The notes under the pieces are model-generated. The model had not been told where the DNA came from. It was given only the letters and a program-made list of their open reading frames with translations, and did not search any database. A program made the position numbers and the translations under genes. A DNA stretch of 61,019 nucleotides, the filler included, from Stramenopiles sp. TOSAG23-3 (Eukaryota), in NCBI GenBank assembly GCA_900128585.1. It is 16 parts of 16 records of this genome, joined end to end, with 100 filler letters (N's around TTAATTAATTAA, not from the genome) between each part and the next. Parts side by side here need not be neighbours in the genome. Positions count along the whole stretch, not along the records: positions 1 to 3,733 come from LT644096.1; 15 more parts are not named here. One strand, given 5' to 3'. How positions within the stretch are numbered: position 1 is the first letter of the stretch; the number at the start of each line of letters is the position of its first letter. Shown here in pieces: positions 1-61,019 of this stretch.

Positions 1-23
1 GCCACCCTGATCTGTCCAAAATT

Positions 24-1748
24 ATGGATGTGGAGCTGTGGGAAGCCCAGTTCGAGAAAGCCATGCAAGGCGAATTGCACGCTACGTTGTCGTTGGCAAA
101 TTTTCAAGCGTGGTTGGACCTGGTTCTCCAAACGCAGCACGAACAAGATGTCCACGCGGAACATGCACGGAAGGAAAAAGAAGATAAAGCAAAACGCGAA
201 GCTGATCGCAAAATTGAAATTTTGCTGACACGAGAGAACTTTAAAGATGTCGTGCTCGGTGAACTGGACTCGGGACAAAGGGCTTCCCGGCTGCTGTACG
301 GGTTGCGGACATGGTTAGGGGATTCGTTTCCAAACGTGTTGCTGGAAGCTGAAGAGATTCATCTGGCCGATGCAGAATGGAATTTTACTGCCCTTGCAAG
401 TTTGTTTGTGAACCACGCTACCTTGCAACCGGATCAACTTCCCTTTGTTACAGACTTTCACAACTTGCACACGTTGGAAAAGAATTGGAAGAAAGTTACG
501 AGCGCAGCTAAAACTACTGAAGATGACCCAACTATTGCGCTAGAGACGCTGAGCAAACGAATCAATAATATTTCTAACAAAGTCACTCAGAGGATTTCAA
601 AGCTCGAAAGTGGCCACCAACTCTGGTGGCGATGTGCTCGCACGGTACTATCTCGCCTCGTTAATGATTTGTGCCGGCGTGCACGAGGTATAGAGGGAAC
701 CGTTGGCGCCGATGAAATTGAACGGGAAAAGGGCTCGTTCATGAAACTGTCTTTTATGAAAATCCAGCAACTGCTACAGGAGGAAGATGACGCACGTTTT
801 GCATTTGAAGAGATTACAGACTACATAGGGGAGAGTTTTATGGAGCTACGAAAGGTTTACAAGGCCTATGGTGCAATGGGTGGAGGTGGCAGCACAATGT
901 CAATGGCTGAATTTTTGATGCTCGTTCGAGATTGTAAACTAATTGACAAAAAGTTCACTTCCCAAGATGTCGATTTAGTGTTTATAAAAACAAACATTGA
1001 GATAGATGAAGTTACGGGCGAAAGAGTGGAGATTGCAATGAATCCGAACAAAGCACTAACAACCACCGAATTTGTAGAAGCAATCGTTCGTGTGTCGCAT
1101 GGATTTTATAAGTCCAGACTCAAACAGCCATTGATCACTTGCATCAAGAGAGTCATGGAAGACCACATCGTCCCGTTTGCTAAGCGATCGGACGCGGAAG
1201 CTTTTAGAAAGAAACTGGCATCTCCAGAGCTAAGAGGTGTCTTTCAGAGACACGGGGATCGCTTAAAGCTTCTTTTTGACAAATATAGTAAGGCGGATGA
1301 CAGCGACATTCACGAGGATAGGGCGGGAGAAACCATGAATATAAAAGAGTTTATGCAGTTGATGAAGGACAAACAATTGCTTGGAAACAAGCTACCGCAC
1401 AAAACCGTGCAGCAATTGTTCCAGAACGTTCAAAATGACGATGCTGCATTCGAGGAAGACGATGATGACATGGATGCGGAAGTGGACTATGACGAGTTTG
1501 TGGAAAGTGTGGCTGCTGTTGCTTGCATTGTCTATCCCAACCCGTACGTCGCGTTTGAACAAAGGATTGAACGGTTCATTCTCTCCTATCTTTTGGTTGG
1601 CGAGAAAAGAGAGAGCAAAAAAGGCACGAGCAAAGGAAGCTCCAAAACCAGTGGAAAGGACAAAAAGAAGGATAAGCGCAAAGGTTCTGTTGGGAGCCCG
1701 AAGTCTGGTCAGAATAGCAGGAAGAAAAAGACAACTCTAAGAAAATAA
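24..1748 (+). CDS. EF-hand / p25alpha(TPPP)-like repeat protein, probably cytoskeletal or flagellar; may be 5'-incomplete
   Basis: 574-aa ORF with EFLMLVRDCKLIDKKFTSQDVDLVFIK (p25alpha-like), EF-hand-like segments MNIKEFMQLM and VDYDEFVE, and a Lys-rich tail. Confidence 0.55.
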   Translation: MDVELWEAQFEKAMQGELHATLSLANFQAWLDLVLQTQHEQDVHAEHARKEKEDKAKREADRKIEILLTRENFKDVVLGELDSGQRASRLLYGLRTWLGDSFPNVLLEAEEIHLADAEWNFTALASLFVNHATLQPDQLPFVTDFHNLHTLEKNWKKVTSAAKTTEDDPTIALETLSKRINNISNKVTQRISKLESGHQLWWRCARTVLSRLVNDLCRRARGIEGTVGADEIEREKGSFMKLSFMKIQQLLQEEDDARFAFEEITDYIGESFMELRKVYKAYGAMGGGGSTMSMAEFLMLVRDCKLIDKKFTSQDVDLVFIKTNIEIDEVTGERVEIAMNPNKALTTTEFVEAIVRVSHGFYKSRLKQPLITCIKRVMEDHIVPFAKRSDAEAFRKKLASPELRGVFQRHGDRLKLLFDKYSKADDSDIHEDRAGETMNIKEFMQLMKDKQLLGNKLPHKTVQQLFQNVQNDDAAFEEDDDDMDAEVDYDEFVESVAAVACIVYPNPYVAFEQRIERFILSYLLVGEKRESKKGTSKGSSKTSGKDKKKDKRKGSVGSPKSGQNSRKKKTTLRK

Positions 1749-1819
1749 GAGAGAAAGGAGAAGGGCAATTCTACACAATTTAAAGTAAGTCAATTTACCA
1801 AAAAAGTAAAACACCCAGG

Positions 1820-3553
1820 TTATTGAAAAAACGGTGGAATGGCGCCTTTTCTGCTACTTCGGAGCATGTTCCCCCGCCCACGGCCTTGTTCGAAACTTTG
1901 ATGTGGCTTTGGGGCTTCTCCAACACCGTCGTACCCTGAGAATTCAGAGGTCGTGCTTATCACCGTTGCATCCCTCAAATCCAAGAGCGCTTGTTGCTCC
2001 TTCAATGCTTTCTTCTTCTTTTCTTCGGCTGCTCTCTTCAATTCTGCCTCCTCTCGTTGTTGCTCCATCCGTTTTCGCCTGGCAGCACTTTCCTTTTGCC
2101 GTTGCTTTTTTAAATCACTCTCGTGTGTGCTGTCCATAACAAATGCCTCCAGCTCTGCGTGACGACCGAGGCAATTGGGACACACAGGCTGGGAATTGTC
2201 ACCGTTTGTGAAGAAGGGGTGATCCCTTGCTTCCTGTAGCGATATCCTCTCAGAGGGGTTGATCCGCAAAATTTTGTCTAACAGATCAACCATGTCGTCT
2301 GGGTACTTCTTAAACGTCTCTCGCACGCAGCGCGGGTATTTCGGCAGGTTCAGCACTCTTTCCTTGGTCTCTTCAGTCAAATTCGCATCCAAATACTGGA
2401 CCCAACCTGGACCTTGTTCTGGGGTCCCACACAGCTTTAATATTTTAATAAGCTGGTCAACTTCTGACATACCAGGCAAAATTGGTTTTCCTCGGCGAAG
2501 CATCTCGGCAAAAATGCACCCGGCGGACCACAAATCAATCTTTGTTCCGTATATTCCAGGCCGATCCGATTTTTGAAGCTTTTCTTGCAGCAACAGCTCG
2601 GGTGCCCTCCAGCAAAGACTCACTACATTGACTGAGTACAAGTTTTTCACGGTGATTCGACCTCCTATGCCACTCTGGTTGGGGCAATAATATTTTAAAA
2701 ATTGGGGAGTCGCTGTATCTACTTGAAACGCAAAGCCAGCACCAGGCTCACCACAGGGAACGTTTTCTCTGAAAAGTCCGTAAGTGTAATCCTCGGTTCC
2801 CTGAACCCACCTGGAGACGAATAGCGGGTACCCTTTGTTGCTCTCATGGGACTGGTCGAAAAAGTAAACGGCTGGACTCAACAAGCGCAATGGCAATTTC
2901 CTAACACTACAAAAGTCTGCCCAAGGGCCACGGGTCATCCAGAAACACCCATCAACCACCCTCACATTTATGGTCGTCCTGCCCTTAGCTTCGCTTAGCT
3001 CCTTTCGTGCCATTCCCCAATCTGCGAGCTTAATGCAGTGTGAGTCTTTTGACAACAACAAATTTGCTGGCTTCAAGTCGCGGTGCATAACACGCTTGTT
3101 CTCTGCAAACACCAAAGCGTTCAAAATTTGTCTCATGTAACACTTGACGTTGTCGATTGTTATAAGCGTAGTCGGGTTCGCCAGCAAAGCGCCAAAATCA
3201 TAGTCTAGGTACTCAAACACCATACAGATGGCATCTTTCCAATCTGCGCCGTCTTCTCCGTCATACTCTGCGTCGGCGTGAACAATGTCTACTAAACCAA
3301 CAATATTTGGATGACGTTCTTCCTTCGGCAGCATGAGCTCACTCAATAAAAAATTGATTTCGCGCAGTGTGGTTATGGGAAACCCTTCATTATACTTTTC
3401 TGCCCATGCCATCTTTATCTTCTTGATTGCCACTAGTTTCCCATCGCTTTTGCTCCGCGCTTTAGTGACCATTCCGTACTGGCCTTCGCCAAGGACGGAG
3501 ACGAGCGTATAGTGGGCCGAGCACAACCTTTTCTTCCCATTGTTTGCGAACAT
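1820..3553 (-). CDS. Cyclin-dependent kinase (CDK9/CDK11-like) with a large activation-loop insertion
   Basis: GEGQYG, VAIKK, PITTLRE cyclin-binding helix, HRDLKPAN, DWG, WRAPE, DLWSAG. Likely ATG at 3553 (MFANN). Confidence 0.9.
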   Translation of the reverse strand: MFANNGKKRLCSAHYTLVSVLGEGQYGMVTKARSKSDGKLVAIKKIKMAWAEKYNEGFPITTLREINFLLSELMLPKEERHPNIVGLVDIVHADAEYDGEDGADWKDAICMVFEYLDYDFGALLANPTTLITIDNVKCYMRQILNALVFAENKRVMHRDLKPANLLLSKDSHCIKLADWGMARKELSEAKGRTTINVRVVDGCFWMTRGPWADFCSVRKLPLRLLSPAVYFFDQSHESNKGYPLFVSRWVQGTEDYTYGLFRENVPCGEPGAGFAFQVDTATPQFLKYYCPNQSGIGGRITVKNLYSVNVVSLCWRAPELLLQEKLQKSDRPGIYGTKIDLWSAGCIFAEMLRRGKPILPGMSEVDQLIKILKLCGTPEQGPGWVQYLDANLTEETKERVLNLPKYPRCVRETFKKYPDDMVDLLDKILRINPSERISLQEARDHPFFTNGDNSQPVCPNCLGRHAELEAFVMDSTHESDLKKQRQKESAARRKRMEQQREEAELKRAAEEKKKKALKEQQALLDLRDATVISTTSEFSGYDGVGEAPKPHQSFEQGRGRGNMLRSSRKGAIPPFFQ

Positions 3554-3733
3554 TATTTCCTGTGCAAAAGAGAGAGAGTGAGAGAAAAAAAATCCAACGC
3601 TGTAGTTCAATACATTATTCACCTGCAGCTCCAAACAAGATCGTGTGCCTTTTTTCCCTTTATGCTCTTGATCACCATCATTCTTTTTCTTCTGGGAAGA
3701 AAGAAGTAGGAAGTTGTGGGGGGAAGCATAAAA

Positions 3734-3833
3734 NNNNNNNNNNNNNNNNNNNNNNNNNNNNNNNNNNNNNNNNNNNNTTAATTAATTAANNNNNNNNNNN
3801 NNNNNNNNNNNNNNNNNNNNNNNNNNNNNNNNN
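3734..3833. other. Artificial contig linker N44-TTAATTAATTAA-N44 (first of 15)
   Basis: Identical 100-nt spacer with stops in all frames at 3734, 7567, 11398, 15225, 19050, 22873, 26692, 30510, 34328, 38145, 41961, 45777, 49592, 53404 and 57215. Intervening contigs shrink steadily from 3733 to 3711 bp. Confidence 0.99.
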
Positions 3834-4103
3834 GGGAGGTGGCAAAGAAAGAGGAAGAAGATATGATGGCTGCGTTTGACGAAGAGAGCGATGACGACGA
3901 CGGTGGTGGTTGGGGCTGATGAATGACTTTTTTATGAATTGCTGAAAGAACTTAAGTTGACCGAATTTTAAACGTAACAAAATGCATTAAGCTTTACACG
4001 AAAGTCTATTCAAGAATTACGAAAAAAGGAGAGAGTAGGTACTCTCAGATGAAACTGGGCGTATGAAGATGATTCCCACGTTGACGGATGTTCGTTACCC
4101 CAC

Positions 4104-5606
4104 TTACCAGAACTTCTTCATCTTTCCTGCTAGCTTGTCAATACCTTTCGAAGCGGCAGCAATTCCCTTCTTTGCCGCTTCGTTTCCTTTTTCCAGCGCC
4201 AAATTTGCGGTCGCCATGGCCGTGTCCACTTTCGCGGCGGCAGCAGGGTTGCCATCCAAGTAAGCGGTCGCCCGGGCCTGGATCTGATCCAGGGTTTCGT
4301 TCGCGCGGTCGACCCCCCACGAACCGTACATGCACGTTGCCGCCCACGCTGCGGCGGCAGCTACCCCGCAGGCTGCCACCATCTTCTTCACTTTGGTCTG
4401 CCAAAGCTTGTCCTCTTCGGCCTGTTTCTTCGCGGCTTCTTCCCTCGCTGCAGCGGCCCTTGCGGCGGCCGCCTCGGCCTCGGCGGCGGCCGATGCGTCT
4501 TTTTCCGCCTTCAGGCGAGCTTGCTCCGCTTCGTACTCCGCTTGCTGGGCCGCAAGCAACGCGGCCGCCGCAGCCTCGGCCGCGAGCCTTTCGGCCTCTG
4601 CTTCTTGGCGCTCTTTCTCGGCAATGGCAGCCAACTCTGCTTCCCGCGCTGCCCGTGCTTCCGAATTCACCAGCGCGACCGCGCCAACGTCCAAGTCCAC
4701 GTACGCGAACTCGATGTTGACGGTGGCGTCTCCGTCGGTGCTCTTTTGGAGCTTCCCAGCCCGCGACGTGATGCCGACGGTAATATCCCCGACCGAGCTG
4801 TAGCCCAGCATGCCTTTTTGGGAAACGGTCAGGGTAAAATTGTGGAGGTCCCCCCCTGCCAAGAACAGGTATGGTCGGTTGAACGTTACCGTCCCGTCGT
4901 CGTCTGACTTGATACTGTCGGTTTCGGAGGCTTGGCCTTTTTCCCCACTCTTTGTTCCCCCGGCGACCGTGACGGGGAGGAGGCGGTCGTTCTTGAAGCC
5001 GCCAACTTTGACATGAGTGGCCTTCCCCTTCTTAACATTGCCCACGGAGATGACGTTGATCAGGACCAAGCGGGACATTTTCGTTTGGTGCCTGGAAATA
5101 TCGTCCCAGCTGTCCCCGGACTGCCCGGGTTCGTTGAAGGCCGTAAGAATGGGGGAGCGGACGTACTCGTAGTCCAGGGTGCCCTGTGGAAACAGCTTCT
5201 GTTGGCCAGCGCCCTGGGCACCCGACAAGTCCAGCTGCGTGGACGCCATCAACTCGTCCGCGATGATGCCCGCGTTGTGGTCCATTACCATCAGTTTGCA
5301 GCGCGTCGTGTCCTTCGACGCAACAAAGTAAAACTCTTGGTTGAAGTCTGGGTCCAGGTTGGAATCTATCCACTTCCCGGAGCATTTCTTCTTGTCGAGG
5401 CCTTGGGTGGTCTCTCCCCACATGCAGAAGCCGCTAAACTGGGATAACGAAACGTACGGGTCACTTTTCATTCCGAACTGCTCTTTGTTGCGCAGGCCTC
5501 GGGCGTTCTTAATGGTTAGCTTAATGATGGACCCTAGCGCTGAACCGAGCTGGGTCGTGCCGGGCTCGCACGCGGCGGCGTAGTTGACTTCTGCAAGTGA
5601 GGCCAT
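4104..5606 (-). CDS. C2-domain protein with Ala/Glu-rich coiled coil and C-terminal hydrophobic segment
   Basis: LTIKNARGL..SDPYV..LDPDFNQEF..VMDHN..DELM is a C2 signature, followed by a second degenerate C2. Likely ATG at 5606 (MASLAEV). Confidence 0.75.
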   Translation of the reverse strand: MASLAEVNYAAACEPGTTQLGSALGSIIKLTIKNARGLRNKEQFGMKSDPYVSLSQFSGFCMWGETTQGLDKKKCSGKWIDSNLDPDFNQEFYFVASKDTTRCKLMVMDHNAGIIADELMASTQLDLSGAQGAGQQKLFPQGTLDYEYVRSPILTAFNEPGQSGDSWDDISRHQTKMSRLVLINVISVGNVKKGKATHVKVGGFKNDRLLPVTVAGGTKSGEKGQASETDSIKSDDDGTVTFNRPYLFLAGGDLHNFTLTVSQKGMLGYSSVGDITVGITSRAGKLQKSTDGDATVNIEFAYVDLDVGAVALVNSEARAAREAELAAIAEKERQEAEAERLAAEAAAAALLAAQQAEYEAEQARLKAEKDASAAAEAEAAAARAAAAREEAAKKQAEEDKLWQTKVKKMVAACGVAAAAAWAATCMYGSWGVDRANETLDQIQARATAYLDGNPAAAAKVDTAMATANLALEKGNEAAKKGIAAASKGIDKLAGKMKKFW

Positions 5607-6471
5607 AGCTCTTGGGTGAGTGAGTGGGTGGGTGGGGGTGCAGGCAGGGTGGGTCTTGAAGCTGGAGACGAAGGTCAAGTTATTCCTTTTTTTAAGTCGC
5701 GTTGAAAACAGAAACGAAGAAATTAAGAAAGAAAGAAAGAAAGAAAGAAAGATAAAGATAAGTTTGCAAACAATATAAAGGCGGATTAGGTTAAACCCAG
5801 TTGGCACAATGTCTCACACATGCAATTAAAGACATCTGATCCCCATATCCCAAACTGGAGTCTGGAGACTGGAGAGACGACGGTAAAAAAGAGAAGAAGA
5901 AAAAAAGATCCAAATATTGGATTGGAAATGATTAATAACCCTAATCCTAACCGTAATAATTTTTAGAATTAAAAAAAATATTCTCTTCTTTTTTTCGCGG
6001 GGGAATTATTAGATAGAAGAAAGAAGAGAGAAGAATTAGAATTCAATCCAAACTACCGTACCGTACCGTACTATACAATGTAAAATAAATAATATAATCT
6101 TCTTCTTTCTTCTTCTTCTTCTTCTTCTTTCTTCTCCATAATAATAATAATAATAAAAATATAAAATTAAAACAAGGTACAATAATACTACTACGGTATA
6201 TTATTTATTAATATTATTATTAATAATAATTTGTTTGTTTTTTTTTAATAAATTTTTTTTTAAAAAAAAGAGAAAAATATTATTTAATAATCCCATGAAT
6301 AATTATGAACAAAGACAAGGAAAAGACAACGACGGATTTTAGTACTGATGATGAATTTTGGATGAAAGAGAGAGAGTTCGCCGTGCATATTTTTCTCATT
6401 GCTGTTGTTCATTGAGAGACATTTTCACCGTTTGTATTTGACTATTTCGACCGACCGACCGACCGACCGAC

Positions 6472-7515
6472 ATGGCATCCTCGTCCTCAGCGTCGTCTTC
6501 GACCAGGGCGGACCTTCCGTGGGTTGAAAAGTACCGTCCAAAACGCGTCTCGGACGTTTCCTCCCAAGACGAAGTTACCGGGGCGCTTCGGAATTCCATT
6601 TCGTCCGGAAATCTTCCTCACTTGCTATTTTATGGGCCCCCGGGCACGGGTAAAACCTCTACGATCCTGGCGTGCTGCCGGGAACTGTATGGGTACGAGC
6701 TTATGAAGACGCGCGTCTTGGAGCTGAACGCCTCGGACGACCGCGGGATCAACGTCGTTCGCACCAAAATCAAATCGTTCGCGCAGAACTCCGTCGGAAG
6801 AGATACATTCAACGGACGCCCATGCCCCCCGTTCAAAATAATCATCCTTGACGAGGCAGATACGATGACAGAAGCCGCCCAGGCTGCCCTGCGCCGCACC
6901 ATCGAGGACTACTCGAAGGTGACCCGGTTCTGCCTGATATGCAACTACGTTAGCCGGATCATCGAGCCCATCTCCTCGCGGTGCGCAAAGTTTCGTTTCA
7001 AACCAGTCCCGTCGGCCCCGTTGCTGGAACGGCTGGAGTACATTGCGAAGCAGGAAAAGATTACGCTGGGGGAAGGGACCCTGGACGCCCTGTTCGATTC
7101 CTCGGGGGGGGACATGCGGAAAGCGCTGACGTACATGCAGGGCTCGTCCCAGCTTGTGAACTCCGGCAAGGTAGACGTGTCGGTCGTCATCGAGCCGGAC
7201 CACGTGTACCAGCTGGCCGGCAAAATCCCCCTGAACGTATTGAAAGGGTTCTGGGAAGCCATCCAAAGCGGGAAATTCGACAGAGTGCAGCAGCAAGTGA
7301 AGAACCTGTGCGCCGAAGGGTTCTCCGTCAGTGCACTTTTAGAATGCCTCTGCCAGGACATCGTAGGTGCCCCGGACAGTAGGATAAGCGACTCGAAGAA
7401 GGCGCAGATGTTGGTGAAACTGGCAGAAGCGGACAAGTGCTTGGCGGATAGTGCGGACGAAGAGTTGCAGTTGATGGACGTTGGGGCCCACATTCTCTTG
7501 GCTTACCGAGGCTGA
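6472..7515 (+). CDS. RFC4: Replication factor C small subunit (human RFC4 / yeast Rfc2 type)
   Basis: PWVEKYRPK, Walker A GPPGTGKT, ELNASDDRGI, DEAD, SRC motif, PCPPFKIIIL. Confidence 0.93.
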   Translation: MASSSSASSSTRADLPWVEKYRPKRVSDVSSQDEVTGALRNSISSGNLPHLLFYGPPGTGKTSTILACCRELYGYELMKTRVLELNASDDRGINVVRTKIKSFAQNSVGRDTFNGRPCPPFKIIILDEADTMTEAAQAALRRTIEDYSKVTRFCLICNYVSRIIEPISSRCAKFRFKPVPSAPLLERLEYIAKQEKITLGEGTLDALFDSSGGDMRKALTYMQGSSQLVNSGKVDVSVVIEPDHVYQLAGKIPLNVLKGFWEAIQSGKFDRVQQQVKNLCAEGFSVSALLECLCQDIVGAPDSRISDSKKAQMLVKLAEADKCLADSADEELQLMDVGAHILLAYRG

Positions 7516-7694
7516 AGCGGGCCGGGCGCGCGCGTGTAAAAGTAATTGCCCGCACTCCACAAAAATNNNNNNNNNNNNNNNNNNNNNNNNNNNNNNNNNN
7601 NNNNNNNNNNTTAATTAATTAANNNNNNNNNNNNNNNNNNNNNNNNNNNNNNNNNNNNNNNNNNNNTTATAAGCTGAGCGATGAGGTAGAGAAC

Positions 7695-10436
7695 ATGAGA
7701 AAACAGCAAAGAGAGCGGGCGGCCGGGGCAAGGGCGGCAGAAATGAAACGGCTGAATGAACAGAGGAGAACCCTGCATGAGCGCCAGCTGAAGCTGGCGA
7801 AAGAACGCCGTGAGTTTAGACTGATTCGGGCAAAGGGGCTGGATGTTTTGGCTGACATTGAGTTCGGAGATGCTCCGCCGATGGAGTATTTGCTCGCAAA
7901 CGCGACCGCTAAAAAAGAGGACGGCGGGGAGGGAAAGTCGGATACGGACTCGGAAGAAGAGCCCTTGGACGAATTCGTCGAAACAACGAAAGAGAATATT
8001 AACAAAATAAAAATAACGATGGAATACATCAAGGAAGAGATTCCGAAGATCCCGCAATTGAAACGCTTCGCAGAAGGTCCCTACGACCGCATGCGCCCTT
8101 ACGGCGGAGAGATGGGGAAACGGTCGTATTTGAAGTCGCAAATGCCCGCTTACAACTTATGCCGCAAATTATGCTTTGAAATCGTGGACGAAGCCATGTT
8201 CTACCTATTTGTATTTCGCCCCACACGGAAAGATGCCGAAAAGGCCGTGGTCCAGTTCCAGGCGAAGCGGAAGCAGAGGATAAGGAAGGAGGAAACCCTT
8301 AGGGAAGACCTGGTCGTGCGGGACATCGTCAATGAGATTATAGACTACCAAGTAGCGGACATCGCAGGCAGCATTGCCTACGAGTTCGACGCTTGTCGAA
8401 ACAAAGCAGTGGACCTTGGGCTGCAACTCATTCTTGGGTCGTTTTCGGAGCAGGTGCAGAGGAATAGAAAGGAAATTACGAATGCATTTAAGGAGATGAT
8501 TAAGCGGCGGGATCTCCGAGACGAAAAGTCGACTTCGCGCCGTGCCCACCAGCGATCTACTTTGAAGCACATTTCGCGGCACAAACGAAAAACAGCAGAG
8601 GAAGTGTCTCGGGAGGACCAACGCCACAAAGCCGAAGATGCAGACAAATCCAAGGCAGACAGGGAGGAAGAGGCCAGAGAGGTCGACCACGACGTTACTT
8701 TTATTCCCACCGTTTCGCGAACCCTGGGGCGCCCAAAATTGCCTTTGTATTATGTCGAAATGGAACGAACGTATTGGGAGAGGGTTACGTTCAATTGGCA
8801 AGTGCTCAACTTGGCCCAGTGGGCGAAGACGACAGGTGGGCTGACGGCACTTTCCATCAGTCCAGATGGACGGTTTCTGCTCACGGGGCATGAGAAAGGT
8901 TCCATGTTGATGTTTGACACGTTTTGGACTCCCCCGATGCTGATTCGGGCAAGTTTTCGGGAGAAAGTGCCAAAAGAGAGGCAGTCCCCGGTTGTGGCGA
9001 TCCGTTGGGGCTTAGGTGGGAGTGGGCACCGGGCAGCAACTATTGACAAGGCCGGTATCGTGCGCATATGGTCGACAGAGACGATTGTGAAACAAAACAA
9101 GCACTCTGCCCTGAAAGATTTTTTCCCCAAAGAGATGAGAGACGTTGTGAAGAAGCCCCCGGCTCCCTCTCTTATTGGCCTTTTTGACCCCTACGATTCC
9201 GCCCGAGCTAGTAATAGCATGAACGACCCTGCGTTGAATCCGACTTCGATATGTTTCCATCCGTCCATCACCGTCAGCGGGCAGCAGCCTTCCCTCATGA
9301 TTGGAATGAAGAAGGGCTTAATCGTAAAGCACAACCTGCCGTCCGATGGCCCAATATTATTTGAAAAATCACATGCTGAATCTGACCCTGCAAACCCGCT
9401 GTTGAAGAGGGCAACGAAGGACGCAGAAAAGATTGCTGCTGCGCTGAAATGTTCCGATTGTGGCAACCGCTTGCCGCCTGATGTTGCTCGAGAATTTTTT
9501 CAATCGCACTCGAACAAGATCATATATTTAGACTTTGTTGGGACTGCAGACGAGACCGATGATCCAACGACGACGCTTGTTAGTGTGGATGAAAGAGGGC
9601 ACGTATTCACATGGCCGTACACTGCTGATGGGTTCAGTGGCTTTGGGTGGTTTGTTCCCTCTGGAAAGTACAAAATCAGAGACCACACCACCAGCCCGAC
9701 AGATATGACAACCCTTAAAATTCGAAAAGCCGTGTGCAACAGAGCCAGAACGCAATTGATTCTACTTTGCCATGCCAACACGTTTCCCTTGGGGCAAAAG
9801 CCGACGAATCCAAAATCCGGCGCTCTGCGTGTTCTCTTTTTTGATCTCCAAACTGTCAGAGTTTTGCCTTGGGCCATTACAGTCGCGGAAAATATCTCTC
9901 CCGAAGAAGAGGTCGGGATGTGCTTGTCACCTTTGTTGGACGCGCCTGCCTCTGATGTGCTTTACATTACCCATAACAACCAGTTTGAAATATATTCTTT
10001 GGCAACTGGTCAGCCCTTGAAAGACAAGTCCGAACCATTCCAGCTTCGCCCGAAGGAAATGGCGACGCTAATGGACGTTAATCCTGGGAACTCATGCATA
10101 TTTATTGGGGCTGTTGGGGGGACAAAGATAAACTTTTCCCCCATTGAAGACGTGAACACGTCCGTTGGTCGCCGAGATAAGTACTCGATAGTCAAAAAGC
10201 TGATTGCCAATGAAGGCGAATTGAGGTCGAGCAGAATTCGTCGCTTTTCGACGGGACCTGAGCACAGGGTTCGCAATATTTATTGGGATATTTCAGAGCA
10301 CAATGTTGATCGAGAAATTTCGGGGATTGTGTACGAGATCGGGCGTGCGGCAGCTGGGCAGGGGATTCGCAATGCGATTGCACGAAAGAAGGCTGCCGCA
10401 ATAGCCGAAGAGGAAAAACACCAAGTGGCGCTGTAG
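7695..10436 (+). CDS. Large coiled-coil plus WD40-like beta-propeller protein, function unknown; possibly 5'-incomplete
   Basis: 913-aa ORF with LTALSISPDGRFLLTG, GIVRIWS and LVSVDERGHVFTW. Confidence 0.65.
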   Translation: MRKQQRERAAGARAAEMKRLNEQRRTLHERQLKLAKERREFRLIRAKGLDVLADIEFGDAPPMEYLLANATAKKEDGGEGKSDTDSEEEPLDEFVETTKENINKIKITMEYIKEEIPKIPQLKRFAEGPYDRMRPYGGEMGKRSYLKSQMPAYNLCRKLCFEIVDEAMFYLFVFRPTRKDAEKAVVQFQAKRKQRIRKEETLREDLVVRDIVNEIIDYQVADIAGSIAYEFDACRNKAVDLGLQLILGSFSEQVQRNRKEITNAFKEMIKRRDLRDEKSTSRRAHQRSTLKHISRHKRKTAEEVSREDQRHKAEDADKSKADREEEAREVDHDVTFIPTVSRTLGRPKLPLYYVEMERTYWERVTFNWQVLNLAQWAKTTGGLTALSISPDGRFLLTGHEKGSMLMFDTFWTPPMLIRASFREKVPKERQSPVVAIRWGLGGSGHRAATIDKAGIVRIWSTETIVKQNKHSALKDFFPKEMRDVVKKPPAPSLIGLFDPYDSARASNSMNDPALNPTSICFHPSITVSGQQPSLMIGMKKGLIVKHNLPSDGPILFEKSHAESDPANPLLKRATKDAEKIAAALKCSDCGNRLPPDVAREFFQSHSNKIIYLDFVGTADETDDPTTTLVSVDERGHVFTWPYTADGFSGFGWFVPSGKYKIRDHTTSPTDMTTLKIRKAVCNRARTQLILLCHANTFPLGQKPTNPKSGALRVLFFDLQTVRVLPWAITVAENISPEEEVGMCLSPLLDAPASDVLYITHNNQFEIYSLATGQPLKDKSEPFQLRPKEMATLMDVNPGNSCIFIGAVGGTKINFSPIEDVNTSVGRRDKYSIVKKLIANEGELRSSRIRRFSTGPEHRVRNIYWDISEHNVDREISGIVYEIGRAAAGQGIRNAIARKKAAAIAEEEKHQVAL

Positions 10437-10960
10437 TATTTTCCATCGTTTGAATTTACCCAATTAAAACTAAAATAACGGGTTCCATTATTTTGTTTTT
10501 AGTGATTAATATCAGTACACATTAATGTGAAATAAAATAAGTTAATTTTACGAAAGGTACATACACTAAAAAAAAAATACACCTCATCAAAAAAAAAAAA
10601 AGTTATGATATGATTAATAATCAAAAATATCATAAGAGGCGCCGTAAATTTTAAGAGATGTACCGCGAGATTTTTACATTCTTAAAGGGTGAAATTCTGA
10701 ACCTGACGGACAGGCACACACTATATTTTAAAACAGGTCGCATCGCCTCGCGTGGAAAGTGTTCATAAAATTACTTATAAATAACATAGCCATTTTTTTG
10801 TTTTTTTTCAATATCATAACTTTTACTTAGATAAACCTCTTAAACTTTAACAGCACGTGATATATTTGTTTTGAATAATTTTTAATGTGGGGGTCTAACT
10901 TTTTTTAAATGTGCACACCACCGCTCGTTTGTCTGATCTGTGTTTCAAATGATATTTTTT

Positions 10961-11200
10961 TCACTTTTTTGTTCCGAGCTTCACCTTCAAATTTGCTCTT
11001 GCTTCATCCAAAGCAGTCGACAATTTCGCCAACTCATCAGGTTTCATCATATCTTCAAATATTCGTAAGTCATCCTCAGCGAGTAAATCTTCTAAATCTA
11101 GAAAGCCGGACATCGTCAAAATTTCAAAATAGTGCTTCAATCCACTTGACGCCAAAAGGGTCAACAGCTCGTCCTTGCCATCTACGATGTAATCTCCGGC
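10961..11200 (-). CDS. SAM-domain-like C-terminal gene fragment
   Basis: LASSGLKHYFEILTMSGFLDLEDLL...MKP fits the SAM pattern; no credible start codon. Confidence 0.5.
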   Translation of the reverse strand, partial: AGDYIVDGKDELLTLLASSGLKHYFEILTMSGFLDLEDLLAEDDLRIFEDMMKPDELAKLSTALDEARANLKVKLGTKK

Positions 11201-11209
11201 ACACCCTCT

Positions 11210-11397
11210 TTGTGCCCAAGTAAACACTATCTGAACAGTGTATCGGAATCCCGCCTGCCACCCAATTCATGCACCCCGTGGGCGCAGTGCGGCAGCGGGA
11301 CCTATGTAAGCGCAGTGGGATCCCCCAGTTCTGACCGTACGTGTTCTCGGTGCGGGCCAAATGCCTTTTCAACGGGGTCCAACCAACCAACCTGTAC
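11210..11397 (+). CDS. Cys-rich TNFR-like repeat fragment
   Basis: CTPWAQCGSGTYVSAVGSPSSDRTCSRCGPNAFS; runs off the contig end. Confidence 0.55.
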
Positions 11398-11503
11398 NNN
11401 NNNNNNNNNNNNNNNNNNNNNNNNNNNNNNNNNNNNNNNNNTTAATTAATTAANNNNNNNNNNNNNNNNNNNNNNNNNNNNNNNNNNNNNNNNNNNNGCA
11501 GCA

Positions 11504-12556
11504 TTGAAGAAATTCGACTACCAGCTCACGCCACAACACTGCAAGCCCTCAAGGGGGTACACGAATGAAATTTACATATATAGCCCAGGCGGTGCGCCAA
11601 ATTCCATGTCGGGCGCTGAAAAGGGTGATGCGATACACGCTCGGCCGGGGCAGCACTTCACATGGCAGATGTCACATGACTACGCCAAGGAGAGGGGCGG
11701 CCGACTGCTATCGCTCGCTGAGGCCCGTGCACACCTCAACAATGTACCGTTATACCCTGGAGAAGACCAATGGTGCGCGGTGGGTGACAAGGGGAATCGC
11801 GATTGGGTCCAAGTAGGGTCGAAACACCACCATCCCGGCAAGAGCCACAACATTGACTGTGGGGGGTATCCACCATGGGGTGACGACGCGAATAACCGAA
11901 CGTATGGCAACCCGACCTGGAACCATGTGGTGCTGTACAAGGGGCCGGGAAGCGCTGACACAAAAAAAGCAGCGCGCGAGGTGTTTGATCAGTTCGATAC
12001 GAACTGTAATAACTGCCTGGACTACCACGAATTTGGTAAATTTTTAAAGAGCTGCGATGTTCCCGAATCCATGCAGGCGACTGAATTCGCTAAGGCAGAC
12101 CTGGACGGCGATCATAGCATATCGAGGGACGAATTTGTCGCGTACTACAAAAAGAGAGTCAAAGGCGAGCCGTCATCTTCAGGGTTCATTTCGTCGCCAG
12201 AGAAAGTCGAACTTGTCGTTGCGACAGCGGTTCCTTCTTCGGGCGATGAGAAAGGCGAAGTTGTCCTTGCGAAAGCGGTGTCACATACAGAGCTGAACCT
12301 GGACTTCGGCGGTAGCGCTGATTCCTTTGAAGGTGGGGTCCTTTTCACCATGGGGACTGGTTTTGGGGAAAGGGAGTACTGCAACCCGTTCAGCAGCGGA
12401 GCGGTCGACGTAACGTTCTCCCCGGATGCCGCAAATTACTATTCTACAACGACAGGTCACAAGCAGGGTGAAACGCGAATGGCTGGTGAACTAATATGCT
12501 CTCAAATCCATCCTGGCTTGGTATGTTATCTGCGACAACACGCAGGCAGCACATAA
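11504..12556 (+). CDS. EF-hand protein fragment (lectin-like N-part, paired EF-hands, truncated C-terminal domain)
   Basis: EF-hand loops FDTNCNNCLDYHEF and ADLDGDHSISRDEF; 5' end at the contig edge. Confidence 0.7.
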   Translation: MKKFDYQLTPQHCKPSRGYTNEIYIYSPGGAPNSMSGAEKGDAIHARPGQHFTWQMSHDYAKERGGRLLSLAEARAHLNNVPLYPGEDQWCAVGDKGNRDWVQVGSKHHHPGKSHNIDCGGYPPWGDDANNRTYGNPTWNHVVLYKGPGSADTKKAAREVFDQFDTNCNNCLDYHEFGKFLKSCDVPESMQATEFAKADLDGDHSISRDEFVAYYKKRVKGEPSSSGFISSPEKVELVVATAVPSSGDEKGEVVLAKAVSHTELNLDFGGSADSFEGGVLFTMGTGFGEREYCNPFSSGAVDVTFSPDAANYYSTTTGHKQGETRMAGELICSQIHPGLVCYLRQHAGST

Positions 12557-13212
12557 TTGCGCAAACCTGCAACCAGACATTCAACGCATTCCAGTTTTTT
12601 TTCAACAGAAACCATTCGAATCACGTAAGTACAGGGACGTTAGCTTTGGCCACATCTGCAGCTGTTTTGGGCGCGACTGGGGCTGTTGTTGTTATGGATA
12701 AGTGGGTGGAAAAACTGAAAGCCCGGGGCTCCGGGCGCTATGCGATGGCGCAACTGTTTCTGCCATTAGTATGCGCAGCCAGTGCGAAACCATTTCAAAT
12801 TGCACTAATGAGATCAGATGAGCTCGTGACTGGCGTAAAAGTGTACGACGAAACCCAAGAGACTTGCTTCGGAAGTTCAGCTCTTGCTGGTCTGACTGCG
12901 ATCGGGTTAACGATAACGACTCGTGTTACGTACTTGGTTCAGCCCATGCTTCTCCCACCATTGCTCATGCGAGGGATGCAGAAGTCTCGGGCACTCAGAA
13001 GGATCCCCATGTTGCTCCAGGCGATCAATTTTTCATTCATTTGCGCCTGTTCTGCAATCGCAACTCCTATGTGCATTGCCCTTTTCGAGCAACGCTCATC
13101 GTTGAGCATTTCGTCGCTGGAGCCGGAGTTGCGAGAAAAAGCGCGGTCCCACTACGAGGAGCGGGGGGTTAGCGAGGACCAGTATCGTGTGTACTTTAAC
13201 AAAGGCCTTTGA
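12496..13212 (+). CDS. SFXN: Sideroflexin, N-terminally truncated
   Basis: NQTFNA..NRN, LMRSDEL..GVKVYDE, ALFEQ..LEPEL and the terminal YFNKGL hallmark. Confidence 0.85.
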   Translation: MLSNPSWLGMLSATTRRQHIIAQTCNQTFNAFQFFFNRNHSNHVSTGTLALATSAAVLGATGAVVVMDKWVEKLKARGSGRYAMAQLFLPLVCAASAKPFQIALMRSDELVTGVKVYDETQETCFGSSALAGLTAIGLTITTRVTYLVQPMLLPPLLMRGMQKSRALRRIPMLLQAINFSFICACSAIATPMCIALFEQRSSLSISSLEPELREKARSHYEERGVSEDQYRVYFNKGL

Positions 13213-13349
13213 CAGCAGGCAAGTGGGGCGAATTTGATTTTCATTGACTCTGTGACTGGTGATTGCGATATTCCACCATTAATTAAATATATAATTATCA
13301 CTCCAAAACCAACAACAGAAACAACAAAAAGCAAGTTTTATTTTTTTCT

Positions 13350-14841
13350 TTATACCGCCCAGTTTTTTCCACCAGGAAAACTAAATCCCGACACCGATTC
13401 CGGTTTCATCCTCGCGTAGCCCGTCAACACGGGTGCCTTGTAAAATAGCCCGGCATCGGTTTTGTTGAAATCTACTTCGTCGTAAAAGTACTGGGAACAT
13501 TCTGTCGTGCTTTCACATATGCGATCAACCTCGTCTTTTGGGTTAAAACATACAAAATCAATCATGGCCAGATGCCGCACGTATTCACACAAACCAACGC
13601 CTCCCGCATGAGGACAGACTTTAATCTTTGCTTTTGCAGCCATAAGTAAGATGGACAAAACTTCGCTCGGGCCGGCCCTGAAGAAGAAAAGCACCACAGT
13701 TAGTAAATGCGGGCAGGAGAGACATGCTTAGAGATACACACTTACACACGACAACTGTCAATTTGGCAGTATTTTATTGCATTCGTCGAAAGAAGCTGTT
13801 TGAAAATGACCTTGGATTGGGCAACTTCCCCGGTCGCCACACCAATGTTGTAGTTTTTTAACGCTTCCGCGATGGCCAAATGCCCTAGCACATCGTCGCA
13901 GTTCGTCGGCTCTTCGATCCATAATGGCTTAAACTTTGCCAAAAGTTTCATTTTTTCTATGGCTTCTTTCACCCCCCATTTTTGGTTGGCATCCATCATC
14001 AAGTATCGCCCATCTTTATCATAGCCTATGACCGAACGGATGGCGTCTGCACGGGCGATGTCGTCCTCTACGTTTGCCGACCCGACTTTCATTTTGAAGT
14101 ATCGGTGCCCTTTTGCCAGCGAGTCATGGCAGAGCTGCTTTACCTTTTCTACTGGGTAACCCAACCACCCCGCGCTAGTGGTATAAGCCCGCATACCTTG
14201 CGATTTCATCAACGCCTTTCTCTCCTCCCAACCCGGGCGAACGTTTTTCAGCAGGGCCAGGGCCTCTTCCTTTGAAACATAATCTTGAATGTGCTTGAAG
14301 TCTATCAACTTCACCAACGCTTCTGGCTCCAAGTCGCACACGAGCTCCCAGAGTGGTTTATTTTCAATGCGCGCCCAAAGATCCCACACCGCATTCAAAA
14401 TTGCCCCAGCGGCCATGTGAATGACACCTTTTTCAGGGCCAAGCCAGCGTAACTGTCCCTCCTGGGTTCTGCCCATGATGAAAACGCGGTTAGAAATGCG
14501 TGCGTTAGGAATGTACGTGAGATTGTTTACCGAGGGTATACTTACAATTGGTAATAAAAACCACAATGCTGGTCTGCGTTCATCATGTCCTTTAAAATAT
14601 CCTCTTCAAAATCCTTGCCGACAACTACGTGCTTCAACGCTTCTACTGCAGCACAGATGATTTCATTTCCCCTCCCCAGAGAAAATGTGAACCCGTACGC
14701 TTCCGGAACGTTTGCATCATCAGTTCTTAGGACTAGATAAACACACGAATAATCTGGGTCCTTATGAACCGCGTCCGACCCAGCCAATGTCTTAGACGTT
14801 GGGAACCTAACGTCGTGGACGGTCATGTCCACAATCTTCAT
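13350..14841 (-). CDS. ENOSF1: L-fuconate dehydratase (ENOSF1, enolase superfamily); exons 14841-14546, 14468-13746, 13677-13350
   Basis: DVRFPTS..GSDA.H.DPDYS, QLRWLGPEKGVIH, KMKVG, DANQ, WIEEP, TGE, CPHAGGVGLCE. Removing two GT-AG introns restores FYYQLTQEGQLRW and SCRVAGPSE. Confidence 0.93.
13678..13745 (-). other. Spliceosomal intron, 68 nt
   Basis: GTAAGT donor, TACTAAC branch followed by 21 nt ending in CAG; restores the reading frame. Confidence 0.9.
14469..14545 (-). other. Spliceosomal intron, 77 nt
   Basis: GTAAGT donor, CTAAC branch followed by 20 nt ending in CAG; restores the reading frame. Confidence 0.9.
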
Positions 14842-15328
14842 TGTACTTCAAGCTGCTTAAAAAATGTGATATGAACAGGATTCCAAAGAAAACGTAGTCA
14901 TTTCCTGGAGTTGTACAGCATATATGTTGGCGTCAAAATCCATAAACTTGAACTTGAAAGAATCATCACCATCGCTTCCCCCCCACCCCCTACCACCATA
15001 AAATAAAAGACTTTTTTTTATATATATATTTTTTTTTTTTTTAGAAGAGGAGGAGGAGAGAAGAAGAGAATAATAATAATAAAAAATAGTGTAATAGTAT
15101 TAATAATATATTAGAGCGAGAGGAGGAGGAGCGAGAAGAATAAATAATAATAATAATTTAAAATAAAAAAATGTGATTATTATTTTAGTCTTCTCTATTG
15201 TCGATGTGAAGGCGGCGCGTTCTTNNNNNNNNNNNNNNNNNNNNNNNNNNNNNNNNNNNNNNNNNNNNTTAATTAATTAANNNNNNNNNNNNNNNNNNNN
15301 NNNNNNNNNNNNNNNNNNNNNNNNAAAA

Positions 15329-16981
15329 ATGTCGGTTAGTGGAATGCCTACGGTGACGGTCCCGGTGTTTCTACCACCGCCTCCACCACCACCCTTAAAC
15401 GCCCCGACGCGAAAAAACACAGGCGACATCCCCCCCCCCCAAGGGAACGTTCGCCCAAGCCTGTACGACGTAGCCTGTATGAATATTGGGTCGATGAAAG
15501 CTGCAGATATGGAAGAGGAACACATCGGCCTCTACTGTTGGGGAGAAAATTTAAAGAACCAACTCGGCCTTGCAAATTCGTGCTCGTCGAACGTTAGCAA
15601 ACCGGAGAAAGTAAAAGTCATGTCAAGCTCACAGCGTATGCCCTACATTGTTGCGTGCGGGGCAAGCCACACGTTTGTTCTGACTGTGAAATCAAAATTG
15701 TTTATGGCAGGGGCGGGGACGGAGGGTCAGCTTGGAGCAGGTCCAAAAATTAAAACAGTCCAACGCTTTGGGCCATTGCGTGAATTGAAGGACACGAGTG
15801 TTGCCCAAGTGAGTTGTGGGTTAGCGCACACGGTCATTCGAACGTCCGCCGGGCAGGTATTTTCGTGGGGAACTGGCGAATACGGCGCGCTTGGGTTAGG
15901 AGAATCCATAACCTCATCGAATGTGCCTGTTCTTGTTCCAAATGTTGGGACCGACCACCAGAGCATGATTGAACGGTTCACTTGTGGGCCGGACCACACC
16001 GTGTTTGTCACTGTCGCTGGTGTTGTCAAAGCGTGTGGTGCTGGCAAATTCGGTCAGTTGGGAACCGGCGTGGCGGTTGAGAAACAATTCACAGCGAAGC
16101 ATGCAACCCTATTTGGTGGCATTCAAATTATGGATGTCGGGTGTGGCAAAAATTTCACAGCATTCCTGTCGTCCACCGGGACCTTATTTATTTGCGGACA
16201 GGTGAATATGGAGGAACATGTCCCAGAGGAGGACCGGGCGGCAAAAACACATTTGCAAAAACCTTTTTTCGTGGAAACGGACGGCAACGTAATCGCAATA
16301 GCAACTGGCGACGAGCACGTCTTGGCTTTGGTGAAAGATTCATCTTCAATTGGAATGGCCAGACTGTACTCGTTCGGAAATGGAACAAACGGCAGGCTTG
16401 GTCACCACGATGAAGATGATCGTGACTGCCCAATGCTTGTGGAAGGCCTGGCTGATGTTCCTGGGAAACAGATTGCGTGCGGGTCGGCCTTCTCGTGCAT
16501 GCTCTCTGAAGGGGGGTCCATGTTCAGCTTTGGGCGTGGGCACTCGGGTGGGTTGGGCAACGGGGCGTTTTTGGATGTGAACGTCCCAATTTTAGTAGAG
16601 CCGCCGGAACCAGACACTCACTTTTCTTTCCTGGCGTGCGGGGCGAAACATACCATGGCAATTCTGGCGAAGGGAGCCCCAAAAGGCCGAGGGGTAAACT
16701 ATGCGAAGGTCGACCACTTCAAAGATGGAATACATGTAGACCACAACAATACCACCTCCGACAAACTGTCCGTTCTGGCTGATTCAGACAATGCGTATTA
16801 CAAAGATTTTGACGGAGCCGTATACGGTCCTTACATGGGGACCGTAGTCCAGTACTGGCTAGAAAAAAACTACATCTCCAAACGAATACTAGTTGCAGTT
16901 TGCGAGTCTCCGAAAGGCGGGAATGGCCTTGTCCCGGTTCCCAAAGATCCCGCGTTTCGCCCAATCTCCTCGTACTTTTGA
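15329..16981 (+). CDS. RCC1-repeat protein with N-terminal polyproline and C-terminal GYF-like domain
   Basis: Repeated VACGxxHT / FSWGxGxxGxLG units; YYKDFDGAVYGPY..VQYWLEKNYI is GYF-like. Confidence 0.85.
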   Translation: MSVSGMPTVTVPVFLPPPPPPPLNAPTRKNTGDIPPPQGNVRPSLYDVACMNIGSMKAADMEEEHIGLYCWGENLKNQLGLANSCSSNVSKPEKVKVMSSSQRMPYIVACGASHTFVLTVKSKLFMAGAGTEGQLGAGPKIKTVQRFGPLRELKDTSVAQVSCGLAHTVIRTSAGQVFSWGTGEYGALGLGESITSSNVPVLVPNVGTDHQSMIERFTCGPDHTVFVTVAGVVKACGAGKFGQLGTGVAVEKQFTAKHATLFGGIQIMDVGCGKNFTAFLSSTGTLFICGQVNMEEHVPEEDRAAKTHLQKPFFVETDGNVIAIATGDEHVLALVKDSSSIGMARLYSFGNGTNGRLGHHDEDDRDCPMLVEGLADVPGKQIACGSAFSCMLSEGGSMFSFGRGHSGGLGNGAFLDVNVPILVEPPEPDTHFSFLACGAKHTMAILAKGAPKGRGVNYAKVDHFKDGIHVDHNNTTSDKLSVLADSDNAYYKDFDGAVYGPYMGTVVQYWLEKNYISKRILVAVCESPKGGNGLVPVPKDPAFRPISSYF

Positions 16982-17173
16982 ACGCACGTTCGTGTACAAA
17001 AAATGGTGCGCGCGCTACCGCAGCGTGTAAAATCTCTATATCTGCAAAGATATCGTGAGTTCTTAATTCGTAAAATAATAGATTTGAAGTTATATTTTGT
17101 TTTAAGACTCTTGTAAGAGGTATTTCTGTTGTGTCGTAAAACGTAAAACTCTAACGCTTACTTCGTACATTTG

Positions 17174-18295
17174 TCATTTCTGTGGCCAAGCGTTGCGAGG
17201 CAACCGGGTGTAACTGTACTTTGGCTCTGAGTTCAGTATTTGCATACTCAGACTCGTAGGTACTCCTTCGTTCATGTTCGTCCGTGCTAGACCTGCTCCC
17301 CTCAACACTGCTCCAGGGTGCTGCAACTTTTGAGCCGGTAGAGATTGCATCTGTGGTGGGCGTTTTTTGCCTTTCTCCGTCATTTCTGTGACGTGCTCGA
17401 ACGGATCGAATGAATCTATGTCTACAGGGCTCCGGTTTTGGTTTTCCGATTGTCCCACCCCGGTCTTCATTCCGACCACTGGTTGGCCTTGGACACGACC
17501 CTGTCCATTGGGTGCGGCACGCACATCGTTCGTAAAAGCTCCTTGTTTCCCCCCTTTTAACGGTGGGAGCAGATTCTGCTTGTTCGAAATGAATTTGTTC
17601 CAGTCTGCTTCCATCTTCTGTTTGTCGATAGGGTTGTGCGCCAGTTTTGAATGAGTTCGACTTAATGCTGCGTCCACTGTTTCCCGCGGAGGGGGAGGGT
17701 TCAGCGGCGTTACGCTTGTATGGTAGGACGAATGGGCTCCCCCTTGTATATCCCTTGGCAACTTAAATTTTCCACCCACAACTTGCTTCAACACATCACC
17801 AGGCTTGTTTGAGTAACGAATACGACCCGACGTACGCAAAGACTGTAGTGCCCCAACGGCCTGTTTTGCAAAGTCTTTTATGTTTAGGGGACCCGAGGGT
17901 TTTACAGGCAAGGGTGGAGGTGGGGGGGACAAACTTTTCCCCGCCATCACATCTTTCAAAATATTGTCCTGGTCCGCGTTCTGTTTGTCATAAAGCTTTT
18001 TCTGATTGTCTGTCATAACACGGGTTTCCTCTGCCAGAGATTTTTTCAGAGCTGCTGACACCGTGACGCCGCGAAAAGACTTTGTCTTAAGCTTTGGCGG
18101 TCCCCGCCAAGGTTTACGGTGTGTCGTCAAGGTTATTTCATCTCGAACTTTGGTTTTACTATGAATTTTCGGGACACCAACCGAGGTAAACGATTTCAGC
18201 TGCGCCCAACCACTATAACAATGAACCAGCAACAAAAGCGTTACCGATGATAAAACCCGCAAAAATTTATTTACACCACCACGAATAATACCCAT
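17174..18295 (-). CDS. Hypothetical Pro/Lys-rich protein with N-terminal signal or anchor
   Basis: 373-aa ATG-initiated ORF with hydrophobic VLSSVTLLLLVHC near the start. Confidence 0.6.
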   Translation of the reverse strand: MGIIRGGVNKFLRVLSSVTLLLLVHCYSGWAQLKSFTSVGVPKIHSKTKVRDEITLTTHRKPWRGPPKLKTKSFRGVTVSAALKKSLAEETRVMTDNQKKLYDKQNADQDNILKDVMAGKSLSPPPPPLPVKPSGPLNIKDFAKQAVGALQSLRTSGRIRYSNKPGDVLKQVVGGKFKLPRDIQGGAHSSYHTSVTPLNPPPPRETVDAALSRTHSKLAHNPIDKQKMEADWNKFISNKQNLLPPLKGGKQGAFTNDVRAAPNGQGRVQGQPVVGMKTGVGQSENQNRSPVDIDSFDPFEHVTEMTEKGKKRPPQMQSLPAQKLQHPGAVLRGAGLARTNMNEGVPTSLSMQILNSEPKYSYTRLPRNAWPQK

Positions 18296-18778
18296 GATAC
18301 CGAAACGAGGTCCAAACGCCAGTCGCTCTTTAACATTACAAGTAATAGACCTCTAGTAAAAATGCACTGCCCGCGGAATATTCCAGATTAGTGCCTTAAT
18401 TAAAGTTTCTCTCCTGCCTTCTAGTTTTTGAACTGTTTGTTTGTTCGCATCAGAAGTACCACACTAGCAACGATTCTCTTTCATCATTGAATTACATATA
18501 GACGGCGAAATGTATCAAATAATTTATTACTCCACTCTACTATTTTTTTAGACTATTATTTTTATATTTTTTTTTCTAGTCTATATTAATAATATCTTGT
18601 TCTATTATTAGACTAATTATTACGTCGACGTCGTTATTTTATACGTAAGACAAGAACGAGAACACAGCATGAATATACTACCAAAAAAATGTATGGATGT
18701 ATTACAGACGACTATTTGTAGAATGGACTCATCCACATTATGTGTAAATAGAATATGTTATCAATGTGATATTATAAC

Positions 18779-19049
18779 TCAGACATTCGCCAATGGCTCC
18801 ACTTGCCTTAGTGGATTTTCCATGTACATGGGGTTCTCTTTTACTTTCTCGATCGTGACAAAAGCATTTAGGACTTTGCGCACCTCGTCCATAGCCATTC
18901 GGTCTTCAATCTTTTGAGCCCAACAATGACGTACAAGATCAATGTACGAGTGCCCTGTCTCTTTATCGTACAGCCGAAACTTTTCGATGTCTTTCATTGT
19001 AATTGGCGGCCTGGCTGAATCATTGACCACTCGCCGGTTCACGTCGAGG
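18779..19049 (-). CDS. Protein kinase (TKL-like) C-terminal fragment
   Basis: ARPPI...YIDLVRHCWAQKIEDR resembles subdomain XI; truncated by the contig edge. Confidence 0.65.
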
Positions 19050-19343
19050 NNNNNNNNNNNNNNNNNNNNNNNNNNNNNNNNNNNNNNNNNNNNTTAATTA
19101 ATTAANNNNNNNNNNNNNNNNNNNNNNNNNNNNNNNNNNNNNNNNNNNNTACTACGGTACTGAAAAAGACTCATTAATAATTATAGCTAAGCTAATAATA
19201 AAATTGTTGACTAAAATATACAGACGTTGTGTAAAATGTTAAAATGCTGATTTTTTCATTCTCTTCGTCGTCTTCTTTTTATAATTTATTCGTCTTAAAT
19301 CAATTAACTGATAAATTTTTGGATCGTGCTTAGTTACAATGTT

Positions 19344-20429
19344 CTACTTTCTGTTCGAACGATTTATTGTTGGAGGATGCTTTTGAAACCCGACGTATTT
19401 TACAATGGTTTGAACAATGTCCATGGGCAAGTCAGTAGCATTTGCCAAGGCAACCGCAAACCCCAATTTCGACAACAACAAAAACGACAGCACGGTCTCC
19501 GTCCTCACCCTCCTTCGACCCTGCATCAGGTTCTGAATGCAGCTGTCCATGGTGGAGGCGTCGTTCGTTATGTCCAAACAGCGGCCAAGTGCCATCTGAA
19601 TTTGGTCTGGGTCTTGGGAGTGCGTATAAGGGGGGCGTTTTGGCAGATTTATTATACAGAGAAGGGCAGACTCGCTAATTTTCAGAACGTTGGCTCTTGC
19701 ACAGTGGATGCACAAGCTTTCTTGCACCTCGGCAACCAACCCAAGCATGCGCGACACTTCCAGGGAAAACGGCGATGCATTCGACAAACGCTCAGTTAGC
19801 ACATCGAACCCGCTGTAGAACGTAAACACGTCGACCATTACGTAAGGCCATGTCCTCGCAGCGGCCACGTGCTCTCCACTCTCAGCGGAACAGTGCCTTT
19901 CGTAGTTTATTTCCTTTTCCATGGAATACTGCGAGCTTATCTCATCGAACCCGGCGCAAGCGGTCAGGATAGGGGACTGCAGCGCTCTCACGCACATTTC
20001 TGCCTCCTCGATGGTGCTCTTGCACTTTCGTTCCTCTAAAGGCTGTGAACTCAACGACTTAAGCGCTGAAATTATTTTCTTCAAAAATATGATACAGAAT
20101 GTTTCCACAAACTGGGGCGGCAACCCGTAGTCCGTAGTGTACGTAGCAAACGCCGCCACTTCCACATTGTTCGCCACAAACGCTTTGTTACGCTGCACCA
20201 CCGACGATATAAATTCGCGCTTGTTCAGAAGAAACGCAAACCATTCTCCAGAATTGTTAAAAACGCAGTCTTCCAACGCAAACACTTTGTCCAATTCTCG
20301 CGCAAGTGCATGCCGTTCAACCGCACTCAAGCCCTCCCTTCTCGCCCCCCCCTTACGCTTGTGTTTGACGACTTTACCGGTGGGAACGGGCCGTTTCAAA
20401 AAGCAAATTTTTGGTGGTTTTTTCGACAT
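19344..20429 (-). CDS. Hypothetical protein with a C-terminal F-box-like motif
   Basis: 361-aa ATG ORF ending near LPMDIVQTIVKYV. Confidence 0.55.
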   Translation of the reverse strand: MSKKPPKICFLKRPVPTGKVVKHKRKGGARREGLSAVERHALARELDKVFALEDCVFNNSGEWFAFLLNKREFISSVVQRNKAFVANNVEVAAFATYTTDYGLPPQFVETFCIIFLKKIISALKSLSSQPLEERKCKSTIEEAEMCVRALQSPILTACAGFDEISSQYSMEKEINYERHCSAESGEHVAAARTWPYVMVDVFTFYSGFDVLTERLSNASPFSLEVSRMLGLVAEVQESLCIHCARANVLKISESALLCIINLPKRPPYTHSQDPDQIQMALGRCLDITNDASTMDSCIQNLMQGRRRVRTETVLSFLLLSKLGFAVALANATDLPMDIVQTIVKYVGFQKHPPTINRSNRK

Positions 20430-21221
20430 GGTAAACGGGATCCTTCTGTACCATTAGATTCTAATCGTTATGACAATAATATCTCCATTAATAATTTTTA
20501 TTGTCCACCATCCCGTCCTCTTTCTCTTCTTCTTCAGCTCTTATTTCTTTTACTTTTTGTTCTTGTAATCGTAATTATTAAGAAAATCGTTACTCAAAAA
20601 ACAGTTATCAAAAAAAGGCCTTCTTAATAATAAATAATAATTTCAAAAAAAAAAAAAGAGAAAAAAAAAGTGTTTTTTTTTTCAGAAATACATGTATTCA
20701 TCACACTGTATATTATTACGGTACCTGTACCGGTATAACAATAGCCTCGTACTCCAACAGCAACAACAACTACTACAACTTCAATTTCAGCAGGATACTA
20801 CTACACTGTATTTGTAATTATTACGTACATACGTACGACGAGTAGACTACGAACGTAGGCACGACGACGAGTACGAGGCGTAGAACATATTAATATTATA
20901 CCACAACACACCACAGGCAAAAAAGTGGAAGACAATTCTCATTTTTTACCAATAAATAATATTATTAAAAAATAGAAGACAGAAGAACGACTATCTATCT
21001 TCTATATAATATAGGAAATATTAATCTAAAGTTGATCGATACATTTTAAAAAACAAAATTGAATCATACGAGGAGACCATTGGGATAAAAAAGATAGAAA
21101 ATAATAGCAGAATAAGAGAAATACAAGTGCGAAATTACAGAGAAACATACGAAACAGCCCCCCACTCCCTCCCTCTCATAAGTTTGTCGTTAGCATTTGA
21201 TTGATAACGTCGCAAAAGATA

Positions 21222-22745
21222 ATGAGCTCTATAGCTGTTGAGAGTGACCGGCCGCCGTCGCAAAATAATATCCTAAACTCGGATTCACACGAAGAACTTT
21301 TAATAGAGATTTTCACTTTTCTGACGTTGAATTTCGCGCAAGAACTTGCGGTTCTGTCAAAACGGTTTAAGCGAGTGGCGGACGATGACTCTTGGAAACC
21401 CAACCTACTTTTGTACGCTTGGGGATCCGAAACGACCAGCGGGCGAAGCAGGGAAGTCGTCCGGCCTGAACTTCTTCAGCTATTTTACTCCCCACAAAAG
21501 CGTAGACAAGTTCGCCAGATCACGTGTACAAATTGCGCTTCCTTCGCGCTGACATACGGGGGCAATTTATACTGGTGGGGAGAGATGCAGGCGGACGGGG
21601 AATCGCTCTGCAGTCCACAACCAAGCATCTTGGAGCCACTCAGGGACCACGATATTGTCAGATTCGACGCAACAGTACCAGGGTACTACCACACTACTAC
21701 TCTACCACTACTACAGAACAGTAAGATACACGTTGCCGTAGCCTTTACGGACCGAGACGGTGATTTTTTCGAGTGGGGCATGAACTTGACTGGGCACATG
21801 TTTGTTCCTATGACTGTCGACGAAGATTTTACAATTAGTGGTGTTCAAAGGGAGCTTTTGAGGGAATTCAGGGAAGAGCAGTTACCTTTGCTTGCGGAGA
21901 GACACTCCATGTTGACCGACGAGTTCATACAAATGCAATTCGAGCAATTTATTGCTGCGCACCCGATGGCCAGGAGAGCGGAAAGAATGAATTACGTTGC
22001 CGAGCCCACAAAACCCGAAGCATTTACCGAGCGCAAAGAAACGGTTACTCTGTTTAGTTGCGGTGTCACCATATCTGCGGCCGTGGCCGTTGACCCGTCT
22101 GGCATCTCCCGTGTGTACCAGGCCGCGGACAACAAGTTAACTGAGATTCTCGAGTTGCGCAACATCCCCATCAAGCAGTTGGTGTGCGGTGGTTGGTTTT
22201 GCCTGGCATTAGACAGTACTGGCGACGTATGGTCATGGGGAGATAGGTTAGGGCCTGATACCTCCAACGGCTCCTTACTTGGCAGATACGTTGGTGGGAG
22301 AAGTACACTCCATGCCGCGCGAATAGAGTTTCCCGACGAAGAGAAAGTTAAATTCATCACTGCCAGCACGTACAATGCATTGGCCATAAGCGAGAGTGGC
22401 ACTGCTTATACCTGGGGAGATTCAGATGGGTACGGTCTCGGTCATTCGACGAAAGAATGCCACGAACCTACGCAAATAGACGCACATTTAACTGCTGTAG
22501 ACGCATCTTTATGCTACACCAGCGGTTCTATATCGAGTGTTGAAGGAAGCATATATATTTGGGGAGGAAAGGTGTGGGCCGCAGTGGCCGGCCTGGTGGG
22601 GGGAATAAAGGAAAGCGTCTCATCACAAACTGGTTTCACGGAAGTAAGCTGGGCCGGGACCGCTCTTGGTTATCATAACAAACAAATGAAATTGGGGCAT
22701 CGGCACGGCATAATAATAGCGGAGAAAAACCAGACAAAAAAATAG
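21222..22745 (+). CDS. F-box plus RCC1-repeat protein
   Basis: EELLIEIFTFL..LSKRFKRVADDDSW F-box; RCC1 units LVCGGWFCLALDSTGDVWSWG and AYTWGDSDGYGLGH. Confidence 0.8.
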   Translation: MSSIAVESDRPPSQNNILNSDSHEELLIEIFTFLTLNFAQELAVLSKRFKRVADDDSWKPNLLLYAWGSETTSGRSREVVRPELLQLFYSPQKRRQVRQITCTNCASFALTYGGNLYWWGEMQADGESLCSPQPSILEPLRDHDIVRFDATVPGYYHTTTLPLLQNSKIHVAVAFTDRDGDFFEWGMNLTGHMFVPMTVDEDFTISGVQRELLREFREEQLPLLAERHSMLTDEFIQMQFEQFIAAHPMARRAERMNYVAEPTKPEAFTERKETVTLFSCGVTISAAVAVDPSGISRVYQAADNKLTEILELRNIPIKQLVCGGWFCLALDSTGDVWSWGDRLGPDTSNGSLLGRYVGGRSTLHAARIEFPDEEKVKFITASTYNALAISESGTAYTWGDSDGYGLGHSTKECHEPTQIDAHLTAVDASLCYTSGSISSVEGSIYIWGGKVWAAVAGLVGGIKESVSSQTGFTEVSWAGTALGYHNKQMKLGHRHGIIIAEKNQTKK

Positions 22746-23076
22746 CGCGTGCGTTTGAAATTTACAACATCATCATGCGATGTCCTACTCATAACAATAT
22801 TTAGAACTTGTGTGATTTGATGAACAGCGACTTCAAAAGTTAATTAAAAACAAGAAAATTGGCTGTTATTTANNNNNNNNNNNNNNNNNNNNNNNNNNNN
22901 NNNNNNNNNNNNNNNNTTAATTAATTAANNNNNNNNNNNNNNNNNNNNNNNNNNNNNNNNNNNNNNNNNNNNACTTCAGGTGTCACCGACTCGCCCTTTC
23001 TGGTCGGTCGGTGATATTCCTTCAGTCTGCTAACGCTCCAGCCTAGACTCCCACTCCAGTAGCATTACCGTCCCAC

Positions 23077-24206
23077 TTACTCGGTCAATTCGATCGTCGC
23101 ATCTACCCCGCATCCTACTAGCGAGCCTGTTCTTAACTGTGATTCTCCCATCAATTTCGACATCGCCAGGCATTTCGTCTTCACTTGCCGGCAATAGACT
23201 TTCCAGCTGTCAGACTTCCATCGACCGAACTTCATAATTTCTGCGTCACTCGCGCCTCCTTCCCACATCATAGTGGCTCCTCCAATCCTGCCGGAGTGTG
23301 TGCCGTATGAATTGCTCGCAATTCCTATCCTTTCCAGGGACCTTTTCAGAAATTTCCGGTATTCATCTTTAGGCATATCGAAGACTTTCTCGTCGTTGTG
23401 AAAGGTTCCCTCCATTTCCTTCACTCTTCTCCATGCTTTCGCCAGTTCGATTGGGTCCCAACTGCCCCCTCTACTGTTTCTATGGGGTCGTCGCTGGCAC
23501 AGCACTACATACTCTGGGAGGCCTTCATTGAATCTGGCTGTCTTCGTATTCCTCAGTGTCAATGTCATGATCAGGACGGCGTCTGGGCTCAAATTCCGGT
23601 ACCCGGGGGTTCTCAGGACCTCTATTTTCACTTCTTTCCATTTCAAGTTCATTACTTCTGAAATGCGCAACAACCCAAAGACGGTGAACAATAGGATGGT
23701 CGCGGCTTGCAGCCCTTCCCTGTTTCTCACATCGATCGCTCTCGTGGCTTCCATCTCATCTATCATGGACAAGAAAATTGGCATTTTTCTCTTCTTTCCT
23801 GAACCAAATTGTTTCTTTATCCGTTGCATCATTTCCTCCAAAGTTACCGTGGGATTCCACTCCTCTCTTGCTTCTTTGGTTGCTCGTACTAGTGCCGCTA
23901 GGTACGCGTAGAAAGAGTCTGCCGAGGTCATTGCTAATTTCCCAGCATTCGCTCCGCTCAGAACTCTCCGCTCAGTGTTCCACTGCATCCAATCTGCTAA
24001 TCTCGCGGTCATGGCCTCTCGGTCTTGGAGGCTGCGTCCGAAACTCACATACGTATCCAGCCTGTATTCTCTACAGAAATTCCGCCAATTTTTCACTCCT
24101 GTAGCTGTCGTTTTCCTTGTGTTCACTGCGTACCCGTGTTTGTAGTTATCTCTACGACGGCGTTCTGCCAGTTCCTCTCGTCGGATTTCTTGAGGTAACA
24201 CCTCTC
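23077..24206 (-). CDS. Tyrosine recombinase (YR integrase)
   Basis: GLLRISE (R), TKT (K), HSGRIGGAT (HxxR), GRWKS..VY (W, Y); overlaps the RT ORF end in the -1 frame. Confidence 0.92.
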
Positions 24207-26219
24207 CTGTTTAAAATTCGGTATTTGGTTAGTTATCGTTTTGAAATCTTCTAAGTCTCCTCTGCTAAGTGCGTCTGCCAGGCGGTTGTCTTTTGAAGAG
24301 ATGTATTCGACTCTCGTTCTGCTCTTGTTCTTCGTCTTCCAGAACTTTAGCATCGTACCTGCTTCTACCATTGCTTTTACAATCAGTCTTATTATGACGG
24401 CCAGGTCCACGTCTTTAGCTCGTCCTTTCTTCAGGGCGCTCGTGACACTGTTGTTATCGCATCGCAATGTCAGGTTTATTTTTCTATGACAAAGTGACTT
24501 CCCAAACAACGCTATTAACGCGAAGAGTCCTAACCCTTCCTTTATGTGTATTTTCAGATCTTTCTCAGATTCTTTCCACACTCCATAAGCGTAACCCTTC
24601 ATGCACACCGCTCCCCACCCAATGCTCCCTGACGCATCTGAAGCTGGGGCTATCGTGCCTTTCGCTAAATTGAAACCTTCTTTTGGCACGTCCTCCCATT
24701 TATCTCTCAACAAAGCTTGGCGACCATTCCAGTTTTCAAACTGGTATATTATTTCGTTCCAGTCATGCCTTATGTCATCTAGCATCTTAATTTTCATTCC
24801 TGCTTTCATGCCGCTCTTTCTTCTCTTGACGCTACCTCTTTTCGTTCTCCTCATGTGATCGTCTGTCATTGCACGTATCATGCTCCACGTTTTCGTCAGG
24901 AACATTCTTATTTGTGGGATTGCTGTTGTCGTCCAATTTATTACTCCTGTTGTCGACTCCCAATCGCGCAAACTTCTCTTGAATCCTTTTGTCATAAACG
25001 ATTTCATTTCATCCACGATCTCCGCAACCCTCGGTTTCGGGATCCCGACTGTTAAGTTGGTGAAATCGTACCATAACCCCAGTATTGTCAACGTGCTGCT
25101 TCCTTTCGCTCCGTTCGGGTTGTCTTCTAAAAATTTCTGTTCTTGTCTTGGAATTTTCCATCGCTTGAAGAGGGCGAGGGCTTCTTGGACTGCCCTCTCA
25201 ATTACGCTTTCGTGTGCCACGATGATCAGGTCATCGAAGTACATCGCCGCACGCGCACCCCATTCATCGAACTTCGTTTTCGTCACGAGATATGTGATTA
25301 TCAATAGTGGCAACCGTAGGAAATTATAGACTGAAGTCTTCAATCCAAACGGCCACCTCTTGTGATAAGCGCTTTTTCCTGCTACCCGAAAGCACAGTGC
25401 CCACCAGTCCGCCGGGTGTGTGCATAACGTCCTGAACGCTGATTTTATGTCTATCTTCACGCCTTTAATCCCTTTTGGGTCCAATCCTTCGCGAACGCAC
25501 CAGTCGTGGACCTCCCATATGTTCGAATGAACGCGCTCCCCTTGTGGGAGGTCCAGGCTTCGGAACTCCCCGGTCTCTTCGTTTATTGATAGTCCATCCC
25601 GACCTCGTGCCGAGAAGTCGCTTATTGTTCTGCAATCGTATGGGTCGCCATTTTCTTTTGCCTTTCTGTCCGTTCGCGCTTTCGGGATCGCTCCCTGCTT
25701 TGTCTCCCGGTACACTTCCAAGCTGTCGTCTCGCAGCGCGACTCGGTCTGCTGCTAGTTCTTCGTCGAACTTTTTCCGGACCTTTTCCTTCGCGTTTTCC
25801 GTCATAACATAATTGGACTTAATCTCGACTGTCTCGAACGGTAGTTCGAAGTTGCATGGCCCTCCCGACTTGATATATTGAACAAATTGTCCATCGCAAT
25901 ACGTCGGCATGTCTTGTCTTATCCTGTCGGCGTCTAAGGTGTTATTCGTGCTCGGTCTTTCGTCCAGCTCTGCCTTGTATGGGTGCCCCCATGTCTTGCC
26001 TGCGTTCAGCCTATCTCTAATTGTGACAAAGTCCGCTGAGGGGATATCGATCGTGTTAAGGTCGCCGAAATCCAACGATCTATATACGACTCTTCCTTGT
26101 TCCAAACTCAGTTGGCCCGGTTCAATATTCATCCGTGCACCTATTTCCCTGGCCTGTGCTAGGATGCCCCCGTCCAAGGTTACGTGTGGCTCGTACTCGG
26201 CGCGTGTCTCTGCTGCGAG
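24123..26219 (-). CDS. pol: Reverse transcriptase - RNase H
   Basis: KIDIKSAFR, WPFGL, YFDD (25230-25241), ILGL; RNase H motifs SDAS, HIKE, CDN, NRLADALSR. Confidence 0.93.
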   Translation of the reverse strand, partial: LAAETRAEYEPHVTLDGGILAQAREIGARMNIEPGQLSLEQGRVVYRSLDFGDLNTIDIPSADFVTIRDRLNAGKTWGHPYKAELDERPSTNNTLDADRIRQDMPTYCDGQFVQYIKSGGPCNFELPFETVEIKSNYVMTENAKEKVRKKFDEELAADRVALRDDSLEVYRETKQGAIPKARTDRKAKENGDPYDCRTISDFSARGRDGLSINEETGEFRSLDLPQGERVHSNIWEVHDWCVREGLDPKGIKGVKIDIKSAFRTLCTHPADWWALCFRVAGKSAYHKRWPFGLKTSVYNFLRLPLLIITYLVTKTKFDEWGARAAMYFDDLIIVAHESVIERAVQEALALFKRWKIPRQEQKFLEDNPNGAKGSSTLTILGLWYDFTNLTVGIPKPRVAEIVDEMKSFMTKGFKRSLRDWESTTGVINWTTTAIPQIRMFLTKTWSMIRAMTDDHMRRTKRGSVKRRKSGMKAGMKIKMLDDIRHDWNEIIYQFENWNGRQALLRDKWEDVPKEGFNLAKGTIAPASDASGSIGWGAVCMKGYAYGVWKESEKDLKIHIKEGLGLFALIALFGKSLCHRKINLTLRCDNNSVTSALKKGRAKDVDLAVIIRLIVKAMVEAGTMLKFWKTKNKSRTRVEYISSKDNRLADALSRGDLEDFKTITNQIPNFKQERCYLKKSDERNWQNAVVEITTNTGTQ

Positions 26220-26690
26220 TCATTTGACGTTCTCCCATCTTGAAGGGCAACTCTCTGGACATTTGCCCTCTAGGCATTTCAACCCCTCTGGGAATACCAC
26301 CTTGCTCTCATGACTACGTTTACATTTCTTGGATTTACACAGTCGTACACCTTTTAATCCTAAATCTGCCGCAATCAACTCGCCTCCACACCCGAAGAAA
26401 CATCCCCAGGTCTTCGACCCTGGGTCGGAGTGGCGTGGAACTTTACTTAACATTGCCCTGGTGAAATCGAATCCGGGAATACTTTTTCCCATCCTTCTCT
26501 TCAGCGCCGTGCGGACCACTTTTTCGTCTGCTGATAGCTCGAATTTTGGTTGCTCATTTGTCCCTCCCTTGCTGCCGTTTCGATCCGTGTTTGACGTCTT
26601 TTGTCTCTTGTTTCCTCCTGGGGATACTGCTTGTTTTTGCAGTTCTTCCCATGTTATTTTCGTTACTTCGTCTCTCGTCCTGCGGTTCAA
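26220..26690 (-). CDS. gag: Gag-like ORF1, C-terminal part with Cys/His cluster
   Basis: Lies upstream of RT; basic; CFFGC...CKSKKCKRSH...C..C..C resembles a zinc finger; 5'-truncated. Confidence 0.6.
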   Translation of the reverse strand: MNRRTRDEVTKITWEELQKQAVSPGGNKRQKTSNTDRNGSKGGTNEQPKFELSADEKVVRTALKRRMGKSIPGFDFTRAMLSKVPRHSDPGSKTWGCFFGCGGELIAADLGLKGVRLCKSKKCKRSHESKVVFPEGLKCLEGKCPESCPSRWENVK

Positions 26691-26791
26691 ANNNNNNNNN
26701 NNNNNNNNNNNNNNNNNNNNNNNNNNNNNNNNNNNTTAATTAATTAANNNNNNNNNNNNNNNNNNNNNNNNNNNNNNNNNNNNNNNNNNNN

Positions 26792-26924
26792 TATAGTATG
26801 TTTTAAGACTCTCATTTTAAATCAAATACTAACTTCAAATCCAACCCTAATCCTATCTCGATTTTTTAGTAATAAAATTAATATGACATATTGATTTAAA
26901 ATGAGAGTCTTAAAACATACTATA
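26792..26924. repeat. 34-bp perfect inverted repeat with 65-nt spacer at a contig start
   Basis: TATAGTATGTTTTAAGACTCTCATTTTAAATCAA (26792-26825) is the reverse complement of 26891-26924. Confidence 0.9.
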
Positions 26925-27071
26925 TATTTTGGTTTTTTAAATTAATATGACATATTGAAAAAAACAAAATATGACATGATATCATACTATATATTTTGGT
27001 TTTTTTGACATGATATCTCACCCTTTTTTAATGTAATTCATTATACCCCCCCCCCTTCCCGCGCTCTTTTT

Positions 27072-28742
27072 TCATTTCGACGATGCCCAGCCCCACGCCG
27101 TCGGCGGCGCAACGAACTTTTCCTCGTCCTCTCTAACGTTGCTGTCGTGCCGCGCCTTTCTTCCTTTGGCACCGTCCTTCCCTCCTTTCTTGCGTGGACC
27201 CTTCGTTTTCGAAGAGATACCTGCAAGGTCGTACGCAAGATCAAACAGGGGAGAACTGTTTGCATTTGACTTTCGCAAATAGTCCCGCTTGCCACTGGAG
27301 ACTGGGCGCTGCCTGCTCCGCCGAGACAGTGGGCGCTGTGTAGCCCCGTTTCCGTGGTCTTTGTTGCCCCCTTTCTTCCCAGCATAAACTTCGGTGCGCG
27401 GCAACGGCACATCGAGTTTAGGCTCGGGGCTGGGCTTTATTTCTTTGATGGGAGACGGTATGATATCGCCGGAGGTCATGCCTAGCGCCAACGACGACGT
27501 TGTGCTCTTTTTCCCTGCACCAGCTCCGCTTCCAGCGTTTTTTTTAGGAGAATCTTTGGATTTGAGAGAAAAAGAAGACACGGGCGCCGCGGCGCTTTCC
27601 CCAGTGTATTGCTTCCGAGGAATCCCAGTTTGCGACCGTTTCTTCTTTTGTACATCGAAAATGTTTGTCGATTCTGTGATCTGGGTGTCCCCAGACCCCC
27701 ATCCTTCTTTTGCCTTTGGACGATGGTTGGCCGAAGAAATCCCGTGCAGGGTGTGCCCTTCCGTATCGCTCTTTTCTCCACGGACCCGTCTCCGACTGGG
27801 CGGCCTGGTATACTTCAAGTACGGAGAATTCCTTCCCGAGTCTGTGCCGAACGGGCTGGTGCTCATGCCCATCGGGCTCGTCAAGCTCGACGGGCTGGCT
27901 TTGGGTGGCCGTGCGAACGGTGTATCCTTCTTTACCATGTTTTCCAGGTCTATTGGCGTCGGGCTAGCCATGGGAGATCCGAAATCTATCTCTCCCATCT
28001 CTTTGTTCAACAGGGACACATCGATGCTGACGTTACGCTTCGAACTCCTGGACATTGGCCTTGATTGCCTCATTGAATCAAACGAGGACGAGTGGCTCCG
28101 GGACAAAGGCTTTCCGCCATCTTTTGACCCCTGCTGATCGTCGGGTGAAGGCAGCAGGGTCGTCGTGGACGTGCTCCCCTCGCGCCGGTTATATTCCTTT
28201 CGGGCCACGTACCGAGAGCTAGTCTTCTTCTGGCGGGGGGGTCCCCGGCCGGCGGCCAACCGGTCAAACACGGACTCGCTCTCCCGAGGCTTTCTTCCAT
28301 TGCTGCGATGGTCGGGAAAGTACGCATCCTTTCGCCTTCTATCTAAATCCTTCTCCCTGGAGCCTATGGCGGCCTGGTCCCTCCGAGTGTGCCGCTGACG
28401 GGACCAGCGGCGGGACGGTGGGTCCTGCTCGTGCTTAAACCGGCGTGGCGGGGCCCTTCCCGCTACCAAACGGTCCAGCACGGATTCGTCGGTTCTACTT
28501 TGCTGATGGTTCGATTGCCCATACAAAAACTCGTTTATTTCCGACGGCTTCGGTTTCCTCCGCCGGCTATGCGCGGGGGCTGTCCCGGCTTCCCGACGTC
28601 CACCAAGCATCCCCGAGGGAGCCCCCCCCCGTCGACTCCGACGTATCATACTCCAGCCCTTCGCGAAGAACCAGTCCCAGTCTTTCCCCGCCCGTTTAAA
28701 ATAGGACAGCGTTTGGTTGCTGTACGAATGATTGCTATACAA
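27072..28742 (-). CDS. Disordered Ser/Arg/Lys-rich hypothetical protein with two SV(L/F)DRL repeats
   Basis: 556-aa ORF in GC-rich sequence; ESVLDRLVAGRAPPR and ESVFDRLAAGRGPPR. Start uncertain. Confidence 0.6.
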   Translation of the reverse strand: MYSNHSYSNQTLSYFKRAGKDWDWFFAKGWSMIRRSRRGGAPSGMLGGRREAGTAPAHSRRRKPKPSEINEFLYGQSNHQQSRTDESVLDRLVAGRAPPRRFKHEQDPPSRRWSRQRHTRRDQAAIGSREKDLDRRRKDAYFPDHRSNGRKPRESESVFDRLAAGRGPPRQKKTSSRYVARKEYNRREGSTSTTTLLPSPDDQQGSKDGGKPLSRSHSSSFDSMRQSRPMSRSSKRNVSIDVSLLNKEMGEIDFGSPMASPTPIDLENMVKKDTPFARPPKASPSSLTSPMGMSTSPFGTDSGRNSPYLKYTRPPSRRRVRGEKSDTEGHTLHGISSANHRPKAKEGWGSGDTQITESTNIFDVQKKKRSQTGIPRKQYTGESAAAPVSSFSLKSKDSPKKNAGSGAGAGKKSTTSSLALGMTSGDIIPSPIKEIKPSPEPKLDVPLPRTEVYAGKKGGNKDHGNGATQRPLSRRSRQRPVSSGKRDYLRKSNANSSPLFDLAYDLAGISSKTKGPRKKGGKDGAKGRKARHDSNVREDEEKFVAPPTAWGWASSK

Positions 28743-29505
28743 TCGATGCCTCTCTAGTGTGGGTCCTACTCCACCAACACCGTCAGCACTCGTTTCCGTT
28801 TTCGATCCCGTTTCGTTTTCATTTTCACCTTTGTTTCCGTTTCCGTTTTCAGCTTTAATATTTCCTATAATATTAAATATAATATAAAAAATATATGAAG
28901 AATTCGTTATTAATTATTAAATTCTTCAATTGTGTTCAGTTGTGTTCAGTCGTTCTTTTTTATTATTTTCTATTTATTTATAAAAAAAATATTATATAAA
29001 TAACTGAAATAATAAAACGGTTCTCTCCTCTTCCTTCCTCCGATTAAAATAAATAATTGTAAGAAGTATAATAATCAAATAATCTAAAATAAATATTTCA
29101 CCTATTTAAATTATTTTATTAAAAAAATCTTTCTTCTTCTTCTTTCTTCTTTCTTCTTTTCTTTCTTCTTTTTTTTCTTCTTTTTTTTTTTCTTTTCTTC
29201 TTCTACTATTAGATATTAATATCTTGTTGCTCTGCTGCTGCTGCTTCATTTTTCACATTTTTTCTTCTTCTTTCTTCCTTTATTATTATTAAAAACTTCG
29301 CTTCTTGTTGTTCAGAATTTTATCTAAAATTAACACCAACTCCTCAGTTCTGTAGGCCCGCAATAATAATATTATTTTGTTGCCTTTCAGCATAATTTTC
29401 GTTGCAAAACGACGGCAATATAAGAATAACAAAGAGGAGAGATTGTTAAGGTGTGCTCCTTACAAAGTATACTTCCAAAGTGCTCCATACAAGCACGACT
29501 ACAAC

Positions 29506-29985
29506 ATGCAGCCACCAACCGATACGTTCGACCCCTACGACCAAGCAGGGACGACCGCGTGGCTGGACGCGTTCGCGGCGCTCGAGGAAGATGGGCCGTA
29601 CGGCCATCTCGATTTCGTGGAGGCAGGAGTCCACGAGTTTGAGTTCGTCTCCGGGCAACCCGACGAGTGGGTGAGCACGCTGAGGGAAAAAGTTAACGAG
29701 GTTTTACCCGACGTGGACGCGAAATCGTTTGTCGAAGTGGACAAAGCAGAGTTTCAGCAGGAGCTGGTCAAGCTCTTGAGAACTTCGATGGCGTACAGCG
29801 CGGAGATGCTGAAGGAGAAAGCGGCGAACAACTGGGCTTCGTCTTTTGTGAGCAGCATGGACGGCGGGAAGTTCTTCCGACCTGCCGACGCCAGCCCCCC
29901 GATCGCTGACGCGACCTTCGAGACCATCTTCGTCGCTGTCGTCGGCACCAGGTTGGCCTACGTGCTCATCATTGACGAGGATTGA
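29506..29985 (+). CDS. Small acidic hypothetical protein ending in DED
   Basis: GC-rich coding segment from ATG 29506 (MQPPTD); MAY..EM, DATFET, terminal IDED. Confidence 0.7.
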   Translation: MQPPTDTFDPYDQAGTTAWLDAFAALEEDGPYGHLDFVEAGVHEFEFVSGQPDEWVSTLREKVNEVLPDVDAKSFVEVDKAEFQQELVKLLRTSMAYSAEMLKEKAANNWASSFVSSMDGGKFFRPADASPPIADATFETIFVAVVGTRLAYVLIIDED

Positions 29986-30609
29986 GCATGGGACGAAGTT
30001 TTTTTTCTGTCATTGTTTAAAATTTCCACGCCCCGAGCGTTCCTCCGGTTCTATCCAATTAAATTATTAACCGTTGGTATTTTGGGATACGTTTCTTGTA
30101 TTTCCGTTTTTGCTTCATATAATTTTAACGGCGCGAAGGCGCAATGAGTTGCTCTCGAGAAGGTGGTCACTTGTGCCATGCATCATTCATTGTATGGTAC
30201 CTGGTACTATTTTCCGTCTATATACCCTACTGGAACCGGGGTTTATTGTGTATATAAAAACAAGAAAATTGGCTGTTATTGTGTATATATAATATACAAG
30301 TTTTATTATTTACATTTGTACTTCTTTCTTTTGATTTGCTTAGACAAAGGAGGATTTTGACCGTATTTTCCGCCATAGCTATAGAGACGCGCGCTCGTCA
30401 ATATGTTCCCCCTTCGAGAGTTTTTAGAGTGGCTGTCTTTTTCCCAAGAATGTTCTTTGAACCACAACCTACCGACATCTTTGTCCTCTCCCTCCCGCCG
30501 CTCCTCCTTNNNNNNNNNNNNNNNNNNNNNNNNNNNNNNNNNNNNNNNNNNNNTTAATTAATTAANNNNNNNNNNNNNNNNNNNNNNNNNNNNNNNNNNN
30601 NNNNNNNNN

Positions 30610-31418
30610 CCCATCCGGTCAAAGACGTTTGCTGTCCACTCGTGGCCACCAATGGGGTGTTGTGGGTCGTCGAAGTATGCGTCGGTGCCTATTCTTTCGA
30701 TAAATTCTTTCAACTTTCCAAGTTCCATTTGAACCATGTCATTCCCGTATCGCAAGCTTGCAATCCCGCCTGAACCCCCCTTCCTTGACCTGTACGTTCG
30801 AGGGCTGCCTTTGGGAAGCAAAAAGTTTTTGATACTTTCTTCCTTGCGCCATTCTCTTGCAGGCAGGTCAATGTGAACAGATTTTGTGCCGTCGGCCCCC
30901 AGTGTCTCCGCAACGGCGGGGTCCAGAGTCTTGAACTTAAAACGGGACGCCCTGACGTTCTTCCTGTGCTCTTCGGATAGTATGAACGCCGAGTACCCTG
31001 CGTTTGACTTGGACTTGGTTACAAAAGAAATATTGTTTGGCTGTGTCCATTCCCGCACTGAAGGAGCAACGTTTTTTGGGGGTTTTCTGGGGATTCGAGG
31101 GTGTACTACACTGTCTAAGTGGGGCAAGCTCGGTGGAACAAAGCTGGTTTTTGCACCTCGTTTTTGTAGCCCCTCCACGGCAGGGCTGTAATTTCTCCCG
31201 ATGCGGTCTGAGGGCCCAATGTAATATTTATCATCGGTCTTGTTTAATGCAATTATTGACGGTACTGTTGCACTCCTATATTGTTTTTTACGCGATAAGG
31301 ATGATATTGGCTTCAAGCGTATCTTGCTAGACGATTTAATCGGCGATACGTTCAATTTTCTCGACCCGGCCGTTGTCCCTAATTTATTGGCGGCGGTGCC
31401 CTTGTCCGTGGAAGCCAT
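30610..31418 (-). CDS. Hypothetical protein, N-terminal fragment
   Basis: ATG at 31418 (MASTDK), open to the contig edge. Confidence 0.6.
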
Positions 31419-32248
31419 TAGTTGCACCGGGCAGAAACCAGCGAAACCAGATACGAACCGAGATCTTCAAGTTCTAAGTTGAAAGGTCAATGCTATGAAA
31501 TTGTTTAAAAAAATGCGGGGGTGGAGGTGTGAATATTTCCGGCCGTCTCAACTTTTCTCTTCCTCGAAGCCTAAAATTTTCTGAAACAATTATCGATGGA
31601 GCGTTTATTGCCGCAGTTTTAAAATTGTTCTTCTTGTGTCCTTGTGTCGTCAGTATTTTAAATCAATCAATAATGTATTTAATTTTTTAAAAAAGTTTAA
31701 AAAAATATAATAATATAACTATAAAAAATTTCATTTTTTTGTATTTATTATTAGCTCTACAGTATTATTTATTGATTTGATCAAGAAGAACTGTGAACTG
31801 CTAGACGGCTACTATTATACCTTGGTAATCTAATATAATTTAAAATATAAAGGAGTAGCAATAATAATAAAGGGGGGGGAAATCCGTTGCTCATATATTA
31901 GTCTATTATTATACTGTTTAAAAACTGGTATTAATACCCGTACCCGTACCTGTATCATCATCCCTAACCATAACCCTACTTCACATTACAGAACGAACAA
32001 TCATTTAAAATTAAATAATAACTGATAGTAATTTGATTTTGATCTGCTTCAAGGTCAAAAATAAGTCACCCTATTACAATAGTACCATTATATATTATAC
32101 AAGTACGCGTATGTAGTCAAAAAAGTGGATGGTACAAATAGTACAAAATTATTTTCTAAATATGATAGATATATATTATTAATAAAGAAAATGCCATCAT
32201 CTTTATTTAATGTGTTCCATTATTTTGTTTCAAGGGTGTATGATTTGG

Positions 32249-33382
32249 TTATCCACAAAAAAGTTCCATGAAAAACGCAGAAAAACTATCCCCACCATCA
32301 TCACTGGGCACGTCTGAATCACTATCAAAATCGGCTTCCAATATGTCTATTGCCTCAAAGTATTTCATGGTCATGGCCATTTTTAACGCCGATTTCCCCC
32401 GGCTATCACGAAGCGCCAATAGCTTCCTCCCCCCTCCAAACTTCTTTACCAAATAAGGAAGCAAATGTGTCTGCTTATGAAGAACTGCTGTATGGACTAA
32501 ATGCGTACCATCACTTGGCGCTCTAAATTCTCTTGAATTTATCTTGTTTTGCCTGTACATGTACTTTACAATTTTTAAAGATGCACCACCAGCAACAGCG
32601 CACATTATTGGCAGCCAACCGTATTCTGCTCCAGCCTGGTTCAACGCCCCTTCACTGTCGCTCGTATTACCAAATAGTCTCAGTAATCGAACAACGTGTT
32701 TCGAGGAAGTTTTCTGCCATTTGGCTGGACATTTCTCATGAAGACTGTTGACCATTCCAGAACTAATGTCCTCTTTGACTAAGGCTCTAATGTACGATTT
32801 GATCGTGTCCACAGGATGCAGCAGCATTTCTCGCGACTTTTCGTCGCTTGCAACACACAGAGGGCTCTGGCCTCTTTTATTGAGAGCAAAATTGTTCCAT
32901 TGGCCAGTTGCAACCGTCAGATTTGCATATCGGAAACCAAATTCGTACAACAAGTACGGTATGAGTTCATGCTTACCGGTGGATTTCGCCTGGCAGGATG
33001 AAAGGTGTAGTAAGTTCATTCCAAATTGGTTATCCCGCCACTTCATCGAGTACTCGTGGCTGAGGGAAAACATGAATTCGACGACGTCCAAAGTACTCCC
33101 AAAATAAATTGCATTTGCAATAGGTATGTTTCCGAGATTTGGCTCACAGACAAGCAGCGGACCGTTCAAGGGAGGCATTGCCTCGTCGTCCGCGACGTTT
33201 TTCTTCCGTTTGGCCGCGTATTGCTGTTTCTTCAAAAGATTTTCAATGTGCGAGGCCGGGGTGATCCGCCATTTTGAAACGCTGAACTCCCATAAATTAT
33301 CTATATACCCCTCTTTGGTCCCCCGCCCAATCGCCAACTCCAAATGTTCACAGGTTTCTTCTCCAGGGGTATTATCTTCCAT
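32249..33382 (-). CDS. Degenerate ankyrin-repeat protein
   Basis: GMNLLHLS, NKRGQSPLCVA, GWLPIMCAV, GTHLVHTAV, DSRGKSALKMA. Confidence 0.75.
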   Translation of the reverse strand: MEDNTPGEETCEHLELAIGRGTKEGYIDNLWEFSVSKWRITPASHIENLLKKQQYAAKRKKNVADDEAMPPLNGPLLVCEPNLGNIPIANAIYFGSTLDVVEFMFSLSHEYSMKWRDNQFGMNLLHLSSCQAKSTGKHELIPYLLYEFGFRYANLTVATGQWNNFALNKRGQSPLCVASDEKSREMLLHPVDTIKSYIRALVKEDISSGMVNSLHEKCPAKWQKTSSKHVVRLLRLFGNTSDSEGALNQAGAEYGWLPIMCAVAGGASLKIVKYMYRQNKINSREFRAPSDGTHLVHTAVLHKQTHLLPYLVKKFGGGRKLLALRDSRGKSALKMAMTMKYFEAIDILEADFDSDSDVPSDDGGDSFSAFFMELFCG

Positions 33383-34448
33383 CTATTATACAAAGTATCA
33401 AAAAGACTACGGTTTGTCTTTGATCTAATAAATAAATTAAAATTCAATTTGCTTTTAAAAAATGTATATATTCCAATTAATTCTTTTTAAAAAATTGATG
33501 TCGTTTTTCTTCCATTCAATTCATTCATCAAAATATAAAATATATATGACATCCTTCTTTCTCTAACATCAAACAAATAATAATTCGACAATAATTTTTT
33601 TGTTTTTTAAATTGGATATTATATGCTGCTGTGTGTCCTCGTATTCTTTCCTCTTATTCATAAACGATTGACTGACTGGCCACTGACTGACTATGCACGT
33701 CGTTACTGTATAATAGCTTATTAATTTATCTGGATTTCATTGTTAATTGTTGTTTGTATTTTAAATAGCTAATAAGAATACGAGGCCAAAATGACTACTA
33801 TGTACATTAGTAGAACGACTATTTATTAATAAATACATAAATAAAGATTGGGAATAATCGTACCTTCTATCCTATTATAAGGCTGTTAAATATGAAAAGT
33901 TGAGTTACGAAGTGACTTGCATTATAGCAGTTACAGTTCTCCAATTTTTTATTTTTTCAGTAGAGATAATTATTTATCAATGGTATGTCTATGTTAAAAA
34001 AGAAAAGAAAAAAGAAAAGAAAAAAGAAGAAGAAAGAAGAAAGAAGAAAGAAGAAAGAAGAAAAGAAGAAAGAAGTAAGAAGAAAGAAGAAGAAAGTGTG
34101 GTAAGTTATTGACAACTATTTTTTTTATAATAAAGTTCTTTCGTTCTTTTTTTCTTATTATTTATTATTAAATAATCATCTCATTAAAATTTATGGGGAA
34201 AGCATTTCGTCTTTCTTCTATCTCTTATTTGGATGTTAGGTATTAGGTGGATGGGTGGAAGATATTTTATACACTGATTTTAGGGTTTAGTTTAGGCGCA
34301 GGTGTTCATTGTTTGTAATACTAATATNNNNNNNNNNNNNNNNNNNNNNNNNNNNNNNNNNNNNNNNNNNNTTAATTAATTAANNNNNNNNNNNNNNNNN
34401 NNNNNNNNNNNNNNNNNNNNNNNNNNNGTCCGTCATACTTCTATAATT

Positions 34449-35126
34449 ATGTTCTCCATGAAGAAAGTCGTAGTGGCAGTTTGCCTTCTGTGCCTTTTGC
34501 AGGCTTCCCTTGGTTTGCGACTTCGCGGTCCGGCTGGTGAAGCTGGGGCGACGGGGGGGAGTGGGGCATCGGGCCCTGCGGATTCTAGTAGTAGTGGTGC
34601 TGAAGGTGCGAGTGGGGGTGCGATGAACACCGCGGCGCTTGCCAAGTTGCTCCAAGGATTAGCCAAGAAAGTTGAAGGTAAAGAGAAGGGCATGAGCGGA
34701 CCCGCGTCTGGGCTCGTTGGAGCCATTGTTCATAGTGTGCGTGTGATGGGACGCCGCCACTCCGCCAAATTGACAATGAAAGAAATCATTGCCGCCTTGC
34801 AGAAAAAGAAGCAGGCCAAGAAGCCAAAGGTGTCATTGTCCCAGGTACTAGACGCGTTCCGGCTACCACCCCGCGTGCCGAAGAAAAAGAAAGACCCAAA
34901 GCCGGCTCTCGTGAAACGCATTATGCAGGTTGACGCGACCATTGACAAGTTGAAAAATATGTTGGAAGGTGACGAAAAGAAAAACGCGGCTGCGGAGGAG
35001 ACTAGCCAAGAGTTAAAGTCTAGAGAGATGCTTGAGGGATTGCCGGATATGAAGCCCGAGGAATCGACCCTACCGAAACCAATCGCCGTCCCATTGCCCA
35101 AAGCAGTGGCCCCAGTCCGAGCTTAA
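34449..35126 (+). CDS. Secreted hypothetical protein
   Basis: Signal peptide MKKVVVAVCLLCLLQASLG followed by a Gly/Ala/Ser-rich stretch. Confidence 0.7.
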   Translation: MFSMKKVVVAVCLLCLLQASLGLRLRGPAGEAGATGGSGASGPADSSSSGAEGASGGAMNTAALAKLLQGLAKKVEGKEKGMSGPASGLVGAIVHSVRVMGRRHSAKLTMKEIIAALQKKKQAKKPKVSLSQVLDAFRLPPRVPKKKKDPKPALVKRIMQVDATIDKLKNMLEGDEKKNAAAEETSQELKSREMLEGLPDMKPEESTLPKPIAVPLPKAVAPVRA

Positions 35127-35466
35127 CTCGCTGCTGAATTTGGCAGATGATGGTAAATTGGGCATCGTCGGGTACGTAGTAGTAGTGTTTTCGTTTTTTA
35201 CAACCAAATTAAAAAACCACACACAGTACATCATTTTTTAAAACACATTTTATTTACCCTCTGAAACAACGCTCGTAAAATAAAGAGAGAATGTACCCGA
35301 CGATAAAAATAAATTCAATTCTTAAAGCGCACATAATATTGCACTCTACTGTAAAAAAGGTTCGAGCGTGTGAGCTTAAAAGTGTTGCTTATTTGAAAAG
35401 TTCTCCAACCTGCCTCCGGCCCAACGTTTCTGTTCCTTTTCATTGGGAAAGGAAGGCGGGCGTCAT

Positions 35467-38049
35467 TTATAATTCGTACGATTCAAAGAAACGGTACGCG
35501 TTCAATTCCACGGCCGAGAATGCGGCAGCCAATTCTTTTCTGCTGGCTGGCGTGCTCCCAGGAGCAGATTCTGAACCGTCGCCGCCCAGCATTTCCAGGC
35601 TTTTTATCATGGACTTGATAAAATCGTCCATGATCCGGAGCTTCAAAGGGCACGGCAGGGTCGGCGCTAATTTCCACCCATCCGGAAGGATGTCTTCTAT
35701 CGTACGCAGCATGCCCAGCGTGTTTCGTCCATGCTGAGTCGACCAAGTAACGCCATCGACGCACGATTCCAGAACACCGTGAGAATAGGGGCCCTTCCCT
35801 TGAAGAAGCGCCCGCAGGTCCTGTTCCACGGCAGCCAACCGGGCGTCTTTGGGCGAACGATCCGAACTTGACCAATGCGCGCTTTCATTCGCGAGCTTCG
35901 ACAGGCGAAGGTGGATGCCACGGTTCGCGTCCGGGTGCTTCCTCAGCGTCTCGTCGTTTGCTAAAATCAAGTACCGCGCCAGGAACGGTGCTTCGAGCAA
36001 AGACGCAGACTGCTCGCCGGTCTCTTCGTGGGTGACGCTCAAGAAGTTGGGGCGCCTGCACATGGACAGGTCGAACCGTTTAATTTCTCGAAAATGGTTA
36101 CGAGGTTCCTCGCCTCTGTGGCGAACTTCCCAGCAAGCAATGGCCACGAAGTGCTTGGCGCCGGACACGTACACTTCCGTCTTTATCTTTATCGAAGCGT
36201 TGTCGTCGTTTCTTTGAACTCGGCTCGTGGACAGCCTCGTTTCAACACGGCCCGCATCGTTCTTGGGGTTGCCTTTGGAATCGTCGGGCACAACGAACAC
36301 CGACGGGCTGTAAACCGTAGCCTTAGGGTCGTAGTCCCCCGAAACGGAAAATGTACAGGTCAGAATGATGCACCCGGGAGTGAAGCTGTGGCACAAATCC
36401 GTGCACGACACGTTCACCGCATCCTTTGCACTCCCCGCTTTCGCCCCCTTGCTATTTCTCTCTGAAATGATCCGCTTGAACTGCTTCACTTTCAACGTTT
36501 GATCGTCGAACGTCGCCTTCGCCGCCGCCATCGATTTTTCGTAGCTTTTTTGCCGCTCGTTTAGGGCTTTGGTGATGCGCTGAAAATGCTCGTTCTTAAG
36601 TCTATTCGCAGCCGCGTCTTTCCCCGATGCTCCGGCCTGCTGAGCCGCTCGCCCCGTTCCGTTTCCCGCCTCTTTGGACGCCCTCTGCTTGGCCCCCTTC
36701 TTCTTCCTCTTTTTCGAACCGGGCTTGCCTGGGTTGGCCTTGGGGGACTGGACGATCGCCGTTCCAGAGCTCGACAGGGACATCCGCCTCGCCAACGAAA
36801 CCAGGGGAAGGTCCATGTCGTCCCGAAAAATAACCAACTGCTCTCCGCCGTCGCACAGGTAGTCGTCTGCGGCGAAGCCCGTGGCGTTTTCGTACGATTC
36901 CAGTAAGACCAAAGACAACGTGCTTTGCTCGCACGAGGTTTGGAACAGCACACAGTCCCTTTTGGTGTCAATGTGCGCGGCAACAATAACGTCTGGAGAA
37001 TAACCCTGAAATGTGCACAAATTACACGCGTTTCCTGAAAGCTTCACCGAGGACGACGCAATGCCCTGGTGGATCCGCATCAAATAAAACGCGGTGCCTC
37101 CCTCCGGGACTGCCTCTATGCCCTCTTCAAACCCATCGCGGGACTCCACGCACGCAAAAACTTCAAAATTGTTCACGGCGCTGAAAAGTGGGTTGCCCGA
37201 CGGACCCACAAAAGAGCCGTTTCCCCCGTAGCCGCTTAAATTGTAGCACAAGCACGTCGTGTCCTTTGCGTACTTTGGCGGGAAGAGGTAGGGGGCTGCG
37301 TCGGCGTCTAACTCTGAACGCTGGGACAGGATGCCCACACAAAACTCCCCGTCCAGTACAAAAATGCTTATCGGGGCCAGCCGCGAGCTGGCTGCGGTCT
37401 CCACCAGTCGAAACGATTCAACGTCCGGCAAACAATACTCGTGCCCTTTCCACGAATCAGACGGTGCCCCATCGCTGGCATAGACGGGGAACTCCCCCCT
37501 GTCCGCCGCGGCGTTCAAATTGCTCTCCACCCCAGTGGCAGAAATGGCAAGAACTTGCTGCGACCCGGCACCGCCCCCCTCTGCGTGCCCAGCCACGTGA
37601 ACGACCACCACGGGCCCGTCTACCAGGTCGGTGCGCACGCCCGGCGCGCGGTTGTCTCGACCAAGAAACGAAGATCCGACGGTTACGTCAAACTCTTCCG
37701 CAAACACGCAATTTTTGCTGTTGTACTCTGTGATCGTAACGAACCGAACGTGTTTGGACCCCTTTTCGATGCCATCCCGTGACAGGACCACGCCCAGGCA
37801 CGGGATGCCCAGCGTGTAGTCTTCGACGCAACGAAAGTCCACGATGTCCCATTCGGAATGCTCCGGCAGCTTTTTGCTGTCCAACGGCGTTAGTGCAAAC
37901 ACAATTGGAGGCTTCGACAAGAAACGATCCGGAGTCTTTTTTCCCGTGACAAACTTTGCACCGCGTAAGAACAGCTTGTCCGTCCCATCGACACAACTAC
38001 AAATCAACTGAAAGAGTTTGCCAGTGCCCCCCGTAACTGTTCGAGCCAT
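35467..38049 (-). CDS. FANCB-like protein (Fanconi anaemia core complex)
   Basis: LVDGPVVV and DDYLCDGGEQLVIF resemble recalled FANCB motifs (LDGP; DDFxGxGxEQVLL); beta-rich N-part, coiled coil, then beta-sandwich-like region. Confidence 0.55.
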   Translation of the reverse strand: MARTVTGGTGKLFQLICSCVDGTDKLFLRGAKFVTGKKTPDRFLSKPPIVFALTPLDSKKLPEHSEWDIVDFRCVEDYTLGIPCLGVVLSRDGIEKGSKHVRFVTITEYNSKNCVFAEEFDVTVGSSFLGRDNRAPGVRTDLVDGPVVVVHVAGHAEGGGAGSQQVLAISATGVESNLNAAADRGEFPVYASDGAPSDSWKGHEYCLPDVESFRLVETAASSRLAPISIFVLDGEFCVGILSQRSELDADAAPYLFPPKYAKDTTCLCYNLSGYGGNGSFVGPSGNPLFSAVNNFEVFACVESRDGFEEGIEAVPEGGTAFYLMRIHQGIASSSVKLSGNACNLCTFQGYSPDVIVAAHIDTKRDCVLFQTSCEQSTLSLVLLESYENATGFAADDYLCDGGEQLVIFRDDMDLPLVSLARRMSLSSSGTAIVQSPKANPGKPGSKKRKKKGAKQRASKEAGNGTGRAAQQAGASGKDAAANRLKNEHFQRITKALNERQKSYEKSMAAAKATFDDQTLKVKQFKRIISERNSKGAKAGSAKDAVNVSCTDLCHSFTPGCIILTCTFSVSGDYDPKATVYSPSVFVVPDDSKGNPKNDAGRVETRLSTSRVQRNDDNASIKIKTEVYVSGAKHFVAIACWEVRHRGEEPRNHFREIKRFDLSMCRRPNFLSVTHEETGEQSASLLEAPFLARYLILANDETLRKHPDANRGIHLRLSKLANESAHWSSSDRSPKDARLAAVEQDLRALLQGKGPYSHGVLESCVDGVTWSTQHGRNTLGMLRTIEDILPDGWKLAPTLPCPLKLRIMDDFIKSMIKSLEMLGGDGSESAPGSTPASRKELAAAFSAVELNAYRFFESYEL

Positions 38050-38246
38050 GAAATCCACAAACCCAAAGCCTGCAAAAGGCACAGAAGGCAAACTGCCACT
38101 ACGACTTTCTTCATGGAGAACATAATTATAGAAGTATGACGGACNNNNNNNNNNNNNNNNNNNNNNNNNNNNNNNNNNNNNNNNNNNNTTAATTAATTAA
38201 NNNNNNNNNNNNNNNNNNNNNNNNNNNNNNNNNNNNNNNNNNNNTT

Positions 38247-39641
38247 GAAGACGTCCCTTGGGGGGAAATATTGTCTGCGCGTCCCGTATGGGCGTTAGGG
38301 GTCGCGAAGTTTGGGTTTTACTATTCGTTTTTTCTGGTAGTGACTTGGCTACCGTCGTATTTGCACGAGATGGGAATGAACGAGCACACCTCCGCCTACA
38401 TGAGCGCCGTCCCGTTTGCGGTTACCGTCCCGTTTGTGGTAATATTCGGCGTGATAGCGAACAACATGATGGCAAACAATTTCTCAAAAGCGTTTACTAG
38501 GAAACTTCTCGGAGGCATATGTTTTTCGGCGAATGCAATATGTTTTTACATTTTAACGAAAATTCCAGTGGGCAAGCCTTGGCCTGCGTTCAACGTTGTG
38601 GTAGTTATGTATGCGCTCAACGCGAGTTTTATCGCTGGGGTGGCAGTCAATGTGATCGACATTGGCGCAAAGTATGCCGGCAGCATCATGGCACTGACTC
38701 ATATTTTTGCGACGGGGGCTGGGTTTTTGTCTTCCGTCGTCACGGGGATGCTGGTGACAAGGAAAGGACATTACGAGAACGCATTTATGGTGGCCTGCGC
38801 CGTGAACGTTGTCTCGCTGATTTCCTACATGTTCTTCAGTGCGTTCGATGCTATTTTTCCCGCCGAAGAAATCGACCACAAGTCCAACTTGCCCCAGAAA
38901 GTGAAAGACTTTGCGAAAACGTCAGTATGGCAGTACTGGCCAAGGCGCTGGAACATAATGCTTTTCGCGTTTATGGCGGACCTTATCTGCTACATGGACC
39001 GGGCGAACATCTCGGCGACCATGATCCCCATGGCCAAAAAGTATGGGTGGTCGAAACAGTTCGAAGGCATCTGCTTTGGGGTCTTTTTTCTTGGCTTAAT
39101 GTCCTCCCACCTGGTCGGCGGTTACTTGTCCGATCGGTACGGCGCCAAGAATGTTTTGATTTTCGGCGTGATCTGGTGGTCGCTGTTTACGATTTTAACC
39201 CCGCCCAGTGCAGTGCATCCGTGGCTGATCGTGCTTGTTCGGTTTTTGATGGGAACCGGGGAAGGTGTAAATTTTCCGGCGGTATACAGCTTGTTTTCAG
39301 AATGGTTCCCAGACGATGAAGAGAACGTGCTGGTCACATTTACCGAGAACGGAGTGTACGTCGGCATCGTGATAGCCATGCTCTGCGTCCCGTTCATTGA
39401 GTTTCACATGGGCTGGGAACCTGTGTTTTACATTTTTGGTTCACTAGGGTTTGTCTGGGCCGCCTTATTCGCAGTGTACGGCGGGTCAACCCCACGCGAT
39501 CTTTGTTGGGACGGCAAAGAGTGCACGGAGGACCAATTGACAGGTCAAATGGACCCAATGGAGGTAGAATACATTGAAGCGACGCGGTCGAAAGGGCCTG
39601 ATAAGCAGGTCAAAGGCATGGCTAACAAGAAGGTCGACTGA
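38247..39641 (+). CDS. SLC17/ACS-family MFS anion transporter with inverted half order; 5'-truncated
   Basis: C-half motifs VPWGEILSARPVWAL, WLPSYL, DIGAKYAG come first; N-half motifs ICYMDRANIS, GGYLSDRYGAK, RFLMGTGEGVNFP, GWEPVFYIFG follow. Confidence 0.88.
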   Translation, partial: EDVPWGEILSARPVWALGVAKFGFYYSFFLVVTWLPSYLHEMGMNEHTSAYMSAVPFAVTVPFVVIFGVIANNMMANNFSKAFTRKLLGGICFSANAICFYILTKIPVGKPWPAFNVVVVMYALNASFIAGVAVNVIDIGAKYAGSIMALTHIFATGAGFLSSVVTGMLVTRKGHYENAFMVACAVNVVSLISYMFFSAFDAIFPAEEIDHKSNLPQKVKDFAKTSVWQYWPRRWNIMLFAFMADLICYMDRANISATMIPMAKKYGWSKQFEGICFGVFFLGLMSSHLVGGYLSDRYGAKNVLIFGVIWWSLFTILTPPSAVHPWLIVLVRFLMGTGEGVNFPAVYSLFSEWFPDDEENVLVTFTENGVYVGIVIAMLCVPFIEFHMGWEPVFYIFGSLGFVWAALFAVYGGSTPRDLCWDGKECTEDQLTGQMDPMEVEYIEATRSKGPDKQVKGMANKKVD

Positions 39642-40136
39642 GCCGCTGGTATCCTTACATGGTATATTTCAATGCGCCGAAATAAAGGATCGTGGAGATA
39701 TAAATTATTATTAATATTATAATCATTATTTCTTCTTTTTGTTGTTATGATGATGTCAGAATTCAGAAGAACAGAACACATTACATTTTAGAAGGATATG
39801 AACGTTGATAAATACCTATTTAATTTATGTATACTTATATTATAGTTATATTTTACAAGAGGAAATGAGTTATTTCGAATCAAACCAATTATTATTTATG
39901 GATAAGGTCAGTAGCCATATTATTATTATAATTTAAAAACTCAACTTCCTGGTGGTGGTATTAATATTAATACCAACGTACGAAGAGAACGTAGTGTTTA
40001 AAAATTCTCCACCAGAAAAGAAAAAAGAAAAAGAAAGAATGCAACTGCCAAAAAAAAATTTATAAAATAAAACAAGAAAAGAGGAGAAGAAAAAATGAAA
40101 TAAGAAGAACAACAACAAAGAAAGAACGAAAGAAAA

Positions 40137-40180
<44 letters not shown>

Positions 40181-40542
40181 ACACAAATGTAAGGTTAGTT
40201 GTTAGTTTGTTTGTATATTACTTTTTATGCTATAATGTTATCTCATAGGTAATAATTGAAAATAATATATATCGAACTTGTGATGTAATACATAATGCCT
40301 TAATTTATATTATAAAACTTTCCCCACCACCATGTTTTTAAATAATAATAATACTACTGTAATGAAACTCCACTCTTTTGTTGTATCTTTCTATGCATTT
40401 ACGTGAAGGACTAAAACCATTAAATGTAATGGAAAAGAAAAATGAACGTAAATGACCCCTGACTACACAACAACAAAAATCAATTGAGCGACCGAGAAGC
40501 AACGTGCATTTGGTTTTTGGCACTCGTTATAGACTTTGAAGG

Positions 40543-41670
40543 ATGTCCTTCCTGGATGGGATGCCAGTCCTGTATGTACTGTTTTGCCTTCTGGCTGTCC
40601 TGCCAGCTCCCGCCGACTCAAAGATGGGGTCGCCAAAAGTCCCATGCCTGTCTCCCCCAAACAGTATATTGCCGGCTGGCGAATCAATAGTAATCGCGCG
40701 TCTCCTCTCGCGACATCCTTATGCAAGGAAAATGGCCCCGGCCAAGAAAGCCAAGGGGCTCGTTTTTTTCGCTGTGAACTCTGCCCGGGGAAACTCTATT
40801 TTGAGGGACGTCATTCGACGAACCTGGGGTTCGGTGGCACAGCGTTTGGGGATCCAGGTAAAATTTTTCGTCGGTCATTCTGATGAAATGCTCAGTATAG
40901 AAATTGAAAAGGCAAAAAACAACGACGTTGTTGTGTTGGACGTGGACGAGGGTTCGTTTAAAGGGGGTTACAACTTGCTTGCAAGAAAGACCATGTTGGT
41001 GATGAAGTGGGCAGACCGGAACCTCAACAAAAAAACGTCGTTTGTGGTTAAAGTCGACGACGACGTGTATTTTGATGTGGAGGCGTTTGTGGCGAGGGTT
41101 TGGGGTATAAAACGGGCGATGAAGACCCCGGACGAAAAGATTTACTATGGGTACATCAATGAACATTCGGAACCCATTCGGGACCCGTCGTCCAAGTGGT
41201 ATGACCCAGATTTCAAAGCAAGCGTCTACCCCCCTTATGCTGCCGGAATTTTTTACATGCTTTCCATCGATGCCGTGTCGTTCCTAGCAAGAAACAGCCA
41301 ACACCTGAAGCAATGGAGGAACGAAGATGCGTCCATGGGGACATGGCTGTTTGCAACAAATACCAGACGAGTGCATGACCTATGCGTATACCCCAGCCGT
41401 TCGTACCGTTCCGCCAATAACCCCGTCCTGGCACTCCACATGGCCATGAGTACCAACGTGAAGACGAGTGTACGAAAACTGAAAGAAGGCAGTAGAGACT
41501 TTGACATGCTGTTCACGGCATCGCTAATGAATGCAGCTCATAGACACATAGAAGAATTTGGCACCATTTTAGGGGTCTGCCGCGATAGCGTAGGCGTCGT
41601 CGATGAGAGCGCTGAAGCAGAGAACATTGTATACCTGTCGATAGATGAATGGGTCTTGGGAAGGATGTAA
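40543..41670 (+). CDS. Glycosyltransferase family 31 (beta-1,3-galactosyltransferase-like)
   Basis: N-terminal anchor, RDVIRRTWG, KVDDDVY, YPPYAAGIFYMLS, EDASMG. Confidence 0.9.
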   Translation: MSFLDGMPVLYVLFCLLAVLPAPADSKMGSPKVPCLSPPNSILPAGESIVIARLLSRHPYARKMAPAKKAKGLVFFAVNSARGNSILRDVIRRTWGSVAQRLGIQVKFFVGHSDEMLSIEIEKAKNNDVVVLDVDEGSFKGGYNLLARKTMLVMKWADRNLNKKTSFVVKVDDDVYFDVEAFVARVWGIKRAMKTPDEKIYYGYINEHSEPIRDPSSKWYDPDFKASVYPPYAAGIFYMLSIDAVSFLARNSQHLKQWRNEDASMGTWLFATNTRRVHDLCVYPSRSYRSANNPVLALHMAMSTNVKTSVRKLKEGSRDFDMLFTASLMNAAHRHIEEFGTILGVCRDSVGVVDESAEAENIVYLSIDEWVLGRM

Positions 41671-42060
41671 ATTAATTTTTAAATCAAATAATTTTTAAAA
41701 CAAGAAAATTGGCTGTTATTTAAGTAATTAAAATTAATGTACTGCGAACTGAACTCTAGATTTAGAGACGGAATAATTTTAATTTAATCAATTATCATCT
41801 GATTAGGAATTCTTAAGAATTAAGCGACGTATCATGTTAATCATTTAAATAATATTAGTTTTTTATATATATATATTTGTTTGTAGATTACGGAACACAG
41901 CCAGATGCGGAGATACACAGTTATGAGGATTATGATTGGGTTCAGGGTCGTATGGTAGAANNNNNNNNNNNNNNNNNNNNNNNNNNNNNNNNNNNNNNNN
42001 NNNNTTAATTAATTAANNNNNNNNNNNNNNNNNNNNNNNNNNNNNNNNNNNNNNNNNNNN

Positions 42061-42583
42061 TCTTGGCAAATGGTTTAAAGATAAATTGGGCAAGAAATCG
42101 AAATTTCAGCCAGGAACACCGGAGCATCCATTCAAGAACAGAATCTCGAAACCTTGGGGAGATATAAAGTGTGTGGATCCTGAGTGTGCCCCAGACAACG
42201 GCGCCGAAGCGAAGGAAAGCAAAGTAAGTGTGCAAGCGAATGAGGTGCCATACACAAGGTCAAAGTCATCATATTCCGGAGTATTTCTCGAAACGTCGTC
42301 TTCTTCTATTACAGCAACAAAACCATGCGACAATCAGACTCCGACAGAAGTGTTTGATGGTATTGACACGAGTTGCAAATCATCTTACGATATCAGTGTA
42401 GATCAAACCCCAAACCTTCTCAAATGCCTTTTGTTTGTGGCTGGTGGAGAAGAAGTTGTGTTTACACGGGGCGAAGACTATTTAAAGATATACCCCGCGG
42501 GCGACACCGTAAAGTATGAAATAAAATGCGAAGGTGGCAGGAGAAGACTGCTTCAGCTCGGTGGCAAGGGTGGATCCAGTTAA
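42061..42583 (+). CDS. C-terminal fragment of a probably extracellular protein
   Basis: Open from the contig edge, several Cys residues, RRRLL motif near the end. Confidence 0.5.
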
Positions 42584-43459
42584 ACCTTACAGGAATAAGA
42601 CACAAAGAGAGGTTAGTTATACCTCCTAGATAATAGTCATATAACTTCGAATTTTGTTTTTAAATTTATAATTACTCTTATGCTTGGAAAATAACACAAG
42701 GTCTGATTCATTTACGAGTGAGACATCGGATGAGGAAGTTTACTACGGGTCTTTTGGCATCGACGCAATTCCACACACCAATTCGGATCATGCATGGAGT
42801 ACACATGAGAATGAGAATCAAGACTAAGTGGCAAGGGTATTATTGATTTTAGTTAAATCCCTGACATCTCAACTCACAGATGACAATCCTATGACTAACT
42901 TACAAGGCAGACAACGAGCACCTCAAAAACAATTAAGCCGCAAAAAAGTAAGTAAATATATAAGTAGTCGTCTTTTTATAGTAATAGTATTAATACCTGT
43001 ACCTGGTACCCAGGTATTTATATTATACCTAGTTATACATTAACTAGTCCGTTCTACTATTATTCCAATTAATATATTTATAATAGTAATACTAGTCGTC
43101 TAGTTATTATGTCTCTATTAAAAAATTACAATGATGATGAATGATGAATGATGAGTACAAATACCAACGAACGGCCACTGCTCGATTAATGTTTTTATTT
43201 TTTTTTTATTTATTAATTTTTATTTATAGCTAATAGTAGGCCCGTGGTGTAATAAATACATTTGCACTACTTCTGAACATGCAACAATATCTACTCGAAC
43301 ACAATGGAATTATTTGCGTTGATAAACAGACTGTTCACCTGCCTTCTTCGTCAGTCCAAAAGTGAGGCTCATTGCCTTTATATGTATAATACAAGGATTG
43401 ATAAGTTTACCTAAGTTGAAAGTTACAAAAGATTATTCAGTAAGGCCCGCACTGCAACA

Positions 43460-45249
43460 ATGCCATTTAACGAACCACAGACAGTACGGAAGGATAAAAA
43501 CATAGTCTGGACAAAGACTGTTATCAAGAGTGCTGACATTGAGTTAGCGAGTGTTCCTAAACAAGAGCGTTCTTCAGCACCCCGCCGTCGCTCGCGGCGA
43601 AAAAAGGGCAAGAGAAAGAAAAAATCTTTGTTGGATACTCTCTGCATTTTGAACCCAGCAGCAAGAACTTTGGCAGCTGTGAGGCGGGAAATCGCAGAAT
43701 ATGTCGATTCTGAACGGTTCGTTATTAGCGACTGGTCTTTGAGATTTTCGGACGAAGCGGAAGAAGAAAAGTTTTTAGATCAGTGGAGAGGTATCGGTAC
43801 ATTGAGGATGTTTTCGTTGCTTATCGTCGCAGTGCTTGGTATAAAATATATTGCCTTGCGAGAAAGATTGAAAGGGCACGAGGCCGTTGCAGCTTTCATC
43901 ACCTTTGTACCATGCTACAACGAGTGCTGTCAGTGGATGATTTTCATTATGGGCTCGATTGTGGCTTGCTGTATTTGTCATCCACCGTCAAAGGGTTGTT
44001 GTGGTTTGCTGCCACCGGACTGTCGCTTCGATTTTCAGCCTCTTTATATTTTATCGTGGTGTGTGCAGCTGCAGAATTGATAGCCCTACATGTCCAACCC
44101 GGCAGGCACCTCACGTTTGCAAATGTTTTAAGTGCAATCTGGAGCCTTGGTATAACTACGGTTTTCAGCATATTGTCGTCTCATAAAATTGAATCAAAAG
44201 CCCGCCGAAACTTTGCCATAGCAAACGATTTCTGGAGAAACAAAGCCAACAAAAAAGGATACATGGAATCACACCATAGCTCTTCTCGCCTGGGTTCATT
44301 TGGTTGCAGGCTTAAAGATGCCACAATTGCTGCCGAGTACGGAAAATTTGAGGAAAAATCTCATTCCAAATATGTCTTATCTAAAATAGCTTCGACCATA
44401 TTTATTTGCATTATCGGCACAATCGTTTTCCTGGTGGCAATGATACCAGAATACAAGGGGAAGCCTGGAGAAACTAATTATCGTCAAATCTACACGATAT
44501 CAATGGTTCCTGTGTTCCTTGTCAGTTTGCCGTCACTAGTTTTGCTGGCTATTTTATCCATTGGCATTTACCGGGAAAATCCAAAACTCAAATGCTGCTA
44601 TCGGGCGCATCCCAAGATGCCGAAGATTCTTGTTTTCGGTTTACTTCCTCTAATTTTTGCATCCGGGTGGATGTTTGCGATGGAAAATTCAGAAAAAACA
44701 GGAATCGCGTTGTACAATATGTACACAAAGAACCAAAGCTGCACGTGTGACTGTCCCGAATGCTGGAGCCATGTAAAAGGCCTAAATATGAACATGAGGG
44801 ATTGGATGACTTTAAACGGAATTGCAAATGAACCTAAAACTAATGGTGTGCTTGTAAATGGTCGGTCTTTCGAGGATATTGTATGCATGCTGAAAGGTAA
44901 CCAACAAAATGTAACAGCATCCTGTGACCTTACACAAAGCCCGACTGTATTTCTTTGCGACAGCTACTACGCGACAACGTATATTATTTGGGTCTTGCAA
45001 ACGATAACATTATTGTCTACTTCAGATTTAGTTATTGGGAGTTCGGGTATAATTCTTTCAGGCGTAGTACGTGTGGTGGCATTTACGATGTATGACACGT
45101 ATTTTGTAAATGTTTTGGAGTTTATATGGCAAGACGCAATGTTCCATTTTGCGGCAATACTGGCATTACGCGAAGTTGAAATAAACTCACAAGAGTATTT
45201 CTTTGCTTTAAAGCATCGCAGGAAACGCTTTGTCGAGTTGATGGAATAA
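43460..45249 (+). pseudogene. Multi-pass membrane protein interrupted by one frameshift near 43910 (pseudogene or sequence error)
   Basis: Overlapping ORFs 43460-44080 and 43783-45249 join as ...FITFVP/MLQRVL if one base is added; two LRFxD/RLKD-started TM blocks. Confidence 0.55.
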
Positions 45250-45364
45250 ATATGTAAATAAATTCGCGGTACACACGAAAAGAAAATATTTTACATTCGC
45301 GGTAGAAATATATAAGCATAATTATACACTACCTTATGTAATATACTCTTTTTTAAAAGAATTA

Positions 45365-45776
45365 AAAACAAGAAAATTGGCTGTTATTTAAGTAATTAAT
45401 GTACTGCGAACTGAAATCTAGATTTAGACATTGATCATTCTAGGTTTGCATTCCATCATAAACTGCGAACTTAACTCTATCATTCTCAGATGTACTCCAT
45501 TGATGATCTGAATCAGTAGATGGATTAACACTGCTTTCAAATGAGCCGTAATCAACGTCCTCATCCGATATCTCACTCATAGGTGACTCAATCCTTGTAC
45601 AATCTTCCAAGCAGCGGCTTAATAGTTTTAGAGGCCACCACTTTCTTCCATACGAGGTAGGATGTACGTTACGATTTCTTCACCTCTTTGTATTTTCTGC
45701 TTCTTTGCGTTGTGTGTACTTCGCGTCCTTTTTCTTGGGGCTCATTGATTTCGGGGAGGATGGGTACGTCGGTGAC
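45365..45776 (-). repeat. Longest copy of a dispersed repeat family ending in ...AATAACAGCCAATTTTCTTGTTTT
   Basis: Same terminus at 22846, 30256, 41697, 53643 (partial) and 53693; body homology with 42681-42941 and 53504-53641. Confidence 0.85.
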
Positions 45777-46649
45777 NNNNNNNNNNNNNNNNNNNNNNNN
45801 NNNNNNNNNNNNNNNNNNNNTTAATTAATTAANNNNNNNNNNNNNNNNNNNNNNNNNNNNNNNNNNNNNNNNNNNNCTTTTTCTTCTTCTTCCTCTTCTT
45901 CTTTCTTTTTCTTCCTCTTCTTTCTTCTTTCTTCTTCTTTGTTCTTCTTCTTCTTTGTTCTTCTTCTTCTTTCTTTTTTTTCTTTTTTTCTTGCCCTTCT
46001 TCGTTGATAACCACCGCAGAATGTCATGGTGCTTCGTGTCATCATCTTATACATAGAGATAATATAGAATAATCATTGAATAGCATTGTAATAAGGAGAT
46101 TTGTGGTGTCTTCATTATAGTATATGTTATTTCTATGTTATTTCTATATTTATTCTGTCTTCTTCTATAACGATCTCTTCTTCTCTTTTCACTTTCTTCT
46201 ATCTTTTTTTCTTCGCAACATTCATTATTTAATTATTCTTTTAACAGCTACACAGTATTAATACAGAGTACATAACACCCCCCATCGTCGACGACAGAAG
46301 AAGAAATAATAATAATAATTTTATTTTTTAAAATTTATTATTTATCCTCTTCTCCTCTGTTGTTGTTGTTCCAAGTAGTATAGTAGTTGGTGGTAGTAAT
46401 AAATGATCCGGTCTGTCCTTCCTTCAATTTGCGCGGCTACAAAAAAAGCATTTCTTTCTCACATTCTTTCTTTCTAATCCTACATTGAAATGAAAAGAAC
46501 GTTTGCACAGGGATAACGACACACATCATTACAGTAACACAATTCTTCACCGGCGCGTTAAATATATTTGCATTTGATTACTTCTTTATTTGTATTTGTT
46601 TGACCATACTCTTCCAGTGGTTTGCACAGACCCCCTGCTTCGGGTCAAA

Positions 46650-49591
46650 ATGTCAGCAGAGTTAAAGCTAAGTACACGGGGGTTGTCCAAGTCGTGGAAA
46701 GTTCAAAAGTCTCACACGTGCTGCTATACTGGGGGAAAAGCGGTCCTTACGAAAGACGAAAACAGTATCGTTTGCCTTCGGAACGGAGATGTTGCGGTCG
46801 TTGACATTTTGACAGGCCAGGTGTCATCGTCGTTGCAGGACGGCGTGGACGACGTGGTCAAAGAGAACTTTACGACCTTTGCGGTGCACCCAAGCGGGCA
46901 CGAAATTGTCACTGCAAGCAACAACTGCTTGCTCCGCCACTGGGTCCACGACAACAGTTCACCGAAAGAGGACGGGGACAACGTCAAGTGGGAGTGCAAG
47001 AGAAGCTTTAAATCAAACCACACGTTGCCAATCATGTGCATGGACTACGACGCGAGCGGCACGTTGGTTGCGACCGGCAGCAACGACCAAAGCACTCGCG
47101 TTTGGGACGTTCCTCACGGCTACTGCACTCACAGCTTCAAGAACCAAGGGGGCAACATCAGCGTGGTGCGTTTTCACCCAGATGGAAACCGGCTGCAGCT
47201 GTTTACGGGTACGGATGGCAACAGGTCCCAAAAGTGCATCGTGCGCGCGTTCGATTTGAACACTCAGAAAACTGTGGCCGAGTTTGAGGATCACATGAGC
47301 GAAGTCACCGCCATTGTGTTTTCTACGGACGGGTGGACCATGTGCACAGGAAGTCGAGACAAAGTACTGAACTTTTACGACACAAGACGGTGGAAGCTGC
47401 TGAAAACAGCGCCAATCTACGAGAGCGTGTCGGGCCTCGCAAACGTTCCACTAGATGGGCTCGGCCCAGATGCAAGGGATAAAAAGTACACCATGTGCGT
47501 CGCGTCGGGGGGGACGAAAGGGGACGTGCGCATATGGGGGTTCCGGGAAGCAGGGAAGGCAACCAAGAGGGGGGGTGCGGCGGCGGCTGCAACTTGCACC
47601 TTGGTAGGAACTTCGGAGCCGCAGCAAGGGCATGGGAACACCTCCAATGGCGCGAAAAGCAGCGATGATAGCGACAAGGGTAAAGCATACGGGATCACTG
47701 CCCTGTTGTGTCGCAGGTCGAAAAGCCAAATCGTTAGCATTACGGAGGAGCACTTTTTTCACTTTTGGCGATCCGGCGACGTACCCTTGAAGCCGATGCA
47801 GAAATGCAAACAAATTGTAGGGTACAACGATGAAATTATAGATTTAAAATTTATCCCAACGTCATCGGGGGTTCCTGGGGAGGCACCGGAGACCAAACGA
47901 TCGGACCGCATCGTCATGGCCGCGAACAGCGACCAGCTGCGGTCGTTTCATTTGCAGACGTTCGACTGCGAGCTTATGTACGGTCACAAGGACATTGTCC
48001 TGGCGTGCGACGTGAGCCCGGATGGGTTATGGTTGGCATCGGTGTCCAAAGACCAGACGGTGCGGGTGTGGGATCTAGTTAGTTACAAATCCTCGGTGTG
48101 TGTTGCACTTGGAGTAGGCCACACAGAAGCCATCGGGGCAGTCTGTTTCGGGAAACGCCCGTCCACTTACAACCATCGAAGCTCGCACACGTCCGCGTGG
48201 TTGTTCACGGGAAGCAAGGACAAGACGCTGAAATCTTGGGATTTGGGAGCCATCATTCGAAGCAGAAAGAATGTCGATGGGTCCCTTACCGTCTCAGGGG
48301 GCACTTCCCCCATCGTCATTGACACCTTGGAAGTGCGCGACAACAAGCGGGCGCACACAAAGGATATCAATGCCCTCGCTATTTCGCCGAACGATACTCT
48401 CTTGGCAAGCGCTTCCCAAGACAAGACAATAGTAATTTGGAACCCGCACACGCTGGAAGACAAAGGGACGCTTCGGGGGCACAAACGCGGTGTGTGGTCG
48501 GTGGAGTTTTCCCCCGTCGATAAGACGTGCGTGTCTGCAGGGGGCGATCGGTTAGTAAAGCTTTGGAGTTTGTCGGACTACACTTGCATCAAGACGTTTG
48601 AGGGGCACATGGCGTCGGTGCTCCGTTGTTACTTTTTGAGCAATGGCATGCAGGTCATGTCGAGCGGCGCCGACGGGCTCGTCAAGCTTTGGACAATCAA
48701 AAACAACGAATGCACTAATTCGTTTGACGCGCACGAAGACAAGGTATGGGCGCTTGGGGTCCGTTCCTGGGTAGACAGCGGCGATATTTCAAGTAGTAGA
48801 GACGCCCAGCCTATGGAAATGCATTCCCAAATGGTCAGTGGGGGTGGGGACTCCGTGATGAATGTCTGGGAGGATTGCACTATACATGAAGCAGAGGAGG
48901 AGATAAAAAAGCGGGAAGAGCGCATCATCAAGCAGCAGGAGTTAGCCAATCACGTTGCCCGGAAGGAATATCGTCGGGCAATTATCTTGTGCCTTGAGTT
49001 GGACTTCCCGTTTAAACTGCGAGGAATCTTAGAGGAATTGCTGTTGGGCGAAGCTCCGAATGCAAAAATCACTTTGAGAGGGAAATCCATCCTGAAAAAC
49101 AAGGACACCGTAGACACAGAGAAGGGGCACCAAATAGTCGAATCGATCGTGGCAGCGTTGAGCGACACGCACATTCTGCAGTGGCTGAAATACGTTCGGC
49201 AGTGGAACACAAGTGGGCGACACAGTGTTTTGGCGCAGCGATGCCTGGCCATGGTTCTTAAAAACTTTTTCCCAGACCATTTAATGAGCCTTTCCCCAGA
49301 CGTTAAGAAAATTTTTGAAGGGATCGTAGCGTATAGCGATCGGCACTTCAAGCGGATCAACCGGTTGGTCAAACGTTCGTACTTGTTGGACCACACATTG
49401 GCATCGATGGACATGCTCATGGCCCCCGCGGAAGAGATAACAGAGATAGACCCTATTTCTTCAGACTCCGACTCGTCATCATCCTCCGAAAGCGATTCCG
49501 GGGACGATGAAGTGGGATATGGCGACGTTACTGCGAACACAGGCAGCAGCAGTAGCGATTCCTCCAGCAGCAACGACGAGGAAGAAGAAGA
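46650..49591 (+). CDS. TBL3: UTP13/TBL3, WD40 SSU processome component; 3'-truncated in an acidic tail
   Basis: YTGG start, many WD repeats, GYNDEIID, LRGHKRGVWSVEFS, C-terminal WNT..AQ..YSDRHFKRI Utp13 domain. Confidence 0.93.
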
Positions 49592-50482
49592 NNNNNNNNN
49601 NNNNNNNNNNNNNNNNNNNNNNNNNNNNNNNNNNNTTAATTAATTAANNNNNNNNNNNNNNNNNNNNNNNNNNNNNNNNNNNNNNNNNNNNCCTTTACTA
49701 TGTTCAAACAGATGCAAATACCCATGCATTTCCTGCTCGTTTATTTTTCCCAAAGATTCTTCTATCGATCTTCTTCGAGATATAATTATTAGAGAAGAAG
49801 AATTTAATAAATAAATAATAATAAAAAAAAAAAAATAATAATAATATATAATAATATTGCACTCTTCTCTTCTATCTCCGTCCTTCCTTTTTTACCTATA
49901 AACATTAATATACTAATTTATTATATTAAGTACAGGGATCTCTTATATCGGGAGGATTAGATAGAACGACTCCTCGTAGTGTATTTAGTACACTACTAAT
50001 AATAATAATTGAATAATGAATAAGCGGTAGTCATACCGGTAAATATTAATATAGTGATAGGATAGGATACGAGGTATTTATATAATAAAATAAAAAAAAA
50101 GGAAAAGAGATCCTCGTACTAATAATAATGTCCAATATAAACACGACGACGACGAACGAACGACGACTGACTCAATTATTATTAGCGGTACGACGAGGAA
50201 TAAAAAAAAGAAGAGTCAATCTATCTCTTGGTATCCTGATACGCACAACAAGACCCCCCACACCCAGTACGGTACCGGTAGTTGTAATGGTAATAATAAA
50301 CAATAACTACTGTAGTAATTCTTACTTTTGGTGGAAGGGTTTATTTTGCAACAATCTTCTGTTTGCTTAGTCAATACGTTGAACATAAGAATAATTCATG
50401 ACCATAATCATAAATTAAATTATTCATTTGTTGAAAAGGTTACAGAAGTACAATAGACACAAGCAAAACGAAGAGAAGTTGC

Positions 50483-51247
50483 ATGGCAAAAGCATTGCCA
50501 AAAGTAGCACTGTTTGGCGCAAATGGACAACTAGGCAATATTGTACTGCAAAATTTATCCAAGTTAAACGTACCAAAAATCAACTGCTTAATACGTCAAA
50601 GTGCAACAAGACTAAAAGATAGCGAGCTAGTGAACAATGTGATTGTTGGTGACTGTTCGAATGTTAATGATTGTAGAAAAGTTTGTAAAGATGTTGATAT
50701 TGCTATCTCTACCATAACACCACCGCCAACAAGTAAGAATTTTGTCAATGAATTAGTGTTTGGCACTAAAAATATCATTGAAGCTGCGAAAAGCTCAGGT
50801 GTGGAACGAGTTATTATTGTCGGTGGGGCAGGAGGAATGGAAAGGAGCAGCGGTAAATACGTTATGGATACACTGCCGGGGACGTTTTTACGTCTCGTTC
50901 CCATTTATCATTATTTTTCACAAGCCCACAAGCAAAATCTAGAATTATTAAAAGAATCGGGATTAAACTATACCTTTTTTGCTCCAGGCTTTATGTGGCA
51001 TGCAGGCAAAAAATCAGATGATAAGAATGTTGAAATTTGGGTCGATCAAAACGATAAAATGTGGCAAGGATTAGTTTGTACATATGAAGACATCGGATAC
51101 GCAATTGCCAAGGAAGCGATCGAAAACAATTTTATCAATAAAAGGGTTGGCATAGAATCATCCGATCAATATTGGCTTTCACTATTTAAAGGTTCATTAC
51201 TCGTTGCAAATTGGCAATTAAAGCGTTGGTCTAATTTTCATCATTAA
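50483..51247 (+). CDS. NAD(P)-binding atypical SDR (flavin reductase / BVR-B-like)
   Basis: VALFGANGQLG Rossmann motif, GTKNIIEAAKSSGVERVIIVGGAG, SGLNYTFFAPG. Confidence 0.85.
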   Translation: MAKALPKVALFGANGQLGNIVLQNLSKLNVPKINCLIRQSATRLKDSELVNNVIVGDCSNVNDCRKVCKDVDIAISTITPPPTSKNFVNELVFGTKNIIEAAKSSGVERVIIVGGAGGMERSSGKYVMDTLPGTFLRLVPIYHYFSQAHKQNLELLKESGLNYTFFAPGFMWHAGKKSDDKNVEIWVDQNDKMWQGLVCTYEDIGYAIAKEAIENNFINKRVGIESSDQYWLSLFKGSLLVANWQLKRWSNFHH

Positions 51248-51369
51248 AAGCGTAATATAGGGTCTAAAATTGCCACATGTATCTTACCCCTACTTGAGTT
51301 ATAGAAGAGTTGGCGCCACCACGAAGAAAAGAAGAACTTAGTTCTTCTTCTTGGTTCTTCTAGCTTTGA

Positions 51370-52479
51370 TCACTCTTGCAGGCGCATGGAAACCTCCACG
51401 AGTTCTACGCCCTTGCAAATATCCGCCGCGACCGCCATGGCCTTGAATTCATCTCGCGACAACTCGCCATTTTTGTCGTCGTCGTACTTGCGAAGCCATG
51501 ACTCCACGATTTCCTCTGCGGTCGCGGGTCTGCCGAACAACCATGTTCCGACAGTCGCGTCATCTGCCGGCACCCCTCCAGTCTTGATGAGACGCTTCGC
51601 GAGCAACAGGAGCTCGGTGCGGTCAAGGGCGCCGGAGTGGTCGAGATCGAGAACTTCAAACATCATCTCGACTCGCGCCGGGATGAAGATACCAGCCAGG
51701 ATAAAGAGCAAGTAGGCTCGGTGAAACCCTTCGAACGTCGCGTTTCCGTCGCCGTCCGGAACCGACGAGACCCGGAGGAGTTCCTGCAGTCCCCTGGAAG
51801 AGAGCCAGGAAGATACCACTGCCTCGTTACCCCCCTCCTCTTCCTTTTTTATAAAAGCTACGATCTTGGCCATGTCTTCGGGCGTCATGTTGTCGTTGGG
51901 CCCTTTGCTCGTATCACCAGTGACTGCAAGGAATGAGGACCACATCAGCTTTGTTACGTCAAGAAAGTTGCGGTTTTCCTTGCTCGACAGTATCTCCACG
52001 TTCCTCGAAGTGTCGACGTACTGTTTCAACTCGGCAGCGATGTCCGCCAACTTCACGTCCGAGATTTTTACTTGATTCGCGATATTCCTAATATGTTCTT
52101 CCGCGGTATTCTTATTGGTATTACCAAAAAGAGGTATTATATTATACTTGGGATGACACAGGATCACAACTACGCCGAGGAAGAAAGACCCGGTGAAAGC
52201 TGTTGCGACGTTGTTCGGTGCGATGAACCGGCTCGTCGGATATAGGAGAGCACAACCGATCACATTGAGCACGGGATACTCCTCAAACCATTTGCCAAAC
52301 GTATCGGGCCCCCCCATAAAATGCCAATTATAAACAACAGAGGCGCCACAGACGATTCCGGAAGCAATCCGGGCAATGCCGTCTTTCTTTTCTATTGGCT
52401 TCACGACCGACGGGGCTGTGGTGAGACGTCGCCGCAGAGCAGAGCGATTCCCCCAGCGAAAAACAGCGCGGGCGAGCAT
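51370..52479 (-). CDS. EF-hand protein with mitochondrial-type presequence and TM segments
   Basis: MLARAVFRWGNRSALRRRL; EF-hand loops DLDHSGALDRTE and DDDKNGELSRDE. Confidence 0.75.
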   Translation of the reverse strand: MLARAVFRWGNRSALRRRLTTAPSVVKPIEKKDGIARIASGIVCGASVVYNWHFMGGPDTFGKWFEEYPVLNVIGCALLYPTSRFIAPNNVATAFTGSFFLGVVVILCHPKYNIIPLFGNTNKNTAEEHIRNIANQVKISDVKLADIAAELKQYVDTSRNVEILSSKENRNFLDVTKLMWSSFLAVTGDTSKGPNDNMTPEDMAKIVAFIKKEEEGGNEAVVSSWLSSRGLQELLRVSSVPDGDGNATFEGFHRAYLLFILAGIFIPARVEMMFEVLDLDHSGALDRTELLLLAKRLIKTGGVPADDATVGTWLFGRPATAEEIVESWLRKYDDDKNGELSRDEFKAMAVAADICKGVELVEVSMRLQE

Positions 52480-52780
52480 CCTATGATAGATCAAGGCTGG
52501 GCTGAGAACTGAGCGTAGCGATGAATGCGTGGCAATTCAGGTCATAGGTACATGTCCTCCCCAAAAATGCCACTCCATGGCGTAGTCGTCTAATAATTTT
52601 TAAGTTAGCCCGGATAGAATAATCACACTTGCTTCGTCTAAAATTACTCTCAATTTAATACAGAAGGGTTATTGTTGTTCTTTCTTTTTTCTTCATCACC
52701 TCCACAACACATTATTATTATTATTCACTAGCAAGACCAAGAAATAATTAATAATGCTCTAATGCTGCTACGGATTATAT

Positions 52781-53056
52781 ATTTCTTCTTTCTTCTTCTT
52801 TCTTTTTTCGATTATTCTTCTTCTTCTTCTACAGAATATCTTTCTTCTTCTTCTTCTTCTTTTTTATCTCTTTCTTCTTCTTCTTCTTCTTTTTTATCTC
52901 TTTCTTCTTCTTCTTCTTCTTCTATCTTTCTTCTTCTTCTTCTTTTTTTTATCTCTTTCTTCTTCTTCTTTCTCTTCTTCTTCTTCTTCTTCTTCTTCTT
53001 CTTCTTCTTCTTTTTTTTATCTCTTTCTTCTTCTTCTTCTTTCTTCTTTCTTCTTC
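52781..53056. repeat. (TTC)n-type low-complexity tract
   Basis: Long TTC runs; similar tracts near 6100, 29130, 34000, 40120 and 45880. Confidence 0.9.
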
Positions 53057-53961
53057 TGGATATTTTTATTTATTAGACTATTAAATATTATACTTATAAC
53101 TTATATTTAGGTAATATTATTATTGTACTTTTTTTCCACAAGCGGTAGAAGCAAGAATGTAGAATATTGAATTTGTAATAGTTACCTATATAAATTAATA
53201 GAGTGAAAAAAAAAACACTTCTCTGCTATTTCTATGTATTAGTTAAAAATACCCTGATGGTGTGTTCCTGTACTGATGATATTTCCTATTTTTGAGGTGT
53301 GATATAAAAACTAACTTTTCACCGATTATTATTAAAAGTACCTCCGGCACGATGACCCTGCTGGTTTTAAGGGAATTATTTGTCTATCAAAATATGCATG
53401 TTCNNNNNNNNNNNNNNNNNNNNNNNNNNNNNNNNNNNNNNNNNNNNTTAATTAATTAANNNNNNNNNNNNNNNNNNNNNNNNNNNNNNNNNNNNNNNNN
53501 NNNTCAACTTCCTCATCCGATATCTCACTCAGAGATAAATCAATCCTTGTACCATCTTCCAAGCAGCGGCTTAATTGTTGTTTAGGTGCTCGTTGTCTGT
53601 CTTGTAAATTGGTCAAGGGGTTGTTATCTGTGGGTTGAGATATTGGCTGTTATTTATAAGTAATTAAATTTAGCTTCCTCATATTATATTTTAACAAGAA
53701 AAATTGGCTGTTATTTAAAGTAATTAAAATTAAAGAAAAAAAGAAGGTGTCAGTTCAAGAACAATGTCTCCTCCTATTGCAGATCCTCTCCAAGTTCTGG
53801 TCAAGATTCCAATTGATTGGTCTTAAAAGTACACCCTCATATTATATTAGATTGTTGGATATTTTGTTGTAGTCTAAAGACGTTACATAGTCTTACTGAA
53901 ATCTAAAGTGATAGGGGAAGAACAATCGAGCGAGTTAAAAAATAATCTCTACAAGGGTTGT

Positions 53962-56700
53962 TTAGTGGAAAATTTCCGAGACAATTTCCAGCGACTTTGG
54001 ACAACCTTTCAAAATAACTTTGGCTTCCTCCACAGCTTTGGGGCCAGAAACTTTTCCATTTTTGTACTCTTTCATCAAAGCCATAAACTTCTTCATGGTC
54101 TTGTCGTCGCTGACCTCTGACTTGATTATCTTTACGTAAGACATTGACCCACTGCGCTTCAGTGCCTTTGTCTTTTCCGCCGGGGATACCCCGTCTTCTT
54201 TCTCTACCACTTCGTCCCCAGAAATTCCCGTCTTGGAATCCCCGTTGGGATCCCCGCTGTCCTCTTTGCTCAACGGTGCCCAAGTCTTGACACTTGTTTT
54301 CATCGACGTAGTGGGCGATCCCATCCCGTTCCCCGTGACGAGCATGGGGTGAACTTTTTTACTGCCTTTCGATTGCCTTTTGGTGCCGCCCTCGTGCCCA
54401 GGAAGCTCGCTCAGGTACTCTTCGCTCTCGTAACGGTCGTCCACCCCATCGTTGTCTTCGTCGTAGTTGCAAAGAATTTTCGACATTCCTATGTGTAACC
54501 TACGCATGGACTTGTGCAATTCCCCGTGGGCCTCGGGGGCGTCTTTCCCCATTCCGATTTTACTGCATTTCAGGATCGCGGGAGTTCCCCCACCCAAAAC
54601 AAACACGGTAAACAAAACAATGAGGACGGTGGTTGACATCATCGTGTGCCTCAAGTGCGTCGGTATCCCTGCACACAACCCTATCGCAATGGCTCCCCTT
54701 AGTCCAGACCACCACATAATTGTGGCATGAGTCCATGGAATTTTTCGTTCGGGCGAACGGCACAAATTCAGTATTGCCACGAGGGGGAAAACCGATACGA
54801 ACCGGGCGACAAGAATGATGACGAGAACAACGACGGTGAAGTTCCAACTGATTGCCTTGTAGTTCACGACGGTGACCAACCCCGTCAACAGGAAAATCAT
54901 CATGTCTGCTAAAGATGCCAGGGTGTTGGTCAAAATGTGTGCCCTTTGATGGCCCTCCTCGGACATGTTCGGTTTAACAAAAATGGCGGCCATCGTCCCA
55001 TGCAACAGCGACGCGACGATGCCACTGAAGTGAAACATTTCTGCAATCACAAAGGACGAGTAGGCTAGGGTAAGGAAGACGATGATTTCCAACACCGCCG
55101 TGTGCTTAAAAAATGTGTACTTGAACACAAGCGCGTGGAAGGAGCCAATTCCAAACCCAACCGCTATGGAGCCGAACAGGAGTGCGATGAACTTAAACAC
55201 TGCGTCCTCAACCGTAAAGTGGGACGTTATGCCACCGTAACGGGTGAACTTGGCAAAGGACTTATAGATCACGATCGACACGGCGTCGTTCAAAAGCGAC
55301 TCGCCGAAGACCAGGACCTCGATGTTCGGGTCGACCTTCAAGGCACTGAAAGTGGCCAGCGTGGCCACAGGGTCGACCGCCGAAATCAAGGCCGCGAAAG
55401 CGAAGCTTTCCCAAATGTTCATTTCTGAAGGGTAGTCGCCCCCGATTCCCCGAGCTCCATAGAGCGTCATCCCGACTATAAGCGTGCTCATGAGCGTCCC
55501 AAAGAGGGCAAAGATGATGATTTCAGACAAATTGGCCCCAAAATTCCCGTGCTGCATGGAGAATCCAGAGTAGAATATAATTGGCGGGAGCAGAACCAAA
55601 GTCAACATGTCTGGGTCGAAGGAAAGGTCCTGCGCGGCCGACGGGCCCAGCACGATCAGGGACCCCATTCCGTACAGCATTCCGAGGATGATAAATATTC
55701 CGGACTCTGGCAACCAGAGAACGTGCTTCAAATGCAAGTAGTTTCCTAGCCATGCCCCGGTGAACAACAGCCCCACGCGAAAGATGGTATACCTCGCACT
55801 CGACACCAGCGTGTCTTCTTTGTTGGAGCAGAACTGGTAGATGGCGTAATTGTGCCCGTCGTACATTCCGAGGTCTTGAACCCCTAGCCCGCTCTCTTCG
55901 TCGTCCACCACCTCCATGCTGAAGGACCCAGTGGTGCCCGGGATACTGATTTCCACTATGTTGTCTTCCACAAACTTTTTTGCGCTCTTTTTCTCATCCC
56001 CTTGGTCGCACAAGATTTTAAAAAGTATGTTCTCGGGGGGGGCGCTGTCATCGTCTTGGCAACTTCTCCACAGTCCAATCGCCAGCGAGGAGTGAATCTT
56101 TAAGGAATAACCCACTGCATTATTTTTTGAACCGATGGCCTCGTGCCTCAGGAATGTCGCCTGCGCCGGGGAGCACGATGCAGCGCAGAACACTCGCTGC
56201 CACGCTTCCTCGCACGCAGAGCATTTCTGAAAGAGCCCTATCAGAAAGCCCTGTGTGGCCTCAAAGGCGCTCTTCAAATCGTCCGAAACGGCATTGTCCG
56301 CGCAGCACGACATGTCGTCCTTGAAATGGTTGCAAATACCGGTCTTTTTCACACCCGGGGGCTGGGGCGACGTGCACTCGGTGGTGTTGCATCGGTGGTA
56401 CAGGTCGCACGTCGACGACGAACCGTCTAAATCGCCGAGCATCGTGGAGTTGCGACTTGCGAAGCAGCTCAAGCAGCTAGGATCGGCGCACGATTGCTCC
56501 ATGCCCCCCTTTTCACAGCACGGTCTACATGTCTCAACGTCCGCAATGACGCCGAGGTCTGCGCACGCCAAACACTCCCGCCCGGGCAAACAGCCAAGCG
56601 TTCTAACTACCGGGGTCCCAAGTATAGAGGCAGACCTCGCCGACGAGACCATCGACGCGAACAGCAATAAGCAAAGCGGGAGCTTGATGGACGGCGCCAT
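53962..56700 (-). CDS. Na+/H+ exchanger (CPA1, NHE8/NHX-like) with N-terminal Cys-rich domain and C-terminal PAH-like domain
   Basis: LPES, LLPPIIFYSG, ISAVDPVATL, VFGESLLNDAVSIV, SGIV, WSGLRGAIA. Signal peptide after ATG 56700. Confidence 0.93.
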   Translation of the reverse strand: MAPSIKLPLCLLLFASMVSSARSASILGTPVVRTLGCLPGRECLACADLGVIADVETCRPCCEKGGMEQSCADPSCLSCFASRNSTMLGDLDGSSSTCDLYHRCNTTECTSPQPPGVKKTGICNHFKDDMSCCADNAVSDDLKSAFEATQGFLIGLFQKCSACEEAWQRVFCAASCSPAQATFLRHEAIGSKNNAVGYSLKIHSSLAIGLWRSCQDDDSAPPENILFKILCDQGDEKKSAKKFVEDNIVEISIPGTTGSFSMEVVDDEESGLGVQDLGMYDGHNYAIYQFCSNKEDTLVSSARYTIFRVGLLFTGAWLGNYLHLKHVLWLPESGIFIILGMLYGMGSLIVLGPSAAQDLSFDPDMLTLVLLPPIIFYSGFSMQHGNFGANLSEIIIFALFGTLMSTLIVGMTLYGARGIGGDYPSEMNIWESFAFAALISAVDPVATLATFSALKVDPNIEVLVFGESLLNDAVSIVIYKSFAKFTRYGGITSHFTVEDAVFKFIALLFGSIAVGFGIGSFHALVFKYTFFKHTAVLEIIVFLTLAYSSFVIAEMFHFSGIVASLLHGTMAAIFVKPNMSEEGHQRAHILTNTLASLADMMIFLLTGLVTVVNYKAISWNFTVVVLVIILVARFVSVFPLVAILNLCRSPERKIPWTHATIMWWSGLRGAIAIGLCAGIPTHLRHTMMSTTVLIVLFTVFVLGGGTPAILKCSKIGMGKDAPEAHGELHKSMRRLHIGMSKILCNYDEDNDGVDDRYESEEYLSELPGHEGGTKRQSKGSKKVHPMLVTGNGMGSPTTSMKTSVKTWAPLSKEDSGDPNGDSKTGISGDEVVEKEDGVSPAEKTKALKRSGSMSYVKIIKSEVSDDKTMKKFMALMKEYKNGKVSGPKAVEEAKVILKGCPKSLEIVSEIFH

Positions 56701-57314
56701 TTCAAACAAAGCAACCGTTCCCTGCGAGCGAACACGTATCCCAACAATAAACGATAGGGGAAGAGATAATAGGATTTCAATTCAAACCTCATTTACATTT
56801 CACTTTCCTTCGATCAATTATATACATGCTTCCCTCATAATATCAATTATTTAAAAGAATGAACTTGTTGAACTTATATAATTAATATTCAAAAAAAAAA
56901 AAAATCGTTTTTTCATTTTTTTTTTTTCTTCTTCTCGTTTGTTCGTTGTTGTTGGGCTGAAGTTTATAATACTGTACTATTTGTATATTTTAGGTTGTGT
57001 TGTAGCGATGGAAATACACGTATGTAAACGACCTTTTTTAAGCAATCCGATGTATCAGATGAACCAATTTGGTGTATCGTATATTGATGGTATTTAAAAT
57101 ATGGTCAATTCGTTACGGTCATTCGAGTAACGTCAATTGTATACTTTGGGACAATCTGAAAAGAAACGACTCGTCGTGACTACTCGTCTATTTTTAGACC
57201 AATCGGTTTCAAAANNNNNNNNNNNNNNNNNNNNNNNNNNNNNNNNNNNNNNNNNNNNTTAATTAATTAANNNNNNNNNNNNNNNNNNNNNNNNNNNNNN
57301 NNNNNNNNNNNNNN

Positions 57315-57858
57315 CTACACGATGAAGCTCCTGGGGGCGACGCGCTTTTTGGCAACCACCGCCGTAGGCTCCCTTCGGGAGAATGTTGGCCCCGGCGCGA
57401 TCGTCAGCATCACCGACCACATCAACATGCAAGGCTGCAACCCGCTGATCGGCCCTAACGACCCGGACATGGGACCGCGGTTCCCAAGCTTGATGGATGC
57501 GTATAGTTCTAGGTTGCGGAAAGTCATGCACGAGAGTGCTGCGGCGAACGGCATAACGCTGCACGACGGGGTCTACCTGGCAACGACCGGGCCCAGCTTT
57601 GAAACCCCGGCCGAGATCCGTGCGTTCAAAACTTTGGGCGCCGACGTCGTCGGGATGTCCCTGGTTCCAGAAATCATCGCCGCCCGGCATTGTGGGTTGG
57701 AGTGCGCCGCACTCTCCATCGTCGTCAACTTGGCCAGTGGGTTGACGTCCGAGCACATAACGCACGAGGAAACCATCCATTATTCAGGGCAAGCATCGGC
57801 AAACGTTGCTAAACTAGCGTTGGAGTACGTTAGTCGTGTAAGCAAACTTGATGATTAA
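57315..57858 (+). CDS. PNP: Purine nucleoside phosphorylase (trimeric PNP/XapA type), C-terminal part
   Basis: DHIN..NPLIGPN..GPRF, GPSFETPAEI, GADVVGMS..PE..ARHCG, HEE. Confidence 0.92.
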
Positions 57859-58711
57859 ACATGAAAGATGTACTATCTTCGTAAATACAATAATAATATA
57901 AAACAATTTATTTATTATTATTTTTATATTATATATTATTATTTGTTGAACCAGTTGGTGTAATGTACAACAACAAGCTAAAACACTTGCACCTTGTAGT
58001 ACTTTATTCACACTTCCAGGCCTGGTACCTGTACCGGTACCTGGTACGGTACCGTATATAAATAGGTAATAAATAAGAGACTATTCTCCTCATCTTATTA
58101 TTACAAAACATAATTAAGCCAAAATATTGTAATCTCGTTCGTTGGCTTTCCTACCCCCGCCAAGTTATAAGTTTAATAATATGCTTGGTGCCTTCATTCT
58201 TCACATTTTAAATTGTATTATTGTATAGCTAGTCTATTATTAATAGTAAATAGATTATATTTAATAGATAGCGGTATAATAATAATACTATTACCCTTCT
58301 TGATATTCTAAAAAAATATTGTTGTTGTGTTGTTGTTCCAATCGAAGTTCCATTTGGGAATTGTTGAAGAAGAAGAAAGAAGAAGAAGAGAAGGAAAGTT
58401 TGGTAATGTATATAATAATATGTAATTAATACCCAATTTTGGTATTATTAATATATGATGATGTGGTGGTGGTGGTGGTGGGTGGTGAAAATGTGAAATT
58501 GTTCGTTGTGTGTGTAGTGTAGTTGTTCGTTGGTGAAAATGTCTATTATTATCCATGTAATTATAGTGTTCGCACAAGAACTGAAGTAGAAGTGATTAAC
58601 AGCGTTTCATGCAGAGCACGTTAAACACATCTATGTAAGTGTGTGTGAGAGAGAGACGTATTCCCCAAAACCAATACACACTTTTACGAAACCACGCCCA
58701 ACCATACCACC

Positions 58712-58980
58712 ATGCAAATATGGGACGAGCACTACTTTGCCTTTACGGCGGTTCTTACTGTTGCGATCCAGCTGGCGTGTTTCTTCGTAGCGTACGCATG
58801 CCACTTTGACCTGATCACGGATTTTGCCGGGAGTATGAACAAAGTCCTGCTTGCAGTCCTTACACTCTGCTTAAAGGACACCTTTTACACCCGCCAAGTT
58901 GTCCTGACCGTCCTGCTCGTCCTGAGCAGGACCGAGCTGGCACTCTTCCTGTTTTACCGGGTCTGCTCCCGCAAGAAGGA
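58712..58980 (+). pseudogene. DUF1295 (steroid 5-alpha-reductase-like) N-terminal fragment
   Basis: QLACFFVAY..FDLITDFAGSMN, RQVV, FLFYRV; similarity stops just before the expected DxRF motif. Confidence 0.65.
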
Positions 58981-59410
58981 GTTCAATTTAACCACCTATT
59001 CCTGTTTGGGTTTTGGGTTAGGGTACGTTGTCCGAGGAGGGGAGGACGGAGGAGGGGAGGAGTGATCGATCAGCGTACCTACCGTACGGTACAGGTACCG
59101 TAGTATTAATACCAAGGTACGTAGCAGATAATAATAATAAAATAAAATTTTATAAAATAAAATCTTCTTCTTCCTCCTCCTCTTCTTTTTCTTAGAAGAT
59201 CTACCACCACCACCCCATCCCATATTTATTATTATTATTATGACAGTAAATAAAAAATAAATAAAAATACAAGAAGAAAAAGGAAAATAAAATTCATATT
59301 CTATTTGTCTAGTAAAAAAACGGCAACGTTCATTTCCCTGTTTCCCTGTTTAGTCGTTTGTTCCGTCGCCGTCTTTAACTACCTGCACACCTATCTACCA
59401 ACCACCCACC

Positions 59411-60400
59411 ATGTCGCCACCGCATATTTTACTCATGGGACCCCGCCGGTCGGGGAAGACGTCAATCCAGCGCGTTGTGTTTTACAAAATGTCCCCGCAT
59501 GAAACGCTGTTCTTAGAATCGACGAACACGCTCGATATAAAATTCATTGCAAACAATGAGCTCGTTCAGTTCCAGGTGTGGGATTTTCCAGGAGAGTTCG
59601 AGTTCAAGGACGACATCGACTTCAACGGGAAGGCGTTGACGGAAGCGCAGTTCTTCGAAAACTGTGGGGCGCTCGTCTTTGTGATCGACGCTCAGGACGA
59701 CCCGTACCACGAAGCGCTCGCGCGGCTGCACGACGCCGTCGTCTGCGCCCACAAATACAACCCGAACATATGTTTTGAAGTCTTCGTCCACAAGGTCGAC
59801 GGGGACCTCTTCCTGTCGGACGAACACCGAATCGAGTGCCAGCGGGACATCCACGAACAAATCTACGCCGAGCTGAAGGACAGGAAAGTAGATATTCAGT
59901 TAGGGTTCCATTTGACCAGCATCTACGACCACTCCGTTTTTGAAGCCTTTAGCAAGGTGGTCCAAAAGCTGATCCCCCAGAAGCTGCCCACGGTGGTGAA
60001 CCTCATGGACAACCTGGTCGCCCATTGCAGTCTGGAAAAGGCCTTCCTCTTCGACGTCGTCAGTAAGATTTACATTGCGACGGACAGCAACCCGGTCGAC
60101 ATGCAATCCTACGAGCTCTGCAGCGACATGATCGACGTGGTGATCGACGTCTCGTGCATTTATGGCGTCCGGGACGACGGGGATGGGTTGGCATACGACA
60201 ACAAGTCGTCTAGCATCATGCAGCTGAACAACGGGATGGTCCTTTACCTGAAGGAAGTCAGCAACTACCTTGCCCTTGTCTGCTTGCTGCGCTCGAACAA
60301 TTTTGAAAACCAGGGCCTCATGGACTACAACGTGGGGTGCTTCAAGGAGTCCATCGCCGAGGTGTTTTCCAGAAAATCGAAACGGGCGGCCTTGGAGTGA
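59411..60400 (+). CDS. RRAGC: Rag GTPase RagC/D (Gtr2)
   Basis: [60 protein letters not shown]. Confidence 0.95.
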
Positions 60401-60760
60401 GAGAGGGGGCAAGGTGGAGAAACGGGGGAGTGGGAGAGGCGGAGCGAGTGGAGAGAATGATGTTGATTTAAACACACACGACGCTAATTTATATTACGTA
60501 TCATGTAAGAACTTATGTGTTTAGTCTGATGTGCGAACGCATGGTCGTAGCGTACTATGTACATATTCGTAAACTTATCATAAAATGGGTTCTTTGCCTT
60601 TTAAAAAAATGAAAGAGAGTGTGTACCTCAGCGAGTTGCACTCGGCCAAGCTCACACCGTTTTCAAGTACGTACTCGTATCAATTTACATGTTTCAAGAC
60701 AAAATTATTCTTGTACATTAAGAGCAAGAATTAATTCTTACTTGCTTAATATTTACCCTC

Positions 60761-61019
60761 TTACGCAAAGAACAAGATGAAGATTATCATAAAGCTCATC
60801 AGGACCCCAAATATCTTTGCCGCCAACATCCGGTTCGACGAGTTGTTGTACGTCTGCTGCAGCTGCTGCAGCCCCCCCGCAAGGTTGCTTTCAATATCCC
60901 CAACGTTGTCGTCTATGCGCTGGATCTCAGTGCCCTGGAACTCTATCATCTCCATCAGCTGCGAAAACACCGTGCTCAGCTCGCCCATGGTCGTGTTGAT
61001 GGTATCCACCGCCTGGGCC
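60761..61019 (-). CDS. STX5: Syntaxin-5 (Sed5)-like Qa-SNARE, C-terminal part
   Basis: ELSTVFSQL..QG..IQRIDDN, SSNRMLAAKIF, then a terminal TM. Confidence 0.85.
   Translation of the reverse strand, partial: AQAVDTINTTMGELSTVFSQLMEMIEFQGTEIQRIDDNVGDIESNLAGGLQQLQQTYNNSSNRMLAAKIFGVLMSFMIIFILFFA

Follow-up and report, generated by a model that had tools for sequence, protein, structure and literature searches.

A CDK-family kinase with a predicted cupredoxin-like, marine phage tail-fibre-type domain in its activation segment

Few eukaryotic regulatory loops are as constrained or as well studied as the activation segments of cyclin-dependent kinases (CDKs), which are usually ∼25–30 residues long; in CDK2 the T-loop segment contacts the cyclin. 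Extra sequence between the DFG and APE motifs (subdomains VII–VIII) is found in the auto-inhibitory segment of NDR/LATS, the middle region of Greatwall/MASTL and the insertion domain of the plant AGCVIII enzymes, where it modulates activation or localisation. These insertions are basic or disordered and arose within the AGC kinases. In contrast, the kinase described here is, by its sequence motifs, a member of the CDK family (CMGC group), and the segment inserted in its activation loop is predicted to be globular and is a member of a family of domains that is typically found in marine phage virions. The gene is located in a window of 61,019 nucleotides, which comprises 16 joined parts of the assembly of Stramenopiles sp. 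TOSAG23-3 (GCA_900128585.1). Coordinates are given in Table 1.

The minus-strand open reading frame (1823–3553) encodes 577 amino acids, starting from an ATG at 3553 and ending at a stop codon at 1820–1822, with no internal stops. Pfam Pkinase matches the protein in two stretches (E 1.4e-47), the first comprising residues 15–189, and the region that precedes the insert contains GEGQYG, VAIKK, the PITTLRE helix, HRDLKPAN and LADWG. The Gly loop (GxGxxG), Lys44 (VAIK), Glu65 (αC), Asp159, Lys161 and Asn164 (HRDLKPAN), Asp178 and APE are all present and conserved across the five lineages in which the kinase was found. The sole departure from the core catalytic motifs, again in all five lineages, is the replacement of the DFG Phe with Trp; full catalytic activity with DWG is assumed here. 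The T-loop Ser/Thr and a PSTAIRE-type cyclin-binding helix are also present, and the enzyme may depend on a cyclin partner. Of the 60 PDB sequence matches listed, all are CDK or CDC2-type by name except 3niz (‘Rhodanese family protein'), the best scoring E 5.4e-46, with CDK2 at E ∼5e-46 and CDK9 at E ∼5e-46 to ∼4e-45. The full-length model (pLDDT 81.8, pTM 0.78) is of low confidence only at two loops and at residues 181–190 of the linker that follows DWG, where pLDDT is <50; the MARKEL sequence of this linker is invariant among the orthologues. All 50 of the Foldseek matches listed for the model are CDKs, with CDK12–cyclin K first. These data agree with the sequence-only reading of the locus, which had described a catalytically intact CDK and proposed prediction of the full structure as a check; the catalytic residues are all in place, the model is that of a folded kinase, and its nearest solved relatives in sequence and fold are CDK2, CDK9 and CDK12.

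Within the family the kinase is probably nearest to the transcriptional CDK12/CDK9/plant CDKC group, although the sequence score of CDK2 is just as good. Among named sequences, the best relatives are CDKC-1/2 and ‘CDK12/13', with ∼30–43% identity over the best aligned segments. In common with CDK12/CDK13, CDK9 and CDKC, the enzyme has a PITAIRE-like helix (GFPITTLREI, aligned with GFPITAIREI of the CDKC/CDK12-type relatives), HRDLKPxN, a T-loop Ser/Thr at the position of Thr160, APE and, C-terminally, an (S/T)HE motif with a basic run after it. The HE of this motif is His477-Glu478 of CPNCLGRHAELEAFVMDSTHE, and THE and KKQRQK align with SHEF..KKKRQQ of CDKC/CDK12-type relatives (SHEF..KKRRQ is also found at the same place). 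It differs from these kinases in having DWG for DFG and small lineage-specific insertions of 3, 7 and 8 residues, the 8-residue insertion falling after APE by alignment. In addition, CPNCLGRHAELEAFVMDSTHE is ∼9 residues longer than in CDKC-type relatives, the extra residues containing the CxxC of a CxxC..H element that precedes the HE motif.

Table 1. Features of the kinase gene, with positions in the window and the basis of each assignment.
Feature	Residues	Position	Strand	Basis or remark
Whole kinase gene		1820..3553	minus	577 codons and TAA stop, single exon; open reading frame list and translation
Kinase N-lobe and catalytic loop to DWG	15–180	3014..3511	minus	Pfam Pkinase; CDK2/CDK9 alignment
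DWG, replacing the usual DFG	178–180	3014..3022	minus	Invariant in 5/5 lineages
Linker MARKELSEAKG, from DWG to the inserted domain	181–191	2981..3013	minus	Low pLDDT
Inserted domain, predicted cupredoxin-like, marine-phage tail-fibre type	192–304	2642..2980	minus	Profile, strands, fold searches
YFFDQSHESNKGYPL motif	230–244	2822..2866	minus	Tyr242 at the family's first putative copper-ligand His
CPNQSGI	290–296	2666..2686	minus	Family C-x2-H-x2-M loop: Cys kept, His to Gln, Met to Ile
T-loop phospho-acceptor, equivalent to CDK2 Thr160	Ser307	2633..2635	minus	phmmer alignment to CDK2
VVSLCWRAPE	310–319	2597–2626	minus	Translation
Remainder of activation segment (APE) and kinase C-lobe	305–450	2204..2641	minus	Second Pkinase stretch; CDK2 alignment
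CPNCLGRHAELEAFVMDSTHE	458–478	2120..2182	minus	Invariant C458, C461, H465, H477, E478
Lys/Glu/Arg-rich C-terminal tail	479–577	1823..2119	minus	Translation

In the alignment with CDK2, residue 183 pairs with Arg150, and Leu305-Tyr306-Ser307 pair with Thr158-Tyr159-Thr160 (CDK2 numbering that rests on an 8-residue tag offset as read in the aligned chain). Given these pairs at both borders, 121 residues (184–304; 2642–3004), the bulk of them forming a folded domain in the model, stand between DWG and the T-loop phospho-acceptor in place of the 7 in CDK2, an excess of ∼114. The full gap from DWG to VVSLCWRAPE is 129 residues and holds YFFDQSHESNKGYPL, GEPGAGF (268–274) and PQFLKYYCPNQSGIGGRITVKN (283–304). 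The sequence-only reading had counted roughly 110 extra in-frame residues between these two motifs and placed them at 2640–3000, a few bases from the aligned borders; the sequences that it quoted from the insert are all found in the translation. It had further stated that the usual T-loop Thr is Ser, and this is indeed so in the window, where Ser307 is situated 3 residues past the last strand of the inserted domain, while the four other lineages have Thr.

The insert is not confined to this genome. Four other environmental lineages carry it at the same site (50–55% identity). Proteins P0003 to P0006, which have the insert at that site, are 55–61% identical to the kinase over 97–98% of its length, while P0002 is 100% identical. 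The kinase gene aligns colinearly, in a single tblastn segment each, with two independent metagenome contigs, L005 (residues 8–505) and L006 (residues 8–575). The kinase copies of the five lineages form a single group in the tree of the inserted domain (SH-aLRT 99). Across these lineages the insert columns have a mean identity of 70%. Within the insert, pN and pS are 0.18 and 0.81 for L005 versus L006, and 0.33 and 0.91 for the window versus L006, values that are intermediate between those of the kinase core and the tail, with synonymous change saturated; constraint is strongest in the N-lobe (pN 0.08–0.17), while the C-terminal tail varies most (43% identity to L005 and L006). GC3 is 0.53 in the insert and 0.53–0.54 in its flanks. 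All or part of the gene was found in 20 runs from 13 studies, with 14 DNA runs holding at least 76% of its sampled words; four listed runs with a share of 0.00 are uninformative. The p25-alpha gene that neighbours the kinase in the window had no tblastn match on L005–L009.

The RNA evidence is slight, consisting of short contigs from metatranscriptome libraries, which can contain DNA. One RNA-library contig (2776–2926) is wholly within the insert and another (2887–3061) spans its DWG-side border, with no joint reported; polyA library contigs cover 2098–2303 and 3248–3562. The four RNA runs mapped gave no contigs over 2540–2775, a stretch that includes the T-loop-side border at 2642. These data show that the insert is coding, is present in RNA libraries and has been under purifying selection since before the five lineages diverged. 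Of the checks that the sequence-only reading had put forward, the search for orthologues returned the insert at the same site in four further lineages, and for retention in mRNA the RNA-library contigs favour it inside the insert and at the DWG side, the T-loop side being uncovered.

A profile built exclusively from 271 non-kinase copies of the domain matches residues 192–307 from end to end (profile positions 3–121 of 122), with 96.4 bits (E 5.7e-26 at a nominal 1e6 sequences); the same profile matched none of 114 insert-less CDK relatives. The family emerged only with a profile, as a single-sequence search with the insert among longer proteins retrieved kinase orthologues alone (5 of 83 candidates). 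An exhaustive profile search identified 949 proteins at E ≤1e-3, 51 of them at E ≤1e-10, many with 2–17 matched stretches. When 19 relatives were scanned, 18 matched PHROG tail-fibre or baseplate families through the insert-type domain (E 1e-20 to 1e-140), which is common to phrog_30742, 677, 693, 708, 27200 and 6005; the insert on its own gave borderline scores with phrog_30742 (E 8e-4) and phrog_27200 (E 3.7e-3). The domain is abundant in tail-fibre and baseplate proteins of phages of Synechococcus, Prochlorococcus, Pelagibacter and Methylophilales. It is carried by 17 cultured marine phage records, where most of the genes are annotated as tail fibre or virion structural protein and a few as hypothetical only. 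Proteins from a word-indexed profile search were nearly all environmental, one being from Synechococcus phage S-B68. In a tblastn search of 50,697 phage records the insert had no match at E 1e-5; relaxing the threshold to E 1 gave six records, the best a tail fibre of Pelagibacter phage Mosig (37% identity, E 4e-5). In IMG/VR, 464 of 604 matches to family patterns encode relatives, whereas none of the 147 matches to kinase-specific patterns does. A search of this database for orthologues of the kinase retrieved none, only four generic kinases at 30–38% identity, and lends no support to the kinase gene being viral in origin. Apart from the orthologues on L005 and L006, no further copy of the domain was found in the window or in loci L001–L026. 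Pfam returned no family for the insert at E ≤1, nor did NCBIfam for the insert and seven short relatives.

The insert has YFFDQSHESN, EPGAGF, TPQFLKYYC and IGG where the family signature, with column frequencies taken from 273 copies, is YxFDQSxxSN, PGxxGA, TPxxLYYYC and GG, and shares with the repeat of marine phage tail, baseplate and virion proteins the motifs Y-x-F-D-Q-S-x-x-S-N, P-G-x-G-A, T-P-x-x-L-x-Y-Y-C and G-G. The two also share the same predicted sandwich (TMq 0.6–0.75 to cyanophage proteins). In the phages, however, the repeat is arranged in tandem (2–17 matched stretches) in extracellular virion proteins, whereas the kinase has one copy inside a loop, with the putative ligands His, His and Met replaced and a long stem in the tree. 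The features GCFW..RGPW, His236, Tyr242 and Pro291 are invariant in, and specific to, the kinase copies.

AlphaFold2, applied to the insert with 40 aligned rows, predicted nine β-strands with a mean pLDDT of 82.8 and a pTM of 0.75, and the strands cover residues 192–304 in both this and the full-length model. The top PDB matches of the insert model in Foldseek are copper nitrite reductase, rusticyanin, small laccases and plastocyanin (E 4e-5 to 1e-3), with TM scores against cupredoxins of 0.44–0.54. VIA, an independent all-against-all aligner, gave 50 listed entries, all but one of which we take to be cupredoxin-type, at Z 6–8.6, values that by the tool's own warning are near the range common for unrelated β-sandwiches. 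In BFVD, the top matches are cyanophage tail-fibre and baseplate proteins (TMq up to 0.75). The insert is thus predicted to be cupredoxin-like, with a moderate structural likeness. It would share the Greek-key β-sandwich of plastocyanin, amicyanin, rusticyanin and the domains of laccase and copper nitrite reductase, but is only 9–16% identical to the solved chains and lacks a match to Pfam Copper-bind (PF00127), a model matched by two of the 40 aligned rows (34 of them non-kinase; best E 0.042) and, weakly, by the relatives P0123 and P0124.

The family motif His...Cys-x2-His-x2-Met looks like a type-1 copper site, with the short ligand-loop spacing of amicyanin; in the 273 copies the first ligand is His in 72% (Tyr in 13%), and the subsequent positions are Cys in 80%, His in 77% and Met in 89%. 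At these positions the kinase in the window has Tyr242 (GHPL being changed to GYPL), Cys290, Gln293 and Ile296, retaining one of four ligands, unlike the cupredoxins. In the five lineages position 293 is Q/R/E/Q/E and position 296 is I/I/M/M/M, such that three of the four ligands are lost in the window copy and two of the four in three other lineages, which keep Cys and Met. From this sequence pattern, the kinase copy would no longer be a blue-copper centre and is predicted to be copper-less. The sequence-only reading had anticipated much of this. It had called the insert a folded, cupredoxin-like domain of phage type in which His and Met are replaced by Gln and Ile, and had suggested a profile or BLAST search with the insert: the end-to-end match to the non-kinase profile, the confident model, the lead of cupredoxins in both PDB fold searches, the PHROG and BFVD matches and the two substitutions all agree with it, the loss of the first ligand being an addition.

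The most satisfactory explanation of these observations, and one that we regard as likely, is that the protein is a CDK in which a phage-family β-sandwich of ∼113 residues, acquired once from a foreign source, acts from within the activation segment as a copper-less docking or gating module. The host would be an intron-poor marine eukaryote with a single-exon gene for a catalytically competent CDK-family kinase, into which one complete β-sandwich would have been placed between the post-DWG strand and the T-loop phospho-acceptor, the copy keeping the fold signature and losing the copper-ligand residues. With a flexible linker at its N-terminus and only three residues between it and the phospho-acceptor, the domain may serve as a built-in protein-binding or gating module that could control how an activating kinase, a cyclin or a substrate reaches the T-loop and P+1 site; the basis for this role is its position in the chain. 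It is highly improbable that the insert is instead absent from the mature product, whether as an unspliced intron, an intein, a mobile element or a chimera of assembly or amplification. The window does derive from a draft of ∼3.7 kb contigs, and the first two DNA runs were very small, which would suit an amplified single-cell source, but the same in-frame insert occupies the same site in five lineages and recurs on independent metagenome contigs. Its protein sequence is conserved despite saturated synonymous sites, it belongs from end to end to a family of protein domains, and RNA-library contigs run within it and over one border without a joint. An intein was rejected, as the fold searches give cupredoxins and not Hint, and Leu (Pro in the orthologues) comes after the invariant Asn304, whereas inteins require Cys, Ser or Thr right after the C-terminal Asn. 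That the protein is a pseudo-CDK with a scaffold role, in which DWG and the bulky T-loop domain abolish catalysis or cyclin dependence, is also improbable. Such a view could draw on the Trp for Phe replacement in all lineages and on the substitution of a linker and domain for the segment that contacts cyclin in CDK2, yet the catalytic residues and phospho-acceptor are conserved across lineages, the N-lobe is the part under the strongest constraint, and two CDK relatives that lack the insert and look ordinary (P0099 and P0107) have DWG as well. A sensing function, whereby the remodelled site (His236, Tyr242 and Cys290, joined in three lineages by Met296) binds metal or is a redox thiol switch and activation answers to copper, metal or oxidative state, is rather unlikely. 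Cys290, His236 and Tyr242 are invariant in all five lineages, the latter two lying in the first-ligand loop, and Met is retained in three of the five. His at position 236 occurs in just 16% of family copies, a rarity that identifies it as a gain specific to this clade. Both family His ligands are nevertheless lost in every lineage (His to Tyr; His to Gln, Arg or Glu), residue 293 is variable, Met is Ile in two of the five, and we know of no copper-site geometry with one Cys alone.

The source of the domain is a separate matter. As a eukaryotic regulatory protein carries a domain family of phage-virion type, the locus is a candidate case of phage-to-eukaryote domain capture. Horizontal acquisition is plausible but unproven; the insert appears to have been acquired once, most probably from a phage or other marine foreign DNA. 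The stem of the kinase clade in the domain tree is long (1.9 substitutions per site), and its only neighbour comprises five LamG/DUF4347-type copies. This grouping could be taken to mean that the insert was copied from a cellular surface protein, bacterial or the host's own (LamG, F5/8 type C or DUF4347), or that it is old in the lineage with phages as the recipients, an origin that we hold to be the lesser possibility while giving it some weight. In line with it, ∼16 of the 273 copies, largely of LamG/DUF4347 type, match the N-terminal strands of the insert (‘TVxV..G.FW'). Eight proteins have this architecture (P0126, P0139, P0147, P0184, P0188, P0194, P0261 and P0269). PHROG matches are absent from four of them and weak in three (phrog_30742, E 1.4e-14 to 3.2e-5), and the eighth hits an unrelated PHROG. 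The tree grouping, however, has an SH-aLRT of 18, which amounts to no support, these LamG proteins could be bacterial, viral or eukaryotic, and most of the family resides in proteins of phage type and on viral contigs.

If a single foreign acquisition followed by docking or gating is the correct reading, the CDK activation loop is able to accommodate a large graft and put it to use, in this case a globular domain 3 residues ahead of the phospho-acceptor that has been kept by selection, and the enzyme would be a natural case of the control of a kinase by domain insertion. A more elaborate version, which is speculative and on balance unlikely, is that uncultured marine protists took up a receptor-binding-type domain of a marine phage tail fibre, perhaps with prey or virions that they had ingested, and that the domain entered the T-loop of a CDK12/CDKC-like transcriptional kinase and became an obligatory intramolecular switch, whereby a partner, or redox or metal chemistry at His236/Tyr242/Cys290, exposes the phospho-acceptor and substrate groove. 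Were this so it would be, as far as we have searched, the first folded virus-derived domain to regulate a eukaryotic CDK from within the activation segment. The locus also draws attention to a domain that is very abundant in marine phage tail fibres and that has no Pfam or NCBIfam model, a predicted cupredoxin-like fold and a conserved His/Cys/His/Met motif; a literature search found no paper that links cupredoxin with tail fiber, nor any on this tail-fibre domain. In a phmmer search of the PDB the insert was also similar to methionine sulfoxide reductase B3 (E 0.036), which we attribute to chance because the match was gone with a five-sequence profile (best E 0.4, unrelated). The Protein Atlas pointed to clusters from viruses and to a single bacterial one with 17% Copper-bind, which serves as a lead only.

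The kinase encoded by the window (P0001, to which residue numbers refer) is a CDK whose activation segment carries a folded, phage-type domain for which no precedent is known, and the sequence-only reading of this gene holds overall in both observation and interpretation. In the alignment with CDK2, residue 183 lies opposite the Arg that follows DFG-L-A, while L305-Y306-S307 lie opposite T158-Y159-T160 (CDK2 numbers are our reading of the tag offset in the chain); residues 184-304 (window 2642-3004) thus stand in for seven CDK2 residues. The extra in-frame residues described between DWG and VVSLCWRAPE were therefore placed correctly to within a few bases, and all the strings quoted from them are present in the translation.

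Features of the kinase gene and its surroundings
Feature	Window position	Residues	Strand	Remark
Kinase gene	ATG at 3553, TAA at 1820-1822		-	Single ORF, 577 codons
DWG	3014-3022	178-180	-	In place of DFG
VVSLCWRAPE		310-319	-	From the kinase gene translation
C-x2-C-x3-H...(S/T)HE element	2120-2182	458-478	-	Invariant, just past the kinase domain; a basic run follows
p25-alpha (TPPP) domain gene	3-1748		+	Pfam; cut by contig end
Linkers	3734-3833, 7567-7666, 11398-11497 and so on			Separate contigs of ~3.7 kb, slowly decreasing in size

The insert is almost certainly a real, coding and conserved part of the protein. Searches with the whole protein returned one identical sequence (P0002, 100%) and four more distant ones, P0003 to P0006, which align along 97-98% of the query at 55-61% identity; the next-best relatives were CDKC or CDK12/13-type kinases, whose best segment covered ~30% of the query length. 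The position of the insert is identical in all the close kinase relatives, and across five lineages (the window and four others) its columns display a mean identity of 70%, with 54 invariant. Each of two independent metagenome contigs, L005 and L006, follows the window gene colinearly in a single tblastn segment. In codon comparisons synonymous differences were saturated in every region of the gene (pS 0.7-1.0), whereas pN in the insert ranged from 0.18 (L005 versus L006) to 0.35 (window versus L005), between the values of the N-lobe (0.08-0.17) and the C-terminal tail (0.19-0.43). The low pN against saturated pS shows that the insert is a protein-coding segment under purifying selection. GC3 is equal in the insert (0.53) and its flanks (0.53-0.54), a comparison that gave no compositional sign of recent arrival. 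A close but truncated relative of P0006, P0007 (382 aa, encoded on a contig of 26.9 kb), no longer follows the family past GAGFKFF in the insert, and looks from its sequence like a frameshifted or mis-called copy.

Six metatranscriptome runs contained 23-30% of the kinase gene's sampled words. One RNA contig (2776-2926, run X16) lies wholly inside the insert and another (2887-3061, run X17) spans the DWG-side border, while a polyA-selected library yielded contigs over 2098-2303 and 3248-3562. No joint was reported in the RNA contigs of the four runs mapped; of the two borders of the insert, only the DWG-side one has a contig across it. These contigs are consistent with retention of the insert in mRNA, although DNA may be present in such libraries and the proof is not strong.

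The insert alone matched no Pfam family, and in PHROG gave weak matches to a tail fibre family (phrog_30742, E 8e-4) and to phrog_27200 (E 3.7e-3). When 1.84 billion representative proteins were searched with a profile of the five kinase inserts, 949 matched at E<=1e-3, of which 51 reached E<=1e-10 and 4 reached E<=1e-30. In many of these proteins 2-17 stretches match, indicating a repeated domain of ~90-115 residues as the unit. The family consensus, for which the 149 best proteins supplied 273 copies, is L.L..G.TY.FDQSDSSN.GHPLRFSTT.DGTH..GG.EYTTG.VT..GTPG..GAYT.I.V...TP..LYYYC.NHSGMGG, which is the phage-type module named in the sequence-only reading. The reciprocal search is decisive for family membership. 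A profile of 271 non-kinase copies only matched residues 192-307 of P0001 over profile positions 3-121 of 122 (96.4 bits), as well as every other kinase orthologue and fragment, and matched none of the 114 insert-less CDK relatives (P0008-P0121). The assignment of the insert to this phage-type family is thus upheld, and we consider it very probable that the insert is a member of a phage-type cupredoxin-like family.

Relatives of the insert are encoded by 464 of 604 pattern matches in IMG/VR, and no name among the 80 IMG/VR loci retained marks a giant-virus MAG. In a PHROG scan 18 of 19 relatives matched tail-fibre, baseplate-wedge or virion-protein families through the insert-type domain. A typical member, P0195, matched 17 cultured phage records, all marine (Synechococcus, Prochlorococcus, Pelagibacter and Methylophilales phages), in features most of which bear a tail fibre or virion structural protein annotation, and a few that of hypothetical protein only. 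The kinase insert itself is remote from cultured phages, the best match being the tail fibre of Pelagibacter phage Mosig (37% identity, E 4e-5). A minority of carriers (P0126, P0139, P0147, P0184, P0188, P0194, P0261 and P0269) have LamG, F5/8 type C and DUF4347 domains, with little or no PHROG signal; these look like cellular surface proteins, and their copies have N-terminal 'TVxV..G.FW' strands in common with the kinase insert. Neither Pfam nor NCBIfam holds a model of the domain, abundant as it is, and 17 of 28 relatives lack any Pfam family; Copper-bind (PF00127) matched two of the 28 weakly, in the same region as the domain, and reached E<=0.1 in two of the 40 rows of the A4 alignment.

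An AlphaFold2 model of the insert with 40 aligned rows has nine strands (mean pLDDT 82.8, pTM 0.75). Foldseek against the PDB returned the cupredoxin domains of copper nitrite reductase, rusticyanin, two-domain laccases and plastocyanin (E 4e-5 to 1e-3, TM 0.44-0.54). A structure search independent of Foldseek gave Z scores up to 8.6, where values near 8 are, by the tool's own warning, not strong by themselves; it was the uniformity of the list that persuaded us, 49 of the 50 entries listed (the exception at rank 40) being built of what we take to be cupredoxin-type domains. Among viral predicted structures the top matches were tail-fibre, baseplate-connector and virion proteins of T4-like cyanophages (TMq 0.60-0.75, E ~1e-8). 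The predicted model thus agrees with the earlier view of a folded cupredoxin-like domain.

The family retains His in GHPL (72%) and the Cys (80%), His (77%) and Met (89%) of C-x2-H-x2-M, a spacing that is presumably that of amicyanin; these columns suggest blue-copper-like domains in marine phage tail fibres. In the five kinase lineages the Cys is kept throughout and the first ligand position is always Tyr; the second His position is Gln, Arg, Glu, Gln and Glu, and the Met position Ile, Ile, Met, Met and Met, respectively. The proposed replacement of His and Met in the kinase copy therefore extends to the first His, and a classical type-1 copper site is not possible there. Residues invariant and specific to the kinase clade (GCFW..RGPW, His236, Tyr242 and Pro291) suggest a new conserved surface.

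In a tree of the domain the five kinase copies group together (SH-aLRT 99), with a stem of 1.9 substitutions per site, and the only neighbour of this clade is a set of LamG/DUF4347-type copies (support 18). The shared site and the single clade give good support to one ancient insertion. A foreign origin of the insert, donor and direction left aside, is plausible since the family is overwhelmingly phage-borne and marine. IMG/VR contained no kinase orthologue, so by this test the kinase gene in its entirety is not viral.

The Pfam protein-kinase domain matches in two stretches (E 1.4e-47). All catalytic signatures are present and invariant in the five lineages except for DFG, in which Trp replaces Phe; P0099 and P0107, two CDK relatives that lack the insert, have DWG as well, so its presence does not depend on the insert. 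In the PSTAIRE-equivalent helix the sequence is PITTLRE, and the phospho-acceptor, Ser307 in the window, is Thr in the other lineages. These motifs accord with the earlier description of a CDK with apparently intact catalytic signatures and a T-loop Ser. The C-x2-C-x3-H...H-E element may form a small zinc site. The SHEF..KKKRQQ of CDKC-type relatives aligns with its HE and basic part; compared with CDK12/CDKC, the CxxC part comprises ~9 extra, lineage-specific residues before that motif. CDK2 and CDK9 lead the PDB sequence matches (E ~5e-46). In a 470-residue model (pLDDT 81.8, pTM 0.78) low confidence is confined to the linker 181-190 and two loops of the domain, and all 50 fold matches listed are CDKs, headed by CDK12-cyclin K, then CDK2, CDK9 and CDK7. 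The kinase is a CDK and probably belongs to the transcriptional CDK12/9/CDKC group.

In CDK2, the part of the T-loop that corresponds to the replaced segment contacts the cyclin and shifts its conformation when the cyclin binds. In the kinase model the domain is attached through a low-confidence linker of 8-10 residues on one side; on the other, its last strand stops three residues short of the phospho-acceptor. This would place a bulky, rigidly attached sandwich beside the substrate groove, the cyclin and the activating-kinase site, and the most economical reading would be a copper-less interaction or gating module. Taken whole, with the real, conserved insert and its family membership, this statement is likely to be right; a specific docking or gating role is put forward tentatively, the chances falling a little short of even.

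The window, 61,019 bases long, contains 30 N runs, as N44-TTAATTAATTAA-N44 linkers, one per ~3.8 kb. It is a chain of separate contigs, so genes on either side of a spacer are not linked. The kinase gene lies on the first contig (1-3733), convergent with the p25-alpha gene, the stop codons being 71 bases apart; no p25-alpha gene was found beside the kinase orthologues on loci L005-L009. At least 76% of the kinase gene's sampled words occurred in each of 14 DNA runs of marine metagenomes, and the whole or partial gene in 20 runs from 13 studies. Full-text searches, subscription journals outside their reach, returned no paper combining 'cupredoxin' and 'tail fiber'; by title and abstract, the three papers joining kinase, activation loop and cupredoxin were unrelated, and searches on cyanophage tail fibres and on CDK domain insertions brought up nothing relevant. 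Other contigs carry long uninterrupted ORFs for ordinary eukaryotic proteins (RFC subunit, RCC1 repeats, Utp13, RagA, Na/H exchanger and C2 domain), which points to an intron-poor eukaryote as the source. On one of them an ORF at 23080-24210 (-) matches Phage_integrase (tyrosine recombinase) weakly, at E 3.7e-6 and thus barely over the Pfam cut-off, and may belong to one of the eukaryote's mobile elements.

What the first reader, a model, noticed from the sequence alone, without database searches (positions are those of the whole stretch)
53962..56700. Na+/H+ exchanger fused to an NPC1-N/folate-receptor-like luminal domain: candidate ligand-regulated exchanger
Seen: signal peptide, then ~280 aa of Cys-rich sequence containing C....MSCC...CSACEEAWQRVFCAASCSPAQATF...LAIGLWRSC (~55990-56340), then a complete CPA1 exchanger, all in one frame. 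Known: the sterol-binding NPC1 N-terminal domain and folate-receptor family share the pattern CC...CPxC..N...FC...CSP.Q..F...A...Y.AC; characterised NHE/NHX proteins lack such an ectodomain. Inference: an endosomal or phagosomal exchanger coupling sterol or vitamin sensing to pH and ion control.
Basis: partly seen in the sequence, partly recalled or inferred. Interest (0 to 1): 0.78.

Follow-up and report, generated by a model that had tools for sequence, protein, structure and literature searches.

The report
NPC1-like luminal domain fused to Na+/H+ exchanger
A marine microbial eukaryote encodes a sodium/proton exchanger whose outward-facing end carries a cysteine-rich domain related to the sterol-binding head of the Niemann-Pick C1 protein, an arrangement shared by a whole clade of protist exchangers and not described in the papers I could search.

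Summary
Window 53962-56700 (minus strand) is one uninterrupted 912-codon ORF. It encodes a signal peptide, a ~270-residue domain with 22 cysteines, a 13-helix CPA1 exchanger and a 200-residue tail.

- **Domain identity:** the N-domain passes Pfam NPC1_N (37.8 bits, cutoff 27). A family profile hits 15 NPC1/NPC1L1/NCR1 chains in the PDB (E 1e-6 to 3e-5). Its AlphaFold model matches the NPC1 N-terminal domain best (Z 11.1). Folate-receptor-type folds score lower (Z 7-8).
- **Exchanger:** it keeps the ND motif and is closest to organellar NHE6/9 and to proteins named NHE8.
- **Fusion:** it needs no splicing. Contigs from RNA libraries tile it, and one crosses the domain junction. Fourteen other proteins (29-64% identical overall) share it. 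With nine N-truncated fragments they form a 23-row clade holding no complete member without the domain.
- **Novelty:** no fused member carries an NCBI or UniProt name, and nine literature searches found no description.
- **Function:** the proposed ligand regulation is inference only.

I rate it a new variant of known kinds, of moderate to high interest.

The parts
53962..56700 (-). Whole coding sequence, 912 codons plus stop, single exon
   Evidence: ORF list and translation. No joints in contigs from four RNA libraries. A metagenome contig, L001, is 100% identical over residues 1-627.
56632..56700 (-). Signal-peptide-like N-terminus, residues 1-23 (MAPSIKLPLCLLLFASMVSSARS)
   Evidence: Hydrophobic segment 1-28 in the Kyte-Doolittle scan. 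The cleavage site is judged by eye and was not computed.
55813..56631 (-). Luminal/extracellular Cys-rich domain, residues 24-296, NPC1-N-terminal-domain-like fold
   Evidence: 22 Cys, 20 of them invariant in the 4-protein alignment A1. AlphaFold model: pLDDT 74.8, pTM 0.68. VIA-align: model 35-294 on NPC1 NTD 23-238, Z 11.1, rmsd 4.8, 160 residues aligned. The Foldseek top 12 are all NPC1/NPC1L1/NCR1.
55969..56337 (-). Core of the domain matched by Pfam NPC1_N, residues 122-244; holds the CC...CxxC...FC...CSPxQ..F...LW.SC.DDD motif
   Evidence: Pfam 37.8 bits, E 2.2e-9. The family profile aligns these Cys with those of human NPC1, yeast NCR1 and NPC1L1.
54565..55812 (-). CPA1 Na+(K+)/H+ exchanger membrane domain, residues 297-712, 13 predicted helices
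   Evidence: Pfam Na_H_Exchanger 196.9 bits. PDB: NHE6 E 1e-59, NHE9 1.8e-54, NHE1 4e-46, NHE3 3.5e-42. The full-length model has pLDDT 80-93 across this part and 13 helices, two of them broken.
55285..55290 (-). Asn471-Asp472, the 'ND' motif of electroneutral CPA1 exchangers, within FGESLLNDAVSIV
   Evidence: D472 is invariant in 16 sequences. The motif aligns with FGESVLNDAVAIV of human NHE6. Its functional meaning is recalled knowledge.
53965..54564 (-). Cytosolic C-terminal tail, residues 713-912, ending in a helical bundle (853-911)
   Evidence: Full-length model. Weak PAH hit, E 0.065, below the cutoff.
54427..54462 (-). Conserved acidic loop DEDNDGVDDRYE (residues 747-758) in the tail, resembling a calcium-binding DxDxDG loop
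   Evidence: Invariant in A1. D751 and Y762 are nearly invariant in 16 sequences. No EF-hand family was reported by Pfam at E<=10. The likeness to a calcium-binding loop is by eye and recall.

Best explanation
Shown: this is a real gene for an organellar-type (NHE8/NHE6/9-like) CPA1 cation/proton exchanger. It has an odd number (13) of membrane helices. That places its signal-peptide-led N-terminal domain in the organelle lumen or outside the cell, and its tail in the cytosol. The N-terminal domain is homologous to the sterol-binding N-terminal domain of NPC1/NPC1L1/NCR1. These belong to the pocket-forming branch of the Frizzled-CRD superfamily, together with folate and riboflavin binders.

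Inferred: the domain binds a small hydrophobic molecule, with a sterol as the nearest guess. Because only about 10 conserved residues join it to helix 1, ligand occupancy is passed on to the exchanger. It would then change the exchanger's activity or its sorting, and so tie compartment pH and cation content to lipid or nutrient status. The confidence given below is for this full statement including the inferred mechanism. The architecture alone I hold at about 0.95.
For: Architecture: one ORF, with Pfam NPC1_N and Na_H_Exchanger both above their cutoffs.

Homology of the N-domain: a profile of 11 family members hits 15 distinct NPC1/NPC1L1/NCR1 chains at E 1.1e-6 to 2.9e-5, against folate receptors at 0.056-2.2. 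Foldseek's top 12 are all NPC1-type (best E 8.7e-5). VIA-align gives Z 11.1/10.4/10.4 for NPC1, NPC1L1 and NCR1 NTDs, then Juno 7.7, riboflavin-binding protein 7.4, HHIP-N 7.0 and Frizzled-type CRDs 3-5.

Exchanger integrity: the ND motif, the TM5 Asp (SAVDPVATLA) and both Arg (ARFVSVFPL, GLRGAIA) align with NHE6. The model has 13 helices.

Selection on the fusion: 14 other proteins carry both parts. In a tree of 121 exchanger domains they form one clade of 23 rows with 9 N-truncated fragments (SH-like support 96), and no complete member lacks the domain. 20 of 22 Cys are invariant among four proteins that are 45-51% identical in this region.

Short, ordered link to helix 1: pLDDT is 88-94 for residues 261-290, and the helix starts at 297. 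C291 is nearly invariant.

Expression: contigs of four RNA-labelled libraries tile most of the ORF at 95% identity or more, without joints. Record 16 of the oligo-dT run X11 covers 55684-55902, across the domain/helix-1 junction.

Precedent: per a passage of PMC3809587, NPC1, riboflavin-binding protein and folate receptor bury small ligands in the core of this fold, and the Smoothened CRD binds oxysterols. A neighbouring exchanger clade carries ANF-receptor ligand-binding domains instead (P0043, P0044, P0058). This suggests that N-terminal sensor-type modules on these exchangers are a recurring theme.
Against: Identity to NPC1 NTDs is only 15-19%, and Foldseek TM-scores are below 0.5 (0.37-0.44 per target) with rmsd 7-8 A. 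The Pfam match covers only the central half of the NPC1_N profile. Of the three close relatives, two fall just under the Pfam cutoff and one has no hit.

In the HMM alignment, NPC1 Gln79 falls on a weakly conserved alanine-consensus column. Gln79 is one of two residues said to hydrogen-bond the sterol hydroxyl (passage of PMC5438648). The alignment of that helix is unreliable because its length differs.

Some members of this superfamily bind proteins rather than small molecules (Juno, HHIP-N appear).

The full-length model gives lower confidence to the N-domain and a pTM of only 0.54, so no domain-to-exchanger interface is established.

RNA-library contigs can contain DNA (warning).
Confidence: 0.4

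Rival explanations
1. The domain is a structural cap or partner-binding module, not a small-molecule sensor. It would stabilise, dimerise, traffic or shield the luminal face of the exchanger, or bind a protein partner.
For: The very short, conserved, well-ordered link to helix 1 fits a rigid cap. Fold relatives Juno and HHIP-N (Z 7.7 and 7.0) are named as protein binders in their entry titles. From recall, not from a call: the Frizzled-like CRD of FAM155A/Mid1 sits on the NALCN/Cch1 channels as an auxiliary subunit. PMC4256011 (passage) lists Mid1 and FAM155 as carriers of this domain. The family-specific conserved residues (W167, W211, the DDD after C214) are not NPC1 residues.
Against: The nearest relatives by sequence and fold are the pocket-forming sterol binders, well above the protein-binding members. 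No partner is known.
Confidence: 0.3
2. The protein is chiefly a sterol-handling device. The NPC1-like head would accept sterol in an acidic compartment (for example from an NPC2-like carrier) and deliver it to the membrane. The exchanger part would serve as anchor and local pH control, rather than the head regulating the exchanger.
For: The best matches are NPC1, NPC1L1 and NCR1 heads, whose titles include sterol-bound forms. The exchanger is of the organellar type.
Against: There is no Patched/sterol-sensing membrane domain and no middle or C-terminal luminal domain, which NPC1 uses to pass sterol on (role recalled). Pfam finds only Na_H_Exchanger after the head. The exchanger part is the more conserved half: 59-64% overall identity against 45-51% in the head. 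It keeps its ion-binding residues, so transport is clearly under selection. The short link leaves little reach for hand-off.
Confidence: 0.15
3. The fusion is an artefact, arising from a chimeric assembly or from two genes read as one.
For: The window is an assembled record with masked stretches. Individual RNA contigs are short, at most 430 bases on this gene.
Against: It is one uninterrupted frame with no stop. An independent metagenome contig is 100% identical from upstream of the start through residue 627. An RNA-library contig crosses the junction. Fourteen other proteins from four sources share the same order of parts, down to 29% overall identity.
Confidence: 0.02

Closest known systems
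N-terminal domain of NPC1 / NPC1L1 / yeast NCR1 (Pfam NPC1_N, PF16414)
   Same: Signal-peptide-led luminal Cys-rich helical domain at the N-terminus of a polytopic membrane protein. The Pfam hit is above the cutoff, the profile reaches PDB chains at E 1e-6 and the fold gives Z 10-11 over the whole domain. The CC, CxxC, FC, CSPxQ and final C align.
   Different: Identity is only 15-19%. There are 22 Cys rather than the 18 recalled for NPC1. The domain is followed by a cation/proton exchanger instead of a Patched-type sterol-sensing transporter. The link to helix 1 is short and ordered, rather than the flexible linker recalled for NPC1. Sterol-contact residues could not be confirmed.
Folate receptor / riboflavin-binding protein / Juno (Pfam Folate_rec, PF03024)
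   Same: Same superfamily and core fold (Z 7.4-7.7). Two family members pass the Folate_rec cutoff (P0006 and P0021).
   Different: The window protein shows no Folate_rec hit at E<=10. PDB profile E-values are 0.056-5.3. Those proteins are GPI-anchored or secreted, not fused to transporters (recalled).
Organellar Na+(K+)/H+ exchangers NHE8 (SLC9A8), NHE6, NHE9
   Same: The membrane domain is 35-41% identical to animal proteins named NHE8. PDB hits: NHE6 E 1e-59, NHE9 E 1.8e-54. The ND motif and charged residues are conserved, and the model shows 13 helices.
   Different: The animal proteins named NHE8 in the list are 542-734 residues and carry Na_H_Exchanger as their only precomputed Pfam family, so they lack a large N-terminal luminal domain. 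The tail has its own conserved acidic loop and helical end.
Smoothened and Frizzled (CRD on a membrane protein, sterol- or lipid-controlled)
   Same: A domain of the same superfamily sits N-terminal to a polytopic membrane domain. In Smoothened it binds oxysterols (PMC3809587 abstract and passages). This is the closest working analogy for ligand control through such a domain.
   Different: They belong to the groove-type CRD branch (Z about 3). The membrane part is a 7TM receptor, not a transporter.
SLC9C1 sperm exchanger, and the ANF-receptor-fused exchangers seen here (P0043, P0044, P0058)
   Same: CPA1 exchangers fused to sensor-type domains. SLC9C1 appears among the PDB hits, and the ANF_receptor + Na_H_Exchanger proteins form a nearby clade.
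   Different: The added domains of SLC9C1 are C-terminal and cytosolic (recalled). The ANF-receptor fusions use an unrelated fold and are themselves uncharacterised.

Membership tests
Pfam NPC1_N (PF16414) domain | Score above the curated gathering cutoff | tested here: met
   37.8 bits against 27, E 2.2e-9, but only profile positions 42-164 of 244. Close relatives P0004 (25.8 bits) and P0005 (25.6 bits) fall just below, and P0003 has no hit.
Pfam NPC1_N (PF16414) domain | Fold of the solved NPC1/NPC1L1/NCR1 N-terminal domains | tested here: met
   VIA-align Z 11.1, 10.4 and 10.4 with 158-160 residues aligned, model 35-294 on chain 23-238. The Foldseek top 12 are all of this family, although TM per target is only 0.37-0.44 for the three isolated NTD entries (3gkh, 3qnt, 9f40). 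The model itself is of middling confidence (pLDDT 74.8).
Pfam NPC1_N (PF16414) domain | Conserved cysteine framework (CC, CxxC, FC, CSP, distal C) | tested here: met
   These Cys align in the HMM alignments to human NPC1, NCR1 and NPC1L1. Disulfide pairing itself was not determined.
Pfam NPC1_N (PF16414) domain | Sterol-contacting residues (Asn41, Gln79 of human NPC1; passage of PMC5438648) | tested here: inconclusive
   Gln79 falls on a weakly conserved Ala-consensus column, but that helix differs in length by 3-5 residues, so the alignment is unreliable. Asn41 lies outside the aligned stretch.
NPC1 protein family (whole protein) | Patched-type / sterol-sensing membrane domain after the head | tested here: not met
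   Pfam finds Na_H_Exchanger and no Patched or sterol-sensing family. The protein is therefore not an NPC1; it only carries an NPC1-like head.
Pfam Folate_rec (PF03024) | Score above the curated cutoff (29.8 bits) | tested here: not met
   No Folate_rec row for the window protein at E<=10. Relatives P0006 (38.2 bits) and P0021 (47.1 bits) do pass.
CPA1 Na+/H+ exchanger (PF00999) | Full-length match above the cutoff | tested here: met
   196.9 bits against 26.2, profile positions 9-374 of 375.
CPA1 Na+/H+ exchanger (PF00999) | ND motif and conserved TM Asp and Arg residues (roles recalled) | tested here: met
   FGESLLNDAV, SAVDPVATLA, ARFVSVFPL and GLRGAIA align with the matching NHE6 segments. 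D472 is invariant in 16 sequences; D443, R633 and R668 are nearly invariant.
CPA1 Na+/H+ exchanger (PF00999) | 13-helix NHE topology with two discontinuous helices | tested here: met
   The DSSP helices of the full-length model number 13, with breaks at 439/445 and 665/670. This is a prediction, not a structure.
NHE8 (SLC9A8) subfamily | Groups with NHE8 rather than with NHE6/7/9 or plasma-membrane NHEs | tested here: inconclusive
   The best named relatives are all called NHE8. The tree held no NHE6/7/9 or NHE1-5 rows, apart from one long-branch row (P0111) named 'Na(+)/H(+) exchanger beta-like', whose placement is unsure. The PDB has no NHE8 among the hits, where NHE6 is best.
CPA1 Na+/H+ exchanger (PF00999) | Cation/proton exchange activity | not testable with these tools
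   Needs a transport assay.

The most novel reading that the evidence does not exclude
This clade would be a ligand-gated secondary transporter. Occupancy of the NPC1-like luminal head by a sterol, or another hydrophobic nutrient, would allosterically switch an organellar Na+(K+)/H+ exchanger, so that compartment pH is set directly by luminal lipid content. Together with the neighbouring ANF-receptor-fused clade, this would reveal a class of receptor-exchangers in marine protists that has no counterpart among the studied animal, plant or yeast NHE/NHX proteins.
Probability: 0.25. Interest if true: 0.85.

Novelty: new variant of a known kind. Interest (0 to 1): 0.6.

Why it matters
All studied NHE/NHX exchangers are regulated from the cytosolic side, through their tails (recalled). 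A conserved luminal domain of a ligand-binding superfamily, rigidly joined to helix 1, would be the first case of possible control from the luminal or outer face. It would also link two fields that meet in lysosome biology: organelle pH control and NPC1-type sterol handling.

The family gives a compact, single-exon, experimentally tractable protein for asking whether a secondary transporter can be gated by a lipid-binding ectodomain. It also shows that the NPC1 head is a mobile module that occurs outside Patched-type proteins.

The protein occurs in several marine metatranscriptome studies, so it is expressed in the sea. The organism was not identified.

Tried and rejected
**Complex prediction.** I sent the N-domain (25-300) against the membrane domain (301-720). 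The result was 'no answer', score 0.00, controls not run. It is not evidence either way.

- No whole genome is held for this window. I therefore could not ask whether the organism also has a canonical NPC1, an NPC2 or other exchangers, nor which organism it is.
- Pei & Grishin 2012 (PMC3537238), which catalogued architectures of this domain superfamily, is not held and may mention this fusion. Kwon et al. 2009 (PMC2739658) is not held either.

**Protein Atlas.** The N-domain gave NPC1_N clusters at scores of only 0.77-0.80, which is a lead only. The whole protein gave plain exchanger clusters at 0.83 and no fused cluster. Neither settles anything.

**Further homolog and locus searches.**
- A profile search for longer proteins returned only the four close proteins and one fungal NPC1. 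It missed known members, so it says little about range.
Repeating it with A1 gave one identical contig and seven weak exchanger pieces, and no new fused members.

**Literature.** Searches found no paper describing an NPC1_N- or folate-receptor-like domain on a Na+/H+ exchanger. These searches cover open-access PMC and bioRxiv only.

**The high-depth piece at 53737-53834.** An Rfam scan of 53504-54000 found nothing. The sequence that continues the RNA contigs beyond 53834 is not in the window.

**Readings I rejected.**
- Plastid targeting: the residue after the likely cleavage site is Arg, not the aromatic or Leu residue recalled for plastid-bound proteins of algae with secondary plastids. This is by eye only.
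- P0010-P0013 as free-standing secreted N-domain proteins: P0010 equals the first ~215 residues of the 791-residue fused P0025 and then diverges. P0011-P0013 look alike and I read them the same way, as truncated gene models.
Full report
**1. What is in the sequence**

On the minus strand, 56700 down to 53962 is a single open frame of 912 codons from the first ATG. The tool's TTG start three codons upstream is only the mechanical ORF start. The regularly spaced N runs of the window flank the gene (53404-53503 and 57215-57314) and do not enter it.

The protein begins with a hydrophobic, signal-peptide-like stretch (residues 1-23). Residues 24-300 hold 22 cysteines and two N-glycosylation sequons.

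Pfam reports two families above their curated cutoffs. Na_H_Exchanger covers residues 321-711 (196.9 bits, E 6.2e-58). NPC1_N covers residues 122-244 (37.8 bits against 27, E 2.2e-9) and matches profile positions 42-164 of 244. Folate_rec was not reported for this protein even at E<=10.

**2. What the N-terminal domain is**

- *Sequence searches.* The single sequence against PDB chains finds only the NPC1 N-terminal domain, weakly (3gkh, E 0.022). A profile built from 11 N-domain sequences of the family (A3) finds 22 distinct chains at E<=10. Fifteen are NPC1, NPC1L1 or yeast NCR1 (E 1.1e-6 to 2.9e-5). Five are folate receptors (0.056-2.2). One is Juno (5.3) and one a hydrophobin (3.8). In those alignments the CC pair, the CxxC, the FC, the CSPxQ..F and the distal C all line up.
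- *Fold.* An AlphaFold model of residues 1-313, made with an 18-row alignment, has mean pLDDT 74.8 and pTM 0.68.
  - Foldseek against the PDB puts only NPC1/NPC1L1/NCR1 entries in its top 12 (best E 8.7e-5). TM-scores are modest, 0.37-0.44 per target for the isolated NTD entries, with rmsd 7-8 A. Juno, riboflavin-binding protein and folate receptors follow at E > 0.2.
  - VIA-align, which does not depend on Foldseek, compared 48,161 representative chains. It ranks NPC1 NTD first (Z 11.1, rmsd 4.8 A, 160 residues, model 35-294 on chain 23-238). NPC1L1 and NCR1 NTDs follow (10.4 each), then Juno 7.7, riboflavin-binding protein 7.4 and HHIP-N 7.0. Lower still are the MuSK and ROR2 Frizzled-type CRDs (5.3, 4.6), glypicans (about 4.2), and Frizzled and Smoothened CRDs (about 3).
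- *Superfamily.* This ordering reproduces the published superfamily that joins Frizzled-CRD, NPC1, folate/riboflavin binders and glypicans (passages of PMC4256011 and PMC3809587). It places the new domain on the pocket-forming NPC1 side.

The whole of residues 35-294 is therefore one NPC1-head-like domain, not only the central part that Pfam sees.

**3. What the rest is**

Residues 301-720 match solved exchangers strongly: NHE6 E 1e-59, NHE9 1.8e-54, NHE1 4e-46, NHE3 3.5e-42. Among named database proteins, the best relatives are animal proteins called NHE8, at 35-41% identity over the membrane part.

The sequence segments that hold the ND motif, the TM5 aspartate and two arginines align with those of NHE6. 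They are invariant or nearly so in a 16-sequence family alignment. Their roles in ion binding are recalled knowledge.

The full-length model (pLDDT 71.2, pTM 0.54, and 80-93 across the membrane part) shows 13 helices, two of them broken, as in solved NHEs. With 13 helices and a signal peptide, the Cys-rich head faces the lumen or the outside and the 200-residue tail faces the cytosol.

The head runs almost directly into helix 1. Residues 261-290 are confidently ordered (pLDDT 88-94), C291 is nearly invariant, and the helix starts at 297.

**4. Is the fusion real and conserved?**

*The gene itself.* It needs no splicing. Contigs from four libraries labelled RNA lie on the gene at 95% identity or more, with no joints. 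Together the listed pieces cover most of the ORF. Record 16 of the oligo-dT run X11 spans 55684-55902, from the last part of the head into the first membrane helices. Record 24 of X6 runs from inside the head through the start codon to 56855. The tool warns that such libraries can hold DNA, so this is consistent with transcription but not proof. A metagenome contig is 100% identical from 1.8 kb upstream through residue 627 (L001).

*Relatives.*
- A word-indexed search with the head found three proteins of 891-937 residues that are 45-51% identical in the head and 59-64% overall. 20 of the 22 Cys are invariant among them.
- An exhaustive HMMER search of 1.84 billion cluster representatives with the head found 18 proteins at E<=1e-3.
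- A search with the whole protein listed 120 of 1,862 hits.
- I scored all 138 stored proteins with a head profile and read their sequences. Fourteen proteins besides the window's own carry both head and exchanger: P0003, P0004, P0005, P0008, P0015 (a fragment), P0021, P0023, P0024, P0025, P0026, P0036 (N-truncated), P0041, P0080 and P0082.
- Nine more (P0027-P0035) begin inside the juxtamembrane part and are truncated versions.
- Several short 'head-only' hits look like truncated gene models. P0010 equals the start of P0025 and then diverges.

*Tree.* I built a FastTree tree of 121 exchanger domains, dropping the window's duplicate P0002 and the short fragment P0015. The 14 head-bearing rows (the window's protein and the 13 other carriers kept) and the 9 truncated rows form one clade of 23 (SH-like support 96), with no complete member lacking the head. 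The nearest clade without it includes a Diacronema lutheri protein (P0039). Long branches (P0021, P0041) make the deepest joins uncertain.

*Sources.* All fused proteins come from environmental or EukProt sources. None has an NCBI or UniProt source in the listings.

**5. How it most likely works**

*Shown:* a complete exchanger with intact ion-site residues; an NPC1-type head on the non-cytosolic side, rigidly joined; and conservation of both across a divergent clade.

*Inferred:* the head binds a small hydrophobic ligand, as its nearest relatives do, and thereby influences the exchanger's activity or sorting. I put this at about 0.4.

*Main rival (0.3):* the head is a structural or partner-binding cap.
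- The short link fits this reading.
- Protein-binding members of the fold (Juno, HHIP-N) are a precedent.
- From recall, the CRD-bearing auxiliary subunits of NALCN/Cch1 are another precedent.

*Second rival (0.15):* a sterol hand-off role modelled on NPC1. It is weakened by the absence of any Patched-type domain and by the stronger conservation of the exchanger half.

*Artefact (0.02):* nearly excluded.

The sterol-contact residues named in PMC5438648 (passage) could not be mapped reliably. The attempt to predict a head-to-exchanger interface gave no verdict.

**6. Comparison with the known, and novelty**

The head passes the tests for the NPC1_N domain: score, fold and cysteine framework. 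The protein fails the test for being an NPC1, because it has no Patched or sterol-sensing part. It does not pass Folate_rec, although two relatives do. The exchanger passes the CPA1 tests. Assignment to NHE8 rests on database names only.

Nine literature searches found no description of this architecture. The one paper most likely to list it (Pei & Grishin 2012) could not be read, and InterPro could not be queried.

The protein database's precomputed Pfam lists show both domains for 7 of the 120 listed relatives. Automated annotation has therefore seen the combination, even if nobody has written about it.

I rate it a new variant of known kinds: a new, conserved domain architecture built from two well-known modules. 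The functional reading is attractive but untested.

**7. Limits**

The organism is unidentified, because no genome is held and cluster look-ups were off. Lifestyle-based ideas such as a phagosomal role therefore have no support.

Noticed in passing
P0043, P0044, P0058 (relatives; not in the window): A separate small clade of NHE8-like exchangers (SH-like support 96), about 1,000 residues long, carries an ANF_receptor / periplasmic-binding-protein-type ligand-binding domain (PF01094, PF13458) together with Na_H_Exchanger. This is a second kind of sensor-domain-plus-exchanger fusion in protists.
   Followed up: partly
window 53737-53834 (+ strand coordinates), 130-225 bases beyond the stop codon: A ~100-base piece has very high depth in all four RNA libraries (up to 775 against 3-13 over the gene). 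The contigs continue beyond 53834 with sequence that is not in the window, and the genome has GT at 53835, like a splice donor on the + strand. It could be an exon of a highly expressed gene or a dispersed repeat. There was no Rfam match.
   Followed up: partly
window 54427-54462 (residues 747-758) and 53965-54141 (residues 853-911): The cytosolic tail has an acidic loop, DEDNDGVDDRYE, kept across the family. It looks like a calcium-binding DxDxDG loop by eye, but Pfam reports no EF-hand hit. The close relatives also share a confidently predicted terminal helical bundle with weak, sub-threshold PAH hits.
   Followed up: partly
window, 30 N runs of 44 bases in pairs about every 3,820 bases (first 3734-3777, last 57271-57314): The N runs are regularly spaced, so they look like masking rather than assembly gaps. 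One pair cuts the purine-nucleoside-phosphorylase-like gene next door (ORF 57322-57858, PNP_UDP_1 E 1.2e-40).
   Followed up: no
window 46590-49643, 15329-16981, 21201-22745, 1820-3634, 4104-5807: The neighbouring long ORFs are ordinary eukaryotic genes: a Utp13-type WD40 protein, two RCC1-repeat proteins, a protein kinase and a C2-domain protein. Long intron-free ORFs suggest an intron-poor nuclear genome. Three other long ORFs (35467-38091, 24123-26177, 27072-28742) have no Pfam family.
   Followed up: no
P0080, P0082 (863-866 residues) and P0041 (1,353 residues): In these fused relatives the NPC1-like head lies 340-500 residues from the N-terminus, so a further large, unexamined N-terminal region precedes it. 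In P0041 that region is partly low-complexity.
   Followed up: no
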